Part shown: positions 1 through 64,000 of the stretch, one piece after another | How positions within the stretch are numbered: position 1 is the first letter of the stretch | How the letters are laid out: each line of letters starts with the position of its first letter | Source: Planctomycetota bacterium | GTDB taxonomy: Bacteria; Planctomycetota; Planctomycetia; JALXBF01 | Assembly (NCBI GenBank): GCA_026991575.1 | Contig: JALXBF010000065.1 | Location: 62,001 to 126,000 of the forward strand | Length of the DNA: 64,000 bases | Direction of reading: 5' to 3' | Translations under genes and position numbers: made by a program | Notes under the pieces: generated by a model | Told to the model about the DNA's origin: nothing | What the model saw: only the letters and a program-made list of their open reading frames with translations | Database searches by the model: none

Positions 1-1095
1 AGCAAGCGTTTCTGGGCTCTCGTATGCATCGCTCTCCACTCGTGCTTGGTCGTGCTTCTCGCGTTCGTCCTGGTGGGCCAGATTGACGGCGGGGAAGGCG
101 ACCGATCCATGGAGGCCGGAGGTGGTCTGAAGCGGTACGTTCGCACTGAACCTCACATGGGAACGTACTTCACGATCATTCTATATGCCCCCGACTCGGA
201 AGCAGCCGAAGCGGCTTTCCACGCCGGATTTCAGCGGATTCGCCGGTTGGACGAGATCTTCAGTGATTACCGCCCGGACAGTGAGCTGAACCGGTTGTGC
301 CGGCAGGCCGGGGCGGGCCCGGTGCACGTGAGTCGCGAGCTGTTCGAGGTGCTGACGCTGGCCCGCCGTGTCTCGGAAGCCAGCAGGGGGGCGTTTGACG
401 TGACGGTCAAGCCGGTCGTCCGGCTCTGGAGGCGTGCCCGTCGCCAGCGCCGGCCGCCTTCGCAGGCTCGCTTGCGTGCTGCCTTGGAACTGGTCGACTA
501 CCGCGCGATTGAGCTCGACGCGGCACGCAGAACTGTGCGGCTTCGGCGGCGCGGGATGCGGCTGGACCTCGGCGGCATCGCCAAGGGCTATACGCTTGCT
601 GCCGTGCTGAGCGAGCTTGCCGCGCGGGGCATCCAGCGGGCGCTGGTGGACGGTGGCGGTGATATCGCTGTGGCCGATCCGCCGCCGAACAAGAACGCGT
701 GGCGGGTCTTGGTTCCGACGCCGGAGGAAATGAGGGGTGAGCCGGTTATCCTCCGGTTGCGTCACAGTGCGGTCGCGACTTCCGGCGATGCGGAACAGTA
801 CGTGGTGTTGAACGCTAAGCGGTACTCTCACATCATCGATCCGAGAACGGGTTGGCCTGTGGTCGGTCCCCGCCAGGTAACCGTCGTCCACTCCTGTGCG
901 ACGCTCGCGGACGCATGGGCCACGGCACTGTCGGTGCTTGAACCCGAAGAGGCGATTGCGCTGGCCGATGCCCGGGGGTTGGCGGCCAGGGTTATCTATT
1001 CGCCCCGCCCTGGTTCGTTCGAGAGTTTGGATAGCAGAGCGTTCCGCAAGCTGGTAAGCTATCAGGTACCCTCCCCCGTGCCGCCCCGCCCCTGA
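1..1095 (+). CDS. apbE: FAD:protein FMN transferase (flavin transferase), probably 5'-truncated by the window edge
   Basis: Motifs MGT, GAFDVT, LDLGGIAKGY, GGDI, VATSG, RYSHIIDPRTG, ADAWATA. The frame is open from base 1 with a hydrophobic signal-like stretch (ORF track start is 46). Confidence 0.93.
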   Translation, partial: SKRFWALVCIALHSCLVVLLAFVLVGQIDGGEGDRSMEAGGGLKRYVRTEPHMGTYFTIILYAPDSEAAEAAFHAGFQRIRRLDEIFSDYRPDSELNRLCRQAGAGPVHVSRELFEVLTLARRVSEASRGAFDVTVKPVVRLWRRARRQRRPPSQARLRAALELVDYRAIELDAARRTVRLRRRGMRLDLGGIAKGYTLAAVLSELAARGIQRALVDGGGDIAVADPPPNKNAWRVLVPTPEEMRGEPVILRLRHSAVATSGDAEQYVVLNAKRYSHIIDPRTGWPVVGPRQVTVVHSCATLADAWATALSVLEPEEAIALADARGLAARVIYSPRPGSFESLDSRAFRKLVSYQVPSPVPPRP

Positions 1096-1169
1096 AGCGT
1101 TCGCCCGCCTGCGATCCCGTTGGGACGTGGCTGACCTGCTTGATCGGTCGTTTACGGAGGTTTTTCGAG

Positions 1170-2492
1170 ATGGCATCCCAACGCAAGCCATACGATACGC
1201 GCCGTGCGTTTCTCAAGAAAGGTGCAGCAGCAGCGGCCGGTGCGGCTGCTGTCGGTAGCTTGCCGGTGGAACGGTTCGCCCATGCTGCGGGTAGTGATGT
1301 GCTGAAGATTGGTCTGATCGGCTGCGGCGGCCGTGGCACGGGAGCCGTGCGTGACGCGATCCTGAGTGGCCATCCGGTCAAGCTGGTGGCCATGGCGGAC
1401 GCGTTCGACTTCCAGCTTCAAAGGAGCCTGGAGCGACTGCTGGCCAACCCCAAGCTGCGCGACAAGATCGACGTGCCGCCGGATCGGCAGTTCGTGGGCC
1501 TGGATGCGTACAAGTATGTCTGCCAGTCGGATGTAGACGTTGTCATCCTGGCCACGCCGCCGGGCTTCCGGCCGGCGCACTTCGTCGAAGCGGTCAAGAA
1601 CAACAAGCACGTTTTCGCCGAGAAGCCGATTGCAACGGATGCCCCGGGCGTGCGTCAGTTCCTGGCGGCCGTCAAGGAGGCGAAGGCTAAGGGCCTGGGG
1701 GTGGGCATCGGCTTGCAGCGGCACCACCAGAACGTCTACATCGAGACGATGAAGCGGCTCAAGGACGGTGCCATCGGTGACATCAATTTCATGCGGGCGT
1801 ATTGGAACGGTGCTGGTGTGTGGGTGCGAGACCGCAAGCCGGGCATGAACGAGCTGCAGTACCAGGTATGGAACTGGTACTACTTCGTCTGGACCTGTGG
1901 GGACCACATCGTCGAGCAGCACATCCACAACATCGACGTGATCAACTGGTTGAAGGGCACCCATCCGGTCAAGGCACAGGGCCAGGGTGGTCGGCAGGTA
2001 CGGACGGGCAAGAAGTACGGCCAGATCTTCGACCACCACTTTGTCGAGTTTACGTACCCGGACGGGTCGGTCATGCTCAGCCAGTGCCGCCACATCCCGG
2101 GCTGCTGGAACAGCGTGTCCGAGCATGCCCACGGTTCCAAGGGCAGTTGCCACATCGGTCAGGGGGTGATTCGCGACAAGAAGGGCAAGGTGATCTGGCG
2201 CTATCGGGGCAAGCGGAACAACCCGTATGTCCAGGAGCATTACGACCTGTACGCGAGTATCTTGGCCGGTGAGCCGATCAACGAAGGCGAGTACGGTGCG
2301 CTGAGTACGATGACGGCGATCATGGGGCGGATGGCAACGTACTCGGGCAAGGAGGTCACATGGGAGACCGCGTTCAATTCGAACCTGAACCTGCAGCCCG
2401 CGGAGTACTCCTGGGATGCGGAGCCGCCGGTGAAGCCCGATGAGAATGGCTATTATCCGGTGCCAGTTCCTGGTCAGACGATCGCGTGGTAG
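1170..2492 (+). CDS. Tat-exported Gfo/Idh/MocA family oxidoreductase
   Basis: Tat motif RRAFLK, Rossmann motif GLIGCGGRG, ATPP, EKP, EQHIHNID. ATG at 1170 with GGAGG at 1156-1160. Confidence 0.9.
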   Translation: MASQRKPYDTRRAFLKKGAAAAAGAAAVGSLPVERFAHAAGSDVLKIGLIGCGGRGTGAVRDAILSGHPVKLVAMADAFDFQLQRSLERLLANPKLRDKIDVPPDRQFVGLDAYKYVCQSDVDVVILATPPGFRPAHFVEAVKNNKHVFAEKPIATDAPGVRQFLAAVKEAKAKGLGVGIGLQRHHQNVYIETMKRLKDGAIGDINFMRAYWNGAGVWVRDRKPGMNELQYQVWNWYYFVWTCGDHIVEQHIHNIDVINWLKGTHPVKAQGQGGRQVRTGKKYGQIFDHHFVEFTYPDGSVMLSQCRHIPGCWNSVSEHAHGSKGSCHIGQGVIRDKKGKVIWRYRGKRNNPYVQEHYDLYASILAGEPINEGEYGALSTMTAIMGRMATYSGKEVTWETAFNSNLNLQPAEYSWDAEPPVKPDENGYYPVPVPGQTIAW

Positions 2493-2555
2493 GAGCAGAG
2501 AGGAAGCCGTTGGAGGTGGGCCCGGTCGGATTGAAGACCGGGCCCACTTCGCATT

Positions 2556-5500
2556 TCAGCGGAAGTCCCGCGACTGCATCGCAAGGCGGCCCAGCAAGGA
2601 GGACCAGTCATCGAGCCGCGTTACAAGCACGTGGTGCACGTCTGCCTGGCGGTCGAGTGTGCCTTCGGCGTAGAGGAGAGTCGCGTTGCGAGCAGCCGAT
2701 CGGTACCGTTCCCAGGTATCAGGCCGGACCATGAGGTTGACCATGCCGGTCTCGTCTTCCAGTGTCACGAACGTGACTCCTTTAGCCGTGCCCGGGCGCT
2801 GGCGTACCAGGACCAGCCCAGCCACACGGACGTACTCACCCGACTTGCGGTTGCGCAAGGCAGCAGCCGTGCAGATGCCGCGCTGCTGCAACGTCGGTCG
2901 GAGGGACTCCAGGGGGTGAGCTCTTAAGGAGAGGCCCAGAGCGAAGTAGTCTTCCAGTACTTCCCGGCTGCTGGACTGGCTGGGCAGTGGAAGCTCAGGC
3001 TGATCGGCCTGCAGGCTGACCAGCAGGGGGCGGCTGTCGTTTGTCAGTGCCATTGCCTGCCACATGGCCTCGCGCCGCGACAGACCGAGCGAGCCGAAGG
3101 CATCGGCACGGGCCAGGCACAACACTTTGTCCCGAGCTATGCCGGTGCGCGCCTGCAACTCGGCTACTGAGCGGAACGGGCCGTGTCGCGCGCGCTCGTC
3201 CAGGAGCCGCCTGGCCGTCGCTTCGCCAAAACCTCGCACCAGGCAGAGCCCCAGTCGCACGGCAAAGTCGTCCTGAAAAGGCTCAAGCAAGCATTCCCAG
3301 CCGCTGGCGTTGACATCCACGGGCAGCACCGTGACCCCATGGCGGCGAGCGTCCTGGACCAGTTGGGCCGGCGGGTAGAAGCCCATCGGCTGGCTGTTGA
3401 GCAGGGCGGCCAGGAAGGCTGCCGGGTAGTAGCGCTTAAGCCACGCCGAAACGTAGACCAGCAGGGCGAAGCTGGCCGCGTGAGATTCCGGAAAACCATA
3501 CTCGCCGAACCCCCGGATCTGCCGGAACACCTGCTCGGCGTACTCCCGGGAGAGGCCGTTGCGAAGCATGCCGTCGATCAACTTTTGGCGGAACTGTTCG
3601 ATCAGACCCGGGCGCCGCCAGGCTCCCATGGCACGCCGCAACTGATCAGCTTCCCCGGGCGTGAAGCCTGCGGCCACCACGGCCAGACGCATCGCCTGTT
3701 CCTGAAACAGCGGCACTCCGAGAGTCTTCTCCAGTACCTGCCGGATTGCGTCGTTCGGGTAGGTGACCGGCTCAAGCCCCTGGCGACGCCGCAGGTACGG
3801 GTGCACCATGTCACCCTGGATCGGGCCCGGCCGTACGATGGCCACTTCGATGACCAGATCGTAGAAGCAACGGGGCTTGAGACGGGGAAGCATGTTCATC
3901 TGAGCTCTGCTTTCAACCTGGAAGACGCCAATCGTGTCGGCTTTGCAGATCATGTCATAGACCTTGGGGTCTTCTGCCGGGACGGAGGCAAGGGTAAGCG
4001 GTCGGCGGTAGTGCTTCTGCACCAGGTCGAAGCAGTGGTGAATGGCCGTGAGCATGCCCAGCGCCAAGCAGTCGACTTTGAGCATGCCAAGTTCCTCCAA
4101 ATCGTCCTTATCCCACTGGATCACGGTGCGACCGGGCATGGCTGCGTTCTCGATCGGCACCACCTCACACAATGGCCCGCGACTGATCACCATGCCTCCG
4201 ACATGCTGAGACAGATGGCGGGGAAAACCGACAAGCTGTCGGACCAGCCAGATGAGTCGACGCATGGTGCGGGTGGATGGGTCGAATCCAGCCGCTTGGA
4301 ACCGATCCGGTAGGCGGTCGAGGTCGCCGTGAGCGTCGACGGCTTTGGCAAGTCGATCGATGCTGTCCTGGCTGAGGCCCAGGGCTTTAGCCACATCTCG
4401 GATGGCCGAACGGGTCTGGTAGGTGATCACCGTTGCAGCCAGACCGGCACGATCACGGCCGTACTTGCGGTACAAGTACTGGATTACTTCCTCGCGGCGC
4501 TGGTGCTCGAAATCGACGTCAATGTCCGGTGGTTCGTTGCGTTCCTTGCTTACGAATCGCTCGAACAGCAGGTCCATCCGGTCCGGGTCCACGGCCGTGA
4601 TTCCCAGACAGTAGCACACGGCGGAGTTGGCCGCGGATCCTCTGCCCTGGCAGAGGATGTTGCGTGAGCGGGCGAAACGGACGATGTCCCAGACGGTCAG
4701 AAAGTACGCTTCGTAATTCAGCTCGCTGATGATGCGCAGCTCGTGCTCGATCTGCCGACGCACCTTTTCGGGAATACCGTGCGGATAACGCTCCTGGGCT
4801 CCCTTCCAGACCAGCTCCCGAAGGTGCTGAGCGGGCGAGCGGCCCGGGGGGCAGAGTTCCTGTGGGTACTCGTACCGCAGTTCATCGAGCCGGAACGTGC
4901 AACGCTCGGCGATCTCCAGTGTCCGCCGCAGCGCGTCATGATGATCGGGCCAGAGCCGGCGGATCTGATGGACGGATTTCAGATATCGCTCTGAATTGGC
5001 AAACAGTCGTCCGCGCGCTTCGGACACGGGCCGGTTAAACCGAACGGCTGTGAGCACGTCCTGAACGTAACGACGGTACGGAAGATGATAGTGGACATCA
5101 TTGGCGATGACAGTTGGAACGTTTGCCCACCGGGCGATCCGTTCCAGGAAGCGGAGGGTGTCTTGGTCTGAGCCATTCAGGTGTCGCTCCAGCAGCAGGT
5201 AGCATCGATCGTGGAACAGGTCGCGGTAAGCTCCCAGCCAGCGCGCGTGCTGTTGGAGACGCGGGCCGGTGGTCGGCGAATCGCCTTGGAGTGGTTCCTC
5301 ATGCAGGAGCACGCCGGCTAGAAGGCCGTCTGAGTGGTCGGCCAGGTCGTCGAAGTTCAGGTCGCTCTGTCCCTTAGGGGCGCGAAGTCGACCGAGGCTA
5401 ATCAGCCGACAAAGACGGCCGTAAGCAGCACGATCCGGTGCCCACAGTACGACCGGGGGAGCATCGCGCAGGGTGATCTGGGCTCCGACGATCAGCTTCA

Positions 5501-5672
5501 AGCCCACATCGCGTGCGGCCACGTGAGCACGCACGATGCCGGCCAGGCTATCCAGGTCCGTGATGGCTAAGGCGCGATAGCCGAGCTGCGCCGCCCGGTG
5601 AACGAGTTCGTCCGGGTGCGATGCCCCCACCAGGAAGGAGTAGTTGCTCTTGCAGTGCAACTCGGCGTACAT
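2556..5672 (-). CDS. dnaE2: Error-prone DNA polymerase III alpha subunit (DnaE2/ImuC)
   Basis: PHP start YAELHCKSNYSFL, GRGSAANS, PDIDVDF, KVDCLALG, YGFPESHAASF, C-terminal SRDFR motif; lies downstream of imuAB. Confidence 0.96.
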   Translation of the reverse strand: MYAELHCKSNYSFLVGASHPDELVHRAAQLGYRALAITDLDSLAGIVRAHVAARDVGLKLIVGAQITLRDAPPVVLWAPDRAAYGRLCRLISLGRLRAPKGQSDLNFDDLADHSDGLLAGVLLHEEPLQGDSPTTGPRLQQHARWLGAYRDLFHDRCYLLLERHLNGSDQDTLRFLERIARWANVPTVIANDVHYHLPYRRYVQDVLTAVRFNRPVSEARGRLFANSERYLKSVHQIRRLWPDHHDALRRTLEIAERCTFRLDELRYEYPQELCPPGRSPAQHLRELVWKGAQERYPHGIPEKVRRQIEHELRIISELNYEAYFLTVWDIVRFARSRNILCQGRGSAANSAVCYCLGITAVDPDRMDLLFERFVSKERNEPPDIDVDFEHQRREEVIQYLYRKYGRDRAGLAATVITYQTRSAIRDVAKALGLSQDSIDRLAKAVDAHGDLDRLPDRFQAAGFDPSTRTMRRLIWLVRQLVGFPRHLSQHVGGMVISRGPLCEVVPIENAAMPGRTVIQWDKDDLEELGMLKVDCLALGMLTAIHHCFDLVQKHYRRPLTLASVPAEDPKVYDMICKADTIGVFQVESRAQMNMLPRLKPRCFYDLVIEVAIVRPGPIQGDMVHPYLRRRQGLEPVTYPNDAIRQVLEKTLGVPLFQEQAMRLAVVAAGFTPGEADQLRRAMGAWRRPGLIEQFRQKLIDGMLRNGLSREYAEQVFRQIRGFGEYGFPESHAASFALLVYVSAWLKRYYPAAFLAALLNSQPMGFYPPAQLVQDARRHGVTVLPVDVNASGWECLLEPFQDDFAVRLGLCLVRGFGEATARRLLDERARHGPFRSVAELQARTGIARDKVLCLARADAFGSLGLSRREAMWQAMALTNDSRPLLVSLQADQPELPLPSQSSSREVLEDYFALGLSLRAHPLESLRPTLQQRGICTAAALRNRKSGEYVRVAGLVLVRQRPGTAKGVTFVTLEDETGMVNLMVRPDTWERYRSAARNATLLYAEGTLDRQADVHHVLVTRLDDWSSLLGRLAMQSRDFR

Positions 5673-5851
5673 CGTTGTTCCGTTCCGGCTCTCTCTACCG
5701 CGACGTACTCGGTGAGCGGTATCGGGAGTGGGGCGTAGGTGCGATCCGTTGCAGCATCCTGTCGTGCTGCCTGGTCAGCTTGCCCGCGGCAAGAGGCGTC
5801 ATCTTCCCGGGCCTTCGGAACGGCTGTCCGGACGAGACGGTACCACCGGTG

Positions 5852-7555
5852 TCATTCGAAGATCCCGTGGAGGTACCAGTGGCCGTCGTTCAGGTCACGG
5901 AACAGCCAGAGGTGGGTGCCGTCGGTCGTCTCCACCCGGTAGTAGTCCCGTCGCACAGTACGCTGGCTGCGCCACCAACCGGTTTCGATCCGTTCCGGTT
6001 CGCTGAACCGGTGCGCAGTCCAGCTTCGACCGTAGCCGCGGAACTTGACCGGGAAACCTTGCACCGTGCTGAGCGTGACGATGAGCTGCTCCGGTTGCTT
6101 CAGCAGCCGTAGGGGCCGGGCCACGGCAGCCAGCATTGTCGTCGGACTCGCGCGTGTGTCATTGTCGCCGGCCCGCCGAAGGCGCCTGGCTTGGCTTGCA
6201 GCGTGCCGGTGCGGTCGACGCAGGGCAGCAGATAGCATGGGGATGAGCCGTACGGCATGCTCAGGTTGAGCGTCCGGCAGATCGATGACCCGGAGTACTC
6301 GATCGCCCCCAAGACGATGGACAAGCCGCTCAACCAGCATGGCCCAACGGTCGGAGTTGGTGTCATCGCAGATGCCGGCAAAGAGGGTGTGCTGCTTGGG
6401 CGGTTGGCTTACGAGTTCATCGGATTCCAATCGGATCGCCTCGACACGCTCAGAGAGCATGAGCTGTTCGAGTTGTAAGTCGATCAGGCTCTTGAGGTGC
6501 TCGAAAGAGGTCGTGGGATGGAACAGGGTGATTGGGATGAGATGGTCCGATCCGCTTTCGAAGTAGATGGTTAACATGATCCTCGCGATGCTGTGTGATC
6601 GCTGAATCGCCGCACGTACCAGACGAGCGAGCAACCGCTCCACGACGTAGCGCACCAGGGAGGCGTCATCACATGCCATGTCGAATTGCCATAGCTCGCA
6701 CAGATGAGGTTTTTCTTTAGGAGGTCGAAGCCGGTCTTCTTTCAAACCGAACATCTGGTCCAGTCGTTCCAACAGAACGGCACCGAAGCGTTCCTGGAGG
6801 GCGTAGCGGGGGATGCCGATCAGGGAGCGAAGGGAATGGATGCCGAGCGAAAGTAGCTGCTGGGTTACAGAGTCCGGCAGCCCAAGCGCGTGAGGGGGCA
6901 AGTGGCGAACGGCCTGCAGCGTATGTCCTGCTCGAGCAATGACCCATTCCGCTTCTGCATCTCCTGAGGCGAGCCGGCGCGGTCGAGGCAGAGTGTCGGA
7001 GTGGACGGAACCGGTACGGAGCACATCGAGTGGGAGGTCCTCAACAGAAGCGGGACGATGGTAACGGGCCAGGGCGTAAGCTGCTCGGGGAGTATCGGCT
7101 AGTGCGATCCGTGCCCAGTAGCCCCAGCGGACAAACGTCTCGGCAATACGACGCACCATAGCCTCCTCGCCACCAAAGAGACGTTCACAACCGCTCATGT
7201 CCAGCAGAAGACTCTGAACGGGAGAGTCATACCCAAAGGTGACGATGGGCGAGAAACGCAGACAGCGTTGGCGTAGTGTTTCCAGTGCCGCTTGGTCCTT
7301 GGTCGGTTCCCAGCGGTGGAACACAATAGAGGAGAGCCGGTCTTTTTCGGCCGGTAGCAGGGCCCGAGCTTCAGCCAGTGGCATTCCGGGACGAACACCA
7401 CGCGCGGCCGCTTCACGGGACACGGCCACCACAGTTGCCCCTTGCCGTGTCGGTTCGTCATACAGCACGAGCAACGCGGAGAGCAGTTCTGGGTGGGCGT
7501 GCACCAGACGCTGCAGCGGCCAGCTCGGGAACCACACGCACAATACCCGCCGCAT
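5852..7555 (-). CDS. imuB: ImuB, catalytically inactive Y-family polymerase
   Basis: Start MRRVLCVWFP, GVRPGMPLAEA, no SIDE catalytic motif (LLLDMSG instead), clamp-like motif QHTLF, C-terminal PERIETGWW...RDYYRVE...WLFRD. Confidence 0.9.
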   Translation of the reverse strand: MRRVLCVWFPSWPLQRLVHAHPELLSALLVLYDEPTRQGATVVAVSREAAARGVRPGMPLAEARALLPAEKDRLSSIVFHRWEPTKDQAALETLRQRCLRFSPIVTFGYDSPVQSLLLDMSGCERLFGGEEAMVRRIAETFVRWGYWARIALADTPRAAYALARYHRPASVEDLPLDVLRTGSVHSDTLPRPRRLASGDAEAEWVIARAGHTLQAVRHLPPHALGLPDSVTQQLLSLGIHSLRSLIGIPRYALQERFGAVLLERLDQMFGLKEDRLRPPKEKPHLCELWQFDMACDDASLVRYVVERLLARLVRAAIQRSHSIARIMLTIYFESGSDHLIPITLFHPTTSFEHLKSLIDLQLEQLMLSERVEAIRLESDELVSQPPKQHTLFAGICDDTNSDRWAMLVERLVHRLGGDRVLRVIDLPDAQPEHAVRLIPMLSAALRRPHRHAASQARRLRRAGDNDTRASPTTMLAAVARPLRLLKQPEQLIVTLSTVQGFPVKFRGYGRSWTAHRFSEPERIETGWWRSQRTVRRDYYRVETTDGTHLWLFRDLNDGHWYLHGIFE

Positions 7556-8234
7556 CGTCCATCTCCAGATAAAGCGCCGCGGAATCCATGCGCCCACGAC
7601 AGCGCAACAACTCCACGCGAACGATACGTCCTCTGTGAGCCGAGCACGGAACTGCCTGCACCAGCCAGCGAAGCTCAGCCCAGGACGCCTCGTTGATCGC
7701 TGCCACAGGACGGATCAACACACAAGGACGTCCGCCAGATTCGGCCGCAAGCTGTAGGCGACGCGAGGCACGATGGTCCAGGCGGTCGACAATCCCTAGC
7801 ACCGCGGCTACCGCAGCACAACGCACGGCTTCATCCAACGCCCAGATCGCTTCCGATACCGAACGAGGCCGCACTACCAGGAGCTGCTCTGCGGTAAGCC
7901 CCCAGGGAAAAGCCGCTGGCGGATAAAACTCCCCCCCAACATCCACAACCACCACCTTGCCCGCTCTGCCTTGCTCCTCAGCCGCTGCGGCCACCGTTCG
8001 AACAGCCAGACTCCAAGCACCACTGCCCAGCTCCCCCAACCACTCCAGAAGGCATCGCCGCGAGATGCCTTCCTCGGGAAGCAACCGGTCCAGCTCAGGA
8101 ATTCCCAGCCGAAAACGCCGCACCTCGTTCCGCTCGACCGCATACAACCCCACACGCAGGGCCTGGATCTCTTGAGCCAGCCGCTGTACCGTGCTGCGCC
8201 GGTCCCCAACGCTGCTTGTGCCGGTGCTCGCCAT
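7458..8234 (-). CDS. imuA: ImuA, RecA/SulA-like accessory protein
   Basis: GIPELDRLLP, FYPPA, RRLQLAAE; overlaps the imuB start. Confidence 0.88.
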   Translation of the reverse strand: MASTGTSSVGDRRSTVQRLAQEIQALRVGLYAVERNEVRRFRLGIPELDRLLPEEGISRRCLLEWLGELGSGAWSLAVRTVAAAAEEQGRAGKVVVVDVGGEFYPPAAFPWGLTAEQLLVVRPRSVSEAIWALDEAVRCAAVAAVLGIVDRLDHRASRRLQLAAESGGRPCVLIRPVAAINEASWAELRWLVQAVPCSAHRGRIVRVELLRCRGRMDSAALYLEMDDAAGIVRVVPELAAAASGARPPRTALRVARAV

Positions 8235-8279
8235 GATCGCCGCTCTCCCAAACGCAGACCATCGTCTCCGGCCGTTTCC

Positions 8280-8308
8280 AGCATACTGAACATTTGTTCA
8301 GTTTTCAA
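8280..8308 (-). promoter_or_regulatory. Sigma70-type promoter of imuABC (TTGAAA-17-TATGCT) with palindromic operator ACTGAACA-N2-TGTTCAGT (8285-8302), putative LexA box
   Basis: Read directly on the minus strand, about 45 bp upstream of imuA. The core is GAAC-N4-GTTC. Confidence 0.75.
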
Positions 8309-8569
8309 GCCCTTCCCCATAGCTGCCGACACGCGAAACAGTTACGCCTTGCTCGCCGTTCCAACCCCAGGCACCAGCAAGCACTACTTCTGCGAACACA
8401 GCCCTTGCACCGTCCAGCAGCCGTAGAAGAGTCTCCCAGCGTCAGCCCCGCCCACAAAGCCCACGGCACCGTGCCCCAACAGCGTTCCTGCCCGATATGC
8501 TGAGAAGGACGGAAACGAGGCCCAAGCCGAACAGCTGAAAGCAAAGACCCAACCGAGGAGCTTGCCTCC

Positions 8570-10927
8570 GTGTCCGCACGCCAGACAACCAGGCCGAACA
8601 GGCCGGCTGCCCATGCTGGCGCCGCCCCCACACCCGCCTCGACTCCCCTTCTTTTCTGCCTCTTGCTGTGGCCTCTGACCGCACCAGAGCCATTTGTTCG
8701 GGTCCAAGCCGATGAGTTTCCTCCCGATCGCGGCCGCGCCAACCTGGCACTGGGCAAGCCAGTGATCTATCTGCCCGAGCCGAACTACCCTCTGACGGCG
8801 CGCGGCAACAGCGACCCTCTGGATCTGACCGACGGCCGCACTTCGGCCCGGCCTGACCGGCACATCTGGTTCGATGCCGGGGCGGTAGCCTGGTCGTACG
8901 CCGGCAGAGTGAACCTGGCGTTGGATCTGGGAACACTGGCCCGGATCGACGAAGTTGCAATTCGCCTTCTGGGCGGGTCGCCGCAGGCCGGGGTCAGCTT
9001 CCCGGGCTGGATCGAGCTGCTCGTTAGCACCGACGGCGAGCACTTTGTCCGGGTTGCTCAGTGCTCGCGCTGGCGTTCCGGCGACTTTCGGCGCTACGGC
9101 GTGCCGCCCGAAACGGGAAAAGCCTGGATCCACTGCTTGCGGTTCGCGGATCTGGACGTGGTGGCTCGCTGGGTGGCAATCCGGATGTACACGGGGGGGC
9201 TCTCGGCGAGCGACGAACTGTACGTCTTCGGTAAGCCGCTCGAAGACCCGATCGACACAGCACCACCACCAGCGCAATCACGCGGCGAAATGACCGGATT
9301 CACAGTGCGGCACCCCCAAGTCTACTTCCACAAGCCACGGATTCAGATAGCCACCAACCTTCCTCTGCCCACACCCATCGGTATCCTTGTGCCGGTGCAG
9401 GAACGGTCTGAGGCGGTTGAGCTGGTTCTGGAGCTGCCGCCCGAGGTGCACCTGGTGGCCGGTTCTCTGGCAAACGCCTCCGCGGAACAACTCCCCAACG
9501 GTCCGGCCGGTGGCCGCCGAAGATATCGGTTCCGTTTCCGGGCCACCACGACTACGAAGGTGCTTGGCCGACTGTACCTGCAAGCAGCAGGCTGGCCCCA
9601 CGGCGGCCGGGGCCGGCTTCGCTACCGCTTTCGCTGTCGCCACTGGCAGAGCCCGTGGCTGACCGTGCCGGTGGAGGCCGTCTTAGTTCCGCGGGCTCGT
9701 CAGCCTCAGCGTCTCATGGTCGGCCTTGGTTGGTGGTCGATTGATGCCACCATGCGGTGGCCGAACGTGCTGGAGGTCTGGCAGCACCTGGGGATCAACA
9801 CGTTTCCGATTTTCGCACGTTGGATGAGAGCGGGGCATGCGGGTTGGCCGTTGGTCGAGGAGGCCAGGCGGCGAGGGTTTCGCATCCTGCATATCGACTC
9901 ACCGTTTCACCACCTGCTGAATCGCCGAAAGGACGAGCGACAGATCTACGACCAACTCGGCGACGGCCGAACCGGATCCCGCCTGTGCATCTCGTACCGG
10001 GGGCGGTTCTATCGGGAGGAGCTGGAGCTGTTCGCTCAGGCTGTGGCCCGCGCGCGGCCGGACTTCGTGAGCCTGGACATCGAACTGTGGAGCTGGCGCG
10101 GTCCGGTCGATGCCCGTCGGTGCCGGCGCTGCCGGGAGGACTTCGAAGCATCCGGTTTGACGAGCTGGGAAGAGTGGTTCGTTTCCAAAGGGGAAGAAAT
10201 CTGGCGCGACCTGGTCACCGCTGCCCGCGATGCTCTGGACCGCAGGCGGATCCAGCCGCGGTTCGAAATCGGCGGCTACGACTTCCGCCCCGGCACGGCG
10301 TACCAGAACGTCTGGCCGTTTGATCGGCTCTACCCCGAATGGCTCCAAAGTGGACAGGTTTCGACCTATACGTGCCTCTATCCGTACCACCTCGCACTCA
10401 TAGGGGATGAGGTGCGGCAAGACCGCTTGAAGCTGCCACGCAGTGACCTGCTGCCGTGGATCACGCCGGGCGACGCGGGCACGTTTCCCGGAGAGGCGTT
10501 CCAGTGGGCGCTGCTGGAGTGCTACTGCAATGGAGCCAGAGGCGTGTACTTCTGGTCAGGACGCGTCTGGGATGCGGAGAGTCTGATCGCATTGAACCGC
10601 GTTGTGCGTGCACTGGCTCCCGTGGAGCGAGTGATTCTGGAGGGTCGGCCCGTGCAGGGCGAGGCGCAGGTGGTGGGACCAGGCAGGGTCGTGGGCATGG
10701 CCCGGGGCAACGAGATGGTCCTGTTGGTCGCCGACTACGGTCGAGCCTCAAACGGTTCGGTAAGGCTCAGGCTGAGGCTGAAACACAAGGCACGCGTGAT
10801 GGACCTCATGGCAGCGCGTGGACTGCTCGTGTGTTCGGCTGGCGAGCAAACGGTAACGATCGAGTTGGCCGGTGACCGGGCCAAACTGCTTTGGGTTCGT
10901 CCTGCACGAGTGCGGCCGTCGCGCTAG
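8570..10927 (+). CDS. Secreted hypothetical protein: discoidin/F5-8-like N-terminal domain plus putative glycoside hydrolase TIM barrel
   Basis: Hydrophobic leader; NLALGKPV...LTDG...LDLG...VSTDGEHF discoidin-like pattern; VSLDIE followed by CRRC; C-terminal GVYFW. Start uncertain. Confidence 0.6.
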   Translation: MSARQTTRPNRPAAHAGAAPTPASTPLLFCLLLWPLTAPEPFVRVQADEFPPDRGRANLALGKPVIYLPEPNYPLTARGNSDPLDLTDGRTSARPDRHIWFDAGAVAWSYAGRVNLALDLGTLARIDEVAIRLLGGSPQAGVSFPGWIELLVSTDGEHFVRVAQCSRWRSGDFRRYGVPPETGKAWIHCLRFADLDVVARWVAIRMYTGGLSASDELYVFGKPLEDPIDTAPPPAQSRGEMTGFTVRHPQVYFHKPRIQIATNLPLPTPIGILVPVQERSEAVELVLELPPEVHLVAGSLANASAEQLPNGPAGGRRRYRFRFRATTTTKVLGRLYLQAAGWPHGGRGRLRYRFRCRHWQSPWLTVPVEAVLVPRARQPQRLMVGLGWWSIDATMRWPNVLEVWQHLGINTFPIFARWMRAGHAGWPLVEEARRRGFRILHIDSPFHHLLNRRKDERQIYDQLGDGRTGSRLCISYRGRFYREELELFAQAVARARPDFVSLDIELWSWRGPVDARRCRRCREDFEASGLTSWEEWFVSKGEEIWRDLVTAARDALDRRRIQPRFEIGGYDFRPGTAYQNVWPFDRLYPEWLQSGQVSTYTCLYPYHLALIGDEVRQDRLKLPRSDLLPWITPGDAGTFPGEAFQWALLECYCNGARGVYFWSGRVWDAESLIALNRVVRALAPVERVILEGRPVQGEAQVVGPGRVVGMARGNEMVLLVADYGRASNGSVRLRLRLKHKARVMDLMAARGLLVCSAGEQTVTIELAGDRAKLLWVRPARVRPSR

Positions 10928-11023
10928 GCCTCCCCCACGGCCGCGCGAGCGATCAGCCTGGCACGACGTGAACCGCCTCACCGCCGACATATTTGCCACC
11001 ACACCCCCTGCCAAGGAGTCACG

Positions 11024-12613
11024 ATGCTTGCTCCCGTGACTGTGCCGTCCGCGCGGTACGTTGCCCTCTTGCTGTGCGGTTTGCTTGCCCTGGCAGGTAC
11101 CGGTCCGAGCGCATGGCCGGCCGATCCTGTGATGGGGATCAATCTGGCTGGTCCGGCGGACTGGAACACCGAACTACCGTTCGTCGACGTCTTTCGCATG
11201 GCGCGACCGTGGATCAGCCAGCGCGCGGGAGCCCCATGGGGACAGGGACCGAAGCTGGAGCTCGACGAGCACGGCTGGGTTCGGCGGCTCGAACCGAACT
11301 GTTGGGCAGAAACGCTACTGTGCACGATTCCGGACGGCCACTACCCGTCGGGCAGGTACCACGTGTCCTATCGGGGCCGCGGCCGGCTGGAATTCGGTGG
11401 TGCCGCGCGCGTGGTTCGCTCTGAACCGGGACGCATCGTCCTGCAGGTCGATGCGCGGCGTGGTCCGATCTTCCTGCGTGTCGTTGAGACTGATCCCAAC
11501 GACTACGTCCGAGACATCCACGTCATCATGCCCGGTTTTGAACAGCGCTGGCGCGACCATCCGTTCCATCCGCTCTTCCTCGCCCGGTGGCGTGGCATGG
11601 CATGTATCCGGTTCATGGACTGGATGAAGACGAACGGATCACCGATCCGCCGTTGGTCGGAACGGCCCAAGCCTGAGGATGCGACCTTCATGGTGCGGGG
11701 GGTCCCGCTGGAATGGATGATCGACCTGTGCAATCGCCTTAACGCTGATCCGTGGTTCTGCATGCCGCATCAAGCCGACGACGATTATGTGCGGCGCTTT
11801 GCGGAGATGGTACGTGAACGGCTCAAGCCGGGGTTGAAAGTCTACGTCGAGTATTCCAACGAGGTCTGGAATCCCATCTTTGACCAGCATGCCTGGGCGG
11901 CCGAGCAGGGCCGCAGGCTGGGGCTGACCCAGAAGCCCTGGGAGGCCGCGTGGCGCTACACAGGCTATCGCTCTAGGCGGATTTTCCGGATATGGGAAGA
12001 CGTGTTCGGCGGTGCGGACAGATTGATCCGTGTGCTGGCTGCTCAGGCCGTTAACCCGTTCGTTTCCCGCATGGTGCTCGAAAGCGCCGCCGCCCATGAG
12101 CAGGCTGACGCGCTGGCGGTCGCCCCGTATATCGGACTGAACGTCGCACCCGATCAAGCCGAAGCGATCTTGCAGCTGGGGGTTAATGGACTGTTCCGCC
12201 GGCTGTGGAAGCGATCGTTGCCGAGGGCCATTGCTGCTATCGGCGCTCAGAAGCAGGTGGCTGACCAGTACGGGCTGGAATTGATAGCCTACGAGGGAGG
12301 GCAGCACCTCGTAGGCGTCCGTGGTGCCGAGAACAATGAACGGTTGACTCGCCTGTTCCACCGAGTCAACGCACACGAGGAGATGGCAAGATTGTACGAC
12401 GCATACTTCGCCGCCTGGCAAAACGCCGAAGGTGGACTGTTCTGCTACTTTTCATCCGTCGCGCGGTGGAACAAGTGGGGCTCCTGGGGGGTGCTGCAGT
12501 ATGCCGATGAGGATCCGGCCGTCAGTCCCAAGTACCGCGCGCTGGTGCGGTGGGCTCGCCGGTGGGGACAGCCGGTGCAAGCTGTTCGAGTTTCTCCGTT
12601 CAATCCGCGGTAG
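11024..12613 (+). CDS. Secreted putative clan GH-A glycoside hydrolase (often annotated as cellulose-binding protein)
   Basis: Signal peptide; IRFMDW, PWFCMPH, VEYSNEVWN (acid/base-like), AYEGGQH (nucleophile-like), GSWG. Confidence 0.7.
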   Translation: MLAPVTVPSARYVALLLCGLLALAGTGPSAWPADPVMGINLAGPADWNTELPFVDVFRMARPWISQRAGAPWGQGPKLELDEHGWVRRLEPNCWAETLLCTIPDGHYPSGRYHVSYRGRGRLEFGGAARVVRSEPGRIVLQVDARRGPIFLRVVETDPNDYVRDIHVIMPGFEQRWRDHPFHPLFLARWRGMACIRFMDWMKTNGSPIRRWSERPKPEDATFMVRGVPLEWMIDLCNRLNADPWFCMPHQADDDYVRRFAEMVRERLKPGLKVYVEYSNEVWNPIFDQHAWAAEQGRRLGLTQKPWEAAWRYTGYRSRRIFRIWEDVFGGADRLIRVLAAQAVNPFVSRMVLESAAAHEQADALAVAPYIGLNVAPDQAEAILQLGVNGLFRRLWKRSLPRAIAAIGAQKQVADQYGLELIAYEGGQHLVGVRGAENNERLTRLFHRVNAHEEMARLYDAYFAAWQNAEGGLFCYFSSVARWNKWGSWGVLQYADEDPAVSPKYRALVRWARRWGQPVQAVRVSPFNPR

Positions 12614-12634
12614 CAGTGCAGGGCTTCCAACGAC

Positions 12635-14647
12635 TCAGCGATGGGAACAGACCACGCCGAGTGCGATCTGTTCGAGCGGGATCGGCTCAAAGCCGATGCG
12701 ACGTACCGCTGCTGCATCCTTGAACCGTAGCCGGACCGGGCGCTTGGATCGATCGTAGACGATGCGTACCCAACGTGGGTCGTTGTCGAAGACCAGGTTG
12801 TTCTCGATGCGTTGCAGGTGTCGCGTGCCAGGGTGAATGTCGTCCCAGCTTCCGCCGGCGCTGATGTTCCTCACGAACACGTTCCGTTTCGGGACGCCCG
12901 GGTCATCCTCGAGAATAGTGGCCAGTGTCGGGTAACGGCGCCGCCAGAGAGGGCTGCGGAACGGCACGGCACGGAGCCGCCGCTGCAAGGTCCCGTTCGG
13001 ATCCATCGTTGCGGCCTTCTGCCACGTCATCCCTCGGTTGTCGACGTGGGCCGCCTTCCAACAGCGCACAAAGACGTTGTTGTCGACCACGTTGTCGTCG
13101 CCGCCACCGATGAACACTGCCCGCGAGCAGTCCACGAACAGATTGCCATAGATCGTGTGCCCGCACAGCTGGTCGTCCAGGTAGACGGTCATGCCACCCA
13201 GCCCGCCGTAGCCGCGGATGTCGTGCCAGTAGTTGTGCCGGAGCACGGTACCACGCTGTGTCCAATCGCGACCGACGTAGTAGGCCCCTGCGTCACCACT
13301 CTCGTACACGACGCGGAAGACTTCGTTGAACTCAATCACGTGGTCGTTTCCCGGCGCGCTCAGTGCCATGTGCGGCGCGTCGTGAATCACATTGTGGGCA
13401 ATCCGGTTGCCTACGCCACTAACAATCACGCCCGGGTTGTACGTGCGCCACCGGCGGGCGAACCGGTAGATATGATTCCGCTCGATGTTGTGGTGCGCCG
13501 GAGTCAGGCTCGGACGATCACCTCCGCTGGCCGAAACCCCGGTGCTGCCGCAGTACACCAGCTCGCACCCGGCCACTTCGTGCCCCTTCCCGCCGCGGAT
13601 CACAATGCCAGCCAATCCCGTGTTTCGAACGATGCACCGCTTGATACGACACGCCTGGCCCTGAGCAATCTCGATCGCGGTACCCCGGCAGTACTCAAAA
13701 ACGAACCCCTCAAATGTCACGAACGACACGTCGTTCAACCGCAGAAAGCCGTCGCCTTGGGACAACACCGTCCGTACCTGGCGCTTCGGCGGCCAGAAGA
13801 ACACCATGCCGCGGTCGCGGTCGATGTAGTACTCGCCCGGTTGATCCAGTTCGCACAACAGGTTGCTTGCGTACCACCGGGCTCGGCCGGGATCGATACC
13901 GTATTGCGGCTTTACGTCGGTTCTTCGGATCAACAGTCGGTTCTCTACGTCCACACCGGCCAGCGGCTCGTACAGTTCTGCCCAGTCGTATTTCCAGTAG
14001 GCCATCACCCACGGCGCCGGCTCCTGCGACCAGCGGCGCAGCCGATCGCGGCCCAGGTCCACCCGGAGCCGCCGGTCGTCTAGCTTTCCGGCCAGCCCTA
14101 CGAAGCCTTCGTTCGGGTAGCGTGCCAGTGTTGCGGGACGGCCGTCGTAGAACAGTTCAGCTTCGGCAAGCTGTTTCGGCTTGCCAAAACCGCGCACGCT
14201 CAGCTTTCCGACCGTTCTTACCCCGGGCTCGTCCGCAAGTCGCGCCACCTTGACGTGCCGCCGGGCCGCTGGCGGTAGCATCCGGAGAATTGCCGGGTCT
14301 GTAACCGGGCGCCACGTCGTCAGGGGGATGCCGGCCGTGAAGTGCACCGTACCGGCACGTTCGGCCCGATAGATCACCGGTGCCGCTGCAGTGCCGGAGT
14401 CTTCCTTGCCGAACACGACCATCCCATCGAAGCGGTACTTTCCCGGGGCGAAGGTCACAGTTACCGGGATGCGTTCCGAGCGCAGGATCGCACGCACACG
14501 ATCGCGCGCCCCGGCAAGCGTGCGGAGCGGTGCTGATCGGGTACCCGGATTCTCGTCGTTGCCATGTGGTGCCACGTACAGCTCAACTGGTCGGCTCATG
14601 CAATAAAGCAGCAGCAGTAGGAGCCTCGTCGCTAGCTGGCCGCTCAT
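12635..14647 (-). CDS. Secreted right-handed parallel beta-helix protein (polysaccharide lyase or GH141-like)
   Basis: LYVAPHGNDENPGT...PLRTL, ARYPN, ELDQPGEYY, repeated I-x-x-N beta-helix rungs, DAGAYY, VYLDD; signal-like LLLLLL after ATG 14647. Confidence 0.8.
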   Translation of the reverse strand: MSGQLATRLLLLLLYCMSRPVELYVAPHGNDENPGTRSAPLRTLAGARDRVRAILRSERIPVTVTFAPGKYRFDGMVVFGKEDSGTAAAPVIYRAERAGTVHFTAGIPLTTWRPVTDPAILRMLPPAARRHVKVARLADEPGVRTVGKLSVRGFGKPKQLAEAELFYDGRPATLARYPNEGFVGLAGKLDDRRLRVDLGRDRLRRWSQEPAPWVMAYWKYDWAELYEPLAGVDVENRLLIRRTDVKPQYGIDPGRARWYASNLLCELDQPGEYYIDRDRGMVFFWPPKRQVRTVLSQGDGFLRLNDVSFVTFEGFVFEYCRGTAIEIAQGQACRIKRCIVRNTGLAGIVIRGGKGHEVAGCELVYCGSTGVSASGGDRPSLTPAHHNIERNHIYRFARRWRTYNPGVIVSGVGNRIAHNVIHDAPHMALSAPGNDHVIEFNEVFRVVYESGDAGAYYVGRDWTQRGTVLRHNYWHDIRGYGGLGGMTVYLDDQLCGHTIYGNLFVDCSRAVFIGGGDDNVVDNNVFVRCWKAAHVDNRGMTWQKAATMDPNGTLQRRLRAVPFRSPLWRRRYPTLATILEDDPGVPKRNVFVRNISAGGSWDDIHPGTRHLQRIENNLVFDNDPRWVRIVYDRSKRPVRLRFKDAAAVRRIGFEPIPLEQIALGVVCSHR

Positions 14648-15095
14648 GGTGGGTTCCTCACGGAGGCACATGCACGGTGCGGTGGCAATCCGAGGGGCAA
14701 CGGCGGGGCGGATTCCATTGGGCGGTGTCCTAGCCATTATCCGCTAGACCATTTCTCCGGTGCGCTCTTGGCACGTACGCCGGCCCGCCGTCCCACAGCG
14801 GACCTTGGGGCACGACCGCGAGGTAGCCGGGGGGCATCGGATGGAGCGGCCAGCCGCGTGTGAGCCGTGTCGGCATGGGCGAAAACAGTAAAGCCACGTG
14901 CACCGAAGTGGACAGCACACTGCTTCCCCCAGAGGTGCTGTGGACTTGGCATGCAGCGCGACGGGAGTGCGCAGCCTGGCAACCTACAATCATGCAGAGC
15001 GGCCGGTGCTTGGGTGCTGGGCCTGTGCGGCGGAGCCTGTCCGATCTTGTAGCACGGCGACCGCCGGAGTGCCAAAGAACTCCAGAAGGGCGACC

Positions 15096-16730
15096 ATGCT
15101 AGCACGCTGCGTTGCGTTACTGGTGCTCGTGATCGGGCTCTTCGGTGACCGTCCGGTTGCTCGGGGCCAGGATCGGGATCGGTGGCAACGGGAAGCGACG
15201 TTCGTTCGTCTGAGGGTGGCTGCTGATGCTCGGCCGCTGCGGTACAGCCGACGCATCTTCGGTGGCTTCATCGAGCACTTCCACCGGCAGGTTTACGGCG
15301 GCATCTACGATCCGGGATCACCGTTTGCAGACGAGCGCGGCTTTCGGCTCGACGTTATCCGGGCCCTGCGAGCATTGAAGTTGGCCATCGTGCGCTGGCC
15401 GGGGGGATGTTTTGCCAGCGGCTATCACTGGCGCGATGGGGTCGGGGCTGACCGCCGGCCGGTTCCGGACCCGGTGTGGGGTGTGGTCGAGCCCAACCAA
15501 TTTGGAACCGACGAGTTTGTGCAATGGTGTCGTGCGGTCGGGGCAGAGCCCTACATCTGCACGAACGCCGGTAACGGAAGTCCTGAAGAGATGCGCGACT
15601 GGGTTGCGTACTGCAACGCCAGCACGGGGCGCCTTGCGGCACTACGTGCTCGCAACGGAAACCGTCGCCCACACGGCGTGCGCTACTGGAGCATCGGCAA
15701 CGAGAACTACGGTGAGTGGGAGATTGGCCAGAAGACACCGGAGCAGTGGGGGCCGTTTGTGCGGCGATGTGCGGAGCTAATGCGGAGCGTCGACCCGTCG
15801 ATCAAACTGGCTGCCCCCGCGCTCATCTCGGAACATTGGGACCTTCCCCTGTTGCGCACGGCTGGCGACCTGCTGGATTACGTTGCCGTGCACCGCTATT
15901 GGCTGGGGCTTTGGCAGGAGAACAGGCACGTGCCTTACGAACGGTGCCTTGACCTGTTCGATGGACCCGAGCAGGCCATTCAGCAGATGATCGCGATCTT
16001 GCGCAGAGCCGGCCGTCTGGGACAAGTGAAGATCGCATTCGATGAATGGAACCTGCGCGGCTGGCACCATCCGGGGTTCCCTCGCAAGGAGCCTGTGCGA
16101 GAGGATGATCCCGAGGTGCGCTTGCTCATCGCACGCCGCGACCTCAACGCTATTGCCAGCCAGTACACCATGGCCGATGCGGTCTTTGCCGCGTCCTTCC
16201 TGAACGCAAGCCTGCGGCATGCCGATGTCGTCGACATCACCTGCATCGCTCCAATCGTGAACACGCGGGGCCCCCTGTACGTGCATCCCAACGGGATCGT
16301 CAAGCGTACGACCTACCACGTGCTGGCGGTGTACGCCAACGAGCTGGCCGATCACGTTGTGCCGGTCACGAAACAGGCCCCCGATGACGACGCCCGGTGG
16401 ATGCTGCGCTATGTTGACGTGTTGGCGACCACGGATGGCCACAGGTCACGGTGGGCAATCGTGCTGGTCAACCGGCATCCGAAGTTGTCGGTCCGCTGCC
16501 AACTGATGCTCGGCAGACGACCAGTTGACGGAGCCGTGCCGGCGGTGTTGCTTACGGCCGATTCTCCAGAAGCGTACAACGACATCGAGTACCCGGATCG
16601 CGTGGTCCCGCGTCGCATCAAGCAGCTTTTCCGTGACGGCTTCACCGAAATCCCACCGTGCTCGATCACGGTCGTCGCGATCGGAAAGGGTCGGGACGGG
16701 GCCGAGCGTCGCGCCTCCTGGTCGAACTAG
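15096..16730 (+). CDS. abfA: Alpha-L-arabinofuranosidase, GH51
   Basis: FIEH, RWPGGCFA..YHWRDGVG, FGTDEF, WSIGNENYG (acid/base), IAFDEWN (nucleophile); signal peptide from ATG 15096. Confidence 0.92.
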   Translation: MLARCVALLVLVIGLFGDRPVARGQDRDRWQREATFVRLRVAADARPLRYSRRIFGGFIEHFHRQVYGGIYDPGSPFADERGFRLDVIRALRALKLAIVRWPGGCFASGYHWRDGVGADRRPVPDPVWGVVEPNQFGTDEFVQWCRAVGAEPYICTNAGNGSPEEMRDWVAYCNASTGRLAALRARNGNRRPHGVRYWSIGNENYGEWEIGQKTPEQWGPFVRRCAELMRSVDPSIKLAAPALISEHWDLPLLRTAGDLLDYVAVHRYWLGLWQENRHVPYERCLDLFDGPEQAIQQMIAILRRAGRLGQVKIAFDEWNLRGWHHPGFPRKEPVREDDPEVRLLIARRDLNAIASQYTMADAVFAASFLNASLRHADVVDITCIAPIVNTRGPLYVHPNGIVKRTTYHVLAVYANELADHVVPVTKQAPDDDARWMLRYVDVLATTDGHRSRWAIVLVNRHPKLSVRCQLMLGRRPVDGAVPAVLLTADSPEAYNDIEYPDRVVPRRIKQLFRDGFTEIPPCSITVVAIGKGRDGAERRASWSN

Positions 16731-16990
16731 CCTGCGCGATGGCTTTCACGCGCTGTCGGGGCCACAGCCAATCGCACCGGGTTTCCTGGCCGCCGGTAGC
16801 AGCGGCTGACACGCCGTCAGGGTGGCACGCAGCCGGCCTTTCTACTCCATGAGGGACGCGAGCGCGGCGCGCGACGATTGCATCTCGGTAGCATGAAGGT
16901 GGCTCATGCACCACTGAACGCACGCCCTGAAGCAGCCAACTTTGGCTCTAAGGGGCACGGACAGTAGGCCGCCACTGGCGCTGAGATGCC

Positions 16991-18295
16991 ATGCCTTTGA
17001 CCCTCTGGATCCTGCTTTCCGCCGCCGTCCTGGTTACTGCCACGCCGGCCGCTTCAGAACCTATCCGTTCGTTCCCTTGCCCCGATCCGTCCATTCTGGC
17101 CGATGCCAAGGGCCGAGTGTACTTCATCGTCTGCACCGGTCGCGGGATCCCGCTCTGGTTCAGCCGCGATCTGAAGCGATGGCAGCGAGTCGGCCGGATC
17201 TTCCGCGAGGACGTGCCTGAGTGGGCACGCCAGAAGGTACCTACGGCACGGACCATCTGGGCACCAGACCTGAAGCGAGTCGGTAATCGCTATTACATCT
17301 ACTATTCAGTGTCCACACTCTTCCAACAGCGCTCTGTCATCGGGTTGGTGATCGGGACATCGCTCGATCCAGAGCAGCCCTCGTTTCGCTGGCACGACGT
17401 TGGCCAGGTCGTCGAGTCCCGACCGGGCGATGCGTTCAATGCTATTGACCCGGCCCTGCTGGTGACACCGTCGGGCGAGGGCTACCTGTTCTGGGGCTCG
17501 TTCTGGGACGGAATCAAAGCGGCTCCGGTGTCGCTGGAGACGGGTAAGCTCTTGATCCCAGCGCGTCAGGCGAAGGCCGTTGCTCGCCGCGTACCGCCGG
17601 CACCACCGGCCATCGAAGGGGCATACCCGATTTACCGCGAGGGTTGGTATTACTTGTTCGTCTCCTGGGACTACACCTTTGCCGGTGACCCGCAGGAGGC
17701 AACTTACAAGATCGTCGTGGGACGCTCTCGCCACCCCCTTGGTCCGTACGTCGACCGCCTTGGCGTGCCGATGACGCGGGGGGGCGGTGAGCTCGTTCTG
17801 ATGAGCACGCGGCGCTGGCGCGGTACGGGTCACAACAGCGTACTCATTACCGAGACCGGTAGCTGGCTGGTGTACCACGCAATTGACGCGCGAAATCCGC
17901 GGGCCGGTCGACTGCTCCAGGTGCGGCAGCTTCGCTGGATTGACGGCTGGCCCGTGGCCGGACCGCTGGTCCTGCCGAGCACTTCGGACCGGCCCACTAC
18001 GCCGCAGGACCACATCGTCGGCCGCTGGACGCATGTCCAGCCGGATGGCAGACGCGTGGACATTTTCCTGGAACCGAGTGGCCTGATCAGCGGTGTGCGA
18101 ACGGTGGCCCGGTGGCGGCTACTGGCACCGGGGCGGCTGGAGCTGCGCTGGCCCAGCAACCAGGCTCCGGGAGGTGCCTGGGTTGATCGGGTCAGGCTGA
18201 TTGGCCATGAGCGGTACGAGGGCACCAATCAGCTCGGACATCCCGTACGCGGCTGGCGCCGCAGTTGTGCCGTTCCGGGCCTGCAGAGCCGGTAA
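16991..18295 (+). CDS. GH43 endo-1,5-alpha-L-arabinanase-like enzyme with an extra C-terminal beta domain
   Basis: Signal peptide; DPSI, WAPD, NAIDP, WGSFWDGI, AIEGA, GHNS (three-carboxylate GH43 pattern). Confidence 0.88.
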   Translation: MPLTLWILLSAAVLVTATPAASEPIRSFPCPDPSILADAKGRVYFIVCTGRGIPLWFSRDLKRWQRVGRIFREDVPEWARQKVPTARTIWAPDLKRVGNRYYIYYSVSTLFQQRSVIGLVIGTSLDPEQPSFRWHDVGQVVESRPGDAFNAIDPALLVTPSGEGYLFWGSFWDGIKAAPVSLETGKLLIPARQAKAVARRVPPAPPAIEGAYPIYREGWYYLFVSWDYTFAGDPQEATYKIVVGRSRHPLGPYVDRLGVPMTRGGGELVLMSTRRWRGTGHNSVLITETGSWLVYHAIDARNPRAGRLLQVRQLRWIDGWPVAGPLVLPSTSDRPTTPQDHIVGRWTHVQPDGRRVDIFLEPSGLISGVRTVARWRLLAPGRLELRWPSNQAPGGAWVDRVRLIGHERYEGTNQLGHPVRGWRRSCAVPGLQSR

Positions 18296-18404
18296 CGCTG
18301 TCCCCGTTCGCACTGCCACCCGTCACCGCATCTTACAATGGGACCGCTTGGTCTGCTGCCGGCATGCCCGCCCGACGGTTCCGTTCAGACAACGGGGTGA
18401 CAGC

Positions 18405-20942
18405 ATGCGAGCGGGTTCATGGCCGACGATGCCCTTCTGGCTTGCGGCTGTCTTCTGCACGTGCGTGTGTGCCGAAGGTCAGGTTCTCGAGATGGTGCAT
18501 CGCAATCCTGACCCTTATGGGGTGCCTCGACCCGCTCCGGGCGCAAAGCACGTGCCGCTCCGCACGAGCATTTGGATTCACTTCCGGCTGCGTGACGCCG
18601 CGAGCACGGACCGCGTGCTTGCCGACTCGGTCCGCGTGCTGCTTCAAGACGAACACGGCGGCGAACAGCCTCTCGTGGAGCCAGGCCAACGATTTGTTCC
18701 GCCGGCCTCAGGCTGGTTCGCCACCTCACCGCTCCGCCCCCAGGAGCTGATGCTTTACATCGAGCCTGGCCGTTCCTTGTCACCCGATACGCGGTACACG
18801 ATTCGGGTGCAAGCTCGCTCGGCCGATGGTCTCGAGCTTACGTCCCGTTGGCGCCGCTGGCAGTTCCGGACAGAAGCTGCGCCGATGAGCCATGAGTACA
18901 GGTTTGCCGTGAACCTATCGGCCCCGCCCGTGCGCTGGCACGGAGGCTTCTTCACGGGCATCTGTAACGTCGTCTTCTGCACTACCGAACAGGAGTTCGG
19001 ACCGCTGTACCGGGCGATCCGGCAAGTGCGTCAGCAGCATCCGCGAGCGTGGCGCACAAGGCGAGACATCTGGTTGACATTCAACGACGAGTGGCGACCC
19101 GACTGGGCCGTCTTCATGAACCCCCGCTGGCCGAACATCGTTCGGGAGCGTGAGACGCGACGCGTCGTCGAGTTGGTTCAACTAGACGAAGCGCTGGTTG
19201 TTCGGGTGGAGGATGTGTTTGGCTGCGAGCAGTACGGCGTGCCGCCAGATCGGCCGCTGGCTGCCGACTATCAGCCGGGCTATGAGGTGATCGTTGCCGA
19301 CCGCGACCATGCCGTCCGCACGCGGGTGCTCGGCGTCGATGAACAAAGGCGTCTCGTCCGACTTGAGCCGGTGGAACTGCCGAAAGGGGGCTTCCGTATC
19401 GAGTACTCCGCGCCGCCCCCCGAGCAGGAGGATCCGGACGCACCGGGACGGTTTGCTGGCGGCGGCACCTATCTGCGCCGACTCCGTCCGCCGGGCACTC
19501 CGGTCTACTTTTGGCAACGCCTGGACGCAGAGTACGACAAAGCATGCCGACTCGGTCAACGAATCATCGTCAACTTTGTGGGCGCTCCGCCCGATCTCGC
19601 CATCGGCGGCGAGAACGAGCCGAGGCCCAAGGACTACGTCCAGTGGCACGAGGTAGTGCGAACGATTGCCGGGCACCTAATCGACCGGTATCGCGAACAA
19701 GCCCTCTCGTTCAAGTGGAGCGTCTACAACGAACCGGACCTACACCCGTACTGGAGACGGAACTGGGAAGAAACCCAACGCTTCTACGACTACACGGTCG
19801 ATGCCGTGTTGAGGGCGTTTGAGGACCGCGGCTACGATTCGTCTCGAGTTCTGGTCGGTGGTTGGGAGTTGGGGGCAATCTTCGGCACACACCTCAGGTT
19901 ACGCGAGATACTGGCGCACTGCTCGCCACAGGCGGAAGCTGCCGGGGCGCTGGAGGAGAACGCCGCTTACGCTGACAAGCGCCTGGATGGCAAGAGGTCG
20001 CGCCGAGTGGAGCGGCTGTGCCGCGAGCACGCGGGCCGCGGTAGCCCGTGCGATTTTCTGTCGATCCATGCCTACAACCGCTCGTGGCTGGCAGCGGCGA
20101 AGTTCATCCGCGCCAAGCAGATGGCGCTTGAGGCCGATAGCAAGTTCTTCCGGGACCTCGCCATTGACTCCAACGAGACTTGTCCCAACTGGAATCCGCC
20201 GCCTGATCCAGCCGCCGTGGACAGCTACTCGGGCAACGGTTATTTTGCCTCGTGGTGCTACGACGTCGCCCATCACATGCTGCTGCAGGCAGCGCGCGAC
20301 GCGCGTTACGGCTTCGGAGAATATGCTCTGACCATTTGGCCGCCGCCGGTCGGGTTCTCAGGGATCAATACGCTGTATCGCCGCATCCCCGTCGACCTGG
20401 ACGGCGACGGCCGGCAGGATGAGCAGGTGGCGGTGCCCGAACAGGTGTTTCACGCAGTGACATTGCTGTCGGACTTCGGCCCGGACTTCTGGCCGTTGCC
20501 GGCAGCCGGAGCGGAGGGCCATCGGGTCGGCGGGTTCGTTTCAGGAGACGTGCACGGCACGCTGCGTGTGGCGCTGGTAACGCACCATGCTGAAGATACC
20601 CAGTCGCGTTCCGAGCGGACGTTTCGTATCGTGGTCCAGCTTCGTGGCCTCGCCGCTGAGAGGGTCTACCGAGCGGTCGAGTACCGCTTTGACCGGCTCC
20701 ACAACACCACTCTGCAGCTTGCACGCCAGCACCGCCCGTTGCCTGGCAGGATACGGACGGTCTTTCCCGCCGAGCTTGCTCGTGCCGTGCGCGACGCTGC
20801 ACAGCTACAGGGGCGCGGAGCCGAGAAGTTAACCACGGACAGGGCCGGGCGGCTCCTCTTGCGGCCCGAACCGCTGGTAGGCAATGCGGTGAGCGTGTGG
20901 GTGTTGACGCCCGAGCCGGCATCGGTTGAGGCCGAGCGCTAG
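18405..20942 (+). CDS. Secreted Ig-like domain plus GH39-like (clan GH-A) hypothetical hydrolase
   Basis: Signal peptide from ATG 18405; Big_5-like segment PAPGAKHVP...LSPDTRYTIRV; WSVYNEPD, DFLSIHAY, DSNE. Confidence 0.62.
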   Translation: MRAGSWPTMPFWLAAVFCTCVCAEGQVLEMVHRNPDPYGVPRPAPGAKHVPLRTSIWIHFRLRDAASTDRVLADSVRVLLQDEHGGEQPLVEPGQRFVPPASGWFATSPLRPQELMLYIEPGRSLSPDTRYTIRVQARSADGLELTSRWRRWQFRTEAAPMSHEYRFAVNLSAPPVRWHGGFFTGICNVVFCTTEQEFGPLYRAIRQVRQQHPRAWRTRRDIWLTFNDEWRPDWAVFMNPRWPNIVRERETRRVVELVQLDEALVVRVEDVFGCEQYGVPPDRPLAADYQPGYEVIVADRDHAVRTRVLGVDEQRRLVRLEPVELPKGGFRIEYSAPPPEQEDPDAPGRFAGGGTYLRRLRPPGTPVYFWQRLDAEYDKACRLGQRIIVNFVGAPPDLAIGGENEPRPKDYVQWHEVVRTIAGHLIDRYREQALSFKWSVYNEPDLHPYWRRNWEETQRFYDYTVDAVLRAFEDRGYDSSRVLVGGWELGAIFGTHLRLREILAHCSPQAEAAGALEENAAYADKRLDGKRSRRVERLCREHAGRGSPCDFLSIHAYNRSWLAAAKFIRAKQMALEADSKFFRDLAIDSNETCPNWNPPPDPAAVDSYSGNGYFASWCYDVAHHMLLQAARDARYGFGEYALTIWPPPVGFSGINTLYRRIPVDLDGDGRQDEQVAVPEQVFHAVTLLSDFGPDFWPLPAAGAEGHRVGGFVSGDVHGTLRVALVTHHAEDTQSRSERTFRIVVQLRGLAAERVYRAVEYRFDRLHNTTLQLARQHRPLPGRIRTVFPAELARAVRDAAQLQGRGAEKLTTDRAGRLLLRPEPLVGNAVSVWVLTPEPASVEAER

Positions 20943-21300
20943 CAGTGGTACGGTGCCGCAGGACGGTTGTGCCTTGTAGCCGTAGCGAGCTGGGCGTGCT
21001 GGGGTGTCAGTTCGGGCATTACGCTCACGATCACGGTGCCCTGTCCCCGAAGCTTGCGAGCCAGCCGTCTGCCAATGGATCGGGGCCGCTGCCAGCCAGT
21101 GGTCTGCACCGGATCGACCGATCGAATGTGCGCTGATTTCCTCACTCGGCAAAGGTATCCGCAAAGCAACGGACCTGAACGCCTCTCCGGTGCCTCGCCA
21201 CGGAACGCCGCGGGCGCAGGGGTGGTGTCGTAGTGTGTTTGCCGTGTGCGGGAAGAGCGGCGGGCCGCCAGCCGGATCTGGAAGAACCAAGCAAACAGCT

Positions 21301-21722
21301 TCATTTGCTCACAGCGTCCGGACCCGTGAAGACGTTACGAAGCAGCGCGAGACTCTTCGGAACGGCCCTACGTGGATCCCCGCGTCCTTCGAATTCCAGC
21401 GATAGTATCCACGGTGCCCGCGGCGGCACAGGGTGTCGACGATCCGATCGTAGCCCAGGTTGAGCGTGTCCCAGATGCCGCCACCGTAGTAGGACTTTGC
21501 CTGCACGAGGACGATATGCGGCGCGAGCTTTTCGAGTTTGTCGCACGGATCTTCCGGGAAGTTGCCCGTGTCCATCGTGACGCCCAGCCACGGTGAGTCG
21601 ATCGCGTAGACAGTTCTCATCGTGCCCTCAGGCGTTCGGCCCAACCGCCGGAGGTCCGCGAGGCTGAGCTCGACGCCGCAGCGTTCAGCCGCCGGCAAAG
21701 ACGGCTCCAAACGCTCCTTCAC
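21301..21722 (-). pseudogene. Truncated, frameshifted sugar-phosphate isomerase/epimerase (xylose-isomerase-like TIM barrel)
   Basis: Contains DSPWLGVTMDTGNF...VQAK. The C-terminal SLEFEG...PKSLALLR lies in another frame (shift near 21403). LENH is replaced by LADL and the N-terminal half is absent. Confidence 0.75.
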
Positions 21723-22138
21723 CCAGGCGAAAACGGCGAGGCATTCTCGTCTATGTGGCCGGGCAGTGGCGGTTCAATGCCTCGCGGGACGATCAGCGCA
21801 TCGAAGCTCTTGATCGTGCCCCAGCGACTGGTGCTCGCGGGTATGGTCGAGATGCCTGGCCGATAGGGCAGCTCGTTGCTCGTGATGGTTCGTGCGACGC
21901 TGCGCTTTCTGGCGCCGACCGGTTGGCGCCGGGCCTTGTTCGAACTCGTCTCATTGGGTTACCTCGGGAGCTGTGTCCGTGGTCAACCGTTCTGAGCGCG
22001 CGCTGCTGCCTGGCTTTGCCCGGTAGGTAGCGATGACACCCGTCCCGCTGAGGTGCTTGCCATGCGTGCACGAGCCGAAGCGATGGCTGTCGTCGGGGCT
22101 CACCCGGCTGGACCGACTGTCTTGCCCTGAACGGGGTA

Positions 22139-22167
22139 TTGACCATAAAGAGTGGTTTATTTATCGT
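22139..22167 (+). promoter_or_regulatory. Sigma70-type promoter TTGACC-17-TATCGT upstream of the HzsA-like gene
   Basis: AT-rich island in GC-rich DNA with a 17-bp spacer; AGGAG RBS at 22193-22197. Confidence 0.55.
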
Positions 22168-22205
22168 ATTTTCGGTAGCCGGGAACCTGTGCAGGAGACC
22201 CCGCG

Positions 22206-24689
22206 ATGGTCGTTCTCAAACAAGCCCTTCGCGCCGTCCTCCTCCAGCTGCTGCTTGTTGCCAACCTCGTCAGCGATCCGGCCGGCGCCGCAGCTGGCGA
22301 AGTTGACCAGGTACCGATCGAAGAGGTCGTTTTCGCGGTACGCAAGCCGGGCCCGGACGGGCACTGGTACGCGAACTTCGGGTACTACTGCGAAGGTCCA
22401 AGCCGGGTTGCCTACACCGAGGGCTCGCAGTTGTGTCGGCTCAACCTGCGCACGGGTAAACTCACCGTGCTCTTGCACGACCCGCGTGGTACGATCCGCG
22501 ATCCGCAGCTAAGTTACGACGGCAAACGGATCCTGTTCTCCTACCGGCCCGGCAACTCGATGTACTTTCATCTGTACGAGATCAACATCGACGGGACAGG
22601 TCTGCGCCAGATCACGGACGGGCCGTACGACGATATCGAGCCGACGTACGTTCCCGACGGCGGGATCGTGTTCTGTTCCAGCCGGTCGCGGCGTTGGGTC
22701 AAGTGCTGGCTGGTTCAGGTGGCCACTCTCTACCGGGTGGAACGCGATGGTTCCGGATTGATGCCCCTTTCGGCGGCGAACGCCACGGAGAACACTCCCT
22801 GGGTCTTGCCGGACGGGCGGATTCTGTACACCCGATGGGAATATGTTGATCGCAGCCAGGTGCATTACCACCACCTCTGGGTCATGAACCCGGATGGGAC
22901 GGGCCAGATGGTGCTTTACGGCAATCTCTATCCCGGCACGGTCATGATTGATGCGAAGCCGATTCCAGGGTCGGACAAGATCGTGGCGATCTTTTCCCCG
23001 GGGCATGGCCGTCGTGAGCACCAGGGCGCTGTGACGATCGTCGATCCGACGCTGGGGCCGGACGTTCCCGCCGCCGCGCGGCGCATCACCCAGAGCGTCG
23101 ATTACCGCGATCCTTACCCCCTGTCCGATCGGTTGTTCCTGGTAGCCCGTGGCCCGGTTCTGGAGCTGCTCGATGATGCCGGTAATGGCCGTGAGCTCTA
23201 TCGTTTGCCGAAGACGCTGGTCGAAAAAGGCATGTGGCTCCACGAACCGCGGCCGGTAAGACCCCGGCCGGTCGAGCCTGTGATTCCGCATCGGATCGAC
23301 CCCTCGAAGGCCACAGGCCGAGTGGTTCTGCTGAACGTCTACGCCGGCCGAAACATGGCGGGCATCCGGCCCGGGGAGATCAAGAAACTGCTGATCCTCG
23401 AAACGCTGCCCAAGCCCATCAACTACACCGGTGGCATGGACCCGCTGACGTACGGGGGATCGTTCAGCCTGGAGCGTGTGGTCGGAACGGTACCGGTCGA
23501 GCCGGACGGCTCGGCCTACTTTGAGCTGCCCGCGCTACGCAGCTTCTTCTTCGTTGCCCTCGACGAAAACGACATGGCGGTCAAGCGGATGCAGAGTTTC
23601 ATGAGCGTCCAGCCGGGGGAGGTCACCAGCTGCTTCGGTTGCCATGAGAAACGCAACGAGACTGCTAGCCCGGACATCGGCCCTGTAATGGCGCTACAGC
23701 GACCGCCCAGCAAGATCAAGCCCATCGAGGGGGTCCCCGACGTGCTCGACTTCCCGCGTGACGTCCAGCCCATCCTGGATCGCCACTGCGTCGCTTGTCA
23801 CGATTACGAGCCCACGGCCAAAGGGGGGCCCTACGCCGGAGGCGTGGTCCTCACGGGGGATCACGGTCCGATGTTCTCGCACAGCTACTACACGCTCACC
23901 GTACGCCGCTTGTTCTCCGACGGCCGCGATCTGCCGAGAAGCGAGTACCCACCGCGGGCCATCGGGTCGTCGGCCAGCAGGCTGCTGAAAATGGTGGACG
24001 GTTCCCACCACGGCGCACGGCTGAACCGCCACGAGTTCACTGTACTTCGGCTCTGGATTGAGACTGGTGCAACGTACCCCGGTACGTACGCCGCGCTCGG
24101 TACCGGCATGATTGGCGGCTATCACGAGAATCGCCAGTACAACACCGACTGGAACTGGCCGACGACCAGGGCCGGCGCGGCCGTTATGCGGAACCGGTGT
24201 GCCAGCTGCCATACGGGGCCGCGTCAGTTGCCAACAGCTCTCTCCGACGAACGGAACGTTTCCTTCTGGCGGCCTAGCCTCGATGATCCCCGCCTCAAGT
24301 ACAGCCGCCACATCGTCTTCAACTTGTCTCGCCCTGACAAGTCGCTTCTGCTGCTTGCGCCGCTGAGCAGGGACGCCGGCGGCCTGGAGCTGTGCCGCAA
24401 GCTCACCCCGGACGGCCGGCCCACAACCGCTCCGGCAACCGTCTTCACCTCACGGGACGACCCTGACTACCAGACGCTGCTGCGAATGGTGCAGGCCGGG
24501 AAGGCGTTCCTGGCGAAGATCAAGCGGTTCGACATGCCGGGCTTCATGCCTCGTCCGGAGTACTTGCGCGAAATGCAGCGTTACGGTGTGCTGCCGCCCG
24601 ACTGGAAACCGGGTCAACCGGTGGATCCCTATAAGCTGGACCAGGCCTACTGGCGCAAGCTCTGGTACCGCCCGCGCCGGTTGCCATAG
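22206..24689 (+). CDS. HzsA-related secreted multihaem protein (TolB-like propeller, HZS-alpha middle domain, cytochrome c domains)
   Basis: Signal peptide; PD40-type blades (DPQLSYDGKRILFS, EPTYVPDGGIVFCSSR, PWVLPDGRILYTRWEY); GTVPVEPDGSAYFELPA...QPGEVTSCFGCHE; CxxCH motifs at 23631, 23787 and 24198. Confidence 0.8.
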   Translation: MVVLKQALRAVLLQLLLVANLVSDPAGAAAGEVDQVPIEEVVFAVRKPGPDGHWYANFGYYCEGPSRVAYTEGSQLCRLNLRTGKLTVLLHDPRGTIRDPQLSYDGKRILFSYRPGNSMYFHLYEINIDGTGLRQITDGPYDDIEPTYVPDGGIVFCSSRSRRWVKCWLVQVATLYRVERDGSGLMPLSAANATENTPWVLPDGRILYTRWEYVDRSQVHYHHLWVMNPDGTGQMVLYGNLYPGTVMIDAKPIPGSDKIVAIFSPGHGRREHQGAVTIVDPTLGPDVPAAARRITQSVDYRDPYPLSDRLFLVARGPVLELLDDAGNGRELYRLPKTLVEKGMWLHEPRPVRPRPVEPVIPHRIDPSKATGRVVLLNVYAGRNMAGIRPGEIKKLLILETLPKPINYTGGMDPLTYGGSFSLERVVGTVPVEPDGSAYFELPALRSFFFVALDENDMAVKRMQSFMSVQPGEVTSCFGCHEKRNETASPDIGPVMALQRPPSKIKPIEGVPDVLDFPRDVQPILDRHCVACHDYEPTAKGGPYAGGVVLTGDHGPMFSHSYYTLTVRRLFSDGRDLPRSEYPPRAIGSSASRLLKMVDGSHHGARLNRHEFTVLRLWIETGATYPGTYAALGTGMIGGYHENRQYNTDWNWPTTRAGAAVMRNRCASCHTGPRQLPTALSDERNVSFWRPSLDDPRLKYSRHIVFNLSRPDKSLLLLAPLSRDAGGLELCRKLTPDGRPTTAPATVFTSRDDPDYQTLLRMVQAGKAFLAKIKRFDMPGFMPRPEYLREMQRYGVLPPDWKPGQPVDPYKLDQAYWRKLWYRPRRLP

Positions 24690-24760
24690 GCGATCCCTGC
24701 CCCCCGGCACGAGCGTGTAGGTGTGGAGCAGGCCCGCTGCGCCGCTGTGGAGGTGCCGCG

Positions 24761-26683
24761 ATGAAGACGAGCCCGAGCATGCTATTTCTCACCATCGGTG
24801 GGCTGCTAGTCCTAGGGACACTCGCGAACGCGGGCGGCAATCCGGTGCGCTCTCCTCAGGCTGTGGTTGTTGGGGACGATGCGGTCGTGGTGCTGGACCG
24901 CACGGCTGCTGAGTTGGTCCGACTTGACCGTAACCTCAAGCCGGCCGGAAGGACGCTCCTTACTGGCGATCCGTGTGCCGTGACGATAGCGCCGGGCAAG
25001 CCGCTGGCTTACGTTGCCGAACGCACGGCAAACCGGATCGCCGTCGTCGACCTCCAACAGGATCGTGTTATCCGACGCGTGTCCATTGATGGAGGAGCGT
25101 GGCCGGTGAGCCTGGCGGTTGACCGCGATGGTCGGTGGTTGTACGTGGGGACCGCTTTTCCCGCGAAGCTCTTCATCTATCGGCTGGGGGCCGACGGTAC
25201 TGATCTGGAACCGCTACTGGCCGTTCCCGTGTTACGCTGGCCGGCGGACCTGGCGATCGGACCCGATGGCGTGACGGTGGCGGTAGCAAACCAGCTGCCG
25301 GTGCGACTCGAAGGCGTCACAGGGCCGACGGCGGCAGTAAGTCTGGTTTCGTTCAATCCGTCCGACCCAGGTCGTTGGCACCGATCCGATATCCCATTGC
25401 CACCAGGTTCTTCGGGGTTGCGCGGTGTTGCCTTCAGTCCCGACGGGCACTACGTATACGCGGTGCACGGTCTGGGGCGGGTGCGCAGTCCGATCACGCA
25501 GCTGGAACGCGGCTGGGTGAACACCAACGCGCTCAGCATCATCGATACCGTCTCGAGGCGGCGCGTTGCCACCGTGTTGCTGGATGACCTATACCGCGGA
25601 GCGGCGGATCCGGCCGACGTAGTCTGCAGCCCGGACGGATCGCGGTTATGGGTTGCGCTGGCCGGCAGTCACGAGCTAGTTCGGATTAACATCGCCGACC
25701 TGCACCGGTTACTCCAGGGAAGCGTGCCTGGGTGGCTTGAGCGTATCGAGGACAGCATGCAGGCGAACATCTGGGTGCGCCTGCGTGATAACCCGTCGTT
25801 AGTTCGGCTACTGGAGAACGACCTTGCCGCCTTGCGCCTCGCCCGCGTGAAGCTGCGGCTGCCAGCCGGTGGGTTCGGACCCCGCGCTCTGGCGATCTCT
25901 TCCGATGGCGCGACGGTGTATGTGGCGAACTACTTCAGCGGTTCGCTGACCGCTATTTCGACTGCCGATCCGACCCGGAAACGAACCGTTCTGCTGGGGC
26001 CGATGGCCGAGCCGGATGCGGTGCGCCGCGGTGCGCTGATCTTTCACGACGCACGCCGCTCGTTCCAGCATTGGCACAGCTGTGCCACGTGTCATCAACA
26101 CGGCGGCCGTGTGGACGGGTTGAGCTGGGACTTCGTGGCCGATGGCCTGGGCAACCCGAAGGACACCGTCAGCTTGATCGGACTGGCGGAGACCGAGCCG
26201 ATGAACCGGCGCGCAACGGTAGCCAACGCGTACGACTGCGTGCGCAACGGCCTCTTTTCGACGAATCTGAAGCCGGTCGAGCGGCGCGTGGTAGACGACC
26301 TGTTCGCATACCTCGCGGCTTTGCGGCCCGAGCCGAGCCCCCTACCGCTTGTTGACCCGAAGCTGGCGGAGCCGGCCCGTCGTGGGAAACAGCTGTTCGA
26401 AGGCAAAGCGGGATGTGCTGGCTGCCACAGCGGCCCGTACCTGACGGACGGCAAGATGCACAATGTTGGCACCGGCAGCGGGCACTGGGAGGAGGCTGAC
26501 GGCCGCTACGATACGCCGTCGCTTCGGGAGCTGTACCGGACGGCGCCGTACTTGCACGATGGCCGCGCGTGGACGCTACGCGAAGTGCTCACAACGTTCA
26601 ACCGCCGCCAGCGCCATGGACACGTCGAGCGTTTGAGCGCCGCGGAGCTCGATGATTTGATCGCGTACTTACTGTCCCTCTGA
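24761..26683 (+). CDS. YVTN/YncE beta-propeller fused to a di-haem cytochrome c peroxidase/MauG-like domain
   Basis: Signal peptide; blades VAFSPDG..VY, CSPDGSRLWVA, AISSDGATVYVAN; RRGALIF...CATCH (26081), RRGKQLF...CAGCH (26414), TPSLRELYRTAPYLHDG. Confidence 0.85.
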   Translation: MKTSPSMLFLTIGGLLVLGTLANAGGNPVRSPQAVVVGDDAVVVLDRTAAELVRLDRNLKPAGRTLLTGDPCAVTIAPGKPLAYVAERTANRIAVVDLQQDRVIRRVSIDGGAWPVSLAVDRDGRWLYVGTAFPAKLFIYRLGADGTDLEPLLAVPVLRWPADLAIGPDGVTVAVANQLPVRLEGVTGPTAAVSLVSFNPSDPGRWHRSDIPLPPGSSGLRGVAFSPDGHYVYAVHGLGRVRSPITQLERGWVNTNALSIIDTVSRRRVATVLLDDLYRGAADPADVVCSPDGSRLWVALAGSHELVRINIADLHRLLQGSVPGWLERIEDSMQANIWVRLRDNPSLVRLLENDLAALRLARVKLRLPAGGFGPRALAISSDGATVYVANYFSGSLTAISTADPTRKRTVLLGPMAEPDAVRRGALIFHDARRSFQHWHSCATCHQHGGRVDGLSWDFVADGLGNPKDTVSLIGLAETEPMNRRATVANAYDCVRNGLFSTNLKPVERRVVDDLFAYLAALRPEPSPLPLVDPKLAEPARRGKQLFEGKAGCAGCHSGPYLTDGKMHNVGTGSGHWEEADGRYDTPSLRELYRTAPYLHDGRAWTLREVLTTFNRRQRHGHVERLSAAELDDLIAYLLSL

Positions 26684-26815
26684 GCGGTCCTGCACGTACG
26701 ACGCTCCGGGGCAGGCCTCACGGTAGGCAGCATAAGGACGCACCGTGAGAAGGTCTCATCTGGGCAGCGACGACGGCGCCGATTGCGGCTTGCCCCGGGT
26801 CAACATGCGATGCGC

Positions 26816-26855
26816 AAAGAGCGCGGGGCCCTGCCTGCTGGCAGGACCCCTGCGC
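26816..26855 (-). terminator. Intrinsic terminator downstream of the minus-strand oxidoreductase
   Basis: GC hairpin with arms 26821-26835 and 26840-26855, followed by TCTTT on the minus strand. Confidence 0.55.
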
Positions 26856-26874
26856 AGCATGATGCACGATGAGG

Positions 26875-28221
26875 TCAGGCGCCGGGCATGGCTACGGGGT
26901 AACGGCCTTCCTCGTCGGGTAGCACAGGCGGAGGTGTGTCCCAGTCCATGTGGTCGATGTCGGCAACAAGTTGCTCATCGGAATGGAACACTTCGTCCCA
27001 GGTTACCAGCTTGCCGCTGTGTGCCGCGATTCTGCCCATGATGGCTGTCATGCACGCATAGACGCACCGCTCGGTCTCGTTGTAGTCCTTGTTGTTTCGG
27101 ATAGCATCAACGAGCAGGTCCATCTCGACCTGATAGGGGTTGGGCTCAGGCCCCGTGTAGCGCCAGGCGATCTGCTTGCTGTCGAACTTGTATCCCTTGT
27201 AGATGACCGGATTGGGCCGGGCCAGGTTCTGCATGATGCGGGCACTCCGCCTGGTACCGTGGGCGTAGTCGGCGAACTCATTCCAGCAGCCGGCGATGTG
27301 CCGCCCCTGGGCAAAGAGCCGCGAGCCGTCGGCGAAGATGTACTCCACAGCGTAATGGTCCCACATCTGGTCTGGCTGTCGTCTCACCTGGCGGCCACCC
27401 TGGCCCTGGGCTGCCACCGGCCAGCTTCCCTTGGCCCAGCAGCAGACGTCGATGTTATGAATCAGCCAATCGACGAAGAAGCTGCCGTTCAGCCAGGTGA
27501 AGCAGCTGTAGTTACGGATCTGATGGGCCAGCTCATTCTCGCCAGGCCGTCTTGGCTTGAAGCCCACCGGCCCGTGCATGCGGTAGGTGCGTAGCAGGAT
27601 GACGTGGCCGATCTCACCGTCGTGGATCCGCCGGATGATCTCCTGCCGTGGGGCATCGTGCCGCCACATCAGGCCGCCCGCGATCTTGAGGCCTTTTTCC
27701 TGCGCTAGCCGCCCGGCACGCAGCACGCGGCGCAGCCCAGGCGGGTCAACCCCAAACGATTTTTCCATGAACACGTTCACGCCCCTCTTGACCGCGTACT
27801 CCACATGCACGGGGCGAAACGCCGGCGGGGTGGCCAACAGCACGACGTCGCTGGGGCCCAACAGGTCGATGGCCTTGCGATACGCGTCGAAGCCAAGAAA
27901 CTGGCGTTCTGGCGGCACGTCCACTTGCGGCCCGAAGCGCCTGGTCAGTGCCCGTAGGCTGGAGTTGAGGCGGTCACGGAAGACGTCGGCCATGGCCACG
28001 ACCTGCACAGGGCCTGAGGTTGACAGGATATTGGCTGCGGCCCCGGTACCACGACCGCCGCAGCCAACGAGCGCGACCCTGATAACGTTTTGCTCGTGGA
28101 TGTACCCCGGGCCTCGAGCCAGCAGGGGTCGGGTAGCAGCGGCTGCGGCGACTGCCGCGGAGGCTCGGCTCAAGAATTCGCGGCGAGACGACCGGGGATC
28201 GAAACGGTTTTTCTCAGCCAT
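26875..28221 (-). CDS. Tat-exported Gfo/Idh/MocA family oxidoreductase
   Basis: SRREFL Tat motif, ALVGCGGRGTGA, ATPPAFRP, MEKS, IHNID; clear paralogue of 1170-2492. Confidence 0.9.
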   Translation of the reverse strand: MAEKNRFDPRSSRREFLSRASAAVAAAAATRPLLARGPGYIHEQNVIRVALVGCGGRGTGAAANILSTSGPVQVVAMADVFRDRLNSSLRALTRRFGPQVDVPPERQFLGFDAYRKAIDLLGPSDVVLLATPPAFRPVHVEYAVKRGVNVFMEKSFGVDPPGLRRVLRAGRLAQEKGLKIAGGLMWRHDAPRQEIIRRIHDGEIGHVILLRTYRMHGPVGFKPRRPGENELAHQIRNYSCFTWLNGSFFVDWLIHNIDVCCWAKGSWPVAAQGQGGRQVRRQPDQMWDHYAVEYIFADGSRLFAQGRHIAGCWNEFADYAHGTRRSARIMQNLARPNPVIYKGYKFDSKQIAWRYTGPEPNPYQVEMDLLVDAIRNNKDYNETERCVYACMTAIMGRIAAHSGKLVTWDEVFHSDEQLVADIDHMDWDTPPPVLPDEEGRYPVAMPGA

Positions 28222-28244
28222 GGTGGGCCTCCGGCGTGAGAGTG

Positions 28245-29117
28245 TCAGGAACCTGGCTTCAGGTGGGCTGGCTCAGGGGATTGCTCAAGGTCACGAATCA
28301 GTCGGCTCAGGTAGGCAAAGCTCTGCTCCGCCTGATCGACCGTGCCGCATTCGACGCTGAGGACGATGTCCCGTGGCGCTTTCCGGCAGAGCCGCACGAC
28401 GGCTTGCCAGTCGATGACCCCGTCGCCGCAGGCACAGCCAACCGGTGTACCCGTCACGCGACCGCGTTCAGCTTCCGCCTGGGCCTGAGAGATGTCCTTG
28501 GCGTGGACGTGGACGAGCCTGGGCAGGACGTGTTCGAGCCAGGCGATCGGGTCCTGACCGGACAGGTAAGCATTGCCGGTGTCGAAGTTGATGCCGACAA
28601 CGGGTGCAGGCACAAGGTTGATGATCTCATCGAGTCCCCCGGGCGTGCGGCTGTACTGTTGGTGCGGTTCCAGGCCGATGAGAATGCCGCGTCGTTCAGC
28701 GACGGCGACCACTTCGGTGAGCACGTACTTCATGAGTACGAAGTCTTCGTCGCGCGTGGTCCAGCTCGGCTTGGGGCCTTCGTCCGTGTTGACCACCGGG
28801 GCGCCGCATTCGGCCGCGAAGCGGACCGCCAGTTTGAGCGATTCGGTGCTGACTTCTGGTTTGCACAGCGGCATGTGGGCGGATAGCCCCGAGATGCGCA
28901 CGCCGGCACGTTCGCAAATGCGGGCGATTCGGAGCGGATCGTCAAAGAGCGAGATCGAGTGAAAGTAGCCGGCTTCGCTGAGGAGTTCTCGGCCGAAGTG
29001 GACCATGGGCTCGACGAACTCATAGCCGATCTCGGCCGCTTTCTCCACTCCCCATTCAAACGGCTTGTCCGCGTGCCGCACGAATTCGAGGTTAATGCCC
29101 AGCCGCACACGCCCCAT
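28245..29117 (-). CDS. Sugar-phosphate isomerase/epimerase (xylose-isomerase-like TIM barrel)
   Basis: Intact metal motifs GLEPH, NFDTGN, HVHAKD, LSVE. Confidence 0.88.
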   Translation of the reverse strand: MGRVRLGINLEFVRHADKPFEWGVEKAAEIGYEFVEPMVHFGRELLSEAGYFHSISLFDDPLRIARICERAGVRISGLSAHMPLCKPEVSTESLKLAVRFAAECGAPVVNTDEGPKPSWTTRDEDFVLMKYVLTEVVAVAERRGILIGLEPHQQYSRTPGGLDEIINLVPAPVVGINFDTGNAYLSGQDPIAWLEHVLPRLVHVHAKDISQAQAEAERGRVTGTPVGCACGDGVIDWQAVVRLCRKAPRDIVLSVECGTVDQAEQSFAYLSRLIRDLEQSPEPAHLKPGS

Positions 29118-29184
29118 GAGAGCGGCTCCTGCTGGCGGGTTGGTCCCGGGCCGGTCACGGCGGGATAGTCGCTAATGCGTAGTC

Positions 29185-29212
29185 ATTTTATTAACTTTAG
29201 CGCCCGGCGCCA
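29185..29212 (-). promoter_or_regulatory. Possible promoter TTGCGC-16-TAAAAT for the isomerase/oxidoreductase pair
   Basis: AT-rich patch about 70 bp upstream of the ATG, flanked by GCTAA...TTAGC inverted ends. Confidence 0.4.
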
Positions 29213-29801
29213 ACCTCCGGCACGGTGCGACACCGCGGCGGTGTTCGGCAATGGATGGCCTGACGGTGACAGGAGGGCACCATGGTGGCTGGAGGTGCGT
29301 GTGGGATCGGCCTGCCCAGGGGCCGTGGGCAGGCAGCCGGGGGGCCTCACCTTCCGGCGGCAAGGTTGCATCGGGGGCGTCCGCGCGGCGGCGTTGCTCT
29401 TCTTCATTCCCGACGTCACGCCCACAACCGCTGCGTTGGAATGGCAAGTTCAGCCGTCGGTGCCCGCACGATCGTCAGGCGGATTCCGCCGCCCGATGCC
29501 AGGTGAGTGTCCGGACGCTCGGCACAGCGCGAGTGCGGCTTTTGGGGCGGAACGTTCCGGGACAAAGGGGGGACTCACGTAACACTGCCGACGCCATGCA
29601 ATCAACCTTGCAGGCGGGGGATGTGAAGCCCCATGCCGGCCCAGCCAGGCGAGCTATCACACCGAAGCACCTTTCCCCCGTGGTACGGTTTGGACCGTCG
29701 GCGAAACATCGCCGCAGGCCCCCGGCGAGCTACTCGGCGCCATGCCGTTCGGTGATCTGCAGTAGTTGGGCTTGAATTGGTCTTGCCGGTCCATGTCCGC
29801 C

Positions 29802-29830
29802 TTGACCCGGGTCACGGGACTGGCTAGAAG
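29802..29830 (+). promoter_or_regulatory. Possible promoter TTGACC-17-TAGAAG with 12-bp palindrome TGACCCGGGTCA (29803-29814)
   Basis: Read directly upstream of the HDOD kinase; GGAGGAG RBS follows. Confidence 0.4.
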
Positions 29831-29884
29831 GACAGGGCAAGATCACGTCGCCCGAGGCGCAGCCGCTCACGGAGGAGCGAGAAC

Positions 29885-31930
29885 GTGAAGCAGGTCGATA
29901 TTCTAGACCGCGTGCTGTCGCTGGAAGAACTGCCGATGCGGCCGGAAACGGCGGCCCAGCTACTGGCTTTCCACGATGAGCTTGTCGATGGCTACCGTCT
30001 ACGCCGCCTGCTGGCCGCTGATCCGGCGCTTCTCTTCTGCGCGGCCCGCCTCAGCGGGGCTCATGCCGCTGACCGCGTGCCGACGATTGACGAGTTGGCA
30101 CGCGTCGCACGCACATCCGCTTTCTGGCGGCACCTGGCCGGCGTGGTCAGCGTCTACCGGCCCAACAAGTCGGGACACCTGCCACTGGTCCGAGCGTGGC
30201 GATTCAGCTTGGCTACCGCATCGGCTGCCCGCGCCCTGATCCGGCCGGAGGCTCACGAGTCGTCTGCCCGAGCGTTTACGGCCGGCTGGTACCGCACACT
30301 CGGTGCCTACGTGCTGGCGGTGCTTGAGGGGGAGCGCTGGGAGGAGCTGCGGAGCCAGGCACTGTCGTACGAACACCTCCTGGAGCTAGAAAAGGAGACG
30401 TTCGGGCTCAGTCAGCACGAACTGGCCATCCACCTGCTGGTTCACTGGGGGCTGAGTGTCGAACCGTTGGTTGAGATGAGACGCAGGGCCAATGGCAACG
30501 GTCAGCACACGTCGTTGTCGCAGCTGACTGCCGATGCCATCCGACTCGTGCAGGATACGCCCCTAGCTCTGTGTGCCTGTCCGCTTCCGGCGGATGCCCG
30601 TCGACTCCAGGAGCTTGCGTGGTTGGAGCGTGCCGTAGCGCAGGTTGAGCAGTTCTTGACCGAGCCACGCCGTGGGCGGGTCGGTGACCGTGGCGACTGG
30701 CTCGTCCGTGGCGCGCGTCTGGCGGCTGATGCTGTGGCCCGCCGCACCGCCTCAGCATGGCGTGTCCATCTGGAACGTGCTGCGAGGGGCGGAACGGAGG
30801 AGCGCTTTCCCGCCGACCTGGCCCGTGCCGTGGCGCAGGCGCTGCGTGAGGCGGCGTCGGTGGATGTTGTCTGTGCGGTTGCTCTTGCCCGCGAGGGGCG
30901 CAGTTCGGTGGCGATAGCGCCCAGTGCCGGATCGGTGCGCATCCACCATGTCTCGTCCGTGCTCGACAATCACTCACGCCTGCGCGCCGTGCTCAGCTCC
31001 ATTCGCTGCTATCCCAGCAAGCACGGCTGGATTGAACGCAACCTGCTGCACCAACCGCACGCTACCGTGCTCGTTCTCCTCGATGCCAACGCTGCGGCAG
31101 TCGTGGGCCAACTTGGCGACGTGCTGCGTGAGCTCGCGCACTGTGCGCAAGCGGCCGTTGCGAGGTACCACGAGGAGAAGCAGCGGCGCGAGGTCCTGTG
31201 CGACCTCCACGAAGCACAGGCGACGGCGAGTCGCATCATTGAGGAGCGGGTCTTGGAGGCGATCGGTGAGTTTGCCGCGGGAGCGGCTCACGAGTTGAAC
31301 AATCGCATCGCCGTCATACGGGGCCGTGCTCAGCTGCTGCTGGAGGGTGAGCAGGAGGCGGCACGGCTGAGGGCTCTGGAGACCATTTTGCAGGAAACCC
31401 GCCGCGTCCGCGAGATCTTGCAGAAGCTCTACGACCTGGCACAGCCGGCCGAACCAGAATTCGAACGCGTGGAGCCGCTCGAAGTGGTGCATGAGGCTGT
31501 TGATCGCTTGAGACGAGAGCTTACCGGCGCAGGCGAGTGCTGTGTCGAAATCGAAGCCGCTGACCAGGCACTCCGCGTGCAGGCGGACCCGGAGATGTTG
31601 CGGGAGGCACTCTATGAGCTGATCCGCAACGCGGTTGAAGCGGGCCAGGGACCGGTGCGTATCGCAGTGCGCGCCACGGCGCGTAACGCGGTTGTGGTGC
31701 GCATCATGAACCAGGCCACCATGGACCAGCGTCTTCAGCGGCTAGCATGGGTGCCGTTCTACTCGGGCCGCGAGGCTGGTCGCGGTGTCGGACTGGGCCT
31801 GCCGCTGGCACGGCGGTTGGTCGAGGCTCAGGGGGGGCGACTGCGCCTGTACTCGGCCGCCGCGGGTACCGTTGTCGACGTCATCTTGCCGATGCCGCCC
31901 GCCTCAGGCGGGCAGAGACGGTGTGCGTGA
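29885..31930 (+). CDS. HDOD-domain sensor histidine kinase (cytoplasmic, orphan)
   Basis: HDOD-like segments LPMRP..ADPAL..AFTAG..LG..ELEKETFGLSQHELA..HWGL; H box AHELNN, N box ELIRNAVEA, G2 box GRGVGLGL. Confidence 0.8.
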   Translation: MKQVDILDRVLSLEELPMRPETAAQLLAFHDELVDGYRLRRLLAADPALLFCAARLSGAHAADRVPTIDELARVARTSAFWRHLAGVVSVYRPNKSGHLPLVRAWRFSLATASAARALIRPEAHESSARAFTAGWYRTLGAYVLAVLEGERWEELRSQALSYEHLLELEKETFGLSQHELAIHLLVHWGLSVEPLVEMRRRANGNGQHTSLSQLTADAIRLVQDTPLALCACPLPADARRLQELAWLERAVAQVEQFLTEPRRGRVGDRGDWLVRGARLAADAVARRTASAWRVHLERAARGGTEERFPADLARAVAQALREAASVDVVCAVALAREGRSSVAIAPSAGSVRIHHVSSVLDNHSRLRAVLSSIRCYPSKHGWIERNLLHQPHATVLVLLDANAAAVVGQLGDVLRELAHCAQAAVARYHEEKQRREVLCDLHEAQATASRIIEERVLEAIGEFAAGAAHELNNRIAVIRGRAQLLLEGEQEAARLRALETILQETRRVREILQKLYDLAQPAEPEFERVEPLEVVHEAVDRLRRELTGAGECCVEIEAADQALRVQADPEMLREALYELIRNAVEAGQGPVRIAVRATARNAVVVRIMNQATMDQRLQRLAWVPFYSGREAGRGVGLGLPLARRLVEAQGGRLRLYSAAAGTVVDVILPMPPASGGQRRCA

Positions 31931-31935
31931 GGGGG

Positions 31936-33093
31936 CTAGTGGGTGTGGGATCTATCCGGGCCGGTTCCGGCCAGGACGGCCCGGAACAGCTCCAGATGGC
32001 GGCGCGCGGCGGCCTGCAGCGCAAAACACTGCTCCACCCGTTGCCGTACCGCCACGCTCAGCTCCGGCCATCGCCGCCGTGCCCGAAGCGCCTCAATGAG
32101 CACGGCAGCCAACCGCTCCGCACGACGGCTCTCAAAAACCCAGCCCACCGCGTCCTGCTGGCCCACCACTTCCAGATTGCCCGCTATCGCGCTGACCACC
32201 GGCACAACGCCGCATGCCATCGCCTCGAGCAACGCGATGCTGATCCCCTCGAAGTGGCTGGGCAGCACGAACAGATCCAGCGCGTGCAGTATCTCCGCAG
32301 GTCGCCTGACCTCACCAAGGTAGCACACCCCGGGCAACGCAGTGAGCCGTTGGGCCCACTTGCTGGAGGCCGGACCCCCGGCTACCAGAAGCATCGCGTC
32401 TGGCACCGTCTGCTTGACCGCTGGCCACGCCGCGATCAACTCCTCGATCCCTTTCTCCGGGGACAGCCTACCGACGTAGCCCACGATCGGTCCGGCCACG
32501 GCCAGCCGCGACCGCGCAGAAGCGCGCTCCTCTGCTGTGGGGGGGCGGTACGTGCGACAGCAGACCGCGTTGCGAATCAGGTGGAGTCTTGTTGCCGGAT
32601 AGCCGGCCTCCACCAGCTCCTCATGCACGAGACGGCTGGGGGCGACGATCGCGTCGGCCGCCAAGCAGGCTCGCCGAATCCGCTCGCCCAGCAGTGCCTG
32701 CCGCTGCCAGGCCACGTCCCCAGTGGCTCCCGCCCCCTCGGCCCGCAGCACGACCGGACGCTCCAGGGATTGCCGCACGCTGATGGCTGCCCAGGCCTGA
32801 TGCTTCAGCATGGAAACGTAGACAATGTCGGTCTTGTCCCGGTGTCGGACAAGATAGCGGCGTAACGCGAGCACGTAACGTGCCGTGCCGACGAAGCGAA
32901 CCGCAGGCAGGGGCAGACGGGTGACCGGTATGCCATCGACCGTCTCGTGCGCGGGCCAGTTCGGATCGTAGCGAGCCGCAACCACGTGCACGTCACAACC
33001 GTGGTGAGCCCACTCGCCGGCCAGTGCCCGCAGCACGGACTCCGCACCGCCCACCAGCGGGTAGAACCGTTGTGTCACCAACGTGATTCGCAT
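31936..33093 (-). CDS. Glycosyltransferase family 4 (GT-B)
   Basis: MRITLV..FYPLVGGAE, YVGRLSPEKG, FVLPSHFEGISIALLEAMACG. The ATG overlaps the mfd stop (TGATG). Confidence 0.9.
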   Translation of the reverse strand: MRITLVTQRFYPLVGGAESVLRALAGEWAHHGCDVHVVAARYDPNWPAHETVDGIPVTRLPLPAVRFVGTARYVLALRRYLVRHRDKTDIVYVSMLKHQAWAAISVRQSLERPVVLRAEGAGATGDVAWQRQALLGERIRRACLAADAIVAPSRLVHEELVEAGYPATRLHLIRNAVCCRTYRPPTAEERASARSRLAVAGPIVGYVGRLSPEKGIEELIAAWPAVKQTVPDAMLLVAGGPASSKWAQRLTALPGVCYLGEVRRPAEILHALDLFVLPSHFEGISIALLEAMACGVVPVVSAIAGNLEVVGQQDAVGWVFESRRAERLAAVLIEALRARRRWPELSVAVRQRVEQCFALQAAARRHLELFRAVLAGTGPDRSHTH

Positions 33094-36000
33094 CAGGCCG
33101 CCTGCACCGGCTCGCTGCCCGGTGCCATCAACACCATGAGCTGTTGCACAAGCTGAGTTGTGCTCGTTTCTTGCTCCACGGGCAAGTAGCCGGTCGTGTC
33201 GTCGGTCAGCCGAAGCCGGTTCTTCAGCCGTTTTTGCAGGGCTCGTTGTCCGGCGACGGTGGCAAACGAGAAGATGACGTACCCGTCGTGCAGCCGGATG
33301 CGCTGGATCGACCATGGCTGCGCAAGGATCCGAAGCCGGGCGGCCTGCAGCAAGTTACGGACCGGTCCGGGCAGCGGTCCGAAGCGGTCCTTAATCTCCG
33401 CTTCCAGATCGTCGACATCGGCCAGGGTGCGGAGTTGGCCGAGCTTGCGGTACAGCTCGATCCGTTGCCGGTGAGCCGGCACGTACTGCTCCGGCAGGTA
33501 CGTCTTCCAGGGTAAGTCGATGACGACGGGAATCCACTGAGGGGCCGGCTCGTTTTTCAGTTCGCGCACGGCCTGCTCCAGCAACTGGCAGTATAGCTCG
33601 TAGCCGACGGCCGCAATGTGGCCACTTTGCTGCGGACCCAAGATGTTGCCCGCACCCCGGATCTCCAGATCACGCAGCGCGAGCTTGAAGCCGGCACCGA
33701 GTTCGTTGAACTCTTCGATTGCTTTCAGTCGCTGGCGAGCATCCTCTGTCATCGCCCGCGATGGGTCGACCAGCAGGTAGGCGTAGGCACGGTGCTTGTA
33801 CCGACCGACGCGGCCGCGGAGCTGGTGTAGGTCAGCAAGGCCAAAGCGATCGGCATCGTTGATGAACAGCGTGTTCGCTGTGGGGATATCCAGTCCGTTC
33901 TCGATGATCGTCGTGGCTACAAGCACGTCGAACTTGCGATCAAAGAAGTCGATCATGGTCGCTTCCAGTTCCTGCGGCGGCATGCGGCCGTGGGCGTAGC
34001 GGACAATCGCTTCCGGTACAAGCTGCTGGATCCTCCGGGCGATCTCGTGAATGTTGTAGACCCGGTTGTGCACGAACAGGACCTGCCCGTCGCGGTTGAG
34101 CTCACGCAGGATCGCGTTACGGATCAGGTCGTCGTCCCACCGGCAAATGTGCGTCTCGACCGCTGTACGGCCCAGCGGCGGCGTCTCCAGTACCGAGATG
34201 TCCCGGATGCCCAGCAAAGCCATATGTAGCGTGCGCGGGATCGGTGTGGCCGTCAGCGTGAGCACGTCGACCATGGCGCGCATCGACTTCAGACGCTCCT
34301 TATGCGCCACGCCAAAACGCTGCTCCTCATCGATGATCACCAATCCCAGGTCATGGAACTCGACGTCGGGCTGCAGTAGCCGGTGCGTGCCGATGATGAT
34401 GTCGACGGTGCCCTGCTTCAGTCGCTCCAACACGTCGCGCTGTTCGGCCTTCGACTTGAACCGGCTCAGCACCTCAATCTCAAACGGGAACGCGGCAAAG
34501 CGTTCCGTGAACGTGCGGTAGTGCTGCTCGGCCAATACCGTGGTAGGCACCAGCACGGCGACCTGCTTGCCGTGATCGACCACCTTGAACGCGGCGCGCA
34601 TGGCTAGTTCGGTTTTCCCGAAGCCTACGTCGCCGCAAAGCAGCCGGTCCATCGGCCGCGGCTGCGCCATGTCCTGCTTGATCTCGGCCATCACCCGCAG
34701 CTGATCGGGCGTTTCCTGAAATGGGAACGACGCCTCGAACTCAGCCTGCCATTCACTCTCCTGTGCGTAGCTGAAGCCCGGCCGGCTCAACCGCAGGGCT
34801 TGCAGCCGCAGCAGTTCGGCCGCCAGATCACGCACGGCCTCGGCCACCTGTTGCTTGCGCCGTTGCCACGTCGTGCCGCCGAGGCGCGACAGTGGTGGCT
34901 CCTGGCCTTTGCCGCCGACGTACTTCTGCACCAGATCAATCCGCGACGCCGGCACCAGAACCCGCGTGCCGCCGGCGAACTCCAGAACCAGATGCTCCTC
35001 CAACGTGCCGTGTCGCTCGCAGAGCTCCATGCCGCGGTAACGGGCGATGCCGTGCGCAACGTGCACCACATAGTCGCCTTCGCGCAGGTCAAGGAAGCTT
35101 TCGATGACGCGACTCTCGTAGCCACGTCGCGGGACAGGCCGTTTCAGCGACCGGCGCTGCAGGAGCTCGTTGTCGCTGAGCACCAGCAGACGCTTGCCGC
35201 TGACCGGAGCCCGACGAGACCGCCGTCGAGACGGTTGCTCGGGTAGAACCAATCGAAAGCCTGCCCGGACGGAGCCGACATCGAGCGTGAGCCGACCAGT
35301 CCGCAGCAGGGGACTGTCGCCGAAGATTTCCTGCAGCCGCGTCCGCTCAGCTTCGTTGTGGCAGGCGATCAAGACCGAAGTATCCTCGTCGACCAGTGCT
35401 TCCAGCTCCGCGCGAATCTGGCCTGCCCGCGACGTGAACCGCTGCACCGACTCGGTCCGCAGCGCCCAGGTGTTCTCCGAGCCGGGCCCTGGCATGCTGG
35501 AGATCGTGACCGTGGCGAATTGCGTTTGCAGCCGGGCGACGACATCCTCGAAGAGGAAGTGGCCCTTCAGGTCGGCCAGTCGATAAAGGTAGGCTTGCGC
35601 CTGGCGACGCAGCTCGAACGGCTCGATCAACAACCACCAGGTTGATTCGGGCCAGAATTCTGCAAGGTGCCCCGTCCACTGGTCCGGCGCCGCCTTCCCC
35701 GATACCGACTGAACCGTTGCCTGCTCGGCCGTTCCGCAGCTCCGCTGGGTTTCTGGGTCGAAGTATCTCAGCGACTCGATCTCATCGCCAAAGAACTCGA
35801 TCCGAAGCGGCTCGGTGGCGTTTGGTGAAAAGACATCGATGATGCCGCCGCGCACAGTGAACTCGCCGGGTAGTTCGACGACCTCGCTTCTGCTATAACC
35901 GCCCCGCTCCAGCCACTCGATGAGCCGTTCCATGGGCAGCTCCTCACCGACGCGCAGCGTCAGTTGGGCGTCACGGAGCTGCTGGGCACGGGGCACTGGT

Positions 36001-36431
36001 TGCAACAACGCCTGCACAGGCGTTAGCAGGACCTTGGGGAAGTCTCCGCGGGCCAGTCGGGTGAGGATTCGGAGGCGAGCGGCAAGGAGTTCGTCGCGTG
36101 CCTGCGGGAGGCGGCGTCGATTGCCCTCCCAGGCAGGGAACTGTTCGGCGCGCACGTCGGCAAAGCTCGCCAGGTCCTCGGCAAACTCGTCCAGGTCGGC
36201 GACATGGGGCAGAACAACGACCAGAGACCCGGGTGCGTGCTGCAGGAGGGCAGCGGTGACCAGCGCGCTGGCCGAGCCCCAGACGCCCTCGATCGCACCG
36301 GTGGTACCGGGAGCAAGCCGGCTGGCAAGCATGCTGCATGGCGGCTGCGCAGCCAACCAGCGCGCCAAGGCTCGCAGGGTCAACGGCGTCGGTGGCTTCT
36401 CGGGTTGCGCTTTCGAATGTGCCACAGCCAC
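33093..36431 (-). CDS. mfd: Transcription-repair coupling factor
   Basis: UvrB-homology segment PGEFTVRGGIIDVF, RID segment GDYVVHVAHGIARY, CGDVGFGKTE, IIDEEQRFG, TATPIPRT, QLRGRVGR, DLEIRGAGN, TRCF C-terminus. Confidence 0.97.
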   Translation of the reverse strand: MAVAHSKAQPEKPPTPLTLRALARWLAAQPPCSMLASRLAPGTTGAIEGVWGSASALVTAALLQHAPGSLVVVLPHVADLDEFAEDLASFADVRAEQFPAWEGNRRRLPQARDELLAARLRILTRLARGDFPKVLLTPVQALLQPVPRAQQLRDAQLTLRVGEELPMERLIEWLERGGYSRSEVVELPGEFTVRGGIIDVFSPNATEPLRIEFFGDEIESLRYFDPETQRSCGTAEQATVQSVSGKAAPDQWTGHLAEFWPESTWWLLIEPFELRRQAQAYLYRLADLKGHFLFEDVVARLQTQFATVTISSMPGPGSENTWALRTESVQRFTSRAGQIRAELEALVDEDTSVLIACHNEAERTRLQEIFGDSPLLRTGRLTLDVGSVRAGFRLVLPEQPSRRRSRRAPVSGKRLLVLSDNELLQRRSLKRPVPRRGYESRVIESFLDLREGDYVVHVAHGIARYRGMELCERHGTLEEHLVLEFAGGTRVLVPASRIDLVQKYVGGKGQEPPLSRLGGTTWQRRKQQVAEAVRDLAAELLRLQALRLSRPGFSYAQESEWQAEFEASFPFQETPDQLRVMAEIKQDMAQPRPMDRLLCGDVGFGKTELAMRAAFKVVDHGKQVAVLVPTTVLAEQHYRTFTERFAAFPFEIEVLSRFKSKAEQRDVLERLKQGTVDIIIGTHRLLQPDVEFHDLGLVIIDEEQRFGVAHKERLKSMRAMVDVLTLTATPIPRTLHMALLGIRDISVLETPPLGRTAVETHICRWDDDLIRNAILRELNRDGQVLFVHNRVYNIHEIARRIQQLVPEAIVRYAHGRMPPQELEATMIDFFDRKFDVLVATTIIENGLDIPTANTLFINDADRFGLADLHQLRGRVGRYKHRAYAYLLVDPSRAMTEDARQRLKAIEEFNELGAGFKLALRDLEIRGAGNILGPQQSGHIAAVGYELYCQLLEQAVRELKNEPAPQWIPVVIDLPWKTYLPEQYVPAHRQRIELYRKLGQLRTLADVDDLEAEIKDRFGPLPGPVRNLLQAARLRILAQPWSIQRIRLHDGYVIFSFATVAGQRALQKRLKNRLRLTDDTTGYLPVEQETSTTQLVQQLMVLMAPGSEPVQAA

Positions 36432-36979
36432 GGCTTCATCCTCGCCGTCCCTGGCTGCTTCGTTGACCGGTTTCGGACGGGTTGGTTCACGCAGAACCCG
36501 CGTCCTGCCGCTTGCTCGGATCGCCGCTCAGAAGCGGCCGCGGTCGCCGCCTCGTCGGTTTGGCCGTCGCCGGAAGAGCACCTCAAATTCTACGGCACGG
36601 CTTCGATCTCCGAAGCAACCAGCCCCGGCACCGCTTCAGTCCGGCCGCCAGCCACCGCGGGTCGCTACCGACGGAGAACCGTCTGCGCGGCCGTGCACGC
36701 AAGCCAGGGCCCCAACTGCCCGTTGAGGGCGTGCCGGGCTCGCACGACCGTGGGCCCCATGCCCGCGAGCCAGAGCACAGCCGCCCCATCACGCGGCGTC
36801 AGACGGCTCTGTAGCGTCACGACGGTCGCCTGTCGGGGCCGATCACCTATCCCGGACGACCACGCGTACGCTCGATTGCGAGTCAGCGAAAGCATAGGAT
36901 ATGTTTGGGCTGGTTGGGTGGTTACGCCCACGGGGCTCATGCCAGACCGGTGAAAGGGTTGAGGCGTGAGGACGAGAGC

Positions 36980-37366
36980 ATGGCGCGGATCAGTCTGACA
37001 GGATTTGATCACCTCATGGCGGGATTGCTCGACGAGTGGCCGAAAGCATGGACCAGTCGGCTGGTCGGCCTGCTGGTCATCTGGGCCGCCAGTGACGAAG
37101 AAATCGACGAACCGGAGCCGGAGGAGGACGACGATTTGGACGAGGAGGAGCTGGCAGCGTACATGCAGGAGTCCTATGACGACGAGGAGGACTGGGACGA
37201 TGAGGCGGACTTTGAGGATGAGGAGCTCGATGAACTGGAAGAGTTCGACGCAATGGACGATGAGGATGATTGGGAGGAAGAAGACGAGTTCGACGAGACC
37301 TTCGACGAAGACGACGAGTTCCTGGACGAAGAAGAGTTTGAAGACTACGACGACGAAGAGTACTGA
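36980..37366 (+). CDS. Small, extremely acidic (poly-D/E) hypothetical protein
   Basis: 128 aa from ATG 36980 with a purine-rich RBS; by hand count about 61 of the last 91 residues are D/E, with no K or R. Confidence 0.7.
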   Translation: MARISLTGFDHLMAGLLDEWPKAWTSRLVGLLVIWAASDEEIDEPEPEEDDDLDEEELAAYMQESYDDEEDWDDEADFEDEELDELEEFDAMDDEDDWEEEDEFDETFDEDDEFLDEEEFEDYDDEEY

Positions 37367-37393
37367 ACCAGCTGGAGGCACATCCGTCGTACG

Positions 37394-38314
37394 GTGACGG
37401 GACGCGGTTGGAGAAAGGTCTTACCCCGAACAAAGCGGGGGTTGGTTCGGACGGCTAGGCCACGAGTGGCTCGGGTTGCCGGCCGCTGGTGGGCACGGAT
37501 TGACTATGCGCGCCGCATCGAGCCGAGCTGGCTGACCGTTACCGAACTGGTTGTGCCCGTGCGCGACCTGCCGGAGGCCTTCGACGGCTTCCGCATTGCT
37601 CACCTCTCCGATTTCCATCTTCACGACCATGCGACGATCCAGCGTGCCAGTGAGGCGGTGCGACTGGCCAATGAGGCCAGGCCGGATTTGGTGGCGTTGA
37701 CGGGCGATTTTCTCCATGACGGGCACCGCGGTGTGGAACCGGCGGGACGCATCGCCGGCTCGCTGCGTGCCAAACATGGTGTCGTTGCCGTGCTCGGTAA
37801 CCATGACTGGGCCGTGCGCAGCTACTGGCTCCGCCGCTACCAGCTGCGCCACAAAGGACGCCGACATCTGAGACGGGCACTGATTCAGTCCTTGCAGAGC
37901 TACGGCGTACGTGTGCTGCGAAACGAGACACTGTTGATCGAGCGGGCAGGGCAGCGATTGGCCGTGGTGGGGCTGGAGGATCTCTGGAGTCGCAGGTGCG
38001 ATATGGACCGAGCCGTGGCACGGCTGGAGCACACTGTGCCGCGCGTCGTGCTCGCTCACAACCCGATGGCGATCGAGACACTGAACGGGCACCGCTGCGA
38101 TCTGATGCTGGCCGGGCACACGCACGGTGGGCAGATTAAGCTGCTGCAAAGGAAGGCGTTCGCGCTGGGCAAGGCCGTACGCCATTACCGAGCCGGTCTG
38201 TACCAGACAGACAGCGGGTGGCTGTACGTGACGACCGGCGTTGGCTGTGGCTCATTCCGCTTGCGCTACGGCGTGCGGCCCGAAATCGCCCTGGTGACCC
38301 TGGTCGCCGCATAA
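37394..38314 (+). CDS. Metallophosphoesterase (calcineurin-like, YkuE/YaeI type)
   Basis: LSDFH, TGDF, GNHD, AHNP, GHTHGGQ. Confidence 0.9.
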   Translation: MTGRGWRKVLPRTKRGLVRTARPRVARVAGRWWARIDYARRIEPSWLTVTELVVPVRDLPEAFDGFRIAHLSDFHLHDHATIQRASEAVRLANEARPDLVALTGDFLHDGHRGVEPAGRIAGSLRAKHGVVAVLGNHDWAVRSYWLRRYQLRHKGRRHLRRALIQSLQSYGVRVLRNETLLIERAGQRLAVVGLEDLWSRRCDMDRAVARLEHTVPRVVLAHNPMAIETLNGHRCDLMLAGHTHGGQIKLLQRKAFALGKAVRHYRAGLYQTDSGWLYVTTGVGCGSFRLRYGVRPEIALVTLVAA

Positions 38315-39053
38315 GCTAGACCCACCCACCCCGCCTCGGTACGAGGCCGTCCGGTCATCTCGACCGAACCACTTCTAGCCAGGCGATGCGAGCGGTTTGG
38401 CTCCTTGTAGCACAAGCTATGCCAGATGGATGGCCGCGCGCAGAGGGGCGGCGTCGGTTGGTGTGAGCCCTGACGCAACGGCCCCGGGGAAATGCGTAGC
38501 ACGTCCCATGGCGTTTAGCGGTCGCGCCGCCCACCGCGCATGAGCCCAGCTGGCAGCGCTCGGAGCCCGAAGCGTGGTCCAACCCGCCCGATGTGGAAAC
38601 TCGGACACACCCCGGGCGGGAGCGGATGTGTTCCAGCGCTTGCACTCTCTCCGCCGGAGCGACGGTCGGTACGAGTGCCGACGAAACGGTGATGCAGGCG
38701 CTTGCCATGTTGGTGGGGCCTTTCGCCGACTCGGGGGCTAACAGACCGGACCGCTTGCTTCAACGGGTGGAAGATCCGCACGTCCGGCTCGGAGCGGGCC
38801 CCGGGCAACCGGGGCTTGCTATGCCTTTCGGTTTGACGTGGGTGCCCGATTGGTTCGTTTCTCGCTTCGCCTGTCGCCAAAACCACGCTGGGCACCATCC
38901 CGACCGATGACACGACGCGACGCTGAAGCGCTGCCCGAGCTTGCCCGGTGTGCTCAAGAGCTGAAACGCGCCCCCGCCTGCGGGAGCGGGCTTTCCGGGT
39001 GCGGCCAGGCGCGTAGAATTGTTCCGGAGAAACCTGGCAGTGAGGGTACGGAC

Positions 39054-39317
39054 ATGGCGCACAAGAAAGGGCAAGGGGCAAGCCGGAACGGCCGCGACTC
39101 CAATCCGAAGTACCTCGGCATCAAAGCATTCGCCGGCCAGTTCGTGAAGGCTGGCTCGATCATCGTGCGTCAACGCGGCACGAAGTTTAAGCCAGGCTTC
39201 AACGTGGGGCTTGGCCGGGACTACACGATCTTTGCACTGAAGCCCGGAATCGTCTACTTCGATCGCGGCGGGCGCCGCGTGAACGTGCGTCCGCTCGAAG
39301 AGGCGGCAGCCAACTGA
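39054..39317 (+). CDS. rpmA: 50S ribosomal protein L27
   Basis: [24 protein letters not shown]...[24 protein letters not shown] -10-like TAGAAT lies at 39014-39019. Confidence 0.98.
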
Positions 39318-39347
39318 ACGCTTTGGACCGATGGTCTAGCGCAGGCT

Positions 39348-39384
39348 AAAGCGACGCCGGCGGTGGCTGGCGTCGTTTTCTTTG
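39348..39384 (+). terminator. Intrinsic terminator after rpmA
   Basis: Stem GCGACGCCGGC/GCTGGCGTCGT with a 4-nt loop, followed by TTTCTTT. Confidence 0.75.
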
Positions 39385-39391
39385 TCCCAGG

Positions 39392-40177
39392 GTGGCGACG
39401 ATGCTGCGGTTTGGCGTACGCGCGGAGTTGCTCAGCAAGTCGACCCGGACAGCCATCCGGCGGGCGGCATCGCTTGGGTTCGGCGCGGTGCAATTGACGG
39501 CTAGCGGGGAGCTGCATCCGGATGAGCTGTCGCGGACGGGTCGTCGAGAACTCCGCCATCTGCTGGCAACCCACGGACTGTCGCTCAGCGGCTGGTTCTA
39601 CCCGATGCGGTACGGGCTCGCCGATGAGACGGAGCTGGAGCGGCGGCTCGAGGAGCTACGCAAGACGCTGATCATGAGCTACGAGACCGGTGCCGGCTGT
39701 GTCGTCACCTCGATCGGCCGTGTGCCGCGTGACCCGGACCACCCGGCCCGGAAACTCATGGGTGAGGTGCTGCTCGATCTGGCCGAGTTTGCGGACCGGG
39801 CCGGCGGGGTGCTGGCGGCCGAGTCGGGCACGGAGCCGCTGGAGGTGCTGGCCGAGTTCCTCGCCGGCCTGGACCGTGGTACACTCCGCATCAACTACGA
39901 CCCGGCAGCGCTGCGGACCAGAGGCTACGAGCCGACAGCCGGGTTCTCTGCCGCCGTGCCCTTCTTGGTCCACTGCCACGCGTGGGACGTGACCGTGGAC
40001 GCATCCAGTGAGACGGGGCAGGTGGTCCCGCTCGGGCAAGGCGTCGTACCATGGCCCCAGGTTCTGGGACTGCTCCAGGAGGCCGACTACACGGGCTGGA
40101 TCGTCGTGGACCGGCTACCCGAGTCGGGTCCAGAGGCTGCCGGGGCTGCTCTTCAGTACCTCCGCTCGATTCGCTAA
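39392..40177 (+). CDS. Sugar-phosphate isomerase/epimerase-like TIM barrel protein
   Basis: LAAESG, INYDPA, HCHAWD, PLGQGVVPW, YTGWIVVD; alternative ATG at 39401. Confidence 0.82.
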   Translation: MATMLRFGVRAELLSKSTRTAIRRAASLGFGAVQLTASGELHPDELSRTGRRELRHLLATHGLSLSGWFYPMRYGLADETELERRLEELRKTLIMSYETGAGCVVTSIGRVPRDPDHPARKLMGEVLLDLAEFADRAGGVLAAESGTEPLEVLAEFLAGLDRGTLRINYDPAALRTRGYEPTAGFSAAVPFLVHCHAWDVTVDASSETGQVVPLGQGVVPWPQVLGLLQEADYTGWIVVDRLPESGPEAAGAALQYLRSIR

Positions 40178-40223
40178 AGTATGGCAGCCTTCTCGTGTAC
40201 CAGCAGGCCGGGAGTGTTGGTAA

Positions 40224-41885
40224 ATGACTCAGCGTGAACGTTGGGCTAGTCGCATCGGCTTGGTGCTGGCGATGGCCGGCAATGCCGTCGGCCTGGGCAA
40301 CTTCTTGCGCTTCCCCGGTCAGGTTGCCAGTAACGGCGGCGGCGCGTTCATGATCCCGTACTTCGTCTGCTTCCTCCTGATGGGCATCCCGCTGATGTGG
40401 CTGGAGTGGGGAATGGGTCGCTATGGCGGCATCCGTGGCCACGGCAGCACGCCGGGGATGTTCCACGTGATGTGGCGGTCGCCCATCGCCAAGTACCTTG
40501 GCGTCCTGGGCTTGTTCATCCCGTCGGTGATCCTGTTCTACTACTCCTATATCGCGAGCTGGACGCTGGGCTTTGCGCTGTTGAGTGCCCTTGGCCAGAT
40601 GCCCGAAGTTCCCCAGCAGCTCGATGCCAGCCGCTCGCCGGCAGAGATTAAGCAAGAAGTGCTTCAGCCGTTCGACTCCTTCCTGAAGGACTACGTAGGG
40701 GAGGGGAGCCAGTCGAGCGGCCGGTCCGCAGGCTCGCTCCTGCTGAAGCCGCGCGTTTTCGCCTACATCCTTTTCTGGGTGGTTGTGGCCCTGAATTACT
40801 GGGTCCTAGCCCGGGGGGTCGCCCGCGGCATTGAATTGCTGGCCAAGGTGGCCATGCCGCTGCTGTTTGTGCTGGCCATCGTTCTTGTGATACGCGTGCT
40901 GACGCTTGGTCAGGTCGTTCCGGGCGGACAGACGCCCGTGGACGGGCTGAACTTCATCTGGGAGCCACAATGGTTCATCGAGCGGGGCGGTCGCGAAGTG
41001 TTCGTACTGCTTGATCCGCAGACCTGGTTGGCGGCCGCCGGCCAGATCTTCTTCACGCTCAGCCTGGGCATGGGGGCGATCCAGTGTTACGCCAGCTACC
41101 TGCGCGAGGACGATGACGTGATGCTCACCGGGCTGTCCACCACGTCGGCCAATGAGTTCTGCGAGGTGGTTCTGGGCAGCTCGATCGCCATCCCAGCAGC
41201 AGTGGCCTTCTTCGGCATCATGGCCACCCGGGATATCGCCGAAGCCGGCACCTTCTACCTGGGATTCACATCCATGCCGGCGATCTTCAGCTACATCCAC
41301 TACGGCCAGTTCATGGCCGCGCTCTGGTTCCTGCTGCTGTTCTTCGCTGCGTTCACCTCAACGGTTGCCATGGCCCAGCCGTTTCTGGCATTCCTGCAGG
41401 ACGAGTTCCGCATCCCCCGGCAGAACGCAGTGGGCATTCTGGTGGCGCTGTGGGTTATCGGATCGCACGTTTGCATCTTCGTACGGCACGCCTGGCAGGT
41501 CATGGATTACTGGTCCGGCACGCTCGGTCCGCCGTTGATGGCACTGGTGGAGGTGATCCTGGTGATGTGGATCTTTGGCGGCCAGCGGATGTGGGAGGAG
41601 ATGCACAAGGGAGCGGAGCTACGAGCCCCGCGGTTCTTCTACTACGCCTCTCGCTACGTGACGCCGGTGATCCTGATTGCCATCTTCGCCGGCCTCGTGT
41701 ATCAGAAGATCACCGGCACGAATGAGCAAACCGGGCTAGAGGGCATGCCCGCTGGATCCATCGGCGTCTGGATCGCACGCGGCACACTGCTGGCGTTCGC
41801 GATCCTGTTGCTGTGGCTCATCTACCGGGCGTTCAACGGGACACACGGCGACGAGCGACAGAGCGGCGCGGCGGAGGCGAAATGA
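40224..41885 (+). CDS. Sodium-dependent transporter, NSS/SNF family (LeuT-like)
   Basis: RERWASRIGLVLAMAGNAVGLGNFLRFP..NGGGAFMIPY, GQIFFTLSLG, LLFFAAFTS; about 12 hydrophobic segments. Confidence 0.95.
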   Translation: MTQRERWASRIGLVLAMAGNAVGLGNFLRFPGQVASNGGGAFMIPYFVCFLLMGIPLMWLEWGMGRYGGIRGHGSTPGMFHVMWRSPIAKYLGVLGLFIPSVILFYYSYIASWTLGFALLSALGQMPEVPQQLDASRSPAEIKQEVLQPFDSFLKDYVGEGSQSSGRSAGSLLLKPRVFAYILFWVVVALNYWVLARGVARGIELLAKVAMPLLFVLAIVLVIRVLTLGQVVPGGQTPVDGLNFIWEPQWFIERGGREVFVLLDPQTWLAAAGQIFFTLSLGMGAIQCYASYLREDDDVMLTGLSTTSANEFCEVVLGSSIAIPAAVAFFGIMATRDIAEAGTFYLGFTSMPAIFSYIHYGQFMAALWFLLLFFAAFTSTVAMAQPFLAFLQDEFRIPRQNAVGILVALWVIGSHVCIFVRHAWQVMDYWSGTLGPPLMALVEVILVMWIFGGQRMWEEMHKGAELRAPRFFYYASRYVTPVILIAIFAGLVYQKITGTNEQTGLEGMPAGSIGVWIARGTLLAFAILLLWLIYRAFNGTHGDERQSGAAEAK

Positions 41886-42028
41886 GCTGGAAGGCGATGC
41901 TGTTCATGGCGTTCGGATGGGCCATTGCCTGGGCCCTGTTCCTCTACTGCTTTGCGCGCATCCTGTTCGGGAACCATCCTAAGGTACCAGCAGAATCGGA
42001 CACTCACTCCAGCGACACCGCCAACTAG
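41882..42028 (+). CDS. Small single-pass membrane protein, putative MetS-like NSS accessory subunit
   Basis: ATGA overlap with the transporter stop; GGAGG RBS; MSWKAMLFMAFGWAIAWALFLYCFARILFG (48 aa). Confidence 0.7.
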   Translation: MSWKAMLFMAFGWAIAWALFLYCFARILFGNHPKVPAESDTHSSDTAN

Positions 42029-42699
42029 AAATGCACCGGTGCGCGGATTGCTGCGGCCAGCCGCCGCAGGTACTCCGAGCGAGGAATATTCGTTGCCCCG
42101 AACTGTTTCGTATGGTCATTGAGAATCTGCAGGTCCAGCAGAAGGAAGCCACGTTCGCGGAGCCGATCGACCAGCGCCACCAACGCCACTTTGGAAGCGT
42201 CCCGCTCCCGATAGAACTTCGACTCCGCCGCGAAGAAGCCACCAATGGCCACGCCGTACAAACCGCCCGCCAGCCGGCCATTTGACCAGACCTCGACACT
42301 GTGGGCATAGCCGGCTTCGTGCAACTGCGTGTACGCCGCGATCATCTCGTCGGTAATCCACTGACCGCGGCCGTGGACCTCCGCGCAGCTTTCCATTACC
42401 GTACGGAAGCACCGATCGAACGTGACTGAGAACTTACCCGAGCGTATCGTACGGCGCAGCCGCCGCGGAACATGGAAGCGATCAAACTCCAGTATCCCTC
42501 TCGGATCAGGCGACCACCACATGACCGGAAGCCCCTCTTCATACCAGGGAAACAGGCCTTTGGAGTACGCTTCCAGCAGCCGGGGGACGCTCAAGTCAGT
42601 ACCAATGGCTACCAAGCCTTCCGCATCGGCCTGCTCGGGCGAGGGCAGCGGATCGGAGGGGCGGATCAGAACGGGCCCTAACTCACCCGTGAAATCCAT
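42025..42699 (-). CDS. aat: Leucyl/phenylalanyl-tRNA--protein transferase
   Basis: AYSKGLFPWY, WWSPDPRG, AHSVEVW, GGLYGV, ESKF, DASKVAL, HTKQFGA. Confidence 0.95.
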   Translation of the reverse strand: MDFTGELGPVLIRPSDPLPSPEQADAEGLVAIGTDLSVPRLLEAYSKGLFPWYEEGLPVMWWSPDPRGILEFDRFHVPRRLRRTIRSGKFSVTFDRCFRTVMESCAEVHGRGQWITDEMIAAYTQLHEAGYAHSVEVWSNGRLAGGLYGVAIGGFFAAESKFYRERDASKVALVALVDRLRERGFLLLDLQILNDHTKQFGATNIPRSEYLRRLAAAIRAPVHF

Positions 42700-42818
42700 G
42701 ATGTCGCCACCTCGGCCACATGCTGTACCGTCGATCGAGACCTGTTACTCTATCGTACCGTCTTGGCCGAGGGATGTGTGGGGCCAGCGTCAGCCGGCGC
42801 CCGTCACTGACGAGGCAG

Positions 42819-43619
42819 CTATAGCAGCGTCTCCAGCAGCAGCCTCAATTTGCGTACCTCGGGTACGACGTCAAACGGAAGGGGAGGCTCGTTGACGTAC
42901 TCGATGCTGATTGCCCGCTGATAATCGCGCTGTGCCAGATAGGCGACGATCCGACTGTAGTCGATCTTTCCCTTGCCGATGGGCACCTGGTTCTGGTCCG
43001 GCTCTGTGCCGGCGTCGCGAAGTTGCACGTGTTCAACGAGTGGGTAGACGAGCTCAAAGCCCTCGCCCCGCTGCGGACCGCTCATGTAATGAGCGACGTC
43101 CAGAGTCAGTCCCAGCATCGTCACTGCTTCACACAGGGCACGGGCACCGTCGGCTGTCTCGGCGTGCCCGCCCGGCTGATTCTCGATGCACAGTGTCAGA
43201 CCTTCGGCGGTCGCGAGCCGCACGAACCGGCTGAGACGGTGAATCTCTGCCTCAAGAGGAACCGATCGCGGTGCCGCCGGGATCGTCAGCACGGTGGCCT
43301 TCAGCGAGTGGGCAAGGCGGCAGAGTTGACCAAATCGCTCCTCCGCCTCGTGCCCGCCATCCGCAGGGAACTCCGCATACACAGCGGGTACTGCGACCGC
43401 CGGCCCGGAGCGGAAGATCGCATGGATCCGGTCGGGGTCCTCCAGCGCCTGGCCAAGTGTTGGGTGGTTGGACGTGCGCTGCAGTAGGCCGAACTCAACA
43501 CCCCCGAACTCCAGCTCGGCGATCGTTTCCAACGCCCGCTCAAGCGGCCGATCCGAGAAACACAGCGTCGAACAGATCAAGTACACGACCAACCTCCTTG
43601 CCACTGCTGGCGTCACCAC
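42819..43619 (-). CDS. Sugar-phosphate isomerase/epimerase-like TIM barrel protein
   Basis: LCIEN, GLTLDVAHY, HVQLRD, GKGKIDY, ISIEY. Start uncertain. Confidence 0.82.
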   Translation of the reverse strand: MVTPAVARRLVVYLICSTLCFSDRPLERALETIAELEFGGVEFGLLQRTSNHPTLGQALEDPDRIHAIFRSGPAVAVPAVYAEFPADGGHEAEERFGQLCRLAHSLKATVLTIPAAPRSVPLEAEIHRLSRFVRLATAEGLTLCIENQPGGHAETADGARALCEAVTMLGLTLDVAHYMSGPQRGEGFELVYPLVEHVQLRDAGTEPDQNQVPIGKGKIDYSRIVAYLAQRDYQRAISIEYVNEPPLPFDVVPEVRKLRLLLETLL

Positions 43620-44085
43620 GGCGGATTCTCAGCAATGCAACCGCCGCCGTCAACGCGGACTTGAGCCCGGGGCCCATGCAGCTTCTGCATCTTACCCGAG
43701 ACGGGTTGCCCCGAGGCGGGGCAGGCTGGTCCAGGGACCACTTCCGGACGCGCAGGGCCGTGCCGAGTGGGCCTGGGGCCCCATTCAGGTTGCGCGCTGG
43801 TGAACGGGGACAGGTTTGCGGGCGTGGGCCGCTGGGTTAGGCTAGGGTGATGCGTCTATCCATGACGTGATCGCGGGAAGCTGGTGCCCGGTCGGTCGTG
43901 CCCGGCCTGCTCGTCCACGCAGGCCGCCGGGTAAGAGAGTCGCTCGCGCACGGCTCAAGCCACCGTGGCAAGGCTACCGAGGCGGATTAACGTCGGGCAG
44001 GAACTCGGTACGGCCGGTCGTCTCGACCGGCCGATTCGCGCGATCGAAGACGCTCATGCACTGAGTCGTTGCGTGATCGAAACGA

Positions 44086-45354
44086 TCACGCGTACGGGCG
44101 GTGTTGTTGGAGCAGTTCGATCAGGCGGTCAAAAAGCTCGATACAAACGGCGGGCTCTGCCCGATGAAGGCTGTTGCGCTCCCAGCGATCCTCGGGCTTC
44201 GCATACAGCCGGCTCGCCTGCAGGACCTGTTCCTCCTTGTCCAGCTCGTCGCGAAACTCGGGCGGCGCCTCCGGGTTCAGCCGCGTCAGAAAGAACCACT
44301 CGCGCGTGCGCAGGCCCCAGATCGTTCCGTCCGGTGCCCGGCACAAGATTGCCTCACGCGTAGGCTCGGCGCGTGCTTCCAGGATCGCGCGCAGCCGCGA
44401 GGGCTCCTCATTGCCGCTGCCTGCCGCCAGCAGGTCGATGATGCCCGTGCCCAGGTCCTCCGGGGTCAGAAGGGCCCGACTGCGACCCACGCGTTGGTGC
44501 ATGCCGGGGAGACGCACGATGAGTGGCAAGTGGAGGATCTCTTCGTGCAGTGGCCCAGGGTCGTAATCGTCACCCTGGGCGTCGTCGGCCGTCAGGATCC
44601 GCTCGCCGTGGTCTGACGTGACGATCACACCGGTCTTGGGCCAAAGCACGCTGTCACGCAGGGCGCTGAGCAGGGAACCGATTGCATCGTCGACCCAGGT
44701 GACGCCCGCCGCATACACGAGCATTTCGGGCCGATCGACCAGGGCTCCCCACAGGATGCGATAGCCTTCCAGTTCCTCTTCCTCGATGGGCTGACCTGCC
44801 AGCCCCTGAGCCTCCATCTGCTGGAACGTGGTCACTGTCGATTCCTCGTCGGCTTCGGCGCCGCCGAGCTCTTTCTCGTACAGCTCTCGCCATTCGTCTG
44901 GCACCTCACGTGGCGGCTCTAATCCGGGCACCTCGAGCCACAGCAGGAACGGCCCCTGACGGTGATACTCGCTCAGCCACTCCGCGGCCGCGGCGACGAT
45001 GTGGTCCGGACGAGCTGGCTCTTCGATAGCGACCGCCTGCTTGAAGATCCGGTCCAGCAGGCTCTGGTCTCGTTCCAAGAAGCGCTGCGGGCCGATCCAG
45101 ACGAGCTGCTGCGACAGGGCTGCCCATGCAGACACTTGCTCGCTCAGAGCCGATAGCGTCAGCCCGAAAATCGCCCCGCGCACCGCCTCACACGTGGGCA
45201 CTCCGGCGTAGTAGTTGTCGAATACCAGGCCTTCGGCTGCCAGCATGTCCAGATGTTCCGTATCGACGGTGGAGTTACCGTAGCAGCCGAGTAAGCCGGT
45301 ATGGAGATTCTCAACAGTGATGACGATAAGATTCTCGCAGTTCGCTTCAGCCAT
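44086..45354 (-). CDS. Sulfatase-like/alkaline phosphatase superfamily protein with a degenerate active site
   Basis: NLIVITVENL..LGCYG..TEHLD.LAAEGLVFDNYY...CEAVR, YAAGV.WVDDAIG, IVTSDHGE, HLPLIVRLPG. Confidence 0.78.
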   Translation of the reverse strand: MAEANCENLIVITVENLHTGLLGCYGNSTVDTEHLDMLAAEGLVFDNYYAGVPTCEAVRGAIFGLTLSALSEQVSAWAALSQQLVWIGPQRFLERDQSLLDRIFKQAVAIEEPARPDHIVAAAAEWLSEYHRQGPFLLWLEVPGLEPPREVPDEWRELYEKELGGAEADEESTVTTFQQMEAQGLAGQPIEEEELEGYRILWGALVDRPEMLVYAAGVTWVDDAIGSLLSALRDSVLWPKTGVIVTSDHGERILTADDAQGDDYDPGPLHEEILHLPLIVRLPGMHQRVGRSRALLTPEDLGTGIIDLLAAGSGNEEPSRLRAILEARAEPTREAILCRAPDGTIWGLRTREWFFLTRLNPEAPPEFRDELDKEEQVLQASRLYAKPEDRWERNSLHRAEPAVCIELFDRLIELLQQHRPYA

Positions 45355-45547
45355 AGCAGCATCCCTGTGGGTCGCGTCGGAGAATCCTACGCGGCTTCCT
45401 GCCGCAACGCAGGCTTTGGGGGTCTACGTGTTCCCCTGCGGCTTTCCGGACGCGCTCCTTGGTGCGGGCCGGCGTTCCGGTGGGATTGGTCACATCGCAA
45501 GGTGCTGAAGATGGCCTGCCATGCGCCGGCTTCGGCAATGTCGGTAG

Positions 45548-46933
45548 CTACTCTACGACGCTCACTCTCTGTCCCGTCGTAAGCTTGCCGGCGCCGGCGC
45601 GCACAATGCGTTCCCCTAGGCTCAACCCTTTGGAAATCACCGCCAATTTGCCGGTGTCGTATGCCACGATCACATCGCGCCGCTGGATGGTTCCATCTTT
45701 CTGCACCACGAAGACGAATGACTGGCCGGTCTCCGCGTCGCTCAGCAGTGCGGTGGATGGCACGACCGGGGCGTCCTTGTACCGTTCTAACTGAACGGTC
45801 ATGTAGCCGAACGTGCCGGGCAGGAACACGAACTGGCCGTTCTCCGCGGGCTGGTTATCGATGTGCACTTCCACACGCATGAGTCGCGTGTCGCGTTCGT
45901 AAGCCGGTGCGATCCGTGTTACGCTGGCCCGGACCGAGACGTCGGGTGCGGACTTGAAGTCATGTAGCACCACCGGGTCACCGATGTCCAGGTACCTGCT
46001 GTCACCCACCGGGACATACGCGACAACGCGCACCCGGTCGATGGATGCGAGGCGGATCAGTGGCTTGGCGGAGCTGTTCGAAGCGGCCGGCAGCGCGAAG
46101 TCTCCCGGATGAACCAACCTGCGCACGATCCGTCCCGGCCACGGTGCTCGCAGGGTCGCGTATTCGACCAGTGCCCTGGTCTTGCGTAGCGCGGCCGTGG
46201 CCACGGCCAGATCCTTCTGGGCTGCGGCCACGGCAGCCTCCTGGCTTCTTACCGCGGCCTCGGCTGCGGTAACGCGGGCTTGTGCTGTGGCAGCAGCTGC
46301 TTTGGCGGCTGCCAGGGCGGCTTCGGCGGCTGCCAGCTCGTAGCGGGCCTCGTCCAATCTCCGCTTCTCGATGGCGGGGGCACCTTCCAGGAGTTTCTGC
46401 CACCGTTCGAACTCGGCTTTTCGCAGCTGCACGAGTGCCTCTTGTTCAGCGACGCGAGCTGCTGCCTGGTCAGCCTCCGCGCGGGCCACTGCCAGGTCCG
46501 CCTCGGCCTGGCTTCGCCGCAGCTGAGCCTGTTCCAATCGGGCTCGACTCCCCTCAACTTCAGCAGCCCGTTGTGCCAACTCGGCCTCCAGCTCCGGCAC
46601 GCTCAATCGGACCAACGCCTGACCTTTCTCGACCACGTCCCCTATGTCCACGGTTACCTCGGCCACATAGCCGGCAATCTTCGCATAGAGGTCTGCCTCC
46701 ATGATTCCCTCAACCGTGGCCGGTAGATCGATAGAGCGCACGACGTCTCGGCTCTCGACCTCGACGACTTCAACGCGCACCGCTGTCTCGTCCGCGCGAC
46801 TGCCGGCATCAGAAGCGGCAACCGCCGAGCGATCAGCGCCTGAAGGCGACTGGTCGGGTTGGCCACAGCCGGTTGTGGCCGTGATCAAGACAACTGCCGC
46901 GGTGAGCCAACGGCTGTCGATAGTGCTTTTCAT
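45548..46933 (-). CDS. RND efflux periplasmic adaptor (membrane fusion) lipoprotein
   Basis: Lipobox-like ATTGC; LYAKIAGYV..V.VDIGDVVEKGQ; long Ala-rich coiled coil; LRAPWPG; GL..GERIV. ATGA overlap with the permease stop. Confidence 0.9.
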   Translation of the reverse strand: MKSTIDSRWLTAAVVLITATTGCGQPDQSPSGADRSAVAASDAGSRADETAVRVEVVEVESRDVVRSIDLPATVEGIMEADLYAKIAGYVAEVTVDIGDVVEKGQALVRLSVPELEAELAQRAAEVEGSRARLEQAQLRRSQAEADLAVARAEADQAAARVAEQEALVQLRKAEFERWQKLLEGAPAIEKRRLDEARYELAAAEAALAAAKAAAATAQARVTAAEAAVRSQEAAVAAAQKDLAVATAALRKTRALVEYATLRAPWPGRIVRRLVHPGDFALPAASNSSAKPLIRLASIDRVRVVAYVPVGDSRYLDIGDPVVLHDFKSAPDVSVRASVTRIAPAYERDTRLMRVEVHIDNQPAENGQFVFLPGTFGYMTVQLERYKDAPVVPSTALLSDAETGQSFVFVVQKDGTIQRRDVIVAYDTGKLAVISKGLSLGERIVRAGAGKLTTGQRVSVVE

Positions 46934-49900
46934 GCCTGGTGCTGCTCCAGCTTCGTCGGACGGTGCCACGAATCAGCCAGCGCGTAGAGGCAGGGCACGA
47001 CAAACTTCGGGAGCAATGTGGCAGCAACGACGCCGCCAACGATCGCCCGCGCCATGGGCACCTCAGCCTCGCTGCCCGCAATGCCGATGGCCAGCGGCAG
47101 AAGGGCCATCAGCGTGGTGATTGACGTCATCAGGATGGGGCGAAACCGGACCAGGGCGGCATCGTAAACGGCCTCCCGGTAGGATGCCCCCTCGCGCACG
47201 CGCCGTTCGGCGAAATCCAGGAGCACGATCGAGTACTCAACCACAATACCCAGCATCATGATGATGCCCATGAACGAGGAGACGTTCAGTCGGGTGCCGG
47301 TCAGCCACAGCAACAGGGCCACACCGATCAGCCCCATCGGCACGGTTGCCATGACGACGGCCGGCGTGAACAGGGACCGGAACGAGCTGACCATGACCAG
47401 GTAGACCAGTACGCCTGCCAGCACCAGCCCGAGGCTGAACTGGCGAAACGCCTGGCGCATCGTGCGCACCTCCCCGATGTACTCCAGCGAGTACCCTTTG
47501 TTCTGCCACTTGCCCCCCACCTCGTAGTAGCGGCCGCGTTCCGTGCGCCGTGGCACCAGGCCCAGGGTCTCGTCCTGCTCCAGAGCACGTTCGATTGCTG
47601 CCACGACGCTGCCAACGTCGTACTGCGGTGGCACGTTTGCGTAGACGTCGACCGTGCGTGTGATATTGCGGTGCGTAACCACAGCTGGACCGGTGCTACG
47701 GCGGATCCGTGCGACGCTGCGCAGCGGCACGGTCCGTTCACCGTGGCCGCCTCGGATGGGAATGTCCAGCAGGGTGTCCAGGTCGACGATGTCTTCCTCG
47801 CGATACTGGACCCCGATGAAGTAGTGATTGCCGTTGCGTTCGTCGATCCAGAAGGCAGGCTCGAAGTTGATCGAGCTGTTCGTCGCACTGACAAGGTTCT
47901 TCATCACGTCTTCGGTGGTGATCCCGAGCGAGGCGGCTGCGAGGCGGTCGATTTCGACTTCCAGCGTGGGGTTGTCCAGTCTCTGGTAGATTCGCACGTC
48001 AACGGTACCCGGTACGCTGGCCACGATGTCGCGTACGCGGCGGCCGATTTCGTAGAGCTCCTCAAGCCGCGAGCCGGTAACCTGCAGGTGGATGGGCGAC
48101 GGCTCACCGAGGTTCATCGCCGCAGTTAACAGCCCCCCCGTATCGAACGCGAACTCAACCCCCGGGAACCTCCGGTGAAACTCCCGGCGAAGCCTGGCTA
48201 CATACTCGAACACTCCAGGCATGCCCTGCTTCCGCTTGAGCTGGACCAACACGAAAGCGTCCATAGGGCCGGTGTTCGGCGTGTAGGCGGCAGGCCAGTC
48301 CATGAGAACGCCGATGTTGGAGATAAGCAGCTGCAAGTTAGAGTCCGGGTGGTGCTCTTTGCCCTGGGCGTACGCAGGGTCCGGCCGGCCGATCGTTTCG
48401 ACAATCACCTGCTCGACTTCCCTGATCAGCTCTTCGGTTTTCTCGATCCGGGTACCGGCGGGCAGTCGCACAAAGACGGTAAACTGGCCGCTGTCGATCG
48501 GCGGAAACAACTCGGCACCGACTCGGCCCAGCAGCCAGACGCTTGCGGCGACGAGCAGCACCGTGACGGCAAGCACGGGCAACTTCCGGTCCAGCGTCCA
48601 GTTCAGCAGCCGGGCGTAGCCACGGATGACCGGCTCCAGCCAATCGGACTGCCGCCGCGTGGCGCGGGACGGATTGTCCGGCCAGATCAGGTAGGAGGCG
48701 GTTGGAACGAAGAACAGCGCGATCAGGTACGCGGCGAGCACGGCGAACGTGACTGCCACGGCGAGGGGCGTAAACAGGTAGCGGGCCAGACCGGACAGGA
48801 AGACCACCGGGTAGAACACGACGATGAATGTGAGAATGGAGATGCCCAAAGGAAGGGCAACCTCGCGGGCACCGTCGGCGGCCGCATCAAACGGTGGCTT
48901 GCCCAGGGTGCGGTGCCGTGTGATATTGTCGAGCACGACGATGGCGTGGTCGACCAGGATACCAACCGCCAGCGCGATTCCTCCTAGTGTCATTGCGTTG
49001 ATGGTGTCACCCGTGTAGAAGAGGCCGATGAACGTGGCAAGTACCGACAGCGGAATGGCCAGCGCGACGATCAGTGTCAGACGCCACTGGTGCAGAAACA
49101 GCCACACGACCAGCGCCGCCAGGGCTGCTCCCGCGGCCACGGCAAACTGGAGCCCCGCGATACTTTCGCGTACCAGCTGAGACTGGTCCATGATCACGTT
49201 CAACTGGAGCCCTTCCGCCTTCTCAGGTTCCAGCGTATGGATCCGCTGCTGGATCCGCTCCAGCCGCGACCGGATACTGTCCACGATAGCGATCGTGTTG
49301 GCGCCGGGTTGGCGGTAGATCGGGATGTACATCGCCGGCTTGCGGCCATTGATGCGGACGATATTGGTCTGGATCTGCGCCGAGTCGCGCACCTCGCCCA
49401 CGTCGCGCAGGCGTACGATCTGGTCGCCGTCCACCTTGATGGGCACATCGTTGAGCAGCTCAACCTGGGAGGGGATGGCGTTGGTGAAGATCTGGTAATC
49501 GGCGTCCCCCAACTTGGCGTTCCCTGCCGGGATGAGCACGTTCTGGGCTAGCAACGCACGCTGCACGTCGATCAGTGACAGCCCGTGAGCGACGAGCTTG
49601 TCGCGGTCCAGGTAGGCCAGAATGCGGCGCAGCCGGCCGCCGTAGACGGCCGGAGCGATCACGCCGCGAATCGACTGCAAGCGGTTTCGCAGCTCGAAGT
49701 AGGCAACATCGTAAAGCTCTTTCTCCAGCCGCTCGATGTCCTCCGGCGACCGGACGGGGCGGTTGCTTGAGACGCTAATCAGGCACAGAGGCAGCGGGGC
49801 CGTCGGGTCGAATGGCATGACCATGGGGGGGATGGTGCCAGGGGGGAGGTAGAACAGGTCGCTCATCGCGTAGCTGGTGACCTGGGAGATGGCCGTCTCA

Positions 49901-50193
49901 AGCGAGATGTTCTCGTGGAAGAAGTCCTTGACGACGCATACGCCGAGCATCGCCTTGGCTTCCTGGTGTTCGATGCCAACCGACTGGCCCGTCCATCGTT
50001 GCAGTCGGCTCATGATGTCACGCTCCATGACGACCGGAGGCATGCCCGGGTAGAAAGTGACGATCTGCACGGCCGGGGTGGTGTAGATGGGCAGCAGGTC
50101 TTTGGGGATCCAGAAGTAGTGGAACACGCCGAGCACCAACGTAGCGACGGCGAGGACGAGCACCAGGTGAGGGTTGCGCAGCACGGCGCGCAT
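46930..50193 (-). CDS. RND efflux transporter permease (AcrB/CusA superfamily)
   Basis: 1087 aa; GANTIAIVD, IPLSV, INAMTLGG, FTPLA, ELFPPIDSGQF, RFRPILMT, PMARAIVGG. Confidence 0.93.
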   Translation of the reverse strand: MRAVLRNPHLVLVLAVATLVLGVFHYFWIPKDLLPIYTTPAVQIVTFYPGMPPVVMERDIMSRLQRWTGQSVGIEHQEAKAMLGVCVVKDFFHENISLETAISQVTSYAMSDLFYLPPGTIPPMVMPFDPTAPLPLCLISVSSNRPVRSPEDIERLEKELYDVAYFELRNRLQSIRGVIAPAVYGGRLRRILAYLDRDKLVAHGLSLIDVQRALLAQNVLIPAGNAKLGDADYQIFTNAIPSQVELLNDVPIKVDGDQIVRLRDVGEVRDSAQIQTNIVRINGRKPAMYIPIYRQPGANTIAIVDSIRSRLERIQQRIHTLEPEKAEGLQLNVIMDQSQLVRESIAGLQFAVAAGAALAALVVWLFLHQWRLTLIVALAIPLSVLATFIGLFYTGDTINAMTLGGIALAVGILVDHAIVVLDNITRHRTLGKPPFDAAADGAREVALPLGISILTFIVVFYPVVFLSGLARYLFTPLAVAVTFAVLAAYLIALFFVPTASYLIWPDNPSRATRRQSDWLEPVIRGYARLLNWTLDRKLPVLAVTVLLVAASVWLLGRVGAELFPPIDSGQFTVFVRLPAGTRIEKTEELIREVEQVIVETIGRPDPAYAQGKEHHPDSNLQLLISNIGVLMDWPAAYTPNTGPMDAFVLVQLKRKQGMPGVFEYVARLRREFHRRFPGVEFAFDTGGLLTAAMNLGEPSPIHLQVTGSRLEELYEIGRRVRDIVASVPGTVDVRIYQRLDNPTLEVEIDRLAAASLGITTEDVMKNLVSATNSSINFEPAFWIDERNGNHYFIGVQYREEDIVDLDTLLDIPIRGGHGERTVPLRSVARIRRSTGPAVVTHRNITRTVDVYANVPPQYDVGSVVAAIERALEQDETLGLVPRRTERGRYYEVGGKWQNKGYSLEYIGEVRTMRQAFRQFSLGLVLAGVLVYLVMVSSFRSLFTPAVVMATVPMGLIGVALLLWLTGTRLNVSSFMGIIMMLGIVVEYSIVLLDFAERRVREGASYREAVYDAALVRFRPILMTSITTLMALLPLAIGIAGSEAEVPMARAIVGGVVAATLLPKFVVPCLYALADSWHRPTKLEQHQA

Positions 50194-50351
50194 TGCGTTA
50201 CTCCTGCGCTTCTGTGGCCGAGTCCATCATGGCGAAAGGTTCCGCGAGCCTCGTGGGACGGTCCGTGAGTGTGAACCTCTCTAGGTTACCATACGGCCGA
50301 CCTGCCCACGCAGGCCGACAAGCTGCGGTCGCGGCGTTGCCCACCACCGGC

Positions 50352-50381
50352 AAGAAAACCGGGGCCCACAAGGGGCCCCGG
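50352..50381 (-). terminator. Intrinsic terminator after the giant protein gene
   Basis: Perfect 9-bp stem CCGGGGCCC/GGGCCCCGG with a 5-nt loop, then TTTTCTT on the minus strand. Confidence 0.75.
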
Positions 50382-50419
50382 GGGAGGCGGGAGGAGAGTC
50401 ATGGCTGGTTGTGCTGGCG

Positions 50420-53400
50420 TTAGCGAGCACGTCGGACGATGTCACGCTCCACCGCCCTCGAATCGGGCAGGATGCGGTTCAGCGTGTCGTCCAGGATCAG
50501 GTTGTCGATGGCCGTGTCGACGTAGAGTGTATCGCGGCCACGACCGTCCATCACCACATCGCGACCGGCGCCGGACGTGATGATGTCCGCGGCCACGCCG
50601 CCCGAGATCAGGTCGTTGCCCGCACCGCCGGACAGCTCGTCGCGACCACCTTCACCGTAGATCTCATCGTCACCACCTTGACCGGCGATGATGTCGTTGC
50701 CACGACCGCCAAAGATGCGGTCGTTACCCGGACCGCCAAGGATGCGGTCGTGGCCGAAGCCGGTGGGCAGTAGTTCGTGGTCGCCGTAGATCGTGTCGTT
50801 GCCTCCTTGACCACGCAGGCGATCGTCCCCGTTGTTGCCGATCAGCGTATCGTCACCGGAACCGGCGTTGATCAGGTCGTCGCCTTCGCCGCCGACCAGG
50901 TAATCCGCTCCGGCTGCGCCGACCAGCACGTCGTTCCCGTCCCGGCCAACGACACGATCGTTGCCAGCATCACCACGCAGCACGTCGTTACCCGCACCGC
51001 CGGTGATCTCGTCGTCGCCGGCACCACCACGAACCACCGCCCGCATCGGCACGGCTTCGCCAACGGTCAGCTCATCATCCCCATCACCACCGAAGATCAT
51101 CACCCGGGCCAGCGGGCCCATGCCCAACAGGGCATCGACCAACGCGGCCGAGTACGGCGTATCCAACGTCAGACCGCCGCCACGGATCAGGATGTCCTTC
51201 GGATCACCCGTGTCCACGCCGCTACGGATCAGGTCATCCAGGTCGGTACCGACAATCTCCAGCCGCATCCCGACCCGGTTGACCATCTGCGTAATCGCCA
51301 GGTCATACAGTCCAATGTCATCCGTTCCCGGGGCAGCCACAACGTGCAGGTAGAACACATCGCCTTCGTTAGCGTAGAAGTCAACTCGGTCAGGCGGGCA
51401 GGCCGCCAGCGGGCAGGTGATCGGCGTACCAATGCTGCCCTCCGGGAAGACGTGGACATCCAAATCGCCACTGATCGTCGGATCAGTCGTCAACTGGACC
51501 GTGACGATACCATCCGTCGGTGCGACGAAGCGGTACCAGTCTTGATCGCCGAACGTGCGGGTCATCTGGCTGATGGCACCCCGCACCGACGTCCGGTTGT
51601 TCACCACGTACACCGGCAGCGTCGGCACCGCAGCGGTCGCCACCGTGTCGTTACGGCTCGGCGTGCTGTCATAGATGTCGTGGTTCGTGATGCGCAGTTG
51701 GTAGATGCCCGGGCCCGTCAGCGTCGTGATCCGGGCGAAGAACTCCTCACCCGCAGCGTTCACCGGCACCGTCACGGACCGCACAGCCCCACCGCCCGAC
51801 GCACTGCCGAGGACGACGCCGGAGCTGTTCAGAACCTCCAACAGCAGGTCGGAACGGCCCGGGTTGGCCACCGTGATCGTGAACTCGAACGTACCCGGTG
51901 CTGCCGCGGTCACACGGAAGACGTCCACGTCCACCTGCGGCTGCGTCGGAATGGTGAGATCCGGGATGATGATGTCCACAACGCGGCCAAGGTCGGCGGC
52001 CTGAGCCAGCGTGTCGTTCGGCTCATAGCTGTCGGGCACAACCACGTCGAAGACCGCCACAAAGTCACCGCCGGGCACGCCATCGCCGCTGGGGAACACA
52101 CCGGTGAACTCACCGTCCAACCGGTTGCCCGCTAGGTCCATGACACTCGTGTCACCTTCGATCGAGAAGGTGTAGCTGTCGTTCGGAAGCGGACTGGTCA
52201 GCGGGATGACGAGTGTGTTGCCCACCAGGTTGGACGGATCGATGATCATCAGGCCCGACAGATCGCCGTTCAGCGCACCGACCAGGCTGAAGTTGCTCGG
52301 AACGATCGTTGCCGGATCGATGTCGTCGGCATCAAACGTCACCACGATCTGGGTCGGATGGATGTTCACCTCCGGGTACGGATCCAGACCGGCAACCCGT
52401 GGCCCGGTGAGGTCGATAACGAAGTCCAGCGGATCCGAGATCGCCACGTTGCCCGCCTTGTCCGTCACCCGCACCCGAGCGACATAGCTGCCTTCGGCGA
52501 GCGGCGTAGTCACCGTAACGATGTACGCGCCGTTACTGTCGGTCAGCACCGTACCTTCCGTGAAGTCGCCGCCGACGCCTTCGATGTCAAGCTCCACGGT
52601 CAGCCCGGTTACGTCAGCCAGCGTGTCAAACGGCGCAATGTCACGCACCAGACCGACGAACGTCGGCGTCGTGTCGTTCGTGCGGCGAACCGGACGCGGC
52701 GTGCCGTCGTCCTCGGCCAGCTGCAGGGTGACCGTGGGGGCCTGCGTGTCGACCTCGATCGTCAGCGATGGCGGCGGGGCGAATGCCTCATTGCCAGCCA
52801 GGTCAACCACCTTGACCTGCACGTCATACGTGCCGTCGGCAACCGCCGGATCCACCGTCACGCTCGCCAACCCGGTCGCGTCGGTCACGCCAAAGCCATC
52901 GTCAAACAGACCATCACCGTCCAGTTCCAGGTAGACGCGGTTGCCTTCCAGCTGGCCCGGATAGTTGTCGGTCATCGTGACCAGGATGTGAGGCTGGTTG
53001 AGATTCGTGCGGTTGTCACCCGGGATGCCGGTATCGTCGTTGGGATCCAGCACGACCGAGAGGATGGTCGGCGGCTCAGCCTCGTACACGAACAGCCGCA
53101 CGAAGTTGCCGCCGGGCACTCCATCACCGCTGGGCAACGGATTCGCCGGGCCACCCGGACCGGGGAACTCGCCGTCCAGGGCCAGGAACACCGTGTCCTG
53201 TAGGCCTGCGCCACCGGTGGGCGATGCCCCGGCATAGACGGTCAGCCGGTACTGATCGAAGGCCGGCAGCGGGTCGAGGAACAGCTCCACCTGACTCCGC
53301 TCTTCCAGTCCGCCACTGGCGGGCAGGATCCGGTGATCCACACCCGTGAACGGGATGATGATGTCGTCGGCCGTGTCGAACGTCCGGTCCGGACCGGCTC

Positions 53401-56400
53401 CGCGCAGCTCGTAGTTGTTGAGGTTGGTCACGGAGTGGCCCGGATCGTCGGTCCGCATTACCTCGCTGAAGGTCAACACGATGCTCGGCGGCGAGACGTT
53501 CGTGCCCGAATCGGGCTGCATTTCGATAATCGTCGGCGGGGTCGTGTCGACGTAGACGGTCAGCGGCGGGAAGCGGACCGGGTCGAGACGCGAATCGGTC
53601 ACGTTGCCTGCCCGGTCGATCAACTGCCCGTGGATCACGTGCTCGCCGTCAGGCAGCGCGACCGTTGCCGTGATCGACCATTCGCCGATGCCGTCGCCGT
53701 CCGGATCGACCACGACGGCTTCGCCGTCGTCGTATTCGCCGTCTCCATCCACATCCAACATGATCTTCGGCAGCGGCTCCGGTTGGTCCGTCGGCAGGGC
53801 GTTGACGTCTTCCTGCACGGACGGGAATCCGGGGAACGGATCGATCACCGTACCGGAGAACTGCAGGATCGTCTCGCTAGTGCGGTTGTCGCCGGGCACG
53901 CCAGTGTCGTTGTCCAGCACGAACGACGTGACCCGGGCCGGTTCGGTGTCAACGTCAATCCACAGCGTCTTGTCCGTGCGGTTGCCCGTTGGATCCTGCA
54001 GCCGCACGGTGATCGGGATGACCTTACCGTCGTCGATCGGCACGATTGCCGAGATCGCGAACGACCCATCGGGCTGGACGAACACGCCCGGCTCGCCGTC
54101 GATGAAGTCACCGTCGCCGTCGACGTCCAGCAGTACCTGGATGCCGTCGAGCGAGTCGGGTAGCGGATCGAACAACTGCCCCACAAAGCGAGGCATGTTG
54201 TTCTTGGTTCGCTCAACGCCACCCACCAGTGCCGACGGCTCATCAATGCCCGTGTCGTCGGCCGGGTCAAGCGATACGCGCACGTTCAGCGGCACGGTAA
54301 AGCTACCCGGACCACCGGCGATGACGGGGTTGTCGAAGATGAAGTCCTCGTCGTCTACCTCACCGTCGCCGGTCGGGAAGCCGAACTGCGAAGGATACGG
54401 GCCAGGACCTGGGAAGTCGCCATCCAGCAGGTTGCCCGCTTCATCCTGCATCGCTCCTGGCGTCGGATCGGTCGTGGCGTCGATCGAGAACGTGTACACC
54501 TCGGGCCGAATCTGGTCGGTGTTGAGATCGATCAGGATCCGGCCGCCCGGATGGTTGGGCCGCGGCAGGTTGTCATAAACCAACTCACCCAGCATCAGGC
54601 CGGTGACGTCGCCACGAACATTGCCAGTCAGCGTGTACAGGTCGCGGTTGAAGATACTGCCGACATAGAACTCGTTGACCGTTGCCACCTCATCGATCGC
54701 GTCACCGTTCCAGTCGCCGAGCACTGGGGTATCGCCGAAGGTGCCGAACGGCCGTACCGGGTCGTCGTCCTGCTGGTTGTTGTTCTCGTCCAGGATGAAC
54801 TCTGACGAGGTCACGACGTACACGCCGACGTCATCACCCGGTGCGGCGTTGAACGAACCGGTCAGCGGCAGAGCTGCTGCCGGGCCGAATGGGAACTCCA
54901 CCTCGCCGGTCGTGTCACGATCGCCATTGCTGTCGAGCAGCCAACGGAGTTCGTTGGCGCCAAAATCGGGCGTGACAACACCGATTTCATCGACGCCGTC
55001 GTTGTTCCAGTCACCCACGACCGGCATGTTCTTCGGGTCGCCCAGGCCGAAGGTGAAGACGGCCGGAGCGTAGTCGAGACGGCCGTCGCCATCGATGTCC
55101 TCGACCGGGTCGAGCACGCCGTCACCGTCCAGGTCCTCATTCGGCGTTTCGTCGCCGTCGCCGTCGATGTCGAGCCTGAAGGTCGAGGTAACCGGGTTGT
55201 AGGTACCAATGTTCAGCGCACCGTCGCCGTCCCAGTCACCAATGATCGGGATCTCATCGGCGCGGCCGAAGACGCGGATAGCGGGCGAGACGTCAAGCCG
55301 ATCGTCCAGATCCAGATCCTCGCCGAAGTCGAGCTCGCCGTTGCCGTTCGTATCCTCAGTGGGCGTTAGGTCGCGGTCACCGTCGAGATCGACCAGCCAG
55401 AGGATGTTGTTGTTAGCCACGTCGAAGCGAATGACGCCCAGTTCGGCCAGGCCATCGCCGTTCCAGTCGGCGACGATCGGCAAGTCGCCCGCGTTCGGGT
55501 CGAGCGTTTCTCCCGGGTCGACCTGCAAGTTGCCGTTCGTGTCGGTGAAGAAGCCGAAGGCGAACGTCTCACCGATCTCGCGCGACAGGTTGTTGTTAAG
55601 GTCAACAACCCACAGGGACCGCGCCGGATCGAACGAGACCGTGCTGTCGATGCCGTCGCCGTCGAAGTCACCACTCAGGAGGCTAGACAGGTACCGCCCC
55701 AGATAGTCGGGTGCACGATCGCCGTCCGAATCGGGCCGCGGGTACGCGCCGGGGGCGCCCAGGAAGATATCGGTCTCGGCCGGATCAACCGCGAAGTTGC
55801 CGTCCAGGTCGATGGTCCAGTTCTTGCCGCGCGAAACCAGCATCGGCTCGCTGACGCCGATCTCGATCTCGCGCATCTCATCGAACGTGCCGACGTTGTC
55901 CGTGCCGTCGCCGTCCCAATCACCGACGACCGGCGGATCGCCTTCGGCACCGAACACGAAAGCCGTGTCGTCAAACGCGCGGTTGCCATTGCGGTCCAGG
56001 ACCCAGACCGACAGGAACGGATTGAAGATGCCAACCTCGTCGGCTCCGTCACCGTTCCAGTCGCCCACGACCGGCTGACGACCCTGTTCACCGTAGTAGA
56101 ACAGCTCGCTGGGTTCCAGCACCTGGTTGCCGTTAAGATCCAGGCCAAAGATGCCGTCGATCAGTCCGTTCCCGTTGATGTCCTCGCCCGGATCCAGCAG
56201 CCCGTCGCCGTCGCGGTCTTCGCTACCGAAGATCCCGATCTGAGTGATGCCGTCGCCATCCCAGTCGCCCACGATGGGCGTGTCACCGGGCACGCCGAAA
56301 GGCACGGTGCCGTCGTCGGCGACTCGGTTGCCATTGCTGTCCACGATCCACAGCAACTGGCCGGTGGTGGGATCCGGGTAAGCGAGCGCGATCTCTTCAC

Positions 56401-59400
56401 CGGGTGTTGCCGGATCGAATTCTCCGACGAGCGGCGTGCCGCCGGCCGGGCCGAAGGAGAACGGCAGTTCGTTCGGTGAATCATCCGCATCCAGATCCAG
56501 CAACCATTCGCCGGTCTCGACGTTGTAGACACCCAGGTCGTCCGCTCCGTCGCCGTTCCAATCGCCGATGACCGGCAGCAGGCGGCCGCCCGTGCCGAAG
56601 ACGATCATCGCATCGTTCCGCAGGCGGTCGCCGTCCATGTCAAGCTGGAAGGTCGCCGTTTCCGGGTTGAAGATGCCGATCTCATCGACCCCGTCACCGT
56701 TCCAATCGCCGACGATGCCCATCCAGCCGGCCTCGCCGTAGTAGAACCGCGCATCACCGGGACGGTCATCGACGAAGTTGCCGTTGGTATCCAGTGCCCA
56801 GCTGCCGGCGCGGCGGGTACCGACCGGGGTCACACCGGTCAGCCGCGGCGGAGTGCGGTCGATGATCAGCGTCAGCACCTCTTCGGAGACGTTGCCTGCC
56901 AGGTCGGTGATCCGCAGCGTGACATCAACCTGGTAGGTGCTGTTCTCCGGCGCAAGGTCCAGGATTGGCTGGATGAAGAACGTGCCGTCGGGGCCGGTGA
57001 CGACATCGGCCGTGCCATCGTCGAAGTCGCCGGCGGGGTCGGGCAGCCCGTCCTCATCCAGGATCGGCACCACTTCACCGGTCCGTAGGTCGATGGCCGT
57101 CGAGACATCGATCTCGACCTTCATGTTCTCAGTGGTGCCCGGGAAGACGTCCGTGGCCTGACCGCGCAGCAGCGGCCTCGGCTGATTGGTCTTGTTATCG
57201 AGTTTGACACCCGTATCGCTCGACTCATCCAGCTCGAAGAACCGGATCACGGGGGCATCCAGGTCGACCGCGAAGATGATCTCCTGCGTCTCGGCAACCG
57301 GGTTGCCGGCCAGATCGGTCAGGCCCTGGTTGCTGTAGACGATCAGCTTGTAGCGGTCCACACGCAGCTCACCGCCGCTGAACTCGCCCTGGTCCGGGCT
57401 GCCCGTGCGTGGATCGATGACGTTCAGCGTGATGTAGCCGTCCTCGATCGACGCGACGGAGACAATCTGGATCGGCACTTCATTGCCGTCGTTGAAGATG
57501 TCGCCGTCCTGATTCAGGTCTTCCTTGCCTCCAGCGGCGATGATCTCGATCGTCTTCGGCAGCTCCGCGTTCATCAGCGACCGGATCGCTTCCTGGCTGA
57601 GGTCGCGTCCAAAGATGCGCAGCTCATCGATGAAGCCGTCAAAGGTCGGGTACACGCCGTCGCGACTGCCGACCAGCATCGGTACGTCCGTGTCACTGAT
57701 GCGCAGAGACAGCTGGCCTTCGTTGTCCAGGTCGCCGTCGATGTACATCCGCCACGTGCCCGGTTCATCGCCGGGTAGCGGCTGTCGATCGGGATTGTAG
57801 GTAAGGACGACCTGGTACCAGCGGTTCTGCTCAAGAGGCGTGGCGGAGACGATCTTTTGAGTGTCCTCACCGCCGGCAAGTGGCGTCGGTCTCATCTCGC
57901 CAACCGCGCCGGAGCCGTTCTGATCGGGCGGCAGTTCGGCGCGGACGAGCGCCGAGGCTTCCGGATGAGCGTTGATCAGGTCGCGAACCTCAAGCGCAGT
58001 CGTCGGCGCCGGGTTGCGCAATGTCACGCTGATCAGTGCCTCGCCCCCGGTTAGTGGCGTCAGCGGCATGACCCGCACGCGGCCCTGACCGGTCGGATTG
58101 TCGGGGGCCAATTCGGCGGTGATCAAGCCGGCGGCCGGGCTGGAGGCATCGTTCCAGGCCGCGATCACGTCCGCAGCCGTGCTCACCGGACGACCGGTCT
58201 CGTCCGTGGCAAGGTACACGGTGAAGTGATCGCCGCTACGGGTGATGCGGAGCGGCGAATTGGTGCCTTCGGCGACGAACTGGATGCGATAGTTGTTGCC
58301 TTCGATCCCTGGTGTCACGGCGCGGAAGCGGATGTCGTTGTCCTCGCCAGGCAGGTCCGTGGTTAACTGAGCCGCTTCCTTGGTCACCGTCACGAAAGGC
58401 GTCGCGTTCGGCGTCGTTGGCACCACATACTGGATGCGGATCGAGTTGCCGGCTGCACCACGATTGACAGCAGTGTAGATCAGGTCGTTTTCCTGGCCCT
58501 CTAGGTTGGTCTGCAGGGTTGCCGCGCGGTGGCGGCCGACGGGGAACACCTCGAACACCACGAAGTCGCGGTAGCCCCCGGCGTCGTCCGGGTGCCGCGG
58601 GTCGTTCTGCAGGTACATCACCCAGCCGCCGTCGAAGACACCGTCCGTGTGCTTGGCCAGGATCGGCCGGATGCTCGGGTCACCAAACTGAGGCTCGGTG
58701 CCGAAGTCTCGGTTGAAGAAGGTAACCGCCAGCGTGAACGAGCCGTCAAGCCGCTGCAGCTTGGTGGTGCCAAGCGGAACAACCGCACCGGAGCCGTCGT
58801 TGCCCGGGGCCAACTCGGCAGTCAGCAGCGCCGAGGCCGCGGGATCGCCGTTGATCAGGTCGCGCACGGCCAGCGCGGTGTTCTGTGCCGGATCCAGGTT
58901 GCCGTCGGCATCGGTCGCCAGGTGGACTTCCACGGCCGACCCGTTGACGACCACCGATAGCGGGCTGTTGGGCACACCGGGGTTGACGTAAGCGATCGAG
59001 ACGTTCGCTCCGTCCGGGCCCGGGTCGACGGCGGTGAAGACAAGGTCGTTGTTCTCGCCCGGGATGCGAGCCCAGAACCGGGCCGGACCTTCGGCCAGGT
59101 CCAGACTGCCCGTCGGATCGTCGTCGATCTGAACGTAGGCCTTCCCGCCTTCCAGATACACCGGCCCAAACGGAATGACCACGTCCGAGCCGTCCTGTCC
59201 GGGCGCCAGCTCAACCTCGACCAGGGCCGAAGCTGCCGCACTCGCCTCAATGGCTGCCTTCACGTCTGCAGCTGTGCTGAGGACCTTGCCGTTCGCGTCG
59301 GTCGCCAGGCTGACGATAATCGCACTCCCGTCGACCGCAACGCTCAGCGGGCTCGGGTGCGCGTCGGGCAGCCGGTATTCGATCGAGATCAGGTTGCCTG

Positions 59401-62400
59401 CCGGCCCGGGTTCAACTGCTCGGAAGACCAGGTCATCGTCGGCCAGCGGCAAGTCGGTGACCAGCGTGGCCTCTTTCTCGAAGCGGTTGTCATATGGACC
59501 ACGGAAGAACGCACTCTCCAGCGAACCGGCGTTCGGATTGCCCTGCAGCCGGACGTTGCTGTTCAGCGTGCGGAAGACGTCGCCCAGAGCGATGCCGTCG
59601 TTGCCGTACAGCGACAGGTCAGGGAGCGGAACCGGCGGGAACTCACCGGGCTGGAAGGCCAGCTGGAAGTTGCCCGGCTCGAAGTCGAACTGGTAGTACG
59701 CCCGCAGATCCTGCTCCAACAGCAGCATTCGCTCGGGCCGCCCCGCCGTGTCGACGTTCGACTGCGGGATGAGGAACAGAGTCGAGTCGAAGAAGGTTTC
59801 CAGGTCGTCGCTCTCGCCGTCGTTGTCCGTGTCGATCGCCTGAGTCCACGCCACGTAGGCGCGGCCATTGAGTGCGGCAACGCCGATGTATTCGAGGTAC
59901 TGGTTCAGCCCGTTAACACCTTGCTGAGGCGCGAACGATAGCTGGTCGGACAGTTGCACTTCAGGTTCCCAAGTCGTGCCACCGTCGACGCTGAAGGTGA
60001 AGAACACGTTCACGCCCTGGTTGCTGGTGTCGTTGCGGGTATCGTACCAGACGGCCGTGACGGCACCGGTGCGCTGGTCGACATCCAGTGTGCCGTTGAA
60101 CTGGCTGGCGTCGTTCGGATCCTGGCTGTGGATCTGAACCGGAGCCGACCAGCTCTGGCCGCCGTCGTCGGAGTACTGCACGAAGACGTCGACGTCCGTG
60201 TTCCGGTTCGCACCGACGTTGTGCCACAGCATGTACAGCCGACCCGTGTTCGGACCGCCGCTGCGGTCGACATCGATGACGACCATCGGGCTGGCCGTCC
60301 GGTTGTTCTGGGCCGGGATCCTGTGGTTGAACGGCATCTGCGTTTCGGCTGCCTTGCGGTCGATGCCGAAGTTCAAGCCACCGGCGAGGCCGTTCGGATC
60401 GACGTCGATGTAGATGGGCTTATTGCGGAAGTCGTCCTCGAAACCGGACGTCGCATGGATCCAGGTTACATAGAGCTCGCCGTTCGGCCCCACGGCCACG
60501 TCTGACAGTTGAACGAAGCCCTGCGTGATCGGCAACGGGGCGACGTCCTGAACGGGGACTGGTGTCACAAAGTTCATCGGCAGCGGTCCGTTGGCGTCGG
60601 CTACCGGCGAACCCGTGACGACGATGTCCGTGTGATCATCGATGCCGTCGTCGTCCAGGTCCTGGAACCTGGTCCACGAGATGTACAGGTTGTCCTGGTC
60701 CGGGTTCTCCGCATCCGGCCCGATGTCGATGAACCACTTGTCGTGGAAGACACCGTCCGTCGGCGCGGCGAAGGCAACAGTGGTAACCTCGAACGATTGG
60801 CCGCCATCGGTGCTGCGGGCCGCCACCACGGCGCTGCCACCCAACGACGTGCTCACACCGTAGACGATGTACAGGTTGCCGTAGCGGTCGAATTCGACGG
60901 CCGGGTCGAACCGCGTGCCGGTGAAACCATCGAGTGACGAGTCGATCGAGACGCGGCCCCAGTTCACACCGCCATCAAAGCTGACGAACAGATCCATGTC
61001 GCCGCTGCCCAGACGGTGCGTGAAGGCCACGAGGTGTTGCGGGTTGGTCGGATTGACCGCGATCTGGACCTCGCTCTGGCCGAACACCGGGTCATTGCTG
61101 ACGTTCACGTCAGGGCCACCCGACGGCGTCACGATCTGGGTTAGATCGGCTGCCTGGCCGGAGATGAACGGGATCTTGATCTGACGCAGATTATCGGGTA
61201 GCTCGACACGGCCTGCCTCCGGAGGAGCACTGTCGATGCCGATGGTCGTTAGAGCCGGCAGCGAGATGTTACCGCTGCGGTCAATGGCACGAACGCGGAT
61301 CTGACGGGCATCCACATCGGTCAGCGGGAAGCGTGCCTGCACGAGCGCCTCGGCCAGGACCAGGTTCGTGCCTGGCAGCGTTACCGGGTTGCCGTCGACG
61401 TCCAGCAGGATGCGGGTAAAGCCGACCCCGTCGTTGAAGATGCCATCGCCGTCCGTATCAAGCTCGACCCGGAGACCCTCGACGTCGTTGGAATCGTCAG
61501 TGATGACGATCCGGAACAACGGGGCACTGTGGTGAGTGATGAACGGTGCGTCGCTTTCCTGATAGCCGGTGTCGCTGGGGGCTGCCACTTCGAACCGGAG
61601 GATTTCCGGCGGCAGGATGTCCTGCAGGTCATAAGCACCGATGTCGATGAACGGGTCAGTACCCACACCCAGGTTCGGCGTGAACGGATCATCCACGCGA
61701 TCCAGACCGTCGTGATCCAGCGTGGAGTAGTCACCTGGCCGAGGATCGTGCGTGACCACACGCTCGGCCGCGAACGTGAACTCCGGCACCAAGCGCTCGG
61801 CATTCCGGATCGGAGTGACCACAACCGTGGCGTCAAAGCCACCTCGGCCAACCTGCTGACGCTCGGTCTCGAGACGATCGGCGAAATTCGACAGGGCCCG
61901 GTCCACGGCAGCCGAACCACGCATTATCCGCAGATCGCTGGTCGGATCCACAAACCGCGGGTCACCGTAGATCGGGTTGTTGTTCTGCCCTGGCGGCAGA
62001 TTCGTGTCGATCGTGTTACTCCAGAACAGATTGAAGCCGGCCACGGTGACGCTTGCCGAGCTGCTGTCGGCACGTAGGCCCATGACGGCCGAGTTGGCCA
62101 GCACGTTGTTCATGAGCACCGGTGCTGAGCCGTTCCGCAGATCGACCGCAATGTCATTCACCGAGAAGCTGTTGTTGACGATGCGGTGATAGGGCAGACC
62201 GCGCAACTGACCGGGCAGACCAAGATTACCGACGGATACGATTCCGAAGTCGTTGCCGATGAAGACGTTGTTCAGAATGTCCGTGCCCGGGATCAGCCGC
62301 TGGTCGGGCGGGAAGTCGTAACGATACGGATCGGGGATCGTTACCGTTGCAGCATTGCCACCGGCGTTGCGCACGCCGACCGGCTGAGTCTGGATGCCGA

Positions 62401-64000
62401 CGACGTTATCCAGGAACTTCGTGTTCTTGATCTCCAACTGCCCCTGCACGCGAGTCTGGTCGGGCAGCATGAGATCGTCTTCGGAGTTGACGGTGACCAC
62501 GTCAAGGATGTCGTTACCCATGTACTGGCCGTCCGGGCCGAAGATGGGACCGATGATGCCGTCGTTGTTGTCGTCGTTGAGGTGCCCGGCTGCGATAGCC
62601 CGCGGTCCGGCCGTTTCACGCCGACGGCCGACGGGGAAGGGGCCGAACGGTTGCTTCACGAACTGGGAGCTGGTGACCACGATGTCGTCGACGTACCAAC
62701 CTTCCGCTTCGATGAAGTCGTTCGAGCGGAAGCGGAACCGGATCCGCACGTCCTGGCCGGCCCAGGGCGAGAGGTCAAAGGCCTCAGCCACGAACTGCGG
62801 GTTGGCCTGTGACGGGAAGTTGCCCGTGAGCGTTCCGCCGGGCGTGTTCGGATCGGTGTCGGCAACAATGCCCAGGAGCGTGCCGTCAGGGGTTACGACG
62901 GCCACTTCAGCCAGGTCCCGCACCAGACCGCCGGCCGGCTCCTCGTAGGAAAGCAAGCTGTTGAAACGGATTTCCAGGTTGTCATCGTTTGGCAGTGAGA
63001 TGACCGGCGTGTAGAAGACGCCCTCGGTGTTGGCCGTGTAGTTGCCGCCGGCGGGCGGGTTCTCACCGCTTCCGTAGTAGATCGAAATCGTGCGCGAGTG
63101 GCCCAGATCCTCAGCCCGTGCCGTCGTCAGATGCCACTCGCCGTTGCCCTTGCCAAAGGTGTTGTCGATGACCCACCGGTCATCGGGCGCCGTTGCCACG
63201 TCGCCGAAGACGAACATCTCACGCTGCACGTCTTCGGGCAACTGATCGGGCCGGCCGAACTCTTCTCGACCAAGCAGGAAGGAGGGGTTCTGGTTCAACA
63301 GCACCGTGACGTCGCCGCTGTAGCGGCTCACCACGGCAATGTCGGGCAACGGCAATTGAGCTTCGCCCGGCACGCCGGGGTCGTACTGCCCATTGCCGTT
63401 GACGTCGTTCAGCAGGAGGGTGGCGCCGCCGAAATCGCCCAGGACCACGCCGTGTGGATCCACACCGCCGACCGGCTCGCCCGTGATCGGATCGACCGTT
63501 GTCACGGAGTACATCTGAGCGGCCAGGAACGTGGCGCCCTTATCCGGGTCGGGCAGGATGTTGGGGTTGGGAGCGAGTGTCTGGGCGCCGGCAATCTGCG
63601 TGCTGTTCAACAGTACCGCAATCGAGTCTGGCCCAGCCATCTGCTCGCCGACCGTCGCGATGACCAGGTCTGGACGGGCATCGCCGTCGATGTCCAGTTC
63701 ACGCGGCCGGCCGAAAACCAGCGCGTCATAGGACCACGGGTTGGTGTCTTCGTTGATGAACGTGGCGAAGGATGCTGTCTTGAAGTTCCCAATGAACGTC
63801 GCCTGCACGGAGTCGGGGACAGCGGGCGGGAACGGAGGATCCTGATCAGGCGTCTGCACTTCGATGCGCAGCAGCCCCTGAGCCTGATCATTGACACCGT
63901 CGCCGCCGGTGACCGTCCCGTAGAGCATGCCGCTACCGGGAGTCCACCGCGGGCCGAACTCGGCAACATCAAGCGCTGTGACGGAACGGAAACCAAGGTT
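50420..64000 (-). CDS. Giant (>4500 aa, 5' end outside window) Ca-binding surface/adhesin protein: FG-GAP propellers, beta-helix, Ig-like repeats, BNR propeller, LamG, PPC domains, RTX tail
   Basis: The frame stays open to base 64000. Repeated GDW(N/D)GDG, D.AGN Ig ends, S.DGG..W Asp-boxes, LamG motifs WYQVVLTY and GFIDELRIF, and GGxGxD nonapeptides. Confidence 0.92.
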   Translation of the reverse strand, partial: NLGFRSVTALDVAEFGPRWTPGSGMLYGTVTGGDGVNDQAQGLLRIEVQTPDQDPPFPPAVPDSVQATFIGNFKTASFATFINEDTNPWSYDALVFGRPRELDIDGDARPDLVIATVGEQMAGPDSIAVLLNSTQIAGAQTLAPNPNILPDPDKGATFLAAQMYSVTTVDPITGEPVGGVDPHGVVLGDFGGATLLLNDVNGNGQYDPGVPGEAQLPLPDIAVVSRYSGDVTVLLNQNPSFLLGREEFGRPDQLPEDVQREMFVFGDVATAPDDRWVIDNTFGKGNGEWHLTTARAEDLGHSRTISIYYGSGENPPAGGNYTANTEGVFYTPVISLPNDDNLEIRFNSLLSYEEPAGGLVRDLAEVAVVTPDGTLLGIVADTDPNTPGGTLTGNFPSQANPQFVAEAFDLSPWAGQDVRIRFRFRSNDFIEAEGWYVDDIVVTSSQFVKQPFGPFPVGRRRETAGPRAIAAGHLNDDNNDGIIGPIFGPDGQYMGNDILDVVTVNSEDDLMLPDQTRVQGQLEIKNTKFLDNVVGIQTQPVGVRNAGGNAATVTIPDPYRYDFPPDQRLIPGTDILNNVFIGNDFGIVSVGNLGLPGQLRGLPYHRIVNNSFSVNDIAVDLRNGSAPVLMNNVLANSAVMGLRADSSSASVTVAGFNLFWSNTIDTNLPPGQNNNPIYGDPRFVDPTSDLRIMRGSAAVDRALSNFADRLETERQQVGRGGFDATVVVTPIRNAERLVPEFTFAAERVVTHDPRPGDYSTLDHDGLDRVDDPFTPNLGVGTDPFIDIGAYDLQDILPPEILRFEVAAPSDTGYQESDAPFITHHSAPLFRIVITDDSNDVEGLRVELDTDGDGIFNDGVGFTRILLDVDGNPVTLPGTNLVLAEALVQARFPLTDVDARQIRVRAIDRSGNISLPALTTIGIDSAPPEAGRVELPDNLRQIKIPFISGQAADLTQIVTPSGGPDVNVSNDPVFGQSEVQIAVNPTNPQHLVAFTHRLGSGDMDLFVSFDGGVNWGRVSIDSSLDGFTGTRFDPAVEFDRYGNLYIVYGVSTSLGGSAVVAARSTDGGQSFEVTTVAFAAPTDGVFHDKWFIDIGPDAENPDQDNLYISWTRFQDLDDDGIDDHTDIVVTGSPVADANGPLPMNFVTPVPVQDVAPLPITQGFVQLSDVAVGPNGELYVTWIHATSGFEDDFRNKPIYIDVDPNGLAGGLNFGIDRKAAETQMPFNHRIPAQNNRTASPMVVIDVDRSGGPNTGRLYMLWHNVGANRNTDVDVFVQYSDDGGQSWSAPVQIHSQDPNDASQFNGTLDVDQRTGAVTAVWYDTRNDTSNQGVNVFFTFSVDGGTTWEPEVQLSDQLSFAPQQGVNGLNQYLEYIGVAALNGRAYVAWTQAIDTDNDGESDDLETFFDSTLFLIPQSNVDTAGRPERMLLLEQDLRAYYQFDFEPGNFQLAFQPGEFPPVPLPDLSLYGNDGIALGDVFRTLNSNVRLQGNPNAGSLESAFFRGPYDNRFEKEATLVTDLPLADDDLVFRAVEPGPAGNLISIEYRLPDAHPSPLSVAVDGSAIIVSLATDANGKVLSTAADVKAAIEASAAASALVEVELAPGQDGSDVVIPFGPVYLEGGKAYVQIDDDPTGSLDLAEGPARFWARIPGENNDLVFTAVDPGPDGANVSIAYVNPGVPNSPLSVVVNGSAVEVHLATDADGNLDPAQNTALAVRDLINGDPAASALLTAELAPGNDGSGAVVPLGTTKLQRLDGSFTLAVTFFNRDFGTEPQFGDPSIRPILAKHTDGVFDGGWVMYLQNDPRHPDDAGGYRDFVVFEVFPVGRHRAATLQTNLEGQENDLIYTAVNRGAAGNSIRIQYVVPTTPNATPFVTVTKEAAQLTTDLPGEDNDIRFRAVTPGIEGNNYRIQFVAEGTNSPLRITRSGDHFTVYLATDETGRPVSTAADVIAAWNDASSPAAGLITAELAPDNPTGQGRVRVMPLTPLTGGEALISVTLRNPAPTTALEVRDLINAHPEASALVRAELPPDQNGSGAVGEMRPTPLAGGEDTQKIVSATPLEQNRWYQVVLTYNPDRQPLPGDEPGTWRMYIDGDLDNEGQLSLRISDTDVPMLVGSRDGVYPTFDGFIDELRIFGRDLSQEAIRSLMNAELPKTIEIIAAGGKEDLNQDGDIFNDGNEVPIQIVSVASIEDGYITLNVIDPRTGSPDQGEFSGGELRVDRYKLIVYSNQGLTDLAGNPVAETQEIIFAVDLDAPVIRFFELDESSDTGVKLDNKTNQPRPLLRGQATDVFPGTTENMKVEIDVSTAIDLRTGEVVPILDEDGLPDPAGDFDDGTADVVTGPDGTFFIQPILDLAPENSTYQVDVTLRITDLAGNVSEEVLTLIIDRTPPRLTGVTPVGTRRAGSWALDTNGNFVDDRPGDARFYYGEAGWMGIVGDWNGDGVDEIGIFNPETATFQLDMDGDRLRNDAMIVFGTGGRLLPVIGDWNGDGADDLGVYNVETGEWLLDLDADDSPNELPFSFGPAGGTPLVGEFDPATPGEEIALAYPDPTTGQLLWIVDSNGNRVADDGTVPFGVPGDTPIVGDWDGDGITQIGIFGSEDRDGDGLLDPGEDINGNGLIDGIFGLDLNGNQVLEPSELFYYGEQGRQPVVGDWNGDGADEVGIFNPFLSVWVLDRNGNRAFDDTAFVFGAEGDPPVVGDWDGDGTDNVGTFDEMREIEIGVSEPMLVSRGKNWTIDLDGNFAVDPAETDIFLGAPGAYPRPDSDGDRAPDYLGRYLSSLLSGDFDGDGIDSTVSFDPARSLWVVDLNNNLSREIGETFAFGFFTDTNGNLQVDPGETLDPNAGDLPIVADWNGDGLAELGVIRFDVANNNILWLVDLDGDRDLTPTEDTNGNGELDFGEDLDLDDRLDVSPAIRVFGRADEIPIIGDWDGDGALNIGTYNPVTSTFRLDIDGDGDETPNEDLDGDGVLDPVEDIDGDGRLDYAPAVFTFGLGDPKNMPVVGDWNNDGVDEIGVVTPDFGANELRWLLDSNGDRDTTGEVEFPFGPAAALPLTGSFNAAPGDDVGVYVVTSSEFILDENNNQQDDDPVRPFGTFGDTPVLGDWNGDAIDEVATVNEFYVGSIFNRDLYTLTGNVRGDVTGLMLGELVYDNLPRPNHPGGRILIDLNTDQIRPEVYTFSIDATTDPTPGAMQDEAGNLLDGDFPGPGPYPSQFGFPTGDGEVDDEDFIFDNPVIAGGPGSFTVPLNVRVSLDPADDTGIDEPSALVGGVERTKNNMPRFVGQLFDPLPDSLDGIQVLLDVDGDGDFIDGEPGVFVQPDGSFAISAIVPIDDGKVIPITVRLQDPTGNRTDKTLWIDVDTEPARVTSFVLDNDTGVPGDNRTSETILQFSGTVIDPFPGFPSVQEDVNALPTDQPEPLPKIMLDVDGDGEYDDGEAVVVDPDGDGIGEWSITATVALPDGEHVIHGQLIDRAGNVTDSRLDPVRFPPLTVYVDTTPPTIIEMQPDSGTNVSPPSIVLTFSEVMRTDDPGHSVTNLNNYELRGAGPDRTFDTADDIIIPFTGVDHRILPASGGLEERSQVELFLDPLPAFDQYRLTVYAGASPTGGAGLQDTVFLALDGEFPGPGGPANPLPSGDGVPGGNFVRLFVYEAEPPTILSVVLDPNDDTGIPGDNRTNLNQPHILVTMTDNYPGQLEGNRVYLELDGDGLFDDGFGVTDATGLASVTVDPAVADGTYDVQVKVVDLAGNEAFAPPPSLTIEVDTQAPTVTLQLAEDDGTPRPVRRTNDTTPTFVGLVRDIAPFDTLADVTGLTVELDIEGVGGDFTEGTVLTDSNGAYIVTVTTPLAEGSYVARVRVTDKAGNVAISDPLDFVIDLTGPRVAGLDPYPEVNIHPTQIVVTFDADDIDPATIVPSNFSLVGALNGDLSGLMIIDPSNLVGNTLVIPLTSPLPNDSYTFSIEGDTSVMDLAGNRLDGEFTGVFPSGDGVPGGDFVAVFDVVVPDSYEPNDTLAQAADLGRVVDIIIPDLTIPTQPQVDVDVFRVTAAAPGTFEFTITVANPGRSDLLLEVLNSSGVVLGSASGGGAVRSVTVPVNAAGEEFFARITTLTGPGIYQLRITNHDIYDSTPSRNDTVATAAVPTLPVYVVNNRTSVRGAISQMTRTFGDQDWYRFVAPTDGIVTVQLTTDPTISGDLDVHVFPEGSIGTPITCPLAACPPDRVDFYANEGDVFYLHVVAAPGTDDIGLYDLAITQMVNRVGMRLEIVGTDLDDLIRSGVDTGDPKDILIRGGGLTLDTPYSAALVDALLGMGPLARVMIFGGDGDDELTVGEAVPMRAVVRGGAGDDEITGGAGNDVLRGDAGNDRVVGRDGNDVLVGAAGADYLVGGEGDDLINAGSGDDTLIGNNGDDRLRGQGGNDTIYGDHELLPTGFGHDRILGGPGNDRIFGGRGNDIIAGQGGDDEIYGEGGRDELSGGAGNDLISGGVAADIITSGAGRDVVMDGRGRDTLYVDTAIDNLILDDTLNRILPDSRAVERDIVRRAR
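50522..51091 (-). repeat. RTX (GGxGxDxLx) calcium-binding nonapeptide array, about 19 copies
   Basis: GGAGDDEIT GGAGNDVLR GDAGNDRVV ... DGRGRDTLY. Confidence 0.9.
54670..56820 (-). repeat. Two blocks of FG-GAP-like FG...P(V/I)(V/I)GDW(N/D)GDG blade repeats
   Basis: About a dozen copies in the protein translation, separated at 55841-55882 by one Ig strand (EIEIGVSEPM). Confidence 0.85.
57869..59470 (-). repeat. Four copies of a roughly 110-aa module (NDL.F.AV.PG..GN.I.I.Y...LATD..G...TA..V...L.GG)
   Basis: Copies at about 59144-59470, 58751-59083, 57869-58525, and 58043-58375 (nested inside the third copy). Confidence 0.85.

Follow-up and report, generated by a model that had tools for sequence, protein, structure and literature searches.

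Hydrazine synthase (HZS), the HzsA/HzsB/HzsC enzyme of anammox bacteria, has to our knowledge long been held to be without relatives. In its alpha subunit, Tyr591 is the proximal ligand of haem alpha-I and His587 and Cys303 hold zinc, while haem alpha-II is bis-His coordinated through a CxxCH motif and His772. In the gamma subunit, Cys165 provides a third covalent link, a thioether, to the catalytic haem gamma-I. Sections of a report on HZS (PMC12607021) give gamma-Asp168 as the proton donor, and place the HzsB loop 245-260 near the tunnel between the alpha and gamma haems.

In December 2025, Hagglund et al. (PMC12758564) described alpha and fused beta-gamma homologues lying together in Planctomycetota that are not anammox bacteria; their sections on the homologues divide these into clades I-IV and report few alpha homologues, with beta-gamma homologues far more widespread. 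Residues are described there for clades I-III only, clade I having Trp at the gamma-His144 position and extra N-terminal haems; clade IV has no FG-GAP/CRTAC1 gene and occurs in either gene order. The locus reported here belongs to this group of non-anammox homologues, with adjacent alpha-like and beta-gamma-like genes in a genome without an HzsA equivalog and, as in the published description, key HZS residues that are not conserved. It was singled out in an initial annotation as a candidate undescribed system, a claim that gives way to the 2025 publication and to the family name already in use at NCBI. The accompanying suggestion, that such pairs may reflect the ancestral scaffold of HZS, matches the view put forward in the same sections (PMC12758564).

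The pair lies in a 64,000-nucleotide stretch of Planctomycetota DNA, hereafter the window (Table 1). In gene context it would fit clade IV as presented in those sections: no FG-GAP/CRTAC1 or ABC-transporter neighbour was found among the window ORFs scanned, and relatives occur in either order. It differs from the published residue and haem descriptions in having Arg483 at the gamma-His144 position and only two haems in gene 2, and the third haem domain of gene 1 has no mention in the sections of Hagglund et al. on the homologues (PMC12758564).

Table 1 Features of the HZS-like gene pair, with positions numbered from the first letter of the window
Feature	Position	Strand	Remarks
Sigma-70-like promoter match TTGACC-17-TATCGT	22139..22167	+	AT-richer patch upstream of gene 1
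Gene 1, exported tri-haem HzsA-related protein	22206..24689	+	827 aa; ORF list, profiles, fold
N-terminal TolB-like beta-propeller of gene 1	22317..23345	+	About residues 38-380; strand pattern of the model, TolB matches
HZS_alpha middle domain (PF18582)	23373..23648	+	Residues 390-481; ends in the first haem motif
Haem motif 1, CFGCH (C476-H480)	23631..23645	+	Haem alpha-I counterpart; invariant in 22/22 family rows
Haem motif 2, CVACH (C528-H532)	23787..23801	+	Haem alpha-II counterpart; invariant in 22/22 family rows
C-terminal extension, about 200 residues	24093..24686	+	About residues 630-827; no counterpart in HzsA
Haem motif 3, CASCH (C665-H669)	24198..24212	+	Absent from HzsA; family-invariant
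71-bp intergenic gap	24690..24760	+	GGAGG 7-8 nt before the gene 2 start
Gene 2, exported HzsB-like propeller/HzsC-like di-haem fusion	24761..26683	+	640 aa; ORF list, profiles, fold
Propeller loop GRVRSPITQLERGWV	25475..25519	+	Residues 239-253; counterpart of the HzsB 245-260 loop
HzsC-like di-haem domain	26003..26680	+	Residues 415-640
Haem motif CATCH (C441-H445)	26081..26095	+	Counterpart of catalytic haem gamma-I
Haem motif CAGCH (C552-H556)	26414..26428	+	Counterpart of electron-transfer haem gamma-II

The open reading frames confirm the two-gene layout and its short gap. A ribosome-binding site precedes gene 2, and no terminator-like site was found in 20900-27000, the gap included; we count both towards a single co-transcribed unit, from which the two genes would be expressed together. 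The promoter assigned to the unit in the initial annotation is not upheld, its start at 22139 being the first hexamer of the sole sigma-70-like match. This match is not significant by itself, since one was found where shuffled sequences give 1.0. In the models of both proteins the N-termini form hydrophobic helices (residues 2-22 in gene 1, 6-24 in gene 2) that contain no Cys, in keeping with the signal peptides noted earlier.

Gene 1 is a full-length, genuine but distant relative of HzsA. It passes the PF18582 gathering score (72.5 bits against a cut-off of 26.6), and Pfam also recovers a PD40 propeller repeat, so that the propeller, HZS-alpha middle domain and three CxxCH motifs (residues 476, 528 and 665) first read from the sequence all stand. 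Its best solved relative by sequence is chain A of the Kuenenia stuttgartiensis enzyme (5c2v_A, E 3.8e-16), with 22% identity to HzsA over 657 columns, and its model (pLDDT 70) matches the same chain along its full length (769 columns, E 1.6e-28, TM 0.52/0.56). The gathering score and the full-length fold match together place it in the HZS_alpha-domain, or “HzsA-related protein”, family. The HzsA alignment row stops near residue 628, whereas gene 1 continues for the approximately 200 residues of its third-haem domain. An ESM Atlas search with the C-terminal 198 residues returned unnamed clusters and cytochrome fragments only. The propeller also carries family-invariant His/Trp/Tyr-rich motifs, DGHWYANFGYY and RWEYVDRSQVHYHHLW, which HzsA lacks in the alignment.

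Gene 2 joins a counterpart of HzsB to a counterpart of HzsC. Pfam identifies a Lactonase/YVTN-type propeller, CCP_MauG and Cytochrom_C, CCP_MauG passing marginally (30.8 bits against 25.6, residues 421-457); with CxxCH motifs at 441 and 552, this bears out the annotated fusion of a propeller to a di-haem CCP/MauG-like domain. The best solved relatives by sequence are 5c2v_B (E 1.3e-24) and 5c2v_C (E 1.3e-23), at 28% identity to HzsB (350 columns) and 29% to HzsC (279 columns). The propeller is seven-bladed, that of gene 1 six-bladed, and in the model of gene 2 (pLDDT 79) it matches 5c2v_B with an E-value of 2.4e-23 and a TM-score of 0.84 on the target. Its loop 239-253 equals the HzsB loop in length and sets E249 opposite beta-Glu256. 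Across 29 of 29 sequences, Q247, G251 and W252 of this loop do not vary and position 249 carries an acidic residue (E 17, D 12); the model has low pLDDT at residues 241-252. The di-haem domain retains the TPSLRE..APYLHDG stretch common to di-haem peroxidases and MauG. The sixth ligand of its second haem is most likely a His, since the family-invariant His619 lines up with the one in the ‘MHG’ motif of HzsC. Di-haem CCP and MauG/MbnH share the fold and two-haem layout of this domain, but HzsC is closer and the gene 2 domain is fused to a propeller.

Taken together, sequence, profiles and fold agree with the annotation that the pair rebuilds the whole HZS domain set, as alpha plus fused beta-gamma, in a genome without true HzsA. 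Domain content and order, all four HZS haem motifs, the beta loop and the full-length fold match are shared with anammox HZS (PDB 5C2V), from which the pair differs in its low identity (22-29%), in the beta-gamma fusion with the alpha gene first, and in the extra haem domain of gene 1.

Judged from profiles and alignments, however, the pair is not a hydrazine synthase. Against the NCBIfam models NF052339, NF052342, NF052340 and NF052341 it scores 80.6, 132.3, 92.2 and 83.8 bits where 800, 1250, 560 and 625 are required, or about a tenth of the cut-offs, and so falls outside these equivalogs. At the haem alpha-I site, numbered as verified on Kuenenia-type HzsA, gene 1 keeps the CxxCH motif (H480), but Tyr591 is replaced by Asn484 (T in 19, N in 2 and S in 1 of 22 family rows) and Cys303 by Leu241 (L, M, Q or F in the family). 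At the haem alpha-II site the C528-H532 motif is kept, and alpha-His772 falls in an alignment gap; the invariant His601, just upstream of this gap, might serve in its place as haem ligand. In gene 2, gamma-His144 is replaced by Arg483 and gamma-Asp168 by Asn496 (HMMER) or Ser500 (MAFFT). Because the residues behind the unusual chemistry of haems alpha-I and gamma-I are replaced, the pair would make no hydrazine.

The host supports the same view. The genome has no match to the HzsA equivalog NF052339 at E <= 1e-100, consistent with the non-anammox organism first supposed; the NF052339 cut-off is passed in 17 of 401 genomes of the phylum. It encodes haem-copper oxidases and, for cytochrome c maturation, a ResB-type gene. 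The sugar-degrading setting of the annotation is likewise evident, the window encoding GH43, GH39-like, alpha-L-arabinofuranosidase C-terminal domain, beta-helix and sulfatase proteins, along with Gfo/Idh/MocA and xylose-isomerase-like TIM barrels. An exported Gfo/Idh/MocA enzyme adjoins the pair at 26875-28221. No nitrogen-cycle genes were found in the window or in the annotated neighbour clusters of related loci. A second, diverged pair is present in the genome in the opposite gene order (29-35% and 32% identity), and three more beta-gamma-like matches, two of them full di-haem ORFs, lie away from gene 1-like matches.

The pairing is conserved but facultative. From 594 confirmed relatives of gene 1, 80 loci were kept, and a gene 2 relative was found in 35 of them, on the same strand every time. 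The two gene orders occur in 13 and 22 of these pairs, and the spacing is 416 bp or less, or the genes overlap, in 31. By record titles, paired loci come from Planctomycetota, Verrucomicrobiota, Hydrogenedentota, Acidobacteriota and Armatimonadota. Where both flanks of a gene 1 locus reach 2.5 kb or more, as in 46 loci, a gene 2 relative is present in 26 and none lies within 7 kb in the other 20. The expectation that the pairing would be conserved in other genomes therefore stands for its spread over five phyla and both orders, but not as a fixed association. Apart from gene 2 relatives, no genuine neighbour family is found in more than 8 of the gene 1 loci; a cluster found in 10 was rejected as a partner family, being an ORF antisense to gene 1. 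Long-ORF forms (at least 940 aa) have a gene 2 relative in 2 of 12 cases, one of the two an over-extended ORF call. At one locus, in a complete genome, a single beta-gamma-like gene is succeeded by four alpha-like genes.

Across paired loci, partner identities correlate (r = 0.76 over 990 row pairs, in which kin are not independent), and the trees of the two partners share many sub-clades. Gene 2 changes far more rapidly, with 34-50% identity in loci where gene 1 has 51-65%. The window falls together with nine ‘class X’ pairs in the tree of gene 2 (SH-aLRT 100) and not in that of gene 1. A chimeric origin of the pair by partner swap was nevertheless rejected as a claim because the AU test does not reject trees that hold the window and the ‘class X’ pairs together (p = 0.347). 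A complex fold of the parts outside the propellers (gene 1 residues 386-827, gene 2 residues 415-640 and four haems) scored 0.11 and 0.02 against a mark of 0.32, a result that, with controls not run, speaks neither for nor against binding.

We therefore favour, at a probability of roughly 0.6, a reading in which the pair encodes co-transcribed, exported c-type haem proteins that share ancestry with HZS and act together as a periplasmic redox unit, with a chemistry other than hydrazine synthesis. The alpha-like protein, with its six-bladed propeller, HZS_alpha middle domain, two HzsA-type haem sites and extra third-haem domain, would be the substrate-specific partner. The beta-gamma-like protein, a seven-bladed propeller joined to a CCP/MauG-fold di-haem domain, would offer its first haem as a small-molecule site, and its second haem would exchange electrons with a carrier. 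The two would work jointly in the periplasm in the manner of HZS. We infer that they bind each other from the pairing of the genes, and not from any fold. What the data display directly is the homology, the order of domains, the haem motifs, the replaced residues and the recurring pairing on one strand; the physical complex, its periplasmic location, the direction of electron flow and the presumed substrate are inferred from there.

The strongest competing account is that the proteins are independent, with gene 2 acting by itself in the periplasm as a di-haem peroxidase or oxidoreductase built on a propeller scaffold and gene 1 as a haem enzyme of its own, kept as neighbours only by co-regulation or shared descent. 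In 30 well-flanked metagenome loci surveyed around gene 2 relatives, an alpha-like gene is missing from 18, close by in 6 and distant in 6, and the host itself has the three lone beta-gamma-like matches described above. Alpha-like matches also far outnumber beta-gamma-like ones (17, 12, 6, 9 and 58 against 6, 5, 2, 2 and 5 in five genomes), which leaves most alpha-like proteins without a dedicated neighbour. The wider distribution of beta-gamma homologues in the sections of Hagglund et al. (PMC12758564) tends the same way. Against independence speak the shared strand and near-zero spacing, in both orders and in five phyla, the second paralogous pair in the same genome, the largely congruent partner trees and the conservation of the tunnel-facing beta loop, and we consider it unlikely, if worth taking seriously.

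Less probable still is nitrogen-oxide handling, that is, reduction or detoxification of NO or hydroxylamine at the gamma-I-like haem without N-N bond formation. The gamma-like domain is nearer to HzsC (E 1.3e-23) than to any peroxidase (E 3.5e-10), and His619 would fit a bis-His second haem as in haem gamma-II. Furthermore, Cys493 of gene 2 falls on gamma-Cys165 in two HMMER alignments. It is at least 90% conserved in a 21-row set comprising the 20 closest relatives, and mostly Ala in a 29-row set. MAFFT, however, does not align it with Cys165, and both gamma-Asp168 and gamma-His144 are replaced. The lack of nitrogen-cycle genes in the window and annotated neighbour clusters, together with the glycan-binding modules on relatives (see below), also weighs against such a role, which we regard as doubtful.

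A maturase of the MauG/MbnH type, in which gene 2 would oxidatively modify a residue of gene 1 to yield a propeller cofactor or metal site and would not remain as a permanent subunit, appears very improbable. It would account for the CCP/MauG fold, for the weak matches to MauG, MbnH and His-Xaa-Ser-system MauG-like models, and for the invariant Trp/Tyr/His-rich motifs that set the gene 1 propeller apart from HzsA; an enzyme of this kind need neither adjoin its substrates nor equal them in number. Yet all curated peroxidase and MauG models score gene 2 far under their cut-offs (MauG 59.9 against 443.85, CytoC_perox 18.7 against 150, MbnH 49.6 against 362.85), HzsC is closer, the conservation of the HzsB-like loop speaks for a stable assembly of the HZS type, and none of the observations points directly to a modification. 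The reading as a true hydrazine synthase, from an anammox-like organism not yet recognised as such, has only the shared domain set in its favour and can be practically dismissed, given the scores (80.6 against 800 and 132.3 against 1250 bits), the replacement of Tyr591, Cys303, gamma-His144 and gamma-Asp168, and a genome with haem-copper oxidases and no equivalog-level HzsA.

The alpha-like family is very large. It comprises 1,707 representatives at 50% identity (E <= 1e-30), in contrast to the few alpha homologues in the sections of Hagglund et al. (PMC12758564). A PF18582 survey of the phylum finds the domain in 27 of 151 genomes. It replaces a protein-based survey in which at most 6 candidates were scored per genome, and whose count of at least 12 of 151 is therefore a lower bound. 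Relatives of gene 1 are about 60% identical across phyla, and those at 59-65% identity bear the NCBI name “HzsA-related protein”; this and PF18582, which gene 1 passes, are names without a function attached. Literature searches found “HzsA-related” in no paper, no paper combining ‘hydrazine synthase’ with ‘Bacteroides thetaiotaomicron’, and no expression, biochemical or structural data on any family member. Among the papers listed for ‘HZS_alpha’, judged by titles and the starts of abstracts, only the Genome Biol Evol paper (PMC12758564) treats non-anammox homologues. The locus thus adds little that is new in kind. Such pairs, frequent in heterotrophic members of Planctomycetota, Verrucomicrobiota, Acidobacteriota and other phyla, would show the scaffold that gave rise to HZS. 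The window offers a clean case free of accessory modules, and its genome adds the second, diverged pair. This minimal arrangement of one alpha-like and one beta-gamma-like gene is suited to a first biochemical characterisation.

As to the substrate, glycans or compounds derived from sugars are favoured over nitrogen oxides by the accessory modules that relatives carry. Modules of the discoidin, PL4 CBM-like or DUF7402 kind occur in 58 of the 120 best gene 1 relatives (counted from the table of matches), and glycan-binding or glycan-active modules in 14 of 50 representatives scanned. Gene 1 itself has no glycan-binding module, and the link to glycans is made through the fusions in its relatives. 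Neighbours of the glycoside hydrolase, sulfatase and Gfo/Idh/MocA types are in any case widespread in these phyla. A bolder proposal, which we offer tentatively and think more likely wrong than right, is that the alpha-like tri-haem proteins constitute a large class of glycan-directed periplasmic haem oxidoreductases that diversify as glycoside hydrolase families do. They would perform oxidative sugar chemistry or accept electrons from it, and beta-gamma-like di-haem proteins, fewer in number, would serve as their partners. On this view, the carbohydrate-linked scaffold would have been recruited late for anammox hydrazine synthase. Evidence for diversification comes from the up to 58 matches per genome and from the swapping of discoidin, PL4 CBM-like, ConA-like, NPCBM and 3-keto-disaccharide-hydrolase modules. 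Oxidative sugar chemistry, for example along a 3-keto-glycoside route, would also fit the exported Gfo/Idh/MocA and xylose-isomerase-like genes that flank both pairs of the host genome.

Gene 1 and gene 2 lie on the same strand with a gap of 71 bp. Gene 1 carries CxxCH motifs at residues 476, 528 and 665 and matches the Pfam HZS_alpha middle domain (72.5 bits against a threshold of 26.6) and the PD40 propeller repeat; gene 2, with CxxCH motifs at residues 441 and 552, has Pfam hits to Cytochrom_C, to a propeller of the lactonase/YVTN type and to CCP_MauG (30.8 bits, threshold 25.6). No solved structure comes closer by sequence than the three chains that make up Kuenenia hydrazine synthase (HZS, 5c2v), with E-values of 3.8e-16 for gene 1 against 5c2v_A, and of 1.3e-24 and 1.3e-23 for gene 2 against 5c2v_B and 5c2v_C (6.1e-49 and 5.8e-45 via profiles of relatives). 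The AlphaFold model of gene 1 (pLDDT 70, pTM 0.63) aligns to 5c2v_A over 769 columns (E 1.6e-28), and the propeller of the gene 2 model (pLDDT 79, pTM 0.84) matches 5c2v_B with a TM-score on target of 0.84. Since ORFs, Pfam, structure matches and AlphaFold agree, the two-gene unit of the initial annotation is correct in domain set, haem motifs and spacing. The promoter assigned to it is not upheld, the region holding a single sigma-70-like match against a mean of 1.0 in shuffles. By sequence and model helices, each protein starts with what resembles a Sec signal peptide lacking a lipobox Cys.

Coordinates of the features discussed (window positions unless a contig is named)
Feature	Position	Strand	Description
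Gene 1	22206-24689	+	ORF, 827 aa
Gene 2	24761-26683	+	ORF, 640 aa
Second, diverged HZS-like pair	C109 (another contig of the same genome; locus L081) 4215-9226		minus strand; gene order beta-gamma then alpha, the reverse of the window pair
Seven-haem cytochrome	C109 880-2211	+	neighbour of second pair
Gfo/Idh/MocA gene	C109 2288-3607	+	neighbour of second pair
Tandem array	G404 C1 4588574-4599721		one beta-gamma-like gene, then four alpha-like, same strand
Polymerase region	2556-7597	-	DnaE-type and impB/mucB/samB-family proteins
785-aa ORF	8570-10927	+
529-aa ORF	11024-12613	+
137-aa ORF	21309-21722	-
448-aa protein	26875-28221	-	convergent with gene 2
TIM barrel protein	28245-29117	-	xylose-isomerase-like, next after the 448-aa protein
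Giant ORF	50420-63928	-	4,502 aa; may continue beyond window end

The pair had been put forward as a candidate for an undescribed system. The available text of a survey of HZS homologues (Hagglund et al., Genome Biol Evol, December 2025, PMC12758564) already describes, for the non-anammox Planctomycetota Aquisphaera, Thermogutta, Novipirellula and Anaerohalosphaera, alpha-like genes with a fused beta-gamma-like neighbour, and a few such cases in other phyla, and NCBI labels gene 1 relatives ‘HzsA-related protein’. Because such pairs are published and the name exists, ours is one more member of a known, functionally blank kind: real, not new, and an ordinary representative of a large, published, uncharacterised family, for no member of which the literature searched yielded a bench study. 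That part of the survey groups co-located homologues as clades I-IV, in which key HZS residues are not conserved, derives HZS from pre-existing periplasmic haem proteins and has HZS restricted so far to anammox Planctomycetota (PMC12758564). By its gene neighbourhood the window pair would fit clade IV, there lacking an FG-GAP/CRTAC1 neighbour and having taxon-specific gene order.

A gene 1-side scan of the genome collection gave at least 594 confirmed relatives, the best 80 of which (52-65% identical) were kept; by record titles these belong to Planctomycetota, Verrucomicrobiota, Hydrogenedentota, Acidobacteriota and Armatimonadota. Gene 2 relatives stand at 35 of these 80 loci, always on the same strand; they precede the gene 1 relative in 22 and follow it in 13, and the spacing is ≤416 bp or the genes overlap in 31. 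Where at least 2.5 kb is present on both sides the fraction is 26/46, and 9/34 at the remaining loci. Pairing tracks architecture, at 24/34 for short ORFs (<940 aa) versus 2/12 for long ones, where one of the two paired loci is an over-extended ORF call and lengths, taken from the first start codon, are possibly too long. Sulfatase (8), Gfo/Idh/MocA (7), response regulator (5) and RidA-like (5) are the most recurrent other neighbour families at the best 80 loci, none exceeding eight; a ten-locus cluster was rejected as an ORF antisense to gene 1. Conversely, a metagenome scan for gene 2 (221 relatives, 80 kept) provided 30 loci flanked by at least 2.5 kb at either end, of which six have a close same-strand gene 1 relative, six a distant alpha-like gene (opposite strand in five) and 18 no alpha-like gene.

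The second pair of the same genome comprises a beta-gamma-like protein of 714 aa with two CxxCH motifs and an alpha-like protein of 937 aa with three. A tandem array was also seen in the complete genome of a named isolate (G404). In trees built from 44 pairs plus the window pair and this second pair, the partners have many sub-clades in common, and their pairwise identities correlate (r = 0.76 over 990 row pairs, kin not being independent); the one apparent discordance, the window's own pair, is not significant (AU test, p = 0.347). Locus counts, the second pair and the partner trees together indicate that many lineages pass on the alpha/beta-gamma pair jointly, although the link is not obligatory: 20 of the 46 well-flanked gene 1 loci are unpaired.

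Drawing on homology, domain layout, haem motifs, residue replacements and recurrent pairing, all directly observed, we favour a joint redox unit on the HZS scaffold whose chemistry is not hydrazine synthesis and whose substrate is left unspecified (probability about 0.62). The unpaired loci on both sides would suit two independent proteins, an account that the constant strand and correlated divergence of the partners make unlikely.

Gene 1 has 1,707 representatives at 50% identity at E ≤ 1e-30 and 6,096 at E ≤ 1e-10. PF18582 (HZS_alpha) was detected in 27 of 151 genomes sampled from the phylum, and true HzsA is present as well in five of the 27. Five genomes reached through loci gave 17, 12, 6, 9 and 58 alpha-like and 6, 5, 2, 2 and 5 beta-gamma-like matches, which are not copy numbers; one of the five carries the tandem array. 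Among 14 control genomes, Bacteroides thetaiotaomicron alone exceeded the PF18582 cut-off, a match that could give a route to function via that organism's rich functional-genomics data.

N-terminal modules are present in 58 of the 120 closest gene 1 relatives (by table count, discoidin/NedA-like 43, PL4 CBM-like 14, DUF7402 1). A scan of 50 of 150 listed representatives, picked for a match over most of the query, found glycan-binding or glycan-active modules in 14: PL4 CBM-like (5), Laminin_G_3 (3), F5/8 type C (2), NPCBM (2), 3-keto-disaccharide hydrolase (1) and SASA esterase (1). These modules hint at glycans or compounds derived from sugars; that reading agrees with the exported Gfo/Idh/MocA and xylose-isomerase-like genes beside both pairs of this genome, though genes of these kinds are common in the phylum. 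The window's assembly (4.96 Mb, 191 contigs, 97.8% complete) has a ResB-type cytochrome c maturation gene and four COX1-family matches. Equivalog-level HzsA, found in 17 of 401 sampled genomes of the phylum, is absent from it at E ≤ 1e-100; as HZS has so far been reported from anammox Planctomycetota only, its presence in those 17 marks the phylum as Planctomycetota. The window codes for GH43, GH39-like, arabinofuranosidase, beta-helix, sulfatase, Gfo/Idh/MocA and xylose-isomerase-like proteins, and ‘sugar-degrading, non-anammox’ was a fair label. Nitrogen-oxide handling that forms no N-N bond would accord with the HZS kinship; set against the glycan modules, it appears quite improbable.

As a joint redox unit, both proteins would be exported, matured via the ResB system and operate together in the manner of HZS. 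In gene 2, a small-molecule site would lie at the first haem. Alignment of the invariant His619 with the ‘MHG’ His of HzsC, a putative ligand there, makes the second a candidate bis-His haem; it would then exchange electrons with a carrier. Substrate specificity would come from gene 1, which would combine an alpha-I-type haem with normal His ligation, two further haems and a conserved propeller site of its own. Such a site is suggested by the His/Trp/Tyr-rich propeller motifs DGHWYANFGYY and RWEYVDRSQVHYHHLW, family-invariant in the alignment and missing from HzsA and the second alpha-like paralogue. The CCP_MauG match could also be read as gene 2 being a MauG-type maturase of gene 1, which the closer kinship of gene 2 to HzsC renders very improbable.

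Comparison with HZS used HzsA, HzsB and HzsC from one genome of the same phylum, whose numbering equals that of the literature exactly (alpha C303, H587, Y591, H772; gamma C102, C105, H106, H144, C165, D168; beta 245-260). BLASTP identities to these Kuenenia-type HzsA, HzsB and HzsC are 22%, 28% and 29%.

Residues of HZS and their counterparts in the window pair and its family
HZS feature	Window pair	Family
Alpha-I and alpha-II CxxCH (haem attachment)	gene 1, both kept	invariant, 22/22
Alpha-Tyr591 (proximal haem ligand)	Asn484	T 19, N 2, S 1 of 22
Alpha-Cys303 (zinc ligand)	Leu241	L, M, Q, F
Alpha-His772 (distal ligand of haem alpha-II)	alignment gap	gap in 22/22
Gamma-I and gamma-II CxxCH (haem attachment)	gene 2, both kept	invariant, 29/29
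Gamma-His144 (near haem gamma-I)	Arg483	S 17, I 5, V 3, R 1 of 29
Gamma-Asp168 (proposed proton donor)	Asn496 or Ser500	mostly H (MAFFT column)

The HzsA alignment row stops near gene 1 residue 628, leaving the last ~200 residues, including the third family-invariant CxxCH, without an HZS counterpart. Two HMMER alignments place Cys493 of gene 2 on gamma-Cys165, the third covalent haem link of HZS; MAFFT shifts it by four residues. Cys493 is at least 90% conserved in the 20 closest gene 2 relatives and mostly Ala in a broader set of 29, and the link may survive. The beta-subunit loop 245-260, which nears the tunnel joining the two catalytic haems of HZS in the available text of PMC12607021, clearly survives in the gene 2 alignment: residues 239-253 form a loop of equal length with Q247, G251 and W252 invariant and an always-acidic residue aligned opposite beta-Glu256, in the lowest-confidence stretch of the propeller model. 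At the gamma-His144 position, clades I-III of Hagglund et al., as far as that text goes, have Trp in common with the second pair's beta-gamma member. A true hydrazine synthase, for all the retained haem motifs and loop, has practically no chance given the replaced ligands and NCBIfam equivalog scores of about one-tenth of the cut-offs (alpha 80.6 versus 800, beta-gamma fusion 132.3 versus 1250).

Separated from gene 1 by 483 bp, the 137-aa ORF matches only the mid-part (positions 105-203 of 249) of a xylose-isomerase-like TIM barrel model, below cut-off, and is probably a gene remnant. The 448-aa protein has a twin-arginine-type N-terminus (RREFLSRASAAVAAAAA), a Rossmann-like GCGGRG motif and no Pfam match at 1e-5; together with the TIM barrel protein it resembles a sugar oxidoreductase module of Gfo/Idh/MocA type that is exported. 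The 785-aa and 529-aa ORFs, likewise without a Pfam match at 1e-5, edge a glycoside hydrolase cluster (12635-20942). Elsewhere, the DnaE-type polymerase (1,038 aa) adjoins the impB/mucB/samB-family protein (581 aa) in what looks like an imuB-dnaE2 damage-inducible mutagenesis cassette.
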